Shown: positions 1-64,000, counted from the stretch's first letter. The stretch: 64,000 nucleotides of DNA from Raillietiella orientalis (GCA_036172245.1 JAYWIR010000006.1:4526001-4590000); one strand, 5' to 3'. A program made the numbers and translations. Notes: generated by a model from the sequence alone, not told the origin.

Positions 1-129
1 ATTTGCAAATGAAAAAAGCAACAGTGAGGTCCGCAGAAGTCCAAATTTTGAAGGATTGATGGCGGTCACGCACACGATTTACAAATGACTGCAGAGTGGA
101 GTTTTGATGCGACACAACAACACCAGCAC

Positions 130-745
130 AACAGCGCGCGAACATCGTTTCCGGGGAAGTTTCCCCCCGGAACTGTGGACGGTGCGGAGCAGAGGAAACG
201 CTCCCGCACCTGCTCTTCGACTGCGATGTCCTCGGAGGTCTGTGGCGGAGGCTGGCTTCGGCGCTCCTCCACCAAGGTGGCACAACGAGGATTTTGATGC
301 GCCGCTTCTTCACGCCAGGCGACCTGTCGTTCGGTGCGGTCGTCGCAATGATCTGTCGCATCCGCACCATCGGCACGGCCCACCGCCAGTTGGAGTCTCG
401 TGCGACTTTTCGAGAGGTCCACCAGTTTGGCCTAGGATAATATGACGTCGGCTGCCAGGCGGTCTCATCTTCCAGAAGACAAGGAAGGAGATCTCCGGCA
501 TTCAACGCCGCTTCTGAAAGGAAGGAATGACCGAAGCCAAAGACCTCTGTCCCCTCCCCTCCCCATATTTTCATTTATATTTTTCTATATATTCATTTGT
601 AGTCTCCTCCCTCCCGTTCCGAACTTTCGGATTGACCGAACTACGTGTCGGGGAGCCCTCCCCCCGTGTCTCTGTAACCTTTGTCCGGGAACCTTGTTCC
701 TGGATAGTTTTTGAATAAATGTCCCGGCGCACATGGGTGGAAAAC
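130..745 (+). mobile_element. 5'-truncated L1/Tx1-like LINE: ORF2 C-terminal CCHC zinc finger plus 3' UTR
   Basis: Frame RNCGRCGAEETLPHLLFDCDVLGGLW (zf-RVT-like C-x2-C...ET-x2-H-x4-C). The 3' UTR (440-740) is homologous, inverted, to 5205-5505. Confidence 0.7.
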
Positions 746-2099
746 AGCGCAGCAGCACGACGAACCATCGAGAGTGCCGTGCGGTTTCGCCTCCATTTCT
801 TGAATTCCCATGCTGAGCACGCAAGGATTACCAGGATATTTGAAGCCTTCGCAAATTTCTCCTTCCTCCGAAAAGGCATCCATAGTAGGAGATTCGACGC
901 AAATGTTTACCCTATCCTCTAAGTGCGAATCTTCCATCAGATGGAGAGTTGAATCAGGAGTTGTGCTCTTACAGCTCTATCACGGGATTGCTCACGGTGG
1001 TTACTTATGGTGATGGTGCAAGGAAGGACCTCGGGTGCACTCAGCGTGCACCTTACATTTCGCACCCATCGATTGCAGGCATGAGCCATTCCTTCGAATC
1101 CGGAACTGTGGAACCCGGTTTCCTCGTGAGCGAAAAATTTCCCTGATAAATAGCGTCAGGCAGCCTCAAGTATGAGCCGCTGCCTGCGCAAGCATTCTGA
1201 CACTCAGTGTCGGTACATTCGGTTGCATCCGTTCTTCTGCGAATGATCAAAGTCGCAACTTCCCACCCGTTCGGCCGTATCCGTGAGTAACCGTGAGGCC
1301 CGCTTTTCCGGCTCCACCGAAACTTCGGGAATTCGGAACGATTCTCTCCCTCACGAACCTCTGGAGGCACCATTCTGCCTGGATTCTTCCACGTTTCTTC
1401 CCAGCACTCACTGTGACCTGCGCTGCAGCAGCAAGAGCTCACCCAAATTAGAAGAACCGGACGTCCTTGCCTAGGATGCAGTACAGATTCTGTCGTCTTC
1501 TAGTTGCTGCGAGCGGTGAAATGGGCTCAACACCTTCGAAGGTTTCACGAAATGCGAGAGCTTCAAGCTTGCGGGAATGGCATCGACAACGGACTGCGTT
1601 GTCTCGGTTAACCGTAACCGACATCTCCTTGGTCACAGTCGGAGAAAAACCTTAAGGGTTACGCAGAAGCCTTTTTTCAAGATGGCGAGCGCTTATGTAC
1701 GTGTGTTCGGCTGCTGCACCGATTCCCCATGTTCACGCAAATCGGGACCCCATTTCCCGTTTTCCCCGGGAAAAGGATAGCAACGGTGGAAGGCTTTCCA
1801 TCTCCTGAACAAAAAATAAGATTTGTCCGCAGCCATGAATGTCTCGTGGATTGTTTTGGGTGTTTCGTACGTTTTTCTGTCTCGTGATTTTGTAGTCTAT
1901 TCCCTTCCGTTGAAACAAAGTTGTGATAAGACAAGCAAACACTCGAGAATCCTTTGCTCACTAGTGTTTCCATGACATTGGAAGTCGGGTTGTGGAGATA
2001 CTTGGGAGTAGCGAGAAATAGAATTCTGGTGGAGGAAAATGAGGATCTGTGGAGGCGGGGGGTGGGTGGTTTCAAAAGAGGGGAGCAGTGTAGGGGTGG

Positions 2100-5000
2100 C
2101 GGATAAGAATTTAGGATTCGATATGCCATTTCGCTATTCCCGCATGATCTTGTGTACGTAACGCTGATAAGAATAAATCTTAGGTAAGCATGGTAGGGAA
2201 TGATGGAAGATCATGATGGCATGGAAAAGGAGTGAAACAGACAGGAGAGTAGTCAGACTTTGGCGCGTTCGGAAGTTACGCTTCGAGGGTAAATATGAGA
2301 CGAAGACATTCTCATGATTGTGCCCGTGAAAGGGGACACCTCGAGTTAGGATTCACTTGACCTGGTTCAGCTCTTGTTGGCTTGGAAGTAAAGGCGGTGG
2401 GAATGGTAAGAAGGATGGAAGCAATGGTTGCGGTGGTTCGCGTGAACATTAGATGTGATACAGTGACTTTTCTGTAGTTCTAGATAATGGTACTGGAAAG
2501 GTGAGACTGTTTTTCTGCAGAAGCGTGCGTTACGGCTAACGAATGTCTGAGAACGCGATTTTGACGTTGGCGGTGTTCAGAAGTGATGAGGGAGTGCTGA
2601 GTGGTCGTCGATTCCGATTTGGACGTCGTGGTCGAGAGGAAAACCACTTCATGTGCCGCGAAAGACGCAGCTGTGCCCAGAGTATTTACTCCGCTTGATG
2701 CACACAGATCCGTGGGTGCCAAAAAGAAGCAGAGAACTTTGATGGGAAACGGAGACGCTGCGAAACGATCTTCCTGCGTACTCAGAGGCGTGGCGAACGT
2801 TCTGCCGTAAAGCACCTCGTACGAAGCGGCGTCCAGGTCACGTGAGCAGATGACCGGTCATAAGCAAGTTTCCCGCGCCCTGGAGACGAAACAAACCAAC
2901 AAGCTGCGTGCAGGATCTCTTATGTCAGCCTAGCTCGCTCCCTGTTCACCTAAGGCTGACCTCCTCAGATTGCTGTCTATCGTGCGACTCTTTTTTCTGT
3001 GGAAAACTAGAAGTGCTGAGATGGAAACTGCAGTCATCTCCATAACTCAAGCTTTGAAACCTTCAGAGCAGCTAATTAAAGCAAGAAATAGATAATGGGT
3101 CAAAGCAAGTGCGCGGGGCAGCTAAGTATCAAATGAGACCACGTGACGGCACTCTTCTGGATTTTTGATCGACCACCCCTTCCGCTTGATGTGGACGCGT
3201 ATTTCTTTTTACATGAATTTATACAAATGCTTGGAGGCATGGCACAGTTCCAAGTGTAGTGAATGCACAAGGTACATTGTCTAATGCTTCCTCAATGCGG
3301 AGAGGGTCTCTGGCATTCATGGAAAATCACTCAAGAAGCACCAAGGACGCCAGTAAACCATAGCAACTTTTAGGATGGTGCGACGGTTGCGTAAAGCTCC
3401 GGAGTGCTGCTCGGGCGATCCTTTTTCTCGCTCCTGCATTCAGTTGACGACCTCTGGCAGTGCTGAACAGCGTGCAGGCTGCTGTCCCTGCTAGGATGTC
3501 TCATGCTATTGCATGATCCTGATTCCGAAGGTCGAAGAAAGTGCGGGTTTGAATAGGAATCACAGCACCACGGCTACGAGGCAGTCACGCGAAAAAAGCA
3601 AGCAAATTTGGAGAATACATAACTTCATAGGAGGCCTGCTATCTCTACTAACAGTGGCGGCTTGAATTGCTGCTCTCGAAGAAATCACTAGAGCATTGTC
3701 TTCCTCACGTTACAAAGCTGAGGTTGTACAGCACAGCAGGTCGCCAGTTCACGATGCGTGTGGAGCGCGACGAGGAAACTCAAGGTGTCATTTACAGGCA
3801 AGATCTGAAAGGCGATGCTCGCGTGGTGTTTAGGCATCCTGCCCAACGCCACAGGAACAGCATCCAGCTAATCGCATTCACATACTTGTTCAGCAAGCCT
3901 GACCTCCACCTGCTGATCAAACCTGGAGATATCTGGCATTCAGAAGGGAAAATGCCCTCAGGGCAGCTTGATAAGAGTTCTTGTGCCGAAGACCAGAAAA
4001 CAGACGCAATAAACATGCAGAAGGCTGCACACGTTAAAGAAAATGCATGGTGTGTGCGCGTAAGCGCCGGCAGGAATCGCTCGGCATCGCCCCCTTTTCT
4101 CTCACAGGTGTGTCACGGGGAGCTGGCACACGCACCTGTTGCACAGAAGTTCTTGCTTGGCATTCTCTTCTTCCAATGATTGCAGACGCTGCACTGCCTG
4201 CACCAAAAAGATCGAGATTCCCAGGACGCAGCCTGCATCTCGAAACTCACCAGCTGTAGGTTTTGACAGGAAAATTTGTCTCCCGCCTCTTTCATCTGCC
4301 TTCAGGAAGATGTGATGAGAGTAGCCGCATTAATAAACCGCGGTTTGTACTGCATCTCGGGTATGGAACAGTTCTGGAGCGCACTGTCTTCACGTCACTT
4401 TGAGGACGGAAGCTCCGGTAACGATTTGAAGCCGCGCTGCTTCTAAGAGCGGTGTCTTCAAGAGCATTCGTTGCTGATATGAATGTCACAGGAGATTCGG
4501 TACGAATACAAGGAGATCATAGTATTTTTCCTGTACGCTGGCTTCTATCGGTTGCATTTTCCAGGCGCTTTTCTTCCCTGCGCTGGGTTTCCTTTTCGAA
4601 GACTTCACGTGCAAGACAACCCGACCTTGCAAGAATTCCCCACCGCCGACACTGAGCTTTTCTTCTATGCAAGGGATGGTGTTTGTTCGTCTCGTGTGGT
4701 CTGGCGCCCAGCCTTTTGTGCAGCAGTGTCCGTCTCCGGCTCGATATCAGCAGGACTTCAGGTATGAAGAAACGTTGAACCGATTTCAGGGAAGATTAAG
4801 ATTCGCTGGAATCATAGATAAGGCATCCCATGATGCAAGAGGTCGGGCAACGACGCTCCGTTCGCTGCCGCCCTGTGGGGATTTGTCCTCGACCCTGTGA
4901 TGATGGGAGCCCACGTGCAGAAATGGAGCAATCAGCGCTGATGCGCAAACGTGCAGAAAGGGCACAAGATAGCGAAGCAATTGAACGGATGGATGTGTTC

Positions 5001-5190
5001 TTCCGTCGCTTCATCTCACAGTTTCCTTGTTGTGCTTCCTATTTGTGTTGCGCGTACGGGAAAAATGGCCGTGCTCCAAGAAACTTTGCAGGTGATTGAA
5101 AAGGTCGTTTTCGCCGTTCCTGTAGTGGATCCGGTGCGCCCCTCCGGTTCAACTTCCTTGCCAAGGTCGAAGAGTTTTTCGAAGGTTGAT
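2100..5190 (-). mobile_element. Heavily decayed Ty3/Gypsy-like pol remnant
   Basis: Degenerate motifs in RT-RNaseH-integrase order on the minus strand: MPYL*FQR, YYDLLVFVPNL, LQIVTGAS, SYEVLYGR. Many stops and frameshifts. Boundaries approximate. Confidence 0.4.
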
Positions 5191-5199
5191 GCTGCTGCT

Positions 5200-5870
5200 T
5201 CTCACACGGGTGCGCCGGGGCGTTTATTACTAAACTATCCAGGAACAAAGTTCCCGGACAAAGGACACAGAAGAGACGAAGGGGGTGGGATCCCCGACGC
5301 GCAGGTCGGTATACCGAAAGTCCGGAACAGGAGGGAGGGGACCACAAATACACTTATAAAAAAATAAAAATAAAGATAAGGGAGGGTAGGGGACAGGGGT
5401 CTTTGGTGCGGCCGTTCCTTTCTTTCAGAACCGGCTATGGATGCCGGCGATCTCGCTCCTGACGTCCTCTGGAAGATGGGCCCACTCGGCAGCCGACGCC
5501 ATGTTAATGCCGGCTATTCCGACGACGAATCGCCAGCTTCTCCAGCTCTCGGTGGGCCTTGTCGATGGCGCGGGTGCAACAGACCTTTGCGATGACAGCA
5601 CCTAAGGACAGTCCGCCTGTCGTGAAGAAGTGTGTTGGCGAACCTTGGCCATCGCAGCGGAGTACTGCAGCACCCTATGGTACGTTCCCGCACGTCTCCT
5701 CGCCATCCATAAGGCCACGACGGAAGGACTCGAGTCTTTCCTCACGTGCTTTCGTCCCAAGATGCGAAGATGAGGTCTTCTCCTGGGTCGCATGGTCACC
5801 CTGGCGAAGGAGAACGACTGGGGATGCTCTGCTGACCCACCAACTCTAGCGCCTGGCTAGAGGAGACAGT
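5200..5870 (-). mobile_element. LINE 3' fragment, same subfamily as 130-745
   Basis: Clear nucleotide homology with 300-740 (e.g. cctttgtccgggaac..tgttcctggatagttt) and the shared terminal motif. Confidence 0.75.
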
Positions 5871-5914
5871 TGGTACGTGGGCGAAGATAAACGAGCCGAG
5901 AAGTGAGACGTGGA

Positions 5915-6710
5915 TTTTCACCCGGGTGATCCGGGGCTTTTATTATTAAAATTTTTTCACGAAAACAAAAAAAATTTCATAATAAAGTCCTTTCTTGTCA
6001 CTCTAGTTTTTTTTTTTTTTTCAGTTAGAACATATGTTCCAACTGTCTTGGGACACTTGTCCTTACCGACCCGCTGGCCGGTAAGGTCCACTTCACGGGC
6101 TCAGGGGAGGGGAAAAACAGAAAAAAACACACACAAAAAAAAAAGAAAACCGCCTGGGGGGGGACAATGTTGTTTGGGGAGGGGAGGGAAGGGAAGGGAT
6201 CACGGTGCGCCGTGAGGAGGCCTCTGCATCCGGTTTTGGATGCGAACAAGTACCGGAAAATGTTTTTCAAGTCGGCACCAACGGGAAGCCTTCTCCAAGG
6301 AGATGGCTGCCCAGTGGATGGCATTCCGACTTCTTCCTCCTCTCCTGGTTGCGGTCCATTTATCCAAAATTCCGCGTATGCAGCAAAGCACTGCTACACA
6401 CCCGGCGGCTGGCATGGCGTCCCGCATCAGGAGGTTTCGAAAAATGTTTTTCGGGTTGCCCACCGGAATGTTTAGGGCCGACGAGAGTCGATCCCACATC
6501 TGGCGGAGGGCAACACACTCGATAATTAAGTGGGGGAAGGTCTCCCTTTCCCCACACTCTGCACAGTGGGCATCGACACTCCCTGAGGTCCAATGAGACA
6601 GGCGTGCTCTGCTTAAAAGTCCCCAATGGAGCAGAAGCAACGCCGTCTCCTGCCACTGCAGGGGGAAGGTGCCGTGGAACGGTGAGACGTGGAACTGCCT
6701 GTGATTCAGC
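5915..6710 (-). mobile_element. L1/Tx1-like LINE 3' fragment
   Basis: ORF 6200-6712: WQETALLLLHWG...HCAECGERETFPHLIIECVALRQMW. Ends in the AATAAA-GCCCCGG terminal motif at about 5915-5944. Confidence 0.75.
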
Positions 6711-7715
6711 AACTACGTCCGCTGCTCGCTTCGGAACACACCGGAGTGTCCCGCCAGGAGTACGCGGGCGGAGATGGCCCCCTTCGCTACGGCGATGCCC
6801 TTCCTGAAGAGGGCACTTGGCAGCAGCCAGACGCCGAGGTGGCAGGTCTCCTGCAAGATTGCAGGCAGGTAGAAGCTGATTATGAGTGGTTGGACCACGG
6901 GACAGCTGGCGGATGCAGCGACCCCGAGTGTTCTTCCGCGAGGATTGCAGCGCTGGGGCGAGCTGCTCGGCATTCCATCGGAAGACCTGGAGTGGCCCTT
7001 CGTGCTGAAAGACACGAGCACCCTGCCTCTGATGTGGCAGGCGTCGGCGCTTCTGCTGTTGTTGCACTGGGGTTTCTCCTGAAACGCGCACTGGCACCGC
7101 TGGACGCGGTGGGGGGTGAATCCGGACTGTGGCAGTTGCGGGGAATGGGAATCCATCCCGCACCTGCTAGTGGACTGTGTTGCCCTCCGATCCCTATGGG
7201 GACGTTTTGCAACGACCCTCCGTACCCCGGTTGGCACCCCCCCCCCAGGGTCGTTTTACGGCTCCTCTTTGTGCGGGACGCCCTGCTGCCAGCAGCAACC
7301 ACAACAGAGCTGTGCTGCATCCGCGGGATCGTCCCCGCGGCATGGAGCGAAGTCGACGGAAGAAGAACAACGAAAGGGACGCTGTCCAGTTCTCAGTTCG
7401 CTTCCTGCGGAGAGCGTCCAGATGACCCCACCTGGGGATCATTCGGACGGACCTTGCTGGCATCCTAGAATGGATGCAGACTCTCTCCAGCGGACAGTAG
7501 CCTCTCCCCCCCCTCCCAAGTTTTTTCGTTTATTTTTATTTATTTATTTATTTTGATTTTGTTTTCTCCCATTCCCCTCTGCTGCCGAGGTTAGCCCGCT
7601 GGTCTGCGTACCGGCGACCCGGCAGGTCCACTGCTGAGTTGGCCGTAGTGGGGTCTCGTACCACGAATGTTGTTTCTTGAAATCAATGAACGCCCCGGCG
7701 CGACCGGGTGACAAC
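6690..7715 (+). mobile_element. L1/Tx1-like LINE 3' fragment
   Basis: WQASALLLLLHWG...DCGSCGEWESIPHLLVDCVALRSLW with frameshifts. Terminal motif at 7685-7714. Confidence 0.75.
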
Positions 7716-8830
7716 TCCGGAGGGAGCCCGCAAGGGAACCGCTCGTTTACCCCCCTGAAGAAAGCCTCGAAGGGAGGCTTCCGAAATTCAGAAGAGTGCA
7801 GCTTCCTCGAAGGGATTGGTTTCGCTTTGCATTCTCTGGAGAGGTGACGACACACCGACTCCATCAGTACGACGCGGAGGAACCCCCTGGAATGGGGAGT
7901 CCGCTCCTTCACAACCGTAGGGGAGCTCCCACTCTTTGATTCCTGGAAGGACTCGGAGGTCGACTCCCATGTGTCCCAGCCTTCATCCGGGGCATCCGGT
8001 TTTAACCGCTACTCGAATGAATGGAGGCCAGCCAGTGCCATCTTGGGGAGGAACTCGAACCCACGACGCACTGCGTCGATTCATTTCAGAGTATTCGAGC
8101 CCGCGACGCTTGGTGGTGCCACGCGCGGAGACCTCAGCAGCCACAAAGCCTCCGACAACAGTGAGCTGCGTTTTTCGCCAAAGGTTAAAAGGCAAAGCAG
8201 CTGCAGGAGGAGGAAACCGAAGAACGGACTTGGAAGTTGGGCGCCAGCAGTCCAGCTCCAGTAAAGGGAACGGAGGAAGCAGAGGAGCATCACAGATGCT
8301 TTGGAACTCAGGCAGTCTCCCAGCAGCCGGCAGCATCCGTCTCGAAAATTCAGACGGTGGCGCGCGACCAACCAATCTCGGCAGTCGGCTCCACGCTTCG
8401 GGCAGACCCAGAACCCCAGAAGCAACGCCCTATCCTGGCCCCTTCGGATCCTCGAGGACTGCCTTCCCGGGAGATCTCCTACAGAGTTCGAGAAGAGAGG
8501 AAAGCGGGCTGCGCTCTCCTGGTTTTCTCCGGAGGGTTGCAGGCATCGCTCCGAGTGTGCGCGGTGGACTTCCTGGGTCCCCGAATCCCCTGGCGGGATC
8601 GGAGAAGGTACGGAAGGAGAGCAGGAATTCTACAGAAGCTCCGGATCCCTCTCACGCAGGAGGGTGGGAGGACCGCACGAGACACACCCTGGTGTGCTCG
8701 ACGAAGCCGTGTGTTCGCAGCAAGCATCCTGACCCGTATCTGCATCAGAAGAACGCAACGCCGTTCCCCGGGAACGTATGCTGGGAGCAGTCACGGCATC
8801 CAGGAAGCCTCGTCAGCATGAACACCGCTC
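7715..8830 (-). repeat. Unclassified GC-rich dispersed repeat, copy 1 (carries tRNA-like B-box motifs)
   Basis: Colinear patches of homology with 58570-60560 and 62420-63960 (e.g. cacctctccagag, ggttgtga, cctggatgccgtgac, gcgtcgcggg.tcgaat). Confidence 0.6.
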
Positions 8831-9627
8831 CACTGATGGAAGGATAACGGAGGCAGGGTGGGAAAAGGGAATTTGCGCGCGCATCCCAAACCGCGGACAA
8901 GGGAACAGAGCCAGTTCCTCATGTGGCAACGCACTGCTATTTATAGAACACCAATGCGTGTCATATGTTTACAGAATACGAACCAATGCTCACATGTTTG
9001 CAACATTCCCAATTATTTCAGAAAATCGGTGCGGACGCCTCCCCTCCCGCTTTGAATTCGCTTTCCCATTCCCTAAGCATCCCATCTTCAGGTTGCGACG
9101 AGTTACGAGGTGGACGGCACGCCGGCCGAGCTCACGCGACGGCACCACAAAGCACAACACTAGAAAACGAAGAACTTCAGGACCTTCTGCGCCTACGAGA
9201 AGGCAGGTGCGTTTTTTTTTTTGACCGCCGGTGCTCCGTGAACGAACACCGCGTGGGACACCATGGTGATGATCGAGGGTGTGCTGGGGGGTGGGGGGGG
9301 ACCGAACGCGGGACTCGCCTTGCCTGCCGCTCGTCGGTGCAGCGTGGACGAGGCCCGCGCGCGGGATCGTCAAAGCTCCGCGTTCAACGTGGGCGCGGAT
9401 ACGCGGATAGCCACAGGCGTGCGCGCGCCTGCATCCTCCCACGAAGGAGTGCAACCGCAGGGAACGCAAAGTTTCCACGGCAACGCATGATCCCTCCACC
9501 GCTAAGGTGAGCTCCCGACGGTGTGTGCGCGCTTCAATGCAGCAGATGAAAAGTACGCACTTCCGGACATTCATACATTTATTACATCAATGTATAAATC
9601 AAAACATGATAAAAAAAAAAAAAAAAA

Positions 9628-9663
9628 GGGGTGGGGTGGGGTGGGGTGGGGTGGGGGAGGGGA
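9628..9663 (+). repeat. (GGGGT)n run after a poly-A tract, downstream of the CadN stop
   Basis: Directly visible tandem GGGGT units. Confidence 0.85.
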
Positions 9664-9760
9664 GAGAACTGGGCTGGTGCAATGAGATCAAGTATTCAGG
9701 ATTTGGCAGTTGGCACAGAGACCGAAACCTGAGTTTTGGAATGAAATGAAACTGACGAAC

Positions 9761-12700
9761 TCAAGGCTCTTCGTCTTCTGATTCGCCTTGTCCATACATG
9801 TCGGCCAGCTTTGCGAAACGTGGACCCCAATTGTCCAAATATTCGAAGTCAAACTCGTTGTCCTCGGAACCGGAACCCAGAGACGACAAAGAACCGGACG
9901 TGCTGCCGCCGCCCTCGTAGGCGTAATTTCGCAGGTCGTCGTAGGGCGGGGACGTGGGATCCAGGTCTGCTTTAATCTTGTGGGAAGATATAAACACGCC
10001 GACATCTGTTATGGGCATGGAGTGATCTGGAAGGCAGGGCGTCCGATCGCCGCAGGCGGGGGCGATGCCCACTCACAAGTAGGGGGCTTCCGCGGATCCA
10101 AATAGAAAGGCAGTGGCTTTCCCGCCAGGTCAATCGGAATTTGCAACGGGGTGATGTCGAAGGCGGTCATGTCGTCTTCTCCGCCTCCCTCATCATCGTA
10201 GCTGATGATGTTTTCGCGCACGTCGTCATCGGGACCGGGGTATTTGAAGTGCTCGCTCTTGCGCCGGTTGTACACCACGAACACCAAAACGAGCACTGGA
10301 ACATTCATTGATTACCGACTTGACTTGGAGGCCCGCACGCCCGATGATACTTACACAAAAGACTAAGCAAGCAAACAACTAGAACTATGATGAATTCATT
10401 TGTTACCCCGAGCTGAGTTGATCCCAGGGACTCTAGGTGGCAATCCTGACCAGCATGGCCTCCGGGGCAATAACAAACATAGCCTTTGCCGTCAGGCAAG
10501 TTATGGCAAGTGCCTCCATGCAAGCATGGTTCCGCGAGGCACTCATCAATGTCGACACAACGGTCATGCATTTGGACACGCATGCCAGCAGGACAGCTGA
10601 ACAAAAGGAGAGACGCATGCAATGAAACATACTTACAGAAATCCGTCACAGGAACCCGGGAATCAGGACCAGAGATTCAGAGATTCGAGGAAAGCAAAGC
10701 AAACGAGAGCGAAGAGAGGAAGAAAGAGGAAGGGGCCATGCAAAAAGCACCACAACCACAGTACTACACGTACCACAACTGAATGGAAAAACCTACCCAG
10801 AATGAAAAGCAGGCAGACGAGGATAGCAGCAAGAAATCCTGTGCTAAAGCGGAGAACGTGCCCATCCCGTAGAGCACCGCAATTAGCACCATAGTAACCG
10901 GAAGGGCAGAGGCAATCAAAACCAGGATCTCGATTAATACAAGTGCCGCCATTATGACAAGGATCCAGCAAACATTCATTCAGATCCAGGCAAGTATTGG
11001 ATTCCGGCTCGAGGATACGACCTTCGACACAGCTACACCCCACAGAATTACAGAAAGAAATACACAGTTTTCCAAAAAACAAAAAAAAAAAAACCAAAAA
11101 AAAAAAAAAACAAGCAGTCAATAAAGGAGCTCATGAGCAAATAGAACAAGATGGGTGACTTACGTGCATTCATACTCCATCCACAAATCGACACACACAA
11201 AAGGACTAGGGCATATGACATTGGCACAAGGACTGTTTGAAGGACAGTCTCGTTTCAGGTTACGGTACATCGTGGCTTGACCCCACGGTGTTCCATTGAG
11301 ACCGGGAGGTAAAGGCAAATGCCGACCTTCCAAACGGATGTCATCGAGGCAGCCTAACACAAGAATCAAGTCACCGACACCACGCGGTGGAGCAAAGCTT
11401 TGCCTTTCTGGAAATCTCCGAACACTTCGAACGTGCGTACACCAGTGTACTCCGCTTTTCCACCCGCATAGACACCTTCCTGTTTGTCCACGGACATCAG
11501 CTGATGGCCTTCAAACACAAAGGTCTCGTTATAGCGCCTTCCTTCTCCACCATCCAGCTGCAGAATCGCTGCCGACCCGAATCTCTTAGCACGCGCGATG
11601 TGCCATTGACCGTCATTGACCATGACAGCCGTTAGCCACAAGACCCATTCTTCGGTGCGCAGAGAATTCAGATTATAGCGAAAGCGAAGGTGACCATCCT
11701 GAAGCTGAGGAATCCCGACAGGATGTCCCGTTCCGGGCAGACTTTGCGGCTTACCTCTAGAATGCCGTACTCGCGGTTATGTTGGTCACTGACGCGGAAG
11801 AGCTCCCCTCGCTGTTCTCGAGTACGGAAGCGCAGCTGCAGCTCGGTTAGGAAGCGCCGCGTCTCGAAGGAGAGCGCATATTTCACGTAACTTTGCTGGT
11901 CGAACGCCGTCGGCATGGTAGGTACGTCACAACCGGGTCCGGACCACCCGGGGTGACATTCGCAGCGCGCGTAGGACATGGAGGCTGCGCAAGTTCCGTG
12001 GTGGCCACAGCCAGATGACTCTATGGCATTTCCACTGCACAATTCTTCGGTCTGAAGGCATCCCGGGTGGCTGTTCTTCCACTGGCCGGGATCGGACAGG
12101 TCATACAGCTGGAAGCGGCCCGAATACACGCAAAGCAAACGATTCCCGCCTACCTCGCTGTTGAGCATCAGATTTCGAATGCAGCCTTCGAACGGCCTCC
12201 CGTACGGGATCGCGGACCAGTGAAACACTTCCTGGTTCAGAGGATCTCCGGAAATTCCTCCCAACTGCAACGGCGTGTTCAAGTTTAGGTATTCGCTGAA
12301 AGGAGGGATGAGTCCGGTCGCATGGCAGGACAAATTGTCGAAATGGGGTTCGGAGCCGTCCTCAAGTTCGGTGACATCCGAGGTACGACAAGAATCCACA
12401 ATCAAGGAAACCCGTTCTGTGTTCCACAGAACATCCAGCCGGTGCCATTCCCCATCAGCCAGACTGGTTCGCGTGGCCACCCGGAGTTCCAGAGTGCCAG
12501 AACCGAAATCGATCAGCAGCCGGGGCTGCTCGTTCTCAAGCTCCAGGGCGATGAAATCGGAGAGGATCACCTCTTCGGGTTCGGGGGCAACTATTGGTCC
12601 ATTATAAAGAAGCAAGCCATCGGACTTGATCGTGATAAACTCGAGGGTCAGGTGTGACGATTCACACATGGACAGCGGAGGAAACCACGCCCATCCATCG

Positions 12701-15700
12701 CCGAGAAAACTGCGAGTCGTCTTCTGGCAGCGGGGGCCGTCGAAGTCCTCGCGACAATTGCAGTGAATGCCAAAGCGTTCTTCTACGCAGTGCCCCCCGT
12801 TGAGGCAGGGGTTCGGCCTGCAAGATTCGGGACTGCTGAAGTTCCTCGCCCCGCAGGTGCACTTTGCTATCACATCGGTGCGCACGCCGACTAGCGCCGT
12901 GAGGTTGGCGTTCACCAGGTAAGGGAGGCTGTCGATGACCAGCTGATTGGTACAGCTGCCTTCGCAATTCAAGTTTTCATAAAGGCACTCATCAATTCCA
13001 ACCATGGTTATGTTGATGTCCAGCTCGAGTTCCAGCTAAAACAAAGACACACGCCGTAGGAAACGTCTCCTTTTCCCTTCTCTGTTTTCGTGCCCATCCA
13101 CCCCACTCCTTTCCGTGAGAGGAACCTCCCGATGCTCACCTCTTTCCGATGAGACATGACAACCCCGTTCAGGTGGACCGGTTTCCGATACGGCGACCCG
13201 TGTGCTGAAAAGCGCACGTCTGTTATGGGCGGCCTCTCCTGCTTCTGCTGGACGCTGAACACGTCCACGTCTTGGACGTTCAGGCCGATCAGCGAGGAGA
13301 TCCTTTCTCTGAACTTTTCCAGCTTGCTTTTCACCACGTGCTGCTTCTTGTAGTCCCAGATGCGGATGAAATCTTCCTCCGAAGTTCCGTGGATGCGGAA
13401 AGATCCGCTGTTCCTGACGGCCTCTTCGGAAATCTCCTGTATCGTCACGGTTACGTTGGCCGCGACGTTCGACTGCGTGTGCTTCCGATCGTACACGAAA
13501 AATTGCAAGAAGTACCTGGGTGGCGAAAGGCGGACGATGCCGGCTTGTCGACAAACGAGGCTTACCTTCCAGGAGGGGTGTTCTGCTTCATCATGATCAT
13601 ACCAAGATCCTCATCCAGGCTGAAATGGGGATGCGGTTCTTGATCCTTCCAGTAAAACTTTTTGTCCGGCAGATCCCAGTCGTCCAAATCATACACGTAC
13701 ACTCTTCCTATTTCCACATCTGGGGTCTGACCCTGCATTGCGAGACCCTTTCCGTGAACTCGGAACACAAAAGCAGAGCTCGGCAATCGTCACCTTGTAA
13801 CTGTATATGAAGATGTCTTTACTTCCGGGTTGCATGCGGTTGTCGTTCTCATCTCCGATTATGACGGTCAGAGTTGATGTTCCCGACATGGAGGGATTCC
13901 CCGAATCCTTGATGATGATGGGCACTAGATACTCCTTCTGGTGTTCGCGATCGAATGATTTTAACGAATGCACGATCGCCATGCCATCTCCGTTTGCACC
14001 TCCTGAAATGCAAAATGGGGGGAAAATCCACTCGGGTGCGCCAAGCAGCAGGGACTTACGGGGATCATGCTCGACCCGGAATGCCGACTTGATCTCGTCG
14101 CCGGCGGAAGGATTCAGTCGAAAGATGAAAGGAGAACCGTTAGATTTTGATCTGTCGTCATCATCCATTGCAAGAATCTCTACAACCTTTCTTGGAGGAG
14201 AGTTTTCGGGCACTATGGGTCGGTAATCGTGCATAAAGCGGGGTGCGTTGTCATTGATGTCCTGGACATTGACCGTCAAAGTCGCCGTCGCCGTTTTAGG
14301 AGGTTTCCCGTCATCGATGGCCAGGATTTTTATCTGCACCGCAGGTGCTGCTCGCGTAAATCTCGAACCTGCGCGGCCATACCTGATGGCGTGGTATCTC
14401 CTCGCGATCCAAAGACCTCTGTATCTTGACCGTGCCATCTTGCGAGATGGAGAACTGCCTCTTGCGATCCGAATGCTTGTCGATGCCGAACGACACGAAC
14501 GAGTTGCCCCCGTTGTCGGGATCCGTCGCACGGAAAGTTTCCAAGCTTTTACCGACTTCAGCATTTTCGAACACAGATACTTCAATGTTGGCACGTTCGA
14601 AAATGGGTTTGTTATCATTTATGTCACGCAGCTCGACGCTGACCCACGAATAGGCCACATGGTACTTGTCGTTGTCGCTGTCCTCACCCTGCAACGAAGA
14701 ACGCAACTTTCATCAACTTCCGGCGTGCGATTCCACAGCTCGACGCTCGCATGCCTTCCGATCGAAGTCTGCTGAACCGCCTATTTTTCGTTTCACGTTT
14801 TGTTCCTTTGCGCCGGATCACATCGGAACGCTTAGCAACGGACGCTACAGTTTCAAAGGATCGAAAATGCGAAAGACAGAAGTGAAGAATAAAGGATGAA
14901 GTGTTAAAACAAGATACTGTTATGTATGCGAACGAAGGACCGAAAAACCTCCGGAGAGCTACGGAAGATCGTTACAAGCGTCGTGAAGAGACTGGATGTG
15001 GGGACCAAAAGAAAAAGCTTGCATAAGAGACGCGTAAAAGCACCCGAGATGCGAAATCCCAAGGGCTTTACCTTACTGGAAAAACAACTTCACTGGAAAA
15101 TGCAAAGACTATCGGCAACATGAGCCACTGCATCAAGCCGAAATAGAATGGGCGTATACAGGTGAAAACGAACTCCCGTCAAGTTCGAGGAAGTCGTGCA
15201 GTTTTTTTTCTTCTTCTTCTTCTTCCTTTCCAAAACGCTAGTGAACAGGGCGCAGAGCAAACCACGGAGCGGATGCCAACAACGGACTAGAAGATGGAAC
15301 CAAAACTAAAAGGGAGGCCAGAAACGTGTACACAGGACGACTGTACGTACGCGGAAGACTTTTTTCTTTCGTTCTTCGGAGGTCAGTGCGACAACTACGC
15401 GGCTCTATGAAATACGAAGACACACTCAACGGGGGGAAAGGTGCTACTGGTCACAAAGCTCTGCGTGAACATCGGGGGGCACGTGAAGACTATTCGCACG
15501 ACAAAAGCGTACTGGATGCTAAGGATAATCACAGAAATTGAAAGGAAATTCCCGAAGGGGGGGGGGGAAGAGGGGGGGAACATTCCTGAATTTCAAAGCG
15601 GAAACTGAAAAGTTCTATTTCAGGATTCTAATAGGGAATCCACACATCCATTACTAAGCTTCCTAACACTGCCGAGTGAATCCTTCTGTGTGGTTTGATG

Positions 15701-18700
15701 GAGACGGCCTTTCTCTTTCAACCGGAAAAAGCGAAACGCAAATGATGTGACGGAGAGAGTGTTTGGCCGTCCAAAGTCTCGAACGCTTCGAGTACGTGAC
15801 GTAGGCCGTTGCCAAACGACCGACATGTGTCACGACCGCGAGTGAGGAACATGAAGATCACTCAAAAAAGTCAGTAGCGACACCCGAGAGGGATGGCACG
15901 CGCCACCACACACGCGGTGGAGAGAAACCCGCGCCGCCGCCGACCCATTCCTGTCCGCTCGTTCGTGGATTCCCGAAACGCGTAATGCACGAACCTTGTC
16001 ATTAACTTGAATCTTGAATTTGAAGCCTCTCCTCTGCATCGGATCTTCGTAATCCAAGGGCTGCACGATCTTCAGCGATCCCGTCCCGTCGCTGTTGCGA
16101 ACCATCGTAAACTTGTCCGCTCCGAATCCCGAACTTTCCAGAACTTTATAGTGGAATTTGTTCGTCTCATCTTCATCGAGCACGGTCACGGTCAGGATCG
16201 GAGAATCGGGAAGGGTGGGTATGGACATGTCGGTTTCATCAACTATCGTGGTCCAATGATCTTTGCTGAACTGAGGAGGCATGTCGTTTATGTCTTTGAC
16301 ATGTATGGACGCCGTGCCGGTTCCTACGGAGCAGTGGATTCAGGAACCGAGTTCCAGCAAACGCACAGATTCGTTTATACAATGTCTGCGTACAGTGGTG
16401 AAACCATAGTGCCCTCCTAAAATACGGGGCAAAATACGAGGCACTGTACCTTTAAGTCCTCCTCCATCCATTGCGACCACCTGGATGGTATAGTCCGGGG
16501 TCTTTTCGCGGTCCAAGCAGCAAACGGCCGTTTTAATGACTCCACTCTCGGACTCGATCTCGAAGATTGGGCGACCCGTGTTCTCATCGATGACATTCTT
16601 GTCGATAGAGTAGGAGAGTTTGGCGTTTCCACCCTCGTTCGGATCGTCATAATCCACGGCTGTCATCGTCATGACCACCATTTCTACAGAGTCAACCCAA
16701 CGCAAATCACGGCACGTCGAGCGCGGATGCCATACGTTCCGTTCCGTTTTCCGTGACATTTCCGAAATAAATTCCTTGGGGGAAGAAGGGGGCGTTGTCG
16801 TTAATGTCCTTCAAGTTGACTTGCACATCAGCGTAGCCCACAAGCCCTTCTCCTCCTTCGTCCTGTGCGAAGACGGTAAATCGCCACTGGGGTCTGCCAT
16901 TCGGCTCGTCACGATCAAGGGGCTGGAAGAACGGAACACACCGTGAACACCGCACCACAAAGGAGGTTTAGGAGGAGATTCGGTACGATGTGGCAGGACA
17001 CGGACGACACTTTACCTTCAGCACGTAAATTTCCCCGGAAGTCCGGTTCACATCGAATTTACTGTTTGCGGGACTGGCAGGATCGACACCTTGTCCGGTC
17101 AGAAAATACACGATGTTGTGCGGCCTGTCCCGATCGCCGTCCGTCGCCGTCACCTACCCAGGACAGCACATAAGCACTCGCAGAAACAAAACAAAGCAGG
17201 AAGGAGGAAAGACTAATAGTGCTTGCAAAATAAACCAAAAGGATGCACCATGCTTTCGTGTGCTGCACACAGACTACACCTCTGCTGTCAACGCAGCAAC
17301 GGTTTCCAAGTTTCCAAGAAACACACGCACGCGCACACGCACACGAAAAAGGGAAGAAAAAAAAAAAGAAGGATAAACTGCAGTTTACTCGCAGCATAGT
17401 GTCATTTCTCAAAACCACGCAAACATCCACAGAATGCGATGAAGCTTTCAGGAAAGTGCTTTGAATCTTTTGCTGTGAACGAGTACACTGTACCTTCAAC
17501 AGTTTGGCTGGCAAACTTGAAGAAAACTCTTCCTGAAGCTCTGCGTAATACGTGTTTTCATCGAACACTGGAGGCAAATCATTCACATCATTAACGCTGA
17601 TGACTACTTTTGTTTCGTTCTCGTTAAGGCTATCCGAAGCAACGAGAGTCAACTCATACTAAATCATACAAAGCAAAACAAAAAAATAAGAAGCAGAAGT
17701 GGTCATGCGAATGCAAAAATGTAAAGACAAAAAAATTACACAGTGTAGCAAAACATGTGTAACATGCCATCTAGCAATACATGTTTCACTGCTCATTCAA
17801 TAACCTGTAAGATTCGTTTGGGCAGGTTGCGATCATCTTCTTCCGTTATTTGTGTTTCGTACACAGGTCTGTCAAATACTGGAGGATTATCATTGACGTC
17901 TTTAACATGGATAACAACTGTGGTATAATTTTCATTCAGATTATCCGAAGCAACTAAGCGTAGTTCGTACTGTTCCATGACATTAATGAACATGAGAAGA
18001 AAACATTTTTTTTTAAAAAAAAAAAAAATGAAAACCAGTGGTAAGCAGCAGCACGTACAATTGTGCTGATACAAAACATTTTCTAAACAAATTTCACAAG
18101 TAATGCAAGACGTTCAAGACATCAGTCTCTAACATTATGGGAGAAAAATTACAATCTGATCACAAACTTCTGGCTACCAAACAGGGAAAGTCAGTTACTC
18201 ACCCTTTTCCTGGTCTCATAGTCCAAGGGGCCGGCAACGTATATGGCACCTGTCATGTTTTTCACAGCAAAAGCGCCGCCGAAGTTGCCCTTCGTTATTT
18301 CATAACGAATGCGAGATGCTGCATGAAATTCGTGTGAACAAAGAGGAAAAACAGAAATCTATCGGTACAAATTCCGCCAAAAAAAAAGCACTCCCGGCAC
18401 GCACCTCCGCTCACGAAATCGAATACGCTCTTCGATCAACAGCCATTAGCAGTCCCTTCATCCTTCGCAGGGATCAGTAATAAAAAGGAACTCACCCACA
18501 GGCAGACCAGTTCAAGAATCAGGAAAGCAGCAGGAAAGATCGCCAGAAAGCTTTCCAGATTCACACAGAGGGAAAGTTCAAAGTTCACATAAGAATCAAA
18601 ACGCTTGAAAGAGAAAAAACGGAAGAAACAGAGAGAAACTGTCAAAGGGGAGGGAAAGCAAGGGGGGGGGGGGAAGGAAAATTTCGTTCATATCTTTTGT

Positions 18701-18721
18701 ATACTTAATGGCAGGCATCAA

Positions 18722-18782
<61 letters not shown>

Positions 18783-21700
18783 TTCGGACAAACTGCAGAG
18801 ACTCCGAAAGGAAAATGCAATGACCCTTCCGACACACTTTCTATAAACAATCGATCAAAACACACACACACAAAACATCACGCATCACGTGTGATGTTTA
18901 CTGAAACCTCAAACGACGTTGGGGAACGCGAAATTCCCGACCTGCAGCCACCGATTCCCCCTTTGGTGAGCTTCACTTCTGAGCACCTTTGCAGCGGCTG
19001 ACGACACAACGGAATGCCGACGGCCTTCTGACCCACTCGCGCATCGCAGCAGCAGCACACAGCTCGTGAACAGAAAAGAGAAGCGAAGTACACCTTGTAC
19101 ATTCCCTTCAGGAGCTGGGGGAGAAGAAAACAAATCCGCCTCGATCACTACGGGCTTTGTACACTAAAAGGCGCAACCCCAGAATACAGCAGGACCCCGT
19201 ACAATTCGGGAGATGTGTTCCGCGTTATAAGAACCCTACGGGTAATACATAGCATATGATTAAGAAAAAAAAAAAAAAAAACAGTAGAATATTCATTATT
19301 TATTACACTTCAAAACAAAACAATTGTGTGTTTTACCACTTAAATTCAACTGGGGGGGGAGGAAAAAAAAAAAAAAACAAACTTTTCGAGTTGTGTCGTT
19401 ATTCTATCAACCAAAACCGCTCCGTGGTTTCGGCTCGATCCCTCTCGTTGTCGAAAGATGTACCTTCCCGGTCCGTTTCATCCACGAAAATCTGCACCAA
19501 ATGGGATCGGACCCGCTTGGACCACGCGCACGCGTCCTTTTCGAACACAGCCGAACCGAGAGTACACCACGACACGGAAATGTGTCCCCAGCGCCCTGCG
19601 AGGCTGACTTACCGCGTTATGCGAGCACTGCAGCAATCCTTCGCCGTGGTCGCGTTATACGAATCTGCTTCGTACGGGGGCCTACTGTACTTTAAAAGGA
19701 AGCAGCGTCACCGATGTGCGATTCGAACAGTTTGTGCCGTTTCAAAAAGAAGACCAATATGTTTGTGGCACAAACCACTTTCGGACTGAAAATTCATCTA
19801 CGAAAGAACGGAGGCGTCTGCAGACGTGCCGTGTGCATCGAAACACACATACTGAAAACACTGGTAGTGTGCGTGGTATTACACTTAGGTGCAGTTTGGT
19901 GGGGGAGGGCGCAGATACCGACAATACCAATAGCATATGCGGTACACACGTTAAGAATGATGTGATGGTGGGAGGATGGTGGCAGAAGAGAGAGAAATGT
20001 AGAGTAACACCGAAAGATTCGTATGTTATTGTAATGTGTGAGGTCGAAACAGTTCAACGAGAACGACCACTTGGGGCATCGCAGGTAGTTCTGGCTTCGA
20101 AAGTATGTGACAGGGTTGATTGGAAGCTGTGCACATGGGTTTGTGGAATGGGTGGTTACGCTAATGGAATGGTCAACTCTGCGATTAGGAGGGTCAGAAT
20201 GAGAGAGACGGTTGATGATTTTGGGTTATAAATGTTTGCTGCTACGTTTGGGTTGTGGCCTTTCGTTAGTAATGTTCTATGGTTGGCAGTATGTGGAATG
20301 TGGAAGGAAATGTTTTATGCTTCGAGTATTTTGGTTCGTGGTGAGAATGCTGTTATTAATTACGAGTGGTGGAATAGTAAGAATTACTTCAGGATGGGAT
20401 GGATTGGGGACGGTTTCTTATCGGAATCCCTGAACACATGCAGGAAAAAAAGCACACCGCTTGCGGTGTGATCCAAAACTACCTCTACAAATACGATTAA
20501 ATAAATTGTGCTTCAGGGAATGTTTTGAATTTCGATGTTTGGCACCTCAGTCTCCACAAACACGGAAGGCAGGAGGGTAAACTGCAGCTCAAAGATCAAA
20601 AGTGGAACATCGAGTTGCTCAGTTTATATGATCACGGGAATGAGAGAATTCGGATAAAATAATCGACCAACAACTTGGCAGCAAAAGGGGAAGCACGAGG
20701 AACGCAAAAGACTTACATTCGTCATTGTCCTTTGCAGTGACCGTCAGAACAGTATGCTGAATGTCTTCGTTCTCGTCGACCTCGGCTTCGTACAAAGCCT
20801 TATCAAAATAAGGCGGGTTGTCATTTTTATCTGCGATGCCAATGCGGATGAACTTGGTCACTGAAACACATTCGAGAGGAGAGAGATGAGCTGCAGGAAG
20901 CGGATACGGGGAGGGGGAGGGTCTCCAACGCAACATGCACTCCATCAAAGCCCTTCCGTGTCGAAGAGTCCGGTTCTGCACTTCGATGTGTACACGGAGC
21001 TCTCGTTCGCATATGGAGAGACAACGCAAGTGACCTCGGAGGATCCGAGTGCACAGAAGAGTGCAATCTCGCATACTTGGGGTGTGTTCTTTTTTTCTTC
21101 TTGCAACTTTGACTTGAATGTGTGAATTGCTTGCGATCCGACAATCTTAACGATAATTAAAACTGCCTGCTATTATATGTATTATATGTATACATTGTCT
21201 TATGTAAGGAAAACCAAATGTTGGGGGGAAAAAAATACAGAAACAATAATCGAAACCGCCTTTTTTTTTCTTCTCTTTTCTTTTTCTTTTGCTAAGAGTC
21301 CCCCACATTTCCTGATATCCTCAAAAAAATGACTGACTCCTAAAAGGAATCTGAAAGGGCAAACATCATTTCCCCTGCCCTGATCGCGGCCGATTCCTTC
21401 GCAAGAAATGGGCAGTTTCGCTGGAGACAAAGAACAAAAAGATTAAAGGAGAGAAGAGTTTGTATTCTCCACCCCTCCCTCGGATTCAGTTTTCCGCATG
21501 GCCTCGAGAAAAGACCAAATCCGGGAACGAGGCTAGACGAAATTCGCAAACCGATTTGCAGCCACATACCGTCATGATACTGGTGTGTCATGATAATCAT
21601 CATCACGACACATCCAAAGGAAATACTTTCTCTGGGGGTTCGACGGCTTCCCCACAACCCGGTTTCGATTCCAACAACCTCTTGTTTTGGTTCCGACTCA

Positions 21701-24700
21701 TAAAGTCAGGCGAGAGCTGAACTCTTTCCCGCCAAGGCGATGATCCACTCGTGGATGAATGCCATTTACTCTCAAAATACGTCCATTTAGGCGTTTTATT
21801 GACCTTGAGATTCGCCTTGAATCACGGAAAGGAAACAAACAGCAACAAGAAAGGAACGCCGTAATCACATCGATCCCACCTCCTCCCTGGAAACCCAACG
21901 GCTGGCCACTTTCTTCGAGAACCTGAATGGCTCAAGGTTTCGGCGTCGTGTAAGGGCACGAAGACAAACCCGCTCACGGTCTCCCAAGATTTTATCCCAC
22001 CACAGAGGGAAGCTTTCCTTGGACTACCATGTCGAGCACAAAGCAGTTCGTATTCCCGAAAGTTCGTTTGCTCACTTTCCGATCACCATCAACCTCTGAT
22101 GCTTTGTCCGTCTAACCCTCGTTCGCTTTAAGCATCGGCACGTACTTCCCTGAAGAGCTGCTGCCGTTTTTCCTGCGTACGTTCCAGAGTTCCATTAAAA
22201 GGTGCATGAGCCTTGGAAATGCCATTTGCGGCCTGCTGTCCAGTATTCCAGACCGACCGTCCCAAGCCAAATCCTTCTTTTGCAAGCACTCTCGTGCTTG
22301 ACTTCGAGGTCCCACGAAACTACGGATCGCGCAGCAATACGAAGTGTGGCATCCGAGCCACACGGAAAGGCAATTCCGACGTTCTTGAATCACATTCATC
22401 ACGAAGATGTAATCGAAAGGCGCTTAAAAGAATCGGCCCCACTGCTTTGCTATTGAACTGAGGTGCTTCACAGCTCGCCGGGAATCCCAAAAGCGGCTTT
22501 CCAGAAAGTGGAGCTCCGCCCTGGATGCGCTGGAGTCGAAATTCTCTCCGGACAGTCGTTTCAGCTTTCCCAAAAGGCTGGACCGTTCCAACTGCAGGGT
22601 CGCAGTACATGGCGGTTACCCCATGAACTCGTTGACCGGAGTTCGTGAGAAAATCGCCATGTCTCCTTCCCTGTTACGGAACGGTTTCCCCTTTCTCCTG
22701 AGGCCGATTGCCACGCCAAGAATCTTCTTCTTCCTGCTCCTCGCAGCCAGCCTCGAAAGGCGCACCGTTTACGGTGAGTACCTACAGAACAGGCCGCGGA
22801 TCTACGGAATCTCCAAACCCAAGCTGAAGTTTAAGGCGAAAACAACGTCTGCGACTTATCGGGGAGAAGAATGACGACGCCTTGGACCCTTTTTCGCAGG
22901 CTTGTCTGCAAGTCTGTGGCAGTGCTTTTCCCCTTGTCACGGTAGCCAGGCATCATGTGGGCACAATGTGCTTTACATATAAAGATGCAAGCAGTGCATG
23001 GGTCTGCCACTTACTCACGACGTGGCCACACGCATGGCGTATTCGTATTACTTGATCAAATTTATATTTTACGAATCGCAGGGAAACTGCCGCACAAGTG
23101 AATCCTGCACCTTCTTCTTGTTAAGGAAAACCAATTGGGCTTCATCTCCTTAACCTTTTCGTTACGACGCAACTGGTCGTCAGAACGACACCGCCGAACG
23201 GGACTCCGTGCCTGAGAGCGTGCACTGTCCGCGTGGACAGTGTCCCGACGCCCCGAGTCTGTCGTCTTACGCCGGCGTACGAACTGCGTTTGGTACAAAG
23301 GAGTCAAGAGTGACAATTAGCACGTTTCAAATGAGTCCATAACACAATTAATAATTTGGTAAATGAATAGAATTCGGTAGGATATACTTTAAAACGGGGG
23401 GGACTACCATCAGCCAACATCACGGTCTTCGCAGTGACACCTCGATTCGCGCCTTTCATCGTTTTTCTTGCAAACAACGCAACTTCGTGATGGATTTTTT
23501 CTCTGCTGATTTATACGGCGAAGGATAATCCTTCCGGCGAGTCCACTGGGATAATGATCGCCCCGTGTACTGGGGTGATACGACTTCGTTTGTATTTTTT
23601 TTCCGGTATTTCTTCTATTAATTTTAGCTGAAGTTTCGCCACACAGACACAGCTTTTTCAATTTACGTAGACAGCAAGCATTGCACATGCAAACATCGAT
23701 CATGTGGAAACAACACAAAAAGAAATCACGACACCACTTTAAAGTTTTTCGTGTTGACGGAATCGTGCCTGCGGCTGTATCGGCTTTGCAGCTGAGACCG
23801 TCGGACAGTTGCAATCCTTCGCATGAGCAGCTTCCTGAACGGTCCCTCCCTCTTCTGCAACGTCCTGGCACACCTACAAACTCTTCTGTGCGCACGGTGG
23901 AAAGCATTTCAAACTGTCCCTTGCCAACCCATTTCATAACCTGCTGCAGGACGGGAAAAAAAAAAAAAACCTATGAGATCCCCCCCCCCCTTTTTTTTTT
24001 AATTTTTCGTCAATCTTCGACACGCCCCCTTTCCTTTAATGTACCGTACGAATTCGCAGCATTTCTATAGGTACCAGTTGCCTACGTAAAGCGTGCGGCC
24101 TCTTCCTAAGTAAGGACCTAAAGGTGACAACATCCCACTTCCAGACATATTCCGACATCTTCATGTGGAGTACTTATGCTAGTACTGGATCCGATATAAA
24201 TAATAAAATCTTGAGCATAGCTTGTTTTACAGTCGCAAGGAATGGATGATTCTACGCCAAATCGATTCCACTTCGATGGAATAAATGCTTAAACGATAAT
24301 CTGCCTTTGCATAGGAGCAGACTTTCATCTGTACATAAGTTCTAGATATGGGTAAAACGAAAACACTGAATGATGTTCGTACTTATGGATGAACTTTATT
24401 CGTGCTTTTCGCATGTTGTGTACAGATTATCAGGATTGGATCCGTGCTCGTCCGTAAAATTTTTAACAGCAATGAGTAGCGATGGATCATTTCGTGGATG
24501 CCGGCTATGGACGGTATTAGGAGCGAAAAGGGTTAAACAGTATGTAGGAGCTGCTACAGGCAATAGGCAGTTTCCATACGTTATCAACCAAAAAAGGCAA
24601 CCGATTCACTTGGCCGCATTTAAGTGGCCTCTTTTCATGAAAATCAAAATAAATATATCAATACAATCAAAGCATCAATACCAGTAGATTAACGCTCATC

Positions 24701-27700
24701 GCAGATTTAGCAGGAAAGCATCCAAATGGACAGCGTAATTAGAAAGTTCCCAAGAAAGCAGCAATCAAGGGCATTCACAAAACTGTCTTTCAGCATCAAC
24801 CGCTGTTTGAATCAATTCAGACCTTACTGATCCCAAAACTTTAACAGCCCCTGAGAAATGCGCTACCGGCAAAACTTTAGACTGATGCAATTCGGAAATA
24901 TGGCATTTGCGTCCAAAATTTATCTGCCCATAAAATCAAAGATTTAATTCAATAAAATGTAGCAACAAGGAAGACATGCAAACGATGTGGTCTCCAGCAT
25001 ATTAAAAGGTCTACATCCTTAGAGAGTGGAAAAAATGGATCATAATGAAATGATAAATACATGGATACGACAAAAATAAACGCGCAGAATCTGTAACAAC
25101 ATGATTGGAGTTTTTCTTTAAATAGTAGATAGTTAATTCGAACTATCCTGCAAGCAAAACCACTCATATTACCACATGTTACTAAATTTCCTTGACTTTT
25201 TGATTCAACTGAATGAATTAAACCTTCTCTCTGAACAAAAACACAAAACGATACTTTAACGGAGCACACTTGTCAATCTTTTTTACAAGTATACGAATTC
25301 CAAGCATATATACAAAAAAAATACTTTTCAAAACATGCAACGTGTGTTTCCATCATGCTTTCCATTTCCGCCAAGATAAATTAAAAAGGCTCCATTTTTT
25401 GAATCGTTCAAATAAGGAGTTAAAACCCACTGAACATCCGTCCCAGTTGCTTACTGGATTCTTCCTTACATCCTAGAATTTAACCACATTTTTCCATGTT
25501 TTTCTTTCTTTACATTGTGTTAACTATTCTGTACAACTGATATTTGAACAGTGCGGACTCAAACCGTGAAAATGTATGAATTTCAGACATGGGGTACTTT
25601 TCTAACTGAGTGCATGGGATAAAATCTCTAGATGTGAGATAACTTTATACTAAATTTTGCCCAACAACGCTGAAAATGACTTAATTTTAAAAAATTATGA
25701 ATCACGTGCTGATCATGATGTCATTCACGTATAACAACTGTATATTGCTTAGTTCCGTAAAAAACTTCATAGGGATGAAATGCAATACCTGTATTGGGTC
25801 TCCCGTCACTATTAGGTCTTGCAGATGGGGCCCCATCACGGGCTTCTACTTCAAGAGCATAAGCTTGCTTCTGTTCTCGATCAAACACAGTTTTTGTAAA
25901 CACGACACCTGTTTGTTCGTTAATTTCGAAATAATCTTTGCCTTCATTTCGGGGCGAATCCACAATGGAATAATACACTTGGTTATTTGGAAAAGTTCCA
26001 TCTTTATCAATAGCATGAACTTCAGTCACTTTGGTGCCTACTGGCTCTCCTTCCAATACAGTTTCTTGCTCACGTTCTGTAAACAACGGTATCTCATCAT
26101 TAACATCCTCCAGAATTATATGGATAGTAGCTTCTGATGCAAGCTGCTGAGCTCCATTATTTTCAACACGGATTGTTAAATTGTATTCCTGAATAGTTTC
26201 ATAATCCAAAGGATGGTTAACTCTGATATCAGCCCAAGTGTGTCCATTATCCAGTCTTTGTTGCACGTAAAAGGTATCGTGTTTATTCGTTTGAGGGGTA
26301 GATCCACGAATCAGGCGATAAAAAACTGTTGGATTGTCATCGATTCCAGACCTACAACAACATAAAAGTCCATACATATATAGCAACTTTGAGATCAAAA
26401 ACATCGATAAAGAAAACGTGGTGTGCAAAAAAAAAATAAAATACACTTCACAAATATCGACATATGCATTTGTGCATAAGGCATGCAAAGGTCCAGGTGC
26501 GAGCACAGACCTTGCCTTGACCGATAGTATCCGAGACCCTACAGCTTGATTCTCACGCACATAAATAGGGCCATATACTAGCTGATCCCATTGGGGTGGT
26601 TTGTTAGCACGATCCACTACATTAATTTGAACTTCGACACTTCGTGTTAGTGGAGGTATGCCTTTATCCTGTGCAACAGCTTCAAGCCTGTAGCTTTCCC
26701 GCTACCCAAAAACATTACCAAAAGGTTAGTTAGTAATAGTTAGTAACACACAAATTGCATTCAATCACTGCTATCAGGGCCACTGCTTGCTTATTCCTAA
26801 AAACCAAGGCACCACCCCCTTTGGATCTCTATTATTACCTGGCATAAACTGAAGTGATTGTACTTCCTACTAGTTGATTTTCAGGCACATACAATGGGCT
26901 GGAGATGGTTTTTGTCCAAATAGGTGGTTTATTATTGCGATCAACAATATCCAACTCAACATCAACTTCTGCCCATTGAGGAGGATGGCCACGGTCTTGA
27001 GCACGCACCCGTAGGTGGAAATGCTCATGCTAAGCATACCCCAAAGATACACAAAAGATAAAACACAACCTTTGCATACAAATAACAGTGGAACGCTAAA
27101 TTTTGTGGTTTTTTGCTACAGAATGCCCATATGGCTAAAACGATGGGAGCTGTTTGTCAATATTGGTACAGGAAGAGCACACATTTCAACTTATCAATAC
27201 TTACGTCTAAAGGTCTCTTGAGAGTGATCCAACCAGAATCTTGCTGGATATCAAAATAATGTAGATCAGAAGGATTACTAGATGCATGCAACTGATACAA
27301 AATAGCTCCATTGCTGTCAGCATCTTCATCTGATGCAGATACTCGCAAAATATTAGCCCCAATGTGAGTGTCCTGCTTCACATTCTCGACATATTTCTAT
27401 GCTTCACATTAGATGGCTACCAATACAATCTATTTAAAGCTAACCTGACGATCAAATAGAGGAGGATTGTCATTTACATCCGTTATTTCTATAGTAAATG
27501 AGCAAACTCCTTCCAAAGAAGGTTCTCCTTGATCAGTAGCCTTGACAGTGACCGCCACAAGCTTGCCATCATCTCCTTCTCGATCAAACACTTTGTTTGT
27601 GAACAATTCTCCAGTATCTGCATCCACAGTAACTTTTGTGCCTTTCTGATTAGGCTGCTGGACAATGGAATATTTCACTTGTCCATTTATTCCTTTATCT

Positions 27701-30700
27701 TTATCTGTTGCTGACACACGAATAATAGGACTTCCATTAGGAGCGCCTTCTTCTACTTTCGGATTATAGGAAGCACACTCTTCAAACACAGGTTTATTGT
27801 CATTGACATCAGTTATGAAAACAACAACAACAGCAGTGCTTGTATGCAGTGTACTCTGTCCACCTTCACAACATGATCCATCATCAGTAGCAGTAACATT
27901 CAATTCATATTTATCACGATCTGCAAAAACATCAGTACCAAAAAAGCATTCAATTGAAATTTACCAAGATTTATTGGACCCCTCTGAAGCCGAATTACTC
28001 CTGTATTTTCCTCGATTTCAAACTGCCCTGCACGGTTGGTTCCTCCCACAAAACCAAATCGAATATTGTCACCATCTTTATCAGAAGCAACTACAGTAGT
28101 GACTAATGTGCCTGGTCCAGCATTCTCATCAACATTGGGAGTATACACTTGTTGCGAAAACTTGGGTTCTTCATCATTCTTATTCTTGGTATACACTCTC
28201 ACAGTCGAAGTTCCTGTTTTCGGAGGATCGCCTTTATCCTGAGCAGTCACTTGAAATTCATAATACGCATTGTTATTGTCTGCATCAAGACGCTTATTGT
28301 TGGACACCACTCCAATAGAATTAATGCGAAAATGTTCATCAGAAACACTATATTCGATTTCTGCATTAACACCTGAATCGGCATCTCTGGCTTTCACTTT
28401 CAAAATCGAAGTGCCTATTGGAATATCTTCTTCCACGTTATGAGCTTGATAATCTGGCAATTCAAACTTTGGAGTATTGTCATTCACATCTGTTACTCGA
28501 ATAGTTAACTGGTAAAAGAAGTTATAGCTAAGTAAGACCATAAGACAAACCAACCTCCACGGATGTAGAAAAGCCACCAGAATCCTCTGTAGCAGTCACA
28601 ACCAAATTGTACTTTTTGGGCTGTCGAAGATCTTCGAAATCTAGTTCCTTTGCAAGTTTCACAATGCCTGAAGTGGGTCCAATATTAAATGTCCCTGCCC
28701 CTTGTCCTTGAGCTTTGAGTGTGTATCTAATTTCCCTTTCAGCAAAAGATTTAGCTTTGATGGAAATAATGCTGAAAAGGCCAAGAAATAAGCTACTGAA
28801 GTTAACAAAGTTACATTGTATTCTGCTGCTACACACTGGAAATGAGCTCACAAAATAAAAGTGAAAGTAGGAGGAAACTGATTGGATCACAGTCATATTT
28901 AATTCTATTTAATATGTGAAGATCTTACTTTATTCAAAGTGCATAACTTAAGTATTGTGGCTTCTCTGAAACTAACATTTCAGAGAAGCCACAATACTGC
29001 AGTCTATTTTTATTGGGTTTCTTTCTGTTAGCAAATCAGTTGCTTACATCACTTGTTATTTATGATAAAGGCTTCAAAATACAATACTGGTATAACAACC
29101 AAATACACGAAAATATGTTTCATTTTTACTTCTTTCCCTTTTTTACTTGAAGTTGCGAATACGTAAGTATTATGAATCTACAGTATACTCTATTATATAT
29201 GATGATCAACATAGCTCATCTACATGACCATGTTGTACTCGCAAAAAGTTGGTGACCAGAGATCATGGATTTTCTGCAAAGATTTACAGAAACAGAAAAT
29301 GCCATAAATGACTGGAAGTAGAGAAAATATTATAATTTTCAAATTTACATGAATTCTGTAGTACCATTATAAAAAAAATATGGCACACAATATAATGACA
29401 TCAAAGTATCACAAATAAGTTTTTTCTATACCAAAAATTAAAGGAAATATGAGTAAATTGAACACGGAAATTTTTCCAACAGATGAAAACAAGTCATTTA
29501 GGCATTAAGTCACAGAAGGTCTCTGACAAATGCTGAATGAAAATTCATTTCAATACTATGAAAACTATGAGCTAAGAATGTTGGAATAGGCTGAAAAACC
29601 AACAAAAGAAACATAAAAGCAATCACTTCGAAAATATACACAAATCCTACCACCAATACAAATACACAGTGATCATCAATCTCAATTATTAGTCAAGCAT
29701 AGAACAGTAGCCAACACAGTAGTCACCACAGAGATCTCATGAAAAGATTCAGGAATGAATAAATTCAAATTTTTTAAGATGAAATGATACACAAAAAAGA
29801 AATACTACTATGATATTTAGAAATATTCTGGGATTCCGAGTTTTCAAAAGGACAAAAATGTGAACAACTTTTCATTTCACTAAATGAAAATAAATTAACT
29901 AACTCTGAATCCTTTTTTTGATTTTCAGGAATTTCAGCTTCATATTTTTCCAGGTAAAACTGAGGAGGTCTTTTCCCACCCACAATAGATAAGCGAGCTT
30001 CAGGGGTGCTTTGAAATGTCTTATCATCAATTCTTCCATTTTGGTCTTCAGCTTTGACATATATCACATACTCCATATCTAGCTGAAAAAGATCTGTTCC
30101 CCTTGTTCTGACAACACCACTTCGTTCATCAACTTCAAATCGACCACCAGCTTTAAAAAAGAAAGATTGCAGTTAGCTTCAAGTAATGAAATTGCAATCA
30201 TCAAATACTTTTAGATGTATTTTTTGAAATTTATTCTGGTATTACTACATGATTAACTTTTAAATGAAACAGAATGATCCATTTTTATTTTCAATATTCT
30301 TGACTTAACTTCATAAAAAAAATAAATTCAGAGAAAGAAAATACAACTATTCAAAACTTTCAAAGTTGGAGGTACAGTATCACGTTCAAATTGTAAAACT
30401 TTATGAAACATGAATGTATATTATTAGTTTTGGACTCATTTTACTGCGATATCTGTATTTATCATTTAGATCACTTATTATAGACTACTTATTATGAGAC
30501 TCTTATAAAAAATAATACAAGTACTAAATTAAATAGCAAATACAACCAGGTGACTTAACAACATACTAGTCTCATGGGAATAGAAGACATTTTTCATTTT
30601 TATGAGCTCACAAACTGAGAATAATAACAAAGTTTCATTGTAATACACACTGTTACATTAAAATGCCAGGGACTCTACTGATAATAATAATGAATTTCAA

Positions 30701-33289
30701 GGCACTGTAAATACCAAAATATTTTTTAAAAATTTTACAAAAACATTTAAGCTGCTCGAGTTAAAACATAAAACTAAGAAAATGAAATGTATACCACAAA
30801 TGGAATGTAATTGTATAAAATGCAGAACAAAATATTTGTATATAACAAAATGAAAAATAAGGTTAGGATGACAGTACTGAAGCAGCATTTTTTGGGGATT
30901 GAAATTGAATCACCAAGAGGCAGAAAAAATTTTGCATTTGAGCAATTAAAAATGAGTTCACGAAATTTTGATATATTCATTGAAATCACTTTCGTACAAG
31001 GTTTAATGAAATAAGTATTAAAGGTAATCTACCAAAAATGATCTTAAATGAAGATGATTATTTTTTTTTGTTTATCAATTTTCAGAAATATTTACATGTT
31101 GCATATTCAAGATAAATGAAATCGAAATTAAAGTCATGATGAAATTTGAGACATCCTTTACAAAAAATTACTTACTTCGATCCCTAACCATGAAATAATG
31201 GATGTCACTGTCAGTATCAGGATCACGAGCTTGCAATGTGAACACTGGAGTATTAGGAGGTGCATTCAGTTGAACAACAGTTTGCAATGGCAGTGGGCGA
31301 TTTATGAAATATGGTGGCTCATCATTGACATCACGAATTTGAACTATGACTCTCTGGTATTCTATATCTGAGGATGTTTATCAATAAAAGAGTACCAAAG
31401 AAAACATTTGCACATAAAACATTCTAATATGCAAACTGGTAGAATAACTGTGCAACTATACACCTACACAGACTCAGTGATTTACGTGCTAGGAATGCTA
31501 TTCTAGAATGTTGCAATGAATGAACACTATATATCGCATCATTTATATATATAAGTTTGACTCAATTATATACATCAAAAAAACTCAAACAATAAAAAGT
31601 TCTCTTTGATCTCTCTAATTTAACCCTATGTTGTGATCCACAAGTCCACATCTGACATAGAATACATTGATCTTTTTGTTAATCTGAAATGAAACACTTT
31701 TTTTTTCTTGTCATTTCAAGCTAATGAGCACCTAACATCATATGAAACAAAAGCTTTTTATTACAGCTTTAGAACCTACAGACATTTTTATTTAAAAGAC
31801 TCCTTTAAAAATACTAGGTAGGCTCTCTTATCACACAAAATTGCACTCTAATTTAAGCTAATCTTTAAAACTTGACATGTGCAATAATTTCAACTTATCA
31901 ATGCATATGTGAAATTGCTGTTCTTATTCATTTTTTTTATTGCTGCACATCTGCAAACTGGAATATTAGACATTTCACAAAACTATAATTACCTCCTGAT
32001 CCTGCATTAGTAATTTCCACCCAGAAGTCAATCGTTTTTTCACGGCCAAGTTCTTCATAATCCCATTTCTTTTTCACCTTGACATTTCCATTGGGTTCCA
32101 CAATTACCCATGGATTGGAAACATCCCGAATTTTAAAAAATTCTCGATCAGATTGTTTTTCGAGCTGAAAAACAACCTCATCTTCAACACGTCCTGCTAT
32201 TTCTAAAAACTCTAATCTCTTTGTTGGTCGTACAGCTTGTGACTGGCGTTTAATTCTGGTATTCTGAAGAGCATTTGCAACTGAAGTAGATGTATTACAA
32301 TTCACAACGAATGTTACTTTCACTTGACTTTTAAAAAATGGCATTCGACGATCATGAGCTTCCACCACAACTGAATTTGTGTGAGGAATTTTTTCATCAC
32401 TCACATATAAAATCACTCCAGTCTGTGGGACTATGAAAAACGGAGAATTCATTTCCAATATCTTATAAGCAATTGCATCTCCATCTTCATCATGGGCAGA
32501 AACAACACCAACACTTGAATATTTCGGAATCATACATGGTACAACAAAATAATACATGTCCTTGTCAAATTTTGGAAAATTGTCATTAACATCAAGAACA
32601 TTGACTTTAATCTTGGTTTGAGCTTTCCTTCCTGTATTAACATCTAAAGCCTGTACTATGAGGTCATGGTGGGGAACTTCTTCTCGATTCAATGAATACT
32701 TTGAAAAAATGCGCAGAGGTTCACCAGATGAGTATGAATAATTTAACAGATAAACATGTTTATGATTATCACTAATTATATTATACACTAGATGCTTTGA
32801 TTCATAAGTATCAACCAGTTTGAGATCTTTTAGATTGTCAATGAGAGTATATGGTGGAGAATTTTCCAATATTGTTCCTACATATTCTTCTTGTAAAAAT
32901 TTAAAGGGTTCAGTTTCATTAAATATAAAGAGCACAATGGAATGTTCTTCAAGGTAATTTTCATTTTCTTTAGTCACAGATAATTTAATTTTTTTGTTCA
33001 CTAAATGTGAAATATTTGATACTGTCATAACCGATCCATCTTGTAAAACAGTAAAGCTATGAGAATAATTACTTTTGATTACACCACCGCCACTATGTAA
33101 CTGCTTTATAATTGTACCTCCATCTGTATGATGGGAAAGGGGAATTACATAGGGGAAGGAGCTGCTAACATCTAATGCATCATTATGTCTCACTGTAAAA
33201 CTTTGGCTACAATACATATAAATGACTAGAAAATGAAGTTGCACTAGCCAATTTTGTGGCTTGCAAGCAATATTACATGTTGGTCTCAT
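9761..33289 (-). CDS. CadN: Type III classical cadherin (neural cadherin, DN-cadherin-like), multi-exon, with three pairs of duplicated alternative exons
   Basis: Signal-peptide-like N-terminus, many cadherin repeats (DxNDN, LDRE/LDYE), EGF and laminin-G domains, TM segment and classical cadherin tail ([45 protein letters not shown]). Phase-consistent exons read by hand: 33289-31993, 31367-31176, 30150-29904, 28771-28555, 28508-27965, 27920-27445, 27396-27205, [27029-26839 | 26701-26511], 26351-25789, 20860-20717, 18318-18203, [17969-17805 | 17658-17494], 17153-17016, 16922-16736, 16683-16450, 16323-15995, 14688-14383, 14333-14060, 14002-13794, 13732-13566, 13515-13140, 13035-12154, 12108-11755, 11704-11404, 11353-11164, [11032-10797 | 10596-10355], 10295-10077, 10026-9761. 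Confidence 0.96.
10355..10596 (-). CDS. CadN: CadN alternative exon, pair 3 copy B (exon 18-type: EGF plus half TM, 242 nt)
   Basis: tcag|...|gtaagt. [52 protein letters not shown]...[15 protein letters not shown], phase 2 to 1. Confidence 0.92.
10797..11032 (-). CDS. CadN: CadN alternative exon, pair 3 copy A (exon 18-type: Ca-binding EGF plus N-terminal half of TM, 236 nt)
   Basis: gtag|...|gtaggt. [51 protein letters not shown]...[17 protein letters not shown], phase 2 to 1. Confidence 0.92.
17494..17658 (-). CDS. CadN: CadN alternative exon, pair 2 copy B (Drosophila exon 7-type, 165 nt)
   Basis: ttag|...|gtacag. [55 protein letters not shown], same length and phase as copy A. Confidence 0.92.
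17805..17969 (-). CDS. CadN: CadN alternative exon, pair 2 copy A (Drosophila exon 7-type, 165 nt)
   Basis: acag|...|gttatt. [55 protein letters not shown], 55 codons, phase 0-0. Confidence 0.92.
18724..18781. repeat. (CA)n microsatellite
   Basis: Uninterrupted AC repeat of about 58 nt. Confidence 0.97.
19187..19687. mobile_element. pogo/Tigger-like (Tc1/mariner superfamily) MITE in a CadN intron
   Basis: Terminal inverted repeats CAGCAGGACCCCGTAC and (reverse complement) CAGTAGGCCCCCGTAC, both flanked by TA. No coding capacity. Confidence 0.7.
21900..22900 (-). mobile_element. Decayed LTR retrotransposon integrase remnant, possibly BEL/Pao
   Basis: Weak motifs GAPLSG...KAVGPILLS and KYVPMLK resemble the BEL integrase C-terminal region. 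GC-rich island in an intron. Confidence 0.3.
23154..24532 (-). mobile_element. Internally deleted piggyBac element
   Basis: TTAA at 23150-23153 and 24533-24536, with ends CCTTTTCG and CCCTTTTCG. Transposase remnants [44 protein letters not shown] and the Cys-rich tail [25 protein letters not shown]. Confidence 0.85.
26511..26701 (-). CDS. CadN: CadN alternative exon, pair 1 copy B (191 nt)
   Basis: gtag|...|gtctgt. Translates [64 protein letters not shown]. Same length and phase as copy A. Confidence 0.92.
26839..27029 (-). CDS. CadN: CadN alternative exon, pair 1 copy A (191 nt, cadherin repeat junction)
   Basis: ttag|...|gtaata. Translates [64 protein letters not shown], phase 0 to 2, with no stops. 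Colinear with copy B. Not shown in the ORF track in this frame. Confidence 0.88.
28951..28998. repeat. Perfect 21-bp inverted repeat with 6-nt spacer
   Basis: agtattgtggcttctctgaaa-ctaaca-tttcagagaagccacaatact. Confidence 0.95.
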
Positions 33290-33639
33290 ACTTGCAAGCT
33301 AAGATGATCCTACGGCATTTCTGCCTAAAAAAGGATTAAAGGGAGCAATGAAAAACTCGTACAAAATACATGAACTGAAACTGTTCAAAATCTCTAAGAT
33401 ACACATGGAAATTGAAAAACTGAGTGGACACTTACTAACAAGATAACTTCCGGGACTTATCAGAATGCTTGAACTACTTTGTTTCCCGATCGAACTTACG
33501 AACATAACATCAAGAGAATCGGGAAAACTTTGAAGTTTACATAATGCTGGGGGAGCACACATGCATATCTGCACTGAGAATTTTCAGCTGGCATATCAGC
33601 ACTAGTCTTCAATGGCTACATTCATCAATTCACGGGCCA

Positions 33640-34070
33640 GGACAACACGAGTTAATACTGAACCGCCGCGTTGCAATAAAGATCTGAAACGTGCAAATAT
33701 GCATTCCAATTAGTGTTTGTTTGCACTCCTGTCAGCCTCACTGCAGTAACACTCGTACGGCAACGAACGCGGCTTCGCAACGCATCTGGGCGCTGGGCGT
33801 AGCAACGCTCCCAGTGCACCAATTTCTGGGAACACGCAGATTTATACTCTAAACCATCACATGCACACGGCACAGCTCAAATGCACGTTGAGCGGGAAAA
33901 AAAATTTTTTTCCCTAAAACGAAAACGATTCAGCACCCTCACACTGCACCGCGTGCAGTAAAGGAGGATGCTGCACGGGAACATCAAAAATCCCTCGATG
34001 CAGATCGGACTCCTATGAAGCCGTTCCAAGAGGCAGCCCCGAGTCCGCGGACACCGGGAAGAGGATGCAT
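33640..34070 (-). promoter_or_regulatory. CpG-rich island upstream of the CadN start codon (putative promoter/5' UTR)
   Basis: Local CpG and GC enrichment within AT-rich DNA, 350-780 nt upstream of the ATG. Confidence 0.4.
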
Positions 34071-37000
34071 CTAAGATTGCTTGAAACTCAGGTCACATAA
34101 GCTGAGAAAACAATAAAAGCACTTTAAAAGCCAATATATAACAACTGAAGAAAGCAAAGTGGGCCTTTTGTTTGTTTTGATTTAGTTCCAGTCCAGGAAA
34201 GAAGTGATGCCCATTTTGATATTTGTTATCGTTGTGATGTCAGAAATGAAACTAATGATTACCTTACGTAGGGAATGAAAGATATGGAAAGAACTCGTGG
34301 ACGGGGAATTCATAATAAAAGGGAATGCTGGAATTATTTTGCGTGAGCAGATCAGGAGAAAAGCTTAAACATCAAACATTTAGAAAAGAAGTGTTCAGTT
34401 TTGTAGTATATTTATAAGTACTGGGTCTCCCGACACCAATACTTCAATCGATTGGTTTAAATATATGAGTTACAGATATTTCAATTGCACCTTAGCAAAA
34501 ATACCTTCAATTGTCTAAAATTTTGGAGCAATGGAACTATTCACCAGGAAAATGGTTTCAAATGGAGATCAGTAAGAAACGTCTGATAAAATTATATCGA
34601 ATTGTTAATGTGTGCATTTTTATTCGTTTTTTACAAAGTAATTTTCCTTTCAGCTATCCTCATTAAATACCATTCGAAAGAAAGCGTTTGTTTTTGTCCC
34701 GGTCCCTAGATGATTCATTTTCGAAAATAAGTAACTGCTGTTGAGAACAGCCAAGTTCTCAGAGTACACAATATTTTCGCTAAACAGAGATTTACGAGTA
34801 CCATTCGGGATGATGCGAAAAATTTATAAAGTTTGTGTGAATCCATGAATACTAGCTATACAGTTCAAAGCACATGCAAATAGCTTTCCACAGATGGATG
34901 GATTTAATGATTTTTCCATTTGAACATTTGCATGTGTACATTATTATAGGCACAACTCTATTCCGACACGACGAGGTGTCTGAGTGTCGATCCTACCATC
35001 CAATCCACCGATCAGCGTCGCACCAAATTTCCATTAGAATTGTAGGGCCAAGTGCTACCACAGCTAAGCAAATGTGTGGCTTCAAATCCATGATTAGGTG
35101 TGGCGACCGAGAATGTAGATTTTCCCCTGAATGTAATTCCATTCACGACTCGGATGGAAGTTCACAAGGACCTTGCAAATGGGAACTCTACTTTATAAAA
35201 GTCATTCCAAATGAAGTACGACATACTGTTGCTTCTACAAAATGCATTCGAATGTATTTTGCGGCAGATTTGGTTTTCGGAGGACGAATGAAGTGGCTTT
35301 TTCCAGCCTGAGTGCAGATGTTTGTTGCAGGCATTCAGTGGCTTCCCTACTGAAGACCACTTTACACACTTTCACAAAAGCCTGTACAACAGGCACGAAT
35401 AAAATATCTTCCCTCTCGCGAAAGACTACGAACATTTGTTACAATTCTTGATGAATGATTTCGTGCAAATGGAGTCTTCAAGCAAGTACACTCTTGCCGT
35501 AGTCTGCCATGACACATTCAGCGTGCGCAAGGCTTGCTGCTACCACTTTGAGGGTAAAGAACTTTTAAAACTGAAATTTCAAATTTTGATGCGGACAGTC
35601 ATCATAAGCCAGTTTGTTGCTTTCGTATTTGATTCACCGTTTAAATAAGTTTTCGATGAACCTTTTGTATTTTCTCGGAGTGAAGACCCCAAAAGCACCA
35701 TAGCCCTTATGTTATAACACTCGAAACGTTCCTGGAATTGTTCTTCCCTTCCATTTTTGAAACGTTCTTGATTCTCATGAAACTGTCAATATGTTCTAAT
35801 GAATCTGCACTTCAAAATCCAAAACATCTGAGCTTCAAAGTCAACTTGATTGTGCTCAATGTTTTCAGGTATTGACATTTCCTTATTGTAAAGAACCAGC
35901 ATCCTTCAAAATGATGTATATAGCTGAGCGTTTACGGTATATCACATCGTGTATGATAATTAAGTACGCATCAGTGGCCACGGCCAAATAAACCACTTCT
36001 ATTATGGAAATATTTTCCATTCACTATTCACCTGTCTTGGCTTATCACCATCAGTCTATCTATTGCAAGTTGGACTGGATGACAACATCTGGTTTCCTTG
36101 TCATTCGCTTGAGCACAGCTGCAAGAAGGAAACCAAGGTATGCAATGCCTAGATACGAGTACTTGCTCGGAGTCGTATTGCTGAATTCGCTCGATTCTGT
36201 TTATTCTAAGAAATCGGGAGCACCTGTCCCGAGTCCGTAGACTAAAAACGAGCGCACCCGTTGCCCCAAGCTGCAGGGTTCGCGTTCCTGACGAGGGTCC
36301 CGTTCCTTTCCCCAACTTTGGCCTTTAAAAAAAGTATCCTGGGGGTACAATCGATGATTGTCTGGAACACGTAATTTCGAGTTCTTGTGACGTCACGCTC
36401 ATTTAATTTGAAACCGTCGGAGACTTACAGAATAACTGACTCCATCTTTCGTCGTACTCATGGTTTCGCTCATTCCATTTTGATTCGGGTATCACTTTGA
36501 TGGAAATTGGCTCCATTTGTTGGATTTGCCACACATATCTCAAGTCTTCGTAATTGCTAAGAATTTCCCTCCCTCCCCCCTCCGCGCAGCCTTCTTTCCC
36601 TCCAGCAGCATGGAATCTGTTTACAGGAAACGTGCCTACATGAAATAACTCCATTTTCTCCGATGAAGTGATTTCATTAAGGCACAGTAGTCAGTCACTT
36701 GTGATGGTGTGATGTAACTATTAAGACGAGTACTTGGCGGTGAATCGTTAACTTATGCGGGGAATTAAGGCCAAGTAAATAAAAAAGGCGGAAATAAATA
36801 CCAAAGGCACCAGCCTCGAGAAAAGAGGAGCTGGACAACTCGGCTGGAAAACGGGAACCTTAGTTTGAGGACGAAAGCTGGAGTTGATGAAAGAATATGT
36901 GAAGGAAGGCTCTAAGGAAAAAGTTTCAAATTCGAATAATGCTTTTTGAATAGGATGCAGTACTATGAAAAAAAAGTGATGTAGAAAGGTGCGAAAAGGC

Positions 37001-39027
37001 TGCCTTAATAAAAGTATTGCTTGAAATGAATGGATCAAACATTGATGGCAAAGCACAAAAAATTTAACAAGAAAGCATGAAGCTGTAAACATAAAATTCT
37101 GTATTTGCAGCCACTTTGAATGATTTAACACCGGATGCATCTTCTGCTTTGCAAGTACCCTTTGTAGTGCCATTTTTGAAATGGAGGTTTGCGTCTGTTT
37201 AGGAAATTCATGCTCGGAAAAACTCCGTGCCGCATAAAAAAGCAAATATTCTTTGAGATCTCTTAAGGTTTTCAGTGTTTTGCTTCCCTGAGGGTAGTGC
37301 AATCCTATTGCATTACTCTAGTCTTGAGTGGAGCTGTATTCTCAGTTCGTACACTAAACTCGACTCCAGCATGGGAACGGCCATCTTCGTTGCATCTTCT
37401 GCCCTTCAATGGAAAGAAAAAAGCTATTCATGCTCTGATATCAGCAATTTCATTGCACCAATTGTAAACTGCCTTTTTTGTTTTCTGTTTTCTTGCATTT
37501 GGCCCCGAATGTCATTATGTGAAGTATTTTCGAAACCCCCAACGTAACGCTTTCTACGATTACATTCTACGACACTCCTTACATCGATTACGGACTAGGG
37601 CGAGTAGGCAATCATTACCCATGATTTTCATTTAGCGGTGGCTCTTTTCACTTTTTCCTCATAAGAGATACTGATATAAAGGATGGTATCGGTCCCAGTC
37701 ACGTCTTTTAATTCAATTCTTCATTTCGTTTGAAAAGAATTTGAAAAACACTGCTTTTTGCTCCAAGCAATGACGTAATCATCTTTGAATTTTGGCCGCG
37801 AAGCTCAAGTGATTTTGCTCAGCGACGACATGTTTTGTAAAGTTCACAAACATTGCGTGTACATCTTTTTTTTCTTTTTGGAGTTTCTTGGAATGCATTT
37901 CCATTTTTTTGCATTTCTTTTCGAATTCTTTTGGAATGATCACTTTTGGTAGCCGGCAACTTTCCAAGGGATTTTTGCACTTTAATAACTTTTCCGTTTG
38001 CGACTGGAATGTTTTCGTGCGTTCGTTCCTTTTCCAGGCACCCAGAAGACTCTCTTACTCGAACCCCAGTGAAATTTCTGAAAGGTGGTACTGCAGCTCG
38101 CAAGATCTCGGCCGTTCCCCAGGCAGCAGGGATTCCAAGTTTTCCGTCGAAAGCTTTCAAATTGTTCGCCTGAATTCGGAGCGTTTGCTCCATCAGCAAT
38201 AATTTTTTGCTGCATCGAACTTATTTTTTCGTGTTTCGTAATTTATTTGTCCACCCTATAAGCTTTCGAGAGGCATACTGACATGTGTTTTTTCGACAGT
38301 TTTGGAATTTTGTTTGTTTTGACCGTAACACTGAGCTCTCTTTCGGTCTTAAATTCTTGCACACAGCAAATGTGTTCGAATTTTGTTTGCTCCGTTTCGT
38401 CGAATTCAATTCTTTGCTTGACTGCAAATTCTCTTCTCTAAGATGACTTTGTGATAACAGTTCTATTCCTTCAGCAAATAGCATTTGGTGCCTTTTTTTC
38501 TCTTTTGGTATAAGCTTTCTTTACCGTTACTTCGTACATTTTTACCATTATTGGAGTTTTCATGACGTTTAAAAGCACAGAAGCATAATCCCGGTTGTGA
38601 TTCTCCCTTCTGTGAACACGTGTACAGGCGAAATCAAAACTGCACGAAAACCGGTACAATCTTTACCTGTGTGTACACCCTTTTCCAAGGTCCTCAAAGT
38701 ACCGCTCCATTCATGTCACCGGCTTGCTCCTGATTAGCTCTAAAGCCAACCTTCAAACTATCCTTGCAGGGACAAACTGCTCACAAGAAAGGAAAGCAAA
38801 TGGCAATAACAGAAACACCCGTAAAAGAAACACACGGAATGATCCGTCAGCTGGTTGCAAAACACATGACGAAGTAGTAATAATAATGCACTTTAATTCA
38901 CAACCATGAAATGCAAGTGCACGCAAAAAAAAAAAAAAATAAAAATAAAACACAACGGAAACACATCTGAAGGAAACTTTTGTAAAACTTGGTTTATTAC
39001 TGGTGGCAACCATGTAATAAAATGAGA

Positions 39028-44780
<5,753 letters not shown>

Positions 44781-45075
44781 AACGTTTCTTCTTGTTACTG
44801 TGCAGTTTCAGCACCACAATGCAAATAGCCGCACTCAGTGCTGCCGCTCGTCCCGAGCAGCGAACGCACCCTCCACGGCCACGCGCCTCTCCGACGTTCC
44901 GAGAGTGGACTAAACGGAGCTCACGGTGGATACCAGACCCGCAAACAGAAAATGGACTGGTGATTACTGAGCATCTACAGAAAATTGGGTTCATTAATCC
45001 AGGATTACCTAAGAGAGCTGAATTAAAGAGAATGAGGGCGTTAAAATAAATCTCGTGAGCGCGCGAAATGTACCG
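44781..45075 (-). promoter_or_regulatory. CpG-rich putative RPB2 promoter/5' UTR
   Basis: GC/CpG-rich patch immediately upstream of the ATG at 44780. Confidence 0.5.
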
Positions 45076-45239
45076 AAAATTCCGAAACTTATTTTAGAGC
45101 TGGAGAAATATATACCAAGAATGCAAAGTGAGCAAAAGTATCACACTTTATTCTTAGATACAAACATGGCTGCTAAAAATGCTGTACTATCGTCCGTCTC
45201 TAATCGAACATCACATTCCTAATTCCAAGATTAGGAAGC

Positions 45240-46082
45240 ATGTTGCAAATCTTAGTACACTTTGGAAATGCTTTCCCTGCAATTTTCGTTTACACCAAAC
45301 TCTCTGAGGCAGCTCACATAAGAGATATACTAAAAATGACAGATCCTAATGGCCCCTATTATGATCCTCCGAGTGATAATGAAGCTTAGAAACTGATGAC
45401 TATTTTGCCAGAATCACTCAAAGAAGATGCCAAAGTTGTTATTCGACAGCTATTTGCCAGTTCTCAGAGTATTTTTCAGGAAATTAATGAAAATGATGCC
45501 AATGATATTTCAGTACGTTCTTCACGCAGTAATGAATCAAATAATCTTGCGAAAATTCTACGCAAATCGAGCCCCGCCCCTGTTTCAACTGCATACTCTT
45601 CCAAGATCGTACAATTCAGAATGATAAGGGTAGCAACACGGGATCTAGCTGCTCCTCAAACCATTCTCATTTGTCCCTCTCCTCCCACAAAAGGTGGAAT
45701 TACTGTACTATAACAACAGACGATTACGTTTGTCTTGAAGAAGAGCAGTTTCTAAATGATGTTATAATTGATTTTTATTTAAAATACTTACTCTTGAGGA
45801 GCTATCAGAATAAGATCGTGTTAGAACTCATATCTTTAGTTCTTTTCCTATCAACGTTTAACAATGAGACCAAAAAACCAGCGTTCTAATTCTTCTGAAA
45901 TAGATCCCAAGCCAACTCCAGCTGAAAAACGACATAGCCGGGTTAGAAGATGGACTAAAGGAGTGAACATTTTTGCCAAGGACTTTGTCATAGTCCCCAT
46001 TAGTGAACATGCTCATTGGTTTCTAGCCATAATTTGTTTTCCTGGGATTGAGCCTACTTTCTCATCAGATGCACCAAGATAG
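45240..46082 (+). pseudogene. Decayed, truncated SENP6/SENP7-like (Ulp2-type) SUMO protease fragment
   Basis: Motifs PPTKGGIT, DYVCLEEEQFLNDVIIDFYLKYL, RTHIFSSF, AEKRHSRVRRWTKGVNIFAKDFVIVPISEHAHWFLAIICFP are spread over several frames with in-frame stops. No introns seen. The catalytic Asp/Cys half is absent. Confidence 0.8.
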
Positions 46083-48159
46083 TTTGATCTTGTGATTTAA
46101 CGGTGGCAGTTCCACTGTATGGCAATTCTAGTTAGCTCATTGTTTTGGACTTTTGGAATGTAGAACCAGAGAAAATAAATATTCAAAGACAAAGTCAACG
46201 CACAAGTAGCAGATAGCATTCGATGAATCCTATAATTGCCGTCAATAAGATTATAAACTTAACGAAGTTTATCCTTGCAAAGCATTTTTGCAAAGTCACC
46301 CAAGATACTGCTGCTGGAGTCCCAGCAGATATGCGCCGAAAGTATCATCCTTTTTCATATAGCTTTCAGCAATTTATCCTGATTCCATCCCTCAGAAGAG
46401 TCCAAATCTCTTGATGAGTCTTTTTACGAATGGCTTAGTCAAATGTTTGCTAACCTCTGCACATTTCTGATAATGAAATCGCGAAACGGAGCTCAAACAG
46501 TTTCAGATTCCCTTTTCCCACAGATTCCTTCCTTCCTAGCCTTCCTAGTTGAGGGGGAGGTCGTTCCAGAATTTCCACTAGAATGTGCCCCATCGTTTCT
46601 CTCGCTTTACGTGCCTGCGATGGACACACATTCTACACATTGCTAACTTTCTTCGTAGGGAACACTTCGACTTTTGTTCTCGTTATATGCGATGTGTGCA
46701 ATGACTTTTTCAAAGACAACGCTGTTTTAACGGGTTGCAATTTAGTTTCATTCAGTCATTGCTCTTTGATGTGGACCACTGTACGACATTCCTAAAATAT
46801 GACGCAAGCTGGGATCAACCTGAACGAAATGTTTGAAGTAATAAATCACACATGGGAAATTCAGTTCCATGCATTAAAGTACCTACACGGAGAACTGGGG
46901 AGGTGTTAAAGGATCAAACAAGCCTGTATGAGATCGAAAGCTGATACAGTTTATGATCAACTCGATTCGTTCATGCAAACTATCGATTGCATTGCAGATT
47001 AAGTTTTGAGAAAATGACAACACGCTGGTTAGAATTTTAGATTGCAATGTGTTTTGCTATGCTGGAAAACTGACCATAGACTACATACCTTCGAGCAAAA
47101 ATTGAGTCACATATCACGATTATTCCGAGGTTGAGGCAACAGAAAAAGTATGGATAGTATTCTCAGCCCTAAAAAAATGAAAAGACTAAAAACACTACAT
47201 TTTCAAGTAAAAGTGTGATAATTTCTATTTTCTCGAGATGTTTTGTAAACTGTCGAAGAAATGAGAAAATCACAGTCACAAAAGTATAAGTCGTGTCCTT
47301 ACAAATAACTTATTCGAGCTGAACTCATCATTTTTACAGGATGCTATGTGCCCTAAAGTATTATTTAATCCAAGTAACCCGAAAAACTTAATTCTTTGCT
47401 ATCGTGGTAGTCTCGTACGGTCAATACTTTGATAAAACTACGTGTACACCCTTGTAAAGGTAATCAAGTGTAGGATTTTGCATTGCACCCTTATTATTTG
47501 TAGCACTCGTACGTTTATCCTGAAGAATGATTTTACAGTGCTAATGTTGATGGCAAACTTTGATAGTGAATAAGAATGAACACTGCACAATCTACAATTC
47601 TGATATTCGTATGGTACATTACATCAACTAATTCATCTACTTACTGAAACCTGCAATACACAAATACTGTACAATTCTCCTTGCTACAGTACTGGGCATT
47701 GCATGTTCCCAATGTACAACCCCAAGATCAATAAGGTATGGAAAACTGAAAAAAATCCAGGAATCATAAACAACCATAGTGCAGTGTTCCATAATCAGCA
47801 CACACATGCTAAGATATGTACATATCAGAATACATTTACCATTTCATTTTTTATGAGCAGGTATACAAACTCTAAAATTTTAATAAACTAAGATACACAA
47901 TAACAATGAGAGCTATCATATTATCAACATCCAAGCCATGAGCAATTTACAACATGCATAATTTCAGTAGAAAGCCATTATGACAGCACATTTCAAATTC
48001 ATTTTGACAAATCTGTTTATCATACCATTATATCTGTCTATTACTGCATATGGTAGCCACTAAAATTATAAAATTAGTTCCACCAGTCTTTTCCCACATG
48101 TATTAGACAAAAAAGTTATTGATGTTCCAAATCTTATTTTTTAATGAACACATGCAGAT

Positions 48160-49149
48160 TTACAAGCTCTCCAAAAACGACACAAATTGGGTGAGTCTTT
48201 CAAGCTGATCAGGAACTGAACCATTCACTTGAAGGGTATCAGTTTGTTTGCATGGATAAACCATGTCACCATTGACCTGCCAACCTAAGCCTACAACCAT
48301 CTGGATAGTTTGCTCAGCAGGCATACCAACAAATCGGCAAAGATCATTGATATTAATGGACAAATAAGCTTTAACCACCAATGACAACATTCTCTTCCGG
48401 TAATTCTCTGCAAATAAACAAAGAATAACCACATAATCTAGGCAACATTACCTGCTAGGGTAAGCATCAAAGGTCTGACTGCATCACTCCATTGATAAGT
48501 GAGTGCTTTATACACAGATGGTACATCATGATGCCATAAATATTTACCAACTTCCCAAACTTGCTTCAACTCATTATTACTATCTTTTACGTGATCAGGA
48601 ATCCGTTTCCACAGGAACTTGGCATGACATCTACCAGAATAAATTTCCCAATACTAGTTTTCAAATTCACTTACAGATTATTCTGCAGAAGATACACAGC
48701 TAACAACTGCAGGTAAACCGAAGTGGATGGGATTGTTCCAGGTGCCTAATTTACATTATTATTCGATAAACTAACTATAATAGAAAATCACATGACTGAC
48801 TGAATTTAAAGTTAAACAATCTAAATCAGCAATGCAATAAACCCAACAAAAATTGCTGGAATATGAAAGCATCCACCAAAATAGGGCACTTCTTAATTCT
48901 TACAATTTTATTGCTAGTCACCAACCCAAAACTATATTAAAATTAAACATTACCTAGCAAGGTAATCACATGCTAAACATCTATACAGCAATTTCATCAC
49001 TGATTGCATTTAAAAAAAGTAGCAAAAGTTCACTGCAAGAAAATCTCTAAAGAAAAAAACATTGCCTCTAGTTCCTGCAGTACCAGCTCCTTTTCTAACT
49101 TATCCACATCTTCAGGACTGGAGGCGCTCTGTAGAATGGTAGCATCCAT
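48160..49149 (-). CDS. CSN8: COP9 signalosome complex subunit 8
   Basis: Spliced product MDATILQS...LQELE|APGTIPSTSVYLQLLAVYLLQNNL|CHAKFLWKRIPDHVKDSNNELKQVWEVG...LSLVVKAYLSI...QLERLTQFVSFLESL matches the COPS8 family as I know it. Exons 49149-49066, 48745-48675, 48630-48452, 48407-48160. Confidence 0.9.
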
Positions 49150-51239
49150 ATGATAAGTAATGCTCGGTATACCTACTGCCAATAATAAAAATACGTAGTC
49201 GAGTTACGCTTTTTCATTTGAACGTGCTTTATTTAACAATTCGGGAATAACTGGGCAGGCAACTGATCTTCCTAATATAACAAACCTATTTAAAAAAGCC
49301 ACCGTCGTTAATGGTATTTAATTCCACGGGCATTTGGGACAACTTTGTAAATCGGCATTTTCTGCATCTTCAACAGGGTAACCAGCGTTCGTTTTATCAA
49401 AAACAAAACATAAAGAAAACCCAGTTTATAAACAAAATAAATTTGAAGAATGAAAGGATGCTCAAAAGAATATCAAGTGTCATAAGCTCTACTGAAAAAT
49501 TAAGATAGTTATTTAAGTTTATAATTCAATTTTCTGGTAATACTCATTATGTTTTTGTTGCAAAGCATAGTTTTAGAAAATCGACAGTTCTAAAACGAAT
49601 TAAGAGTTATTTTTCAGTCAGAAAATAGGCAATAAATTAATACAGACTTAATTGAAGCCAGTGATTTTATTGGCATTAAACGCTCCAATTGAGAGTATAA
49701 GCTCGTTTTAAACATGCAATTTTTTACTGACGCTCAAAAAATAAAACTGTTCGAATAATCACTGGCCGAAAAAAAAAAATTAAATGGAATTATTGAGGAC
49801 ATTTTGGATCTCATTTCCATTTGTGAGATATAAAACATTGCTTTTTTTGTTTTTTATATAACTAACACATTTTTTGTTTTCATATGAAATTGGTTATAGT
49901 GCTTTGAAAGAAAGTCTACAGAAATTGGAGCATCTTTCTTTCAATCTTCTCTTTACATTGCATTTAAACAATTATGTCTATGATTTCAAATATTTGAGAA
50001 ATATTAAACAATTTGTGTACTTTAGTAAGAATCTTGGAATTTCTCCCTTAACAAGCTCCGTTGTGTATATATTGAAAGAAACCAAATTCAAATGTATATT
50101 GCAGTTTATGCTTTAAGCCACCCGTTGATTACGTTATCTCTATTCGAGATTTCTAGATTTTCTTTCTTTCTTATATAGTTATAGCTGCATGTCGAATGCT
50201 AGCAGCTGAAACTCTCAGCCAAACACAGTATCTATTGCTGATTATGTCTTGCTAGTATTTACAGCTGGAATATTGGAAACGTAGTCGTATACTTCGTTGG
50301 AATTTAGTAAATGAAAGATATAGAAAGCATCTTCTTTTTTAAAACAAAAATCCATATGTGGTTGCTCCACATCTGCAAGTAAGTAGCAAAACAAATGGAC
50401 AAATAAAAGTGCTAAGCATACTGTTTTGTGAATGCATGCAAAAAATCTAAAATCTCAATAAAATGATGTGTATGAAGAAATGAAGACGTCCTAGCTATAC
50501 GAAGTCATCCAACAGAAACATGACCGGAATCAAACTCACATAACAGATGCTAATAATAAAAAGAGATCTCAGTAAATATATGCTCAAATTTCGCCGATGA
50601 AGACTGATTTTCAGTTGAATTTAAATTAAAAACTCGAGCAGCAAGTACTATAGGTATGTATACATAGGAGCAGTAAATGGAAACAGCACACAAATGCAGG
50701 GATCCCAGATTAGGTTGAAACACATTCAGATCTTGGTTTTGAAAATAAATACCTTTGAGCAATATAAGACCATTTAAAGAAACTGTTCTTTTTGTTGAAA
50801 CTGAAGCTTGGTTTTCATATTATACACTGCGCTGTAATGAAAAATATTTGCTTTAGCACAATCGGTACCACGCTCAATATCAATTATAATGGCGAAGAGT
50901 CAGTTGGCTCAAGAAACAAAACATGAAGGTAATTTTCCAGAAGCTTAAGCAGGCGAGCTGCAATGGAAATGAGAGGAAAGATTCGGAAAGAGCTAAGAAA
51001 CAGAGAGGAGAAGATTTCTATTCCTAGTTCACTGTGAAAACAACAATTCTTTTCCTCAAATGAAACATAATCTGCAGAATACTTTGTATTAAAAAGCTTT
51101 CAGGTGCTCCACACGGTGCTCTTGACAGGGATAGAGTAATGCTTCGTTCTTACTCCAGAACGTCACTAAAAACAATGCAGTGCTTGACTTTATAAACTAA
51201 GGCGATGCAGAAATTCTATAACGCTGTGTCGTATACGTT

Positions 51240-52145
51240 TTGTGGTCATTTGTCTTCCTGCGCGTCCCTTGGGACACCAAGAATTGGATTTCCGAAGGGC
51301 CAAGGATGACTATAAAGGACTGCGAGCAGTTCACAATCAGTGGCGACCGCCAAAAAATGCGACTGTTCCGCCTCACCAAGATGATGGGAAGATTTACCCA
51401 CAAATATCGAGAGTTCTGGACAAATCAGGAACCCAGCTGCTGGCACCTGATCACCAGGGGAAACATCCGAGAAGCAGTGAAGAAGAATCCCGACGAGGAC
51501 GACGCTCTGTCTGCCACCGCCAGCCGCTACGGATGCCGACAGTTAAACCTGCTGGCGGTTGGAACCACGGTCTGGACGAGAGATTTACCACCCGAAACTC
51601 AAGATGACCTCCTGATGTTTTATCACGGAGGCATCCTGAGCGGCACGAGGACGAGACACTGGTCAGGGAACGCACAGGACGAGATGTGCAAGGCCTGTGG
51701 AGCCAGGGAAACCCAACTCCACGTGCTCGCCTGCCCGACGCTGCGCCGGGACTCGGCCAAGCTGAAGGAGGCGACAGGCCTGCAGAGGATGGAGAAGATG
51801 GAGATCCTGGCAGGGATGTTTAAAGGGAACGGCAAGGTTCCTCGATACAACCCAATGGTCCGCATCGCCATCGCCCTCTTTATCACGAGTATCGTGATGA
51901 GAAGGAAAAAAATACGGGCTGGAATGAACAGTATGCCAGCTGTGGAAATCCTGAAAGGATTAGAAAAGGGAAATCGGGATTAGAAGCTGTGGACGTATTC
52001 CCACTTGGACGTACTGCGAAGGATTCAGGAACATTGTCAAGTGAGTGAATTCCCCACACAAATTCAGGGACCGGATGCCCGAAGACCAACCCTGAAAGTG
52101 AAAAACAGTGACACTGAGCAACGCATGTATGTATGAATAAAAGTA
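51240..52145 (+). mobile_element. 5'-truncated L1/Tx1-like LINE (different family) with an uninterrupted ORF2 C-terminus
   Basis: 247-aa open frame with LLMFYHG...MCKACGARETQLHVLAC zinc finger. GC-rich insert in AT-rich DNA. The 3' UTR ends near atgtatgtatgAATAAA. Confidence 0.75.
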
Positions 52146-52919
52146 GAAAATCAATTCATCCCACCGCAAGTCGGACTGGGAAAAAGTGTCATATGTGGCA
52201 GCGTAACTGGTGAAAAGTCCAAAGATCCAATGCAATAGTGCAATGCAATCAGTGTCCTAGAATGGGGATTCTTTGATTAGGCATAAACCAATATGATAAC
52301 TGAGGTGATATTTATGCATTTTGTTTACTGTGCCAGATTCTGACTAGGTAATCAGTAAAAAAGAATCATTTCGTGCAAAAGAGAAACAAAAGCAAATCCC
52401 AATGGATCGTTGTGCATACTGATGCAGCACCTCGATTTCCCAAACAGTTGGATCAGGTAAAAATCGGATCATATCTAACTGTTAAAATTGGCAGTTGGTA
52501 CATAAGTTTCTACCCCGTTCACTTTATTGAGCTCATTTTTTTCCATCATTTTTAACTGTTACCATTATTTTTTATTTTTTGTAATTCGATAATCACATAT
52601 TCATTTAATATACACCACATTTATTATTACATCTAATAAATATATGTATTCATTTTTTTATAATCATGAATACATGTATTTAAAACATATTGATGCATGC
52701 GATTAATTATATTAATGACGAGCATTGCTAACATTAGTAAATGTGCTATATATATATTTATTTTTATAATTTTTATGATATATGTCAATCCATATATTAA
52801 TATCCATATATAATAAACACGTAATTTTCTATGATCATTCAAGATTTCGGCTTCCGGTATTTTGATGGGCAGAGGTCGTTCAGATCGGCCAAATATCCTG
52901 GCCTCCTGCAACCCTGTGA

Positions 52920-55465
52920 CAGGGTTGCCAATGTAACCGTTCTAGAGTTATATCTACTGTTTTTGGAAACCCACCTAGAGGCTAAAAATATTTTATCCCG
53001 CCGAGCGGGAATTCTAGAGGTTTTCAAATGACTGGCCGCCGAAGTTTACGTGTTTTTCATGGTTGCAAAGGAAATTTTCAAGGGTGGATGTTGTAAATGC
53101 TCCTAAATTGAATTCCGGATACGTGTGCTCTGCTATAGTGGTACTTTGTGCTATGTTAAATAAATAAGTGTGTGTTGTATTTTTATTCATTGTTCCATTC
53201 AGCCGCAAAATCAGCAACGATTCCGTAAAGAGTGGCAGAGTGAAGCGCTGCTTAAAGATTGGACCTGAGAAATCCCGGGAAATGCTGGTAGAGCTAAATG
53301 CAGATTTTGTAAATGCGTATTGCAAACTGCAAAACATTGTGATCTGCTTTCTCGCTGCTAAACGAAGAAGCGTCAGTCGGCCAGCGCTGCCTTTCTTCGT
53401 CACGGAAACTGGACACTCTTGTTTCAACGAACAGAGACTCTGAAAACGCGGCTGAAGCGTCTTGAGGTCTCTTCACAAGATGTCACGCAGCAATACGAAC
53501 AGTGGACGATCTCGGAGAACTGAGCAAACAGAAGTTGTCGGACGGCTTAAATGCAAACAGTCCAACTGCATCGTTCTAAGTGTGTGTGCTATAGTATAGT
53601 TCGTATGGGCGCCTCACTTTGCAAAAGCTCTTCCTTGATGATATAGGAACTGGTCCTTGCAGGATTTTAACTGATGAATCCAACGACATTAATGTCACTC
53701 AAATGCTGGGAATGGCTATTGTGTATTTCAGTAATTAGTCGGGAAGGGTAGACTGCTTTTTTGGCATTGGTTGAACTCGAAAACTGTGGTGCTGAATCTA
53801 TTGCTGCTACTGGAGGGAAGCATTTGGCAGTGAAGGGTTAAACATTCAATATGTGAAAGGGATTGGCGTCGATAATGCAAACGTCATGACTGGCAAAAAA
53901 AAAAAAAATGGCGTGTGCACGAGATTGTGGAGTGAATGTCCAGGGTTTGCAGTGACCCGTTGCGTGTGTCACTCTCCAATTGGCTGTCTCTGCAGCTTCA
54001 GATTGCCTTCCCCACCAATCTTGAGTTTTTAGAGAGAGAAATCTACAATTGTTTTTCCCTTACGGCGAAATGATTACAAAGCTCTATTTTCTGCCATGCA
54101 TGATGGATGGGCACAATCCTAGAAATATTGTACAGAAGTACCAGGCTCGTTGGCTGTCCACTGACTGTAATTATAACAGATTTCTGGATCAGTGGGTAGA
54201 ACTCAGTGCTATGTTTGAGCACAAAAGAGAGAGATTATACAACATCCCTTTTGAAAAATACTCTTTCTGATGAGAAGAAGAACCGCACATTTCTCCTCTT
54301 CCTCCGACCAGTATTTGCTGACGTGCAAAGGGTAAACAAGTCATTTGAGGCACGTAATGCCGGTAGCTCTTGGATGATGTGGCTCGTTTAGTGGGGAACA
54401 CGGCCAAGAAGTTTGTGCTTCCATCTTGCAGGGAGGACTTTCTAACGGAAAATCTCGATGACCGTGTTCGCTGGTCTTCCTATCGGGGCTACGAAGCTGA
54501 GGAGAAACAAAGTCAACCAAAACTGCCAGCAGAAGAAGAAACTGACTTCAGAAAACGATGCATTATCTTCCTCATTAGGTTACACAAAGAGCTTCAAGCA
54601 AGGCTGTCTGATAATGCAAAGGTGTTAAGATCAATGTCAATAATTTCTGTGTCTCGCACTTTTCGTGTTGTCAGTGGTCCATTGATACCACTAATGCAGC
54701 ATCTCCAAATTCCATCAGACAAAATACCAAAAGCGGAAATCCAGTGGAACAATTTAACAGGTGTAAAGTGGGAGAAAACTGCCAGTACAATTGAACTCTG
54801 GAGTGAAGTAGCTAGTTACAAAGACGCATCCGATGTCAGTCCATTTCAGGAGTCTCTTGAAACTGTGGCATCTCTCATTGTTCTTCCATGGTCTGATGCT
54901 CAAGTGGAAAGAGTCTTCAGCTTGATGTGCACCGCGAAGTCAAAACTACGAAACCAGATGGGAACAGCATTGGTCAATGCAATTCTCACAATAGGAGGAG
55001 AAGGTCTAGACCGCGTTAACAACTGCTGCATGGGTTATCAATTGCCATCAGAGCTTTTAAGCAAAATAGGGACCTTGGCTGCCCACAGAAAGGAAAGTGG
55101 ACAGCTAAGGACCAAAACTCCAAGCACCTCACAATCGCAGCACCATTTCCTAGATATGGATGATGTAGAGGACCTGCTGTCTTGAGTGAGTTTATATTGA
55201 GACTATTTTCTCCTTGTCAAATTCTAATTGCGTGTTATAAATGACAACGACAAGGATGAATTCCTAGGTAGTACAATCTGGAGAATTTGGGAAAATTTTT
55301 GGGCAATTTTTCTTTGGGAAAATCGCGGGTTTCCTAAGGCCATTTAGCGGGATTGCATTAACTTCTGTCCCTGCCGGCAGTCACAGCCTTGGGTGCTGGG
55401 CGTGGGCTTGCCTGCTGCTCAGCCTTTTGCCTGTTTCCCACGATAAGACCGGCTGGCAATCTTTG
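52920..55465 (+). mobile_element. Decayed hAT DNA transposon
   Basis: Left TIR CAGGGTTGCCA at 52920. Transposase motifs ILTDESNDI, GIGVDNANVMTGKK, RCVCHS and the hATC dimerisation motif LPWSDAQVERVFSLMCTAKSKLRNQM. Frameshifted. Right end uncertain. Confidence 0.85.
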
Positions 55466-56523
55466 GAACCGAGAAGTGGTAGACGGTGGAAACGATGGGA
55501 AAAGGTCATGAACGCTTCCATGTGCAGTAGAGGACAAGTAAGGGGGGGGGGGGGGTTCCGATGAATCTGTCGTACCTTGCAACCGGATGCGTTGGGAATG
55601 CTGCAAAGCCTATTTCTCTTTTTCGGCTGTCGCAGTTGCAAGTGCTCGAGAATAGCACTTGAGCTGATAACAGAAATAGCAATCAAATGGGAAAGTGATT
55701 AGGGTGGTGACTGGGTTTAAGACACTCCTCCGTTCTCGGGACGATAAACTGAGTAGCGCCCTCGAAATACTTAATGGAGAAAAATGACCATTTATTCGTC
55801 TCTATCAGTCCACGAGTAGCTTTTTATGTTGGAATGTCCAAAAGCAAAAGTTGCTGCTATCAGAATACTCTGATGAAACTTCAGATAAAAGCTCCAAGTG
55901 TCAATGTGACTCCCAGAGGTCAGATTACGAAATTTTTACTGGAGCCGGGAAAAGAAACACGACGGAGACTTTTCGACTAGCTGTTGCTACGGCCACGGCT
56001 GGTCGCGCCGATAACTAAGAGCAAACAACCCTCAAATTGTGGTTTCGTTTCCTTGTCGCTCTTGCTTCATCCCAGCATATCTTCTTACGAGCGGCCTCCA
56101 AGTTCAAAATATGCAAAGGGATTCATGCAGCCGAATCATCAGAAATGACAGCTTGCGGGCATCATCAAATTCGAAGAGTTTCGTTACCGATCAGCAATGA
56201 TGCGGTGCTTAGGGCATACTAGGAAAAGGGTGCCCTGAGAAAGAAAGCAGCAGAAAAAAGTAAAAAACAAAATAAAAATGTAAAGGACAGAAAGGTGAAG
56301 ATGCAGAAACCTTCGACACACCCGTGGCGATAGCAACAGGATTCAAGCGAGCGTTCGAACGTTCCAGGACATCAAATGATGGCAGGAACGAAATGGTCCA
56401 CCGTTCCTCAAGGAGGACGAATCCATGCCCATTGAAATCCAGCTTCCAGAGAAAATTGCTTCAGAAATGTCCTTGGCATCCTTGGTTTCGTGTGAAAAAT
56501 TCTTATCTTAGGAGAGTACGGTA

Positions 56524-57300
56524 TTTGTCACTAGGGTGCGCCAGGCCGTTTATTTATAAATAAATAAGCATATATAATCTCTGTGGTTGGAGCGGTAGTC
56601 CAACCACGGCCATTTTAGTTCTAACCTGCCGCGTTACCAGCTCGAGGACTGGTGAGGTCCACCACGGCCGCATAGGGAAGGGACCAAACATCAAGAAAAA
56701 AAAGCAAATTTTGGGGGAGAATGTGTGTGGGAAGGGATCATAGTCTACTGGAGTGTGGTCCTCTGCTTCATTTCGAGGATGCTGGCAAGCTCTTTCTGGG
56801 TGACGTTTCCCAGGTGGGGCCATCTCCTTGCGATCCTCAGGAAGCGGACGGCAAAGTGGACGTCGCACTCCTTCGCTTGGCCCTCCTCTTGCGATGGCAA
56901 CGATCCCTCTTAGACAGCAGAGAGCGGGTAGCGAGGCTGCCGGCCGAAAAACGTTGCGTAGGAGGAAGGGTCACAATGTGTCCCTGGAGTTGCCGCCGGG
57001 GTCTCCTAGGGTCCCGGCCAAGCGTTCCCAGAGAGGCCGGAGGGCAGCACAATCCACAAGCAGGTGAGGGGAGAGATTTCCGCTCCCCGCATCTGGCACA
57101 GTTCTGGGGGTCCACTCACCCCTGTGTCCAGTGATGCATGGGAGACCCTAGTGCAGCAGCGATAATGCAGACTCCCGCCACTTCACGGAGAGTACGTCTG
57201 TACGCTGCAAGATCTGCAGTGGCCCTTAGTGATTCTGGGCAGCACGCCCCCGACTAAGGTATTTAGGGGCAGGGGGTATTTCGCTCTGCTTTCCATATTA
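56524..57300 (-). mobile_element. L1/Tx1-like LINE 3' fragment
   Basis: WRESALSLLH*G...DPQNCARCGERKSLP. Terminal motif at 56524-56554. Confidence 0.7.
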
Positions 57301-57474
57301 TGTCTCCCCCATCCCAAAAAAAAGAAATCCCTCCCTACAGTTCGACGAAGCGTCTGTGGATAAGAGGTGAGCGATGAAATTCCTACTTATGGGTGGTGCA
57401 GGAAAGTCGTGTCTGGGATGCGGGACACCAGTGTTCGACTTGAGCGGGATTCAGTTAAAGGGTTAAACCAGACT

Positions 57475-57610
57475 GGGGATTCGGGTCACGGACTCTTCAA
57501 CTAAGAGCTTTACAAAGAGAAAGACCCTGAAGCGGTGGAGGGGGATTCAGGTCACCGACTCTTCAACTAAGCTTTACAAAGAGAAAGACCGTGGAGCGAT
57601 GGAGGCGGAA
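57475..57610 (+). repeat. Tandem duplication of about 65 bp (2 copies)
   Basis: ggggattc.ggtcac.gactcttcaactaa..gctttacaaagagaaagacc repeated twice. Confidence 0.9.
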
Positions 57611-58569
57611 GGGGGATTGCTCCTGTCTTTTTTCCTTCTGCTTTTTCTTTTCTTCACTCTCTGGGTCTCGAGAAAGATTTTCCTTTTGGCTCTCTTAGGT
57701 CTCGAATCTGGATGGAACTTTTTGCTTCACTTTCCTTTCCACTCGGCATTTTGTTTTTTGTTTTCCTGCGCGTGCCTTTTTTTCCGAAATCAAGTCCTAC
57801 TCCTCCCAGAATCAGCTCAGCCTCTGTGGCCCGCTCTCGCGGACATCTCTGGCTTGAGCAGCTTCCGGAGCATCTCCAGCTCATTCGCCCAAGACGAAAG
57901 CGGGTGCACTCGGCGTCCTGCCAGCGTCCTGAATTCCGCCGGTTTCGCCGGCGAAGGGGTCGCGGCCCCTCCGACAGCGTGAAGGCATCCACTCCAGAAG
58001 TCGCGGTCCGCGAAGGTGAGGCTCGTGAACCGGCGGACGGAGGGAGCCCCACACACACCGGGGAACGAAGGCGGCTCCAGGCGAGACCGCTGGCGGCTGT
58101 CCTCGGCGGCAGGCAGGGCATCCGGTTCACTTGCCTGCCTCCAGGAAGAACCCAAGGTCTTCCCCTCCGCTCATCATGCGCCGGCCTGCCCTCGGGACTG
58201 GACCCCGAAGAGGCTCCCGGAAGGGTGCTCATGGCCGCCGCGGGGGCTAGAGCTGCCACCGCATGGCTGGAAGGCCGTTCGACTCTTCAGGGGCGTCCGA
58301 CGTGTGGCAGCCAACTCCCAAGAACCGGCTCCCCGACCACCGTCCCTCTCCGAGGACACTGGTCCTTGTGTCGCTCCCGGGCTTCGAGCGCGCAGCAGCA
58401 ATGCTCCTCGCTTCGCTTTACTGGACAGTGGCGACCTGGCGGGGAGATTGTTGCTATTGACCTGGAATAATGGAGATACTCCTGGGGTTCTCCCCTTTTC
58501 GGTGCTTCCCTTCCAGCTTCTATCCTTTTTTTTTTGGTTCTCAAGAGGTGCTGAAGAACCACTAGCCTT

Positions 58570-60560
58570 CCCTTGGGGGGGGGGGGGGAGAGGGTCAAGC
58601 GGAGCTGTTTGACACCGTCAACACCACCTGAAGGTGAGTATCACTCTTTAAGCTATGCGTGGGGAGTTGCCCCAATCTATGAATCCAGGAAAGGCTCCGG
58701 AGTCCGTTACTCTCACGCCTCCCAAAGAGAGCAGCGTGTTTCCTGGACACTGCAGAGGTGTCATCGATCCGCCAGCTCCATGGTACAAGATGGAGGGGTT
58801 CCCTCCCCAGGAGGGTAGGACGGCTCCATTTTCTCAATGAGAGGGAAATCCGAAGGAATCGGCGCTCGGTTCCTGGAAGGAACCCTGCCAGTCAACGGGG
58901 TCGTCCGGAATCTTCCACCCGTGCTGCTGCACCCGAAACCAACCGAGGGAACAACCAGGGCCATCCTGCAGGGGAGGGGAGGACTCGAAATGCACGGAAC
59001 ACCTCCCGTTCTCGGTGTCGTTGCTTTCCCTCCTGGGCGTGCGGGATTCGAACCCGCGACGCCCGGTGCCTCCGCTCACAGAGGCTGCAGCCGCACGGGA
59101 GCCAACGCGGACCTTCCAGGCAATGCCGCAGCTCTTCTGACCCTCTGGAGAGACAGCCCCGATGGTGAGCCTCTCCGCCTCAACCAACTTCATGATGCGA
59201 CCCCATTTTCACAGCTGGAGGGAAATTCCAAAGGGAACCGGCCCCTGATTCTTCTGAACAGGTCGAGGCGCATAGAAGCGGGCGTTGCGGTACTCCTTGG
59301 CAGGTACCGACTTCGAATTCCTGGAAGAACCCAGAAGGGTCGACTTCTAATCCCGGCGCCAGATAGACAGGGTCGTCCACGGTCTTCCACTAATGCCACC
59401 GCACCCGCGTGGACCAACCAGCGCCATCTTGCGGAGGGAGCTCACTCGGCGCGGACGACTACGCATCCGTTCAGCTGCCTGCCTACGCGGACAGGCTGTC
59501 TTCGGCTTCGGGCACGCGTTCCGAGGACCCGGGAAACTGCCGCCATCTTCCTCCATTCCTGGAGAAGGCCCGTCCGGAGCTGCGCTGCTCGGAACGGCGG
59601 GTACCCCGTCCGAGATGACCGTGCGATCCTCCCGGAGGACGCGGAGGTGTTTCCCGCCAGACTCAGTCGACGGAAGCAGCAGGAGCGAAAGCGCAAAGAG
59701 CCGGATGAGAGTGCGCCCCCTCCCCGTGCCTCCAGGAAGGGAGCAACCCGTCTCTGCTCACTGCCGGTGCCCCGGAGCGACCCACGAACCGCTACGAGTG
59801 ACCACTCCAAGACCCTCTCCCGGCCTGCGATTGAACTCGGAGCGTGGCCGGCTTCCGGAGGTCTCTTTCGGGCTTCTGGCTGGCGGGCGCCGCTGTCTGC
59901 GCCACCCCAAGAAGAAAAAAGTGAGGTCGGGTCTCGAAGCGCACCTCTGGGTCCTTTGCGGGCCTCGGCAAGCGACCCTCCGCGTCGGCGGCTAGCGGAG
60001 CGCCTGAGTTCTCGCGCTCGCCCGGGTCTTCCAAGGCGGAGCCGGAAAGCCGACAGCGGGGACCTCTGGCGCGCGCCCCACGAGGAAGGTGGGGGAGGTG
60101 GCACGCTGCAGCCACGTCATCCGTAGCTACGCTCGCTTCTTTGCGCCTCGACCTGTTCAGCGGAATCCGAGCGCGCAGCAGCTGGACCAAACGAAGCGGA
60201 AACTACGGACGCGGCTTCACGCTTCCTTCCTGGGAAGAACGGGAAGCGATCCCTGCTTTCGCGCGCGCGTGCTCAGCCGCCGAGGACGTGCGAGATTTCT
60301 TACAGCACCGCCGAGGAACCGCGGCTTGCCTGGATGCCGTGACCGGCTCAGACCGAGAGGGATGCACATCCTCGGTCAGGAAGAGACTTTCCGGTGCGCT
60401 TTGCCGCCGGCCCAAAAGAGACCCTTCCCCCCTCCGCCTCCTGAGGAATTTTTGGAGATGCTCAGAGGCTGTTGTCATGGAGCCTTTCTCCGCATCGGGC
60501 CTCCAGAAACTCACTGGAGTATTTGCTGCCTCCATCAAGACCCTCGCTGAAGACAGCGGC
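58570..60560. repeat. Unclassified GC-rich dispersed repeat, copy 2 (probably two oppositely oriented pieces)
   Basis: Homology with 7715-8830 and 62420-63960. tRNA-like T-arm on the minus strand at 59041-59070. Internal duplication (58820-58885 vs 59200-59340). Confidence 0.6.
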
Positions 60561-61339
60561 TCCAGGTGATCTCGCGCCCGAAACCCTTCTGCACTCATCG
60601 TCGCGACCCTCCTACTAGCCATAACCTGACCACCGTGCCGTCCTCCGGAACGCGTTGGGAACGGCCTGTCTCGGCGGTTGGGCGCAGGCTCCACGCTCGA
60701 GAGCCACTCATCTCCAGGGCCGGCTGCTTTGGCAGATGCGTCGTTGCAGGCACTCCTTGGCGGGTCCCGACTTCAATGGCCACCGTCCTGCAGTCCATAA
60801 CAACCAATACCTTTCATGGGATCTGGCGTACGTTACATAGGGTGCCGCATCTCGTCGGCGTTTTGTTCATCCCGCAGCACCAGTTCTGCTCACCAAAATG
60901 GACTTACTGGGAGCCTGTGGATCCGACAGTCCAAGCTTTCAACCATGCCGGATTTGTCATCCATTTCAAGTTTGATGATAGGTTGAGGTCATGTCGGCCC
61001 CAAGGCTTTGAATCATTAGCTTCACCGGATGAGGATCCATTCTTTCTTCCGCTCCAGCGAGCGCTATCTATCCTGAGGAAAACTTCGGAGGGAACCAGCA
61101 GCTAACCGGATGGTTCGATTTGTCTTTCGCCCCTACACCCAGCTCTTATCGATTGACATCGCCCCACCAGTTTCTTCTTCTGGCTTCGTCCTGACTGAGA
61201 ATAGGTCACTATCTTTCGGGTTACTCTGGGATGTTTGTTAACAAAGAAAAACAAACTGCAAGTGAGAAGGGAAGAAGAGCCTCCCTCGAAAACGAGAAAT
61301 GCCAAAAAAAGTTTATATGGGATGACCACCGGCACGCAG

Positions 61340-61510
61340 ACTGGCTTCTATAAAAGTAGGGAACGGAGGGAGGGGACAATAGATAAATGACAAAAGACGG
61401 GAGGGTGGGGGAAGGGAGTCTTTAGTTAAAGACGTTACTTCTATTCTGAAAGCGACTCAGGATGGTGGCGATCTCCCTTCTTCTGGCAGAGGAGTCCACC
61501 TTGCTGCTGT
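61340..61510 (-). mobile_element. Degenerate LINE 3' UTR fragment (subfamily of 130-745 and 5200-5870)
   Basis: Aligns by eye to 5320-5480 (ggaac.ggagggagggga...ggcgatctc). Confidence 0.55.
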
Positions 61511-61699
61511 CCTCATGAAGGCTGATGCCATGTTGACTCAAAAATGAGAAAGTGAAGTGAAATGAACAGTGGAAAACAAAACCAGTGCAGTTGTTAGTGG
61601 TGAAAATATAGAAAGGACAGAAAAGACAGATAGTTGTTTGTTAAAAGTTCAAAGTTTGTTCCAATAAATTCACTCCACCGCTTGTCGGACCTGGGGACA

Positions 61700-62420
61700 C
61701 TGTTGGTGGTCTCTCTTCGCAACGAAGCTGACACCAACACGTGGATGGGCTGTCACCATGGCGCGGAGATCAAAGCGCCCTTCTTCAGTCCTCTTTCTGT
61801 GAAGAAGCATCTCAGCAAGATCCAAAGCGGGGGGTCCTGCGGTCGATGGAGCGCCGAAGGGAATCGCCCTTACAAGTCCTCCAGGACACTGCAGTCCAAC
61901 AAGAGGTGCAAGAGCAGTTCTATTGTCCCACACCACAAACATTTCTGGGAGGCAGTTCCCCCGGAAACCAGACATCTCTGATTGAACCGGAATCCTGGTG
62001 CAGAAACAAGGCAACATCCCGTTTCCATCGTAGCGGGAAGGTGGAGGTGTCCACACAAAGCGAAGGGACCACGAGTTCTTCGGGGGGCACACCATGCAGG
62101 TCTTGGACATCCCCGACTAGCAGAGTTCAAAGTTGGAGGAGTCGGCACTTCTGCTGTTGCACTGGGGTATCCCGTGCAACGTGCAACGCCAGCCGGTCTC
62201 ACTGGGCGCGGGGGGCTGTGGACCCGAACTGCTGGTGCAGGGAACGGGAATACCAGCTTATGCACCTGCTCGTAGATTGTGTTGCCCTCCGGCTGCTGTG
62301 GTTGCGTTATTCAACGGCCCTTGGTGCACCGACGGAAGATCCCAGGGATGTGACGAAGCTCCTCCTCGTGAGCGATGCCTTTCGCCTGGCGCATCTCCAG
62401 CAGTTCTTTGCTGCTGCAAA
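61700..62420 (+). mobile_element. L1/Tx1-like LINE ORF2 C-terminal fragment
   Basis: ESALLLLHWG...VDPNCWCRERE..LMHLLVDCVALRLLW. Confidence 0.7.
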
Positions 62421-63960
62421 CGCAGGTATGTGGCTGCTGCGGCTTGCTCAGAAGCCCCCGCGCGTAGGCATGGTCTCCGGACATCTGAGATTCCCTCGCC
62501 GAGCGCAGCCCCCACGTTTTCCGGGAATCCTTGCCGCCAGAGGCAGGAGGTGCGTCCTTCTCCGGCCCGGCCACCGGCGAAGGGGGTCGAGAGGGTCTGA
62601 ACGGAGCTAGAGGGATCACCCGAGCGCGATAACCGCGCACTCTCCAGGGATCGGCCCCATCGTTCCGAAACGTCTGGAATGGGCGATACCCGCGTTGGCG
62701 CCCGTGAGGCTGCGGCCTGCTGATGCGGCACCGGGCGTCGCGGGTTCGAATCCCGCCCGGGAGATAAGGGTCGACGCCGAGAAATGGGGGAGGGGGGAAC
62801 AAGGTCGACGCTGTTCGGTCCCTCGGTTGGCTTCGGATATGGCTCTGGTGGAAACCCGGATGCCCCCGTTGACCTCCTGAACTGGAAGCTGACCCTCCGG
62901 GGTTTCTTCCAAGAACCGAGGAGCCTTTCGGGATTGTTCCCCTCTGGTTGTGAGGACGGAATGACCCCTTCCCCTCGCGGGGTCGCCTCTCCAGAGTGTC
63001 AAGAAGCGCGCTGCTCCTTTCGGGGAGCGCCCTTTGTAGTTCGCTTCAGAGGAGGAAGCAGGGAGTCGATCCCTTCCGGGTTCCCTCGGGAGACAACCGG
63101 GACGAGGGTCCCTTCCCAAGCGAGACTTAGAGGAACGGACTCCTTCCTCCGGAGCCCTTCTTGGATCCATAGGATGGTTGGTCCCCCTCCCGGGGTACAC
63201 CCTATCTTGAAGAGTTACCACACGTACCCTCGGATGTCGTGGGACAGCGTCAGAGGCCTTCGTGTGCCCCCAGGCGGTTCTCGAGTACTGGGCGAATCAA
63301 AAAAAAAAAAAAAGTTGGAATAGCATTTTGAGGGTGCTGCAGGGCGCAGCATCTGAGAATTTACAAAAAAAAAATTTGAAAAATAAAAATGAAAAAAAAA
63401 AAGGTTTCGATTTTTGGAGCTCCTTCGCTGATTCGAAACTTTTGAAATCTCCGCGAAGCACGAGAGATCGAGAGGAAAACCCGCTGCGCATCCGGTTTCC
63501 AAGGAACCGCGCGAGCTTGCGCCGTGACCGGGCGAGCTGGCATGGGAATCCCGACGGAAGGCATTCCCGTGTTCCCCCAGCTCGACGCGTACGGCGAGGC
63601 ACTTTGATGAATGCCGCGTTTCCCGAGCGCGGAGCCGTCTTCCCCCTTGGCTTCAGTTTGGCCAGCATGGATCACGCGGTCGGTAGCCTGTTGGTGCTGC
63701 TGCTGGCACGAACGCTCGTGCTGAACCCCGTCAGCAAGAGCGAAGGATCCCTGAAATGCAAGAACCATCAAGGACTGGAGGTGGACTGGTGAGTAGCACA
63801 AGGGATCCGTCTCTCTCCGTGACTGCTCTCTGCTTCCTCCGCCGGTGACCTCTCCGAGCTTTGCTGTCCGGCCCAAAAGGAAAAACGGCAACGAGTGCCT
63901 CCGAGCATTCGTCGTTTCGGTTTTCCTTTGTGTCGGACCAATGAAATCCTGTCTCCCCCC
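62420..63960 (+). repeat. Unclassified GC-rich dispersed repeat, copies 3-4
   Basis: Inverted homology to 58570-59130 and 7715-8830. tRNA-like T-arm at 62727-62756. A-rich tract at 63299-63400 separates two pieces. Confidence 0.6.
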
Positions 63961-64000
63961 CCCCCCCGCTCTTTCCAAACAAACAAAAAATTCTTCCCGA

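Follow-up and report, generated by a model that had tools for sequence, protein, structure and literature searches.

A tandem pair of 191-nt exons in an arthropod N-cadherin gene, very probably the described mutually exclusive exons ME-7a and ME-7b

Tandem-duplicated, mutually exclusive exons, which have the same length and phase and of which one enters each mRNA, are familiar from Dscam and from the muscle myosin heavy chain. A closer system is the N-cadherin gene of arthropods, for which the present account draws on parts of Hsu et al. (2009; PMC2655722) and of a follow-up on splicing motifs (PMC3303723). According to these parts of PMC2655722, three alternative exon sets are conserved in Drosophila, Anopheles, Bombyx, Tribolium, Apis and the crustacean Daphnia pulex, Apis (the honeybee) having lost 13b and 18b. 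The ME-7 exons encode 63 aa, with an identity of about 50% between the a and b versions (50% in Drosophila); in fly and beetle, a developmental switch between ME-7a and ME-7b is described, and the synonymous rates, very low within the exons and close to them, were read as a sign of cis-regulatory elements. The first Drosophila cDNA represented the 7b-13a-18a form (same source, in part).

The window, i.e., the whole stretch of 64,000 nucleotides that was analysed, contains two neighbouring exons, designated A and B, which we take to be the mutually exclusive pair ME-7a and ME-7b in the gene for an arthropod N-cadherin, a type III classical cadherin, with a probability of roughly 0.93. The exons and their surroundings, in the direction of transcription, are as follows.

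27205 to 27396, minus strand: constitutive upstream exon (Drosophila exon 6), 192 nt, phase 0 to 0, ending ..KRPLD/gtaagt
26839 to 27029, minus strand: exon A (ME-7a orthologue), 191 nt (63 codons + 2), acceptor ..gcttag/, donor CAG/gtaata
26702 to 26838, minus strand: 7a-7b intron, 137 nt; two tactaac-like motifs of the branch-point type lie some 25-40 nt ahead of the 7b acceptor
26511 to 26701, minus strand: exon B (ME-7b orthologue), 191 nt (63 codons + 2), acceptor ..gggtag/, donor AAG/gtctgt
25789 to 26351, minus strand: constitutive downstream exon (Drosophila exon 8), the first base of which completes a codon for R

The initial annotation of this DNA had described two tandem exons of 191 nt, open, with AG and GT ends and lying 137 nt apart, and every one of these details, as well as the peptides it had quoted, was reproduced by our analysis. 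Both A and B are preceded by AG and followed by GT, and neither contains a stop when read in the frame that the upstream exon imposes; a pyrimidine-rich tract lies ahead of the exon A acceptor. The three introns (upstream exon to A, A to B, and B to downstream exon) measure 175, 137 and 159 nt, and base 26351 of the downstream exon finishes an AGG codon after either A or B. The two peptides share 50.8% identity over 63 residues (blastp E = 2.6e-18 in a small database made up of the ORFs of the gene itself), and their match was the top one in a self-comparison of all minus-strand ORFs of at least 40 aa at 9000-34000. Equal length, equal phase, adjacency and 51% identity are jointly far beyond chance. 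The length of 191 nt is not divisible by three, so that an mRNA with both exons, or with neither, meets an early stop. In simulated joins, the upstream exon joined through A or through B to the downstream exon gave an open frame in both cases, while inclusion of A and B together produced a stop 18 codons into B, and direct joining of the upstream to the downstream exon produced one 4 codons beyond the junction; the either/or frame logic proposed earlier for this pair thus holds.

As to the position of the pair in the protein, the upstream exon matches the Pfam Cadherin profile at positions 3-60 of 93 (E = 3.5e-9), and exon B matches it at positions 65-92 of 93 (E = 4.3e-5), this latter part of the profile mapping onto exon residues 2-28. 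Each of the two exons, therefore, codes for the last part of a cadherin repeat, the adjoining linker and the opening part of the repeat that follows, in agreement with the repeat junction indicated by the initial annotation. Of the two putative Ca2+-binding motifs published for ME-7, DRE and DxNDNxPxF, the former is given in B by the upstream ..LD followed by RE, and in A, which starts with HE, the corresponding residues are D-H-E. The literal pattern DxNDNxPxF is matched by neither exon; both carry the variant form that is also found in the fly, beetle and other orthologues, i.e., the form of the family.

The gene that harbours the pair is transcribed from the minus strand and spans roughly 33298 to 9764. 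Its ORFs contain, according to Pfam, cadherin repeats (PF00028), EGF (PF00008), laminin G (PF02210) and DE-cadherin Ig-like (PF24811) domains and a cadherin cytoplasmic domain (PF01049, E = 1e-28). This set of repeats, EGF plus laminin G domains and a catenin-binding tail fits a type III classical cadherin, the membrane span being putative. The protein search was made with an open frame of 326 aa leading from exon B across the intron, which is in frame, into the downstream exon; 133 proteins of 572-2000 aa were found at E <= 1e-5, and the best 120 of these 133 were used. Among these 120, all named matches down to about E = 1e-60 are arthropod neural-cadherins.

Comparison of the minus-strand ORFs at 9000-34000 with each other revealed three pairs of adjacent like exons and no others: 27026-26838 against 26698-26510 (63 aa, 50.8%), 17969-17802 against 17658-17491 (56 aa aligned, 58.9%), and 10998-10879 against 10565-10440 (42 aa aligned, 45.2%). 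The other self-matches were ordinary similarities of 26-47% among different cadherin repeats. The exons of the second and third pairs are listed below.

17805 to 17969, minus strand: ME-13a-type exon, 165 nt, encoding QITEEDD..PKRILQV
17494 to 17658, minus strand: ME-13b-type exon, 165 nt, identity to the 13a-type exon 58.9% (56 residues)
10797 to 11032, minus strand: ME-18a-type exon, 236 nt, putative boundaries, encoding an EGF-like and a hydrophobic, membrane-span-like stretch
10355 to 10596, minus strand: ME-18b-type exon, 242 nt, putative boundaries, encoding an EGF-like and a hydrophobic, membrane-span-like stretch

The pairs in the window gene thus comprise 63, 55 and 78-80 codons, and the published sizes are 63, 54-55 and 68-70 aa (Hsu et al., 2009; PMC2655722, in the part used). 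The ME-18-type exons of the window are about 10 codons longer than published, with the reservation that their boundaries here are putative. The second pair is identified as ME-13 because it encodes QITEEDD and PKRILQV, like the Drosophila ME-13a primer and probe (QITEEDD, PKRVLQV). Its exons of 165 nt are a multiple of three, so that the frame alone does not enforce exclusivity there. Like the pair under discussion, ME-13a/13b and ME-18a/18b are tandem duplicated alternatives of the same family, and both are present in the window; they differ from it in their place in the protein, ME-13 lying at a later cadherin repeat junction and ME-18 in the EGF-like plus membrane-span-like region.

The identification of the first pair as ME-7 follows from its order, size and content, which match the layout given in the available part of PMC2655722. 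The exon length of 191 nt (63 codons + 2) agrees with the published 63 aa, and the identity of 50.8% over 63 residues with the published value of about 50%. The pair is situated between an exon that ends with ..GW..L.KPLD and an exon that starts with SGI..NPTVFYR; the named orthologues, which end with ..ESGWIVLKKPLD directly before ME-7, read ..GWIVLKKPLD, then ME-7, then SSGIE.NPTVFYR. Further evidence was obtained by translating the published qPCR primers and probes (PMC2655722, in part) into peptides and locating these in the aligned proteins. In Drosophila, the ME-7a primers and probe encode VTVGTVV and SVKASSGIE, and the ME-7b set encodes PVGGK and VSIKASS; in Tribolium, the respective sets encode RENVTVGT and YGPIFI; and the reverse primers shared by the ME-7 assays, which bear on the downstream exon, encode NPTVFYR, IEGNPT and ENNPTVF. 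Within the segment aligned with A and B, the ME-7a peptides VTVGTVV and SVKASSGIE occur in D. ananassae X18, D. navojoa and Rhagoletis, and the ME-7b probe peptide VSIKASS in D. tropicalis and Episyrphus, while the Tenebrio and Asbolus models have RENVTVGT in the first of two tandem segments and YGPIFI in the second. The aligned fly segments therefore hold the published ME-7a and ME-7b primer peptides, which disagrees with the earlier view that the pair occupies a segment constitutive in Drosophila. That view probably goes back to the first Drosophila cDNA having been of the 7b-13a-18a form (PMC2655722, as far as the part consulted goes).

The pair is, accordingly, an already known one, the described ME-7a/7b of arthropod N-cadherin, and not an extra cassette. 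A lineage-specific origin, as suggested by the initial annotation, does not agree with the occurrence of the pair from Drosophila to Daphnia that is documented in the cited part of PMC2655722, and the novelty claimed for it, which depended on the pair being undescribed in other type III cadherins, is lost with the description by Hsu et al. (2009; PMC2655722, in part). With the arthropod ME-7a/7b exons the window pair shares the flanking exons, the order of a followed by b, the class-specific residues and the same part of the cadherin repeat junction. One difference from the insect ME-7 region is that the 12-nt micro-exon 7a' was not found: the 175-nt intron 27204-27030 contains no AG-12 nt-GT candidate (0 found). 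In fly and bee proteins, an insert GCYP or GCFP is seen just ahead of 7a. In the parts of PMC2655722 drawn upon here, 7a', paired with 7a, is claimed for insect genomes and not for Daphnia, and since the claim is made for insects only, we do not regard the micro-exon as defining outside insects.

The assignment of the two copies to 7a and 7b was based on the best 120 of the 133 proteins, 103 of which gave at least one near-full-length ME-7 segment and 19 two such segments in tandem. For 16 of the 19 two-segment proteins, A was the better match to the first segment and B to the second; in the remaining three, the first segment likewise fell in the 7a clade of the tree. For this maximum-likelihood tree, 38 unnamed rows were removed beforehand from a set of 124, and the 86 named segments that remained were compared over 63 columns. 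It is divided by a split with 99/96 support into two clades. One, of 40 rows, contains exon A together with the 7a segments of flies and every first segment of the 19 tandem models; the other, of 46 rows, contains exon B, fly 7b, all second-of-two segments, decapods, myriapods and chelicerates. The small number of columns (63) leaves many forks of the tree open, and the end branches of A (1.36) and B (0.4) exceed the median of 0.048, the placement of long rows, including the place of A within the 7a clade, being unsure. A check that does not depend on the tree was made with insect sequences, all distinct, 31 of them 7a and 23 of them 7b, sorted by the words VDRNNKPP and VDRANNPP, respectively; insect rows with neither word, or not 63 residues long, were dropped. 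Thirteen positions are diagnostic, with different states in the two classes and a uniformity of at least 80% within each; two of them fall within the sorting words. At these 13 positions, A shows the 7a state nine times, the 7b state once and another residue three times, and the respective numbers for B are two, eight and three. Residues 21-38 of exon A are on average 85.3% identical to the 31 insect 7a and 55.8% identical to the 23 insect 7b sequences, and for its last 25 residues the values are 34.8% and 35.1%. Over the full length, exon A has a mean identity of 54.8% to insect 7a, and exon B one of 69.8% to the 23 insect 7b, A being thus the more diverged of the two. The assignment of B to 7b agrees with the earlier remark that copy B stands nearer to the Drosophila sequence, the classical cDNA carrying 7b.

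The downstream exon (26351-25789) was also used to scan metagenome contigs, which yielded 35 loci. Four of these (L014, L017, L018 and L029) contain a 7a-type exon followed by a 7b-type exon, each of 189+2 nt with AG/GT ends, the 7b-type exon lying 500-800 nt after the 7a-type one. The genomic order 7a then 7b of the window is therefore common to the 19 two-segment models and the four metagenomic loci. As for the identity to insect 7a, the means are 59.9% for L014, 57.2% for L017 and 46.2% for Cherax, as compared with the 54.8% of exon A. The peptides of L017 and L018 are identical. Locus L002 reads as a spliced message from the signal peptide on, with its 7b-type exon joined straight to the downstream exon, and L006 and L010 are intron-less, chelicerate-like metagenomic genes with a single-copy ME-7.

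None of the 35 metagenomic loci is a close relative of the window, and no such relative appeared in any of the protein or metagenome searches. In exon 8, the best metagenomic locus reaches an identity of 84%, and it does not include the ME-7 region. In the downstream exon, the identity amounts to 82-85% with insects (over about 188 residues), 81-82% with Penaeus, 69-73% with myriapods and 60-69% with chelicerates, and in trees of exon 8 the window falls within Pancrustacea but not among the sampled insects, the support being weak (0.64-0.89). The neighbouring gene RPB2 (39031-42771) has best matches of 87-88% spread across arthropods and other animals, and for this reason does not place the lineage. 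Against protein representatives, exon A gave 2672 proteins at E <= 0.001, the best 150 of which, in a ranking by summed repeat scores, are giant cadherins with many repeats; by blastp, no member of these 150 exceeds 48.3% identity to A or B, and no orthologue is among them. Among proteins of 112-2000 aa, 13 candidate homologues of exon A were found, none at E <= 0.001, full-length N-cadherins being about 3000 aa long. Against PDB sequences, exon B gave 62 matches at E <= 1, with CELSR1 and protocadherins on top and no N-cadherin ME-7 region in the list.

As to the present state of exon A, we consider it probable, judging from its intactness and conservation, that it is still used in the species from which the window derives. 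The alternative that survives best, though we regard it as unlikely, is that A is an ME-7a orthologue which has become an unused, decaying pseudo-exon, so that only 7b forms are made, a situation similar to the loss of ME-13b and ME-18b in the honeybee. Alternative exons have indeed been lost in Apis (PMC2655722, in the part used), and several features of A could be taken as decay: its long branch (1.36), the 34.8% identity of its last 25 residues to insect 7a, the loss of the YGPI motif (in its place, where YGPI or YGPM is the rule in nearly all other segments, A has SSPL), the D-H-E in place of D-R-E, and the lack of any Pfam match at E <= 0.01. Against decay, A is open over 63 codons, is exactly 191 nt long and retains both the AG/GT ends and the pyrimidine-rich tract, and its 7a-specific core (residues 21-38) is still 85.3% identical to insect 7a, having been retained over a divergence that is dated in the part of PMC2655722 used here to more than 400 million years. 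Moreover, the divergence of A is within the range of other intact non-insect 7a exons. The Cadherin profile gives E values of 0.002-0.05 for other 7a exons and of 4e-5 to 1e-3 for 7b exons; because other 7a exons score weakly too, and the distance of A from insect 7a is much the same as that of other non-insect 7a exons, we attach little weight to these features of A. We thus keep to the reading of A as an ME-7a exon probably still in use. The earlier statement that both copies are intact is borne out by the open frames, the exact length and the intact splice sites, and we judge the copies to be old.

It could also be supposed that exon A is an independent, recent duplicate of a single ME-7 exon and has become 7a-like by convergence, as it is barely closer to insect 7a (54.8%) than to its neighbour B (50.8%). 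We find this very improbable, since A shows the 7a state at nine and the 7b state at one of the 13 diagnostic positions, groups with 7a across the 99/96 split, and precedes B in the same 7a-then-7b order as in insects and the four metagenomic loci. The reading of the initial annotation, a fourth, lineage-specific pair upstream of the exon-7-type pair in a segment constitutive in Drosophila, has practically nothing left to recommend it and is refuted by the pair count (three in the gene and no more, so that the window pair is itself the exon-7 pair), by the ME-7a and ME-7b primer peptides in the fly and beetle segment to which the pair aligns, by the segment tree, and by the identity of the next pair downstream as ME-13 on the basis of both primer peptides and size.

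With exons A and B being ME-7a and ME-7b, each mRNA would be expected to carry either A or B and not both, the use of both in this species being likewise a prediction. The exon chosen would complete an extracellular cadherin repeat with its last third, and would also provide the inter-repeat linker and the first strands of the repeat beyond it. Messages with both exons or with neither would be frameshifted and run into an early stop, presumably to be removed by nonsense-mediated decay or to yield no full protein. The choice between the exons is presumably made by regulated competition between splice sites, in line with what is reported of the ME-7a and ME-7b switch during development in Drosophila and Tribolium. 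Steric exclusion of A-B splicing appears unlikely, because the distance from the 7a donor to the branch-point-like motifs is about 100 nt and the intron of 137 nt should be spliceable. In the 961 nt around the pair, six pairs of inverted repeats were found, the best of them a 17-nt pair at 82% and a 10-nt pair at 100%; by a rough count, about 0.5 of each of these best repeats is expected by chance, and we therefore claim no docking or selector structure. The window pair is similar to the clusters of the Dscam and myosin type in that its members are homologous neighbours of the same length and phase, and differs from them in being a simple two-exon cluster with competing RNA pairing not above chance.

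In exon A, the linker core has been kept and the 25 residues belonging to the next repeat have been rewritten (identity of about 35%, YGPI replaced by SSPL). One could suppose that this may give 7a a lineage-specific surface, or else that 7a is heading to loss, the fate of 13b and 18b in the honeybee. Taken with the single-copy loci L006 and L010, it might hint at an ancestral 7b with 7a as its partner, evolving fast and dispensable. We offer this as a tentative suggestion, which we ourselves consider rather doubtful.

In general, the window adds one pancrustacean lineage to the known conservation of the three alternative exon sets of N-cadherin, and has little significance beyond correct annotation. 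In the latter respect, 19 of the 103 gene models examined (from the best 120 of 133) merge 7a and 7b into one protein. As automatic models often combine the two exons in this way, the locus should be annotated as two isoforms, and not as one with both exons in series.

Exons 7a and 7b, the alternative pair of ME-7 in the N-cadherin gene, follow each other in series in 19 of the 103 arthropod N-cadherin gene models among the database matches listed. Such a series would be an out-of-frame or mis-spliced product, so these 19 models are misannotated as a result of the tandem exons.

P0153-P0166, P0178, P0186, P0192, P0198 and P0206: database proteins with 7a and 7b in series

As to the processing of exon 7b, its donor site departs from the consensus, and the same gtctgt is common to the window and to three metagenomic arthropod loci, L017, L018 and L029; gtctct and gtcgga are found in this position in the loci L012 and L014, respectively.

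26505-26510, minus strand: exon 7b donor gtctgt, non-consensus
L017 1660-1669, L018 1669-1678 and L029 2827-2836: 7b donor gtctgt in metagenomic arthropod loci
26352-26510, minus strand: intron 3' of exon 7b, 159 nt, stop-free, its frame shared with both neighbours

The recurrent donor may be a weak splice site that has been conserved. It is also similar to the opening bases of the next exon, GTCTGG. The intron after 7b is open and in frame; its retention would add 53 residues without truncating the protein. A stop-free stretch like this has, by our own estimate, a probability of about 8%. An open frame of 326 aa runs through this intron, from 26701 to 25724 on the minus strand.

Four additional residues, GCYP or GCFP, are present between the ..KKPLD end of the preceding exon and 7a in 7a-bearing proteins of flies and bees (P0176, P0194, P0200, P0211). 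A 12-nt micro-exon 7a' is reported by Hsu et al. (PMC2655722); the insert fits it, which places the micro-exon on the upstream side of 7a. In the window, the intron of 175 nt contains no AG-12 nt-GT candidate for 7a'.

The surroundings of these exons include the following features.

39031-42771, minus strand: RNA polymerase II subunit RPB2 gene, 804-aa open frame
~18700-23900, 5000-9600, 57600-64000: G+C-rich stretches, long open frames in several frames simultaneously

The RPB2 gene is the upstream neighbour of the N-cadherin gene on the same strand; its open frame matched RPB2 proteins with a top identity of 87-88% in a database protein search, and no nearer relative was found in the database searched. 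The G+C-rich stretches look like repeats or transposon remnants; one lies within a long intron, between exons near 20700 and 18100, and a (GT)n run occurs near 18720-18800.

In two metagenome contigs, a single intron-less open frame, longer than 1000 aa, spans the exon-6 equivalent, one 7b-like segment and exon 8, and lacks a 7a copy.

L006 1763-4939: chelicerate-like N-cadherin gene, contig of 111 kb
L010 1688-4855: chelicerate-like N-cadherin gene, contig of 29 kb

In the tree of 86 named segments, chelicerates and myriapods are represented by 11 named segments, all of the 7b type. The lack of a 7a copy in the L006 and L010 frames hints that the 7a/7b duplication is not universal in arthropods.
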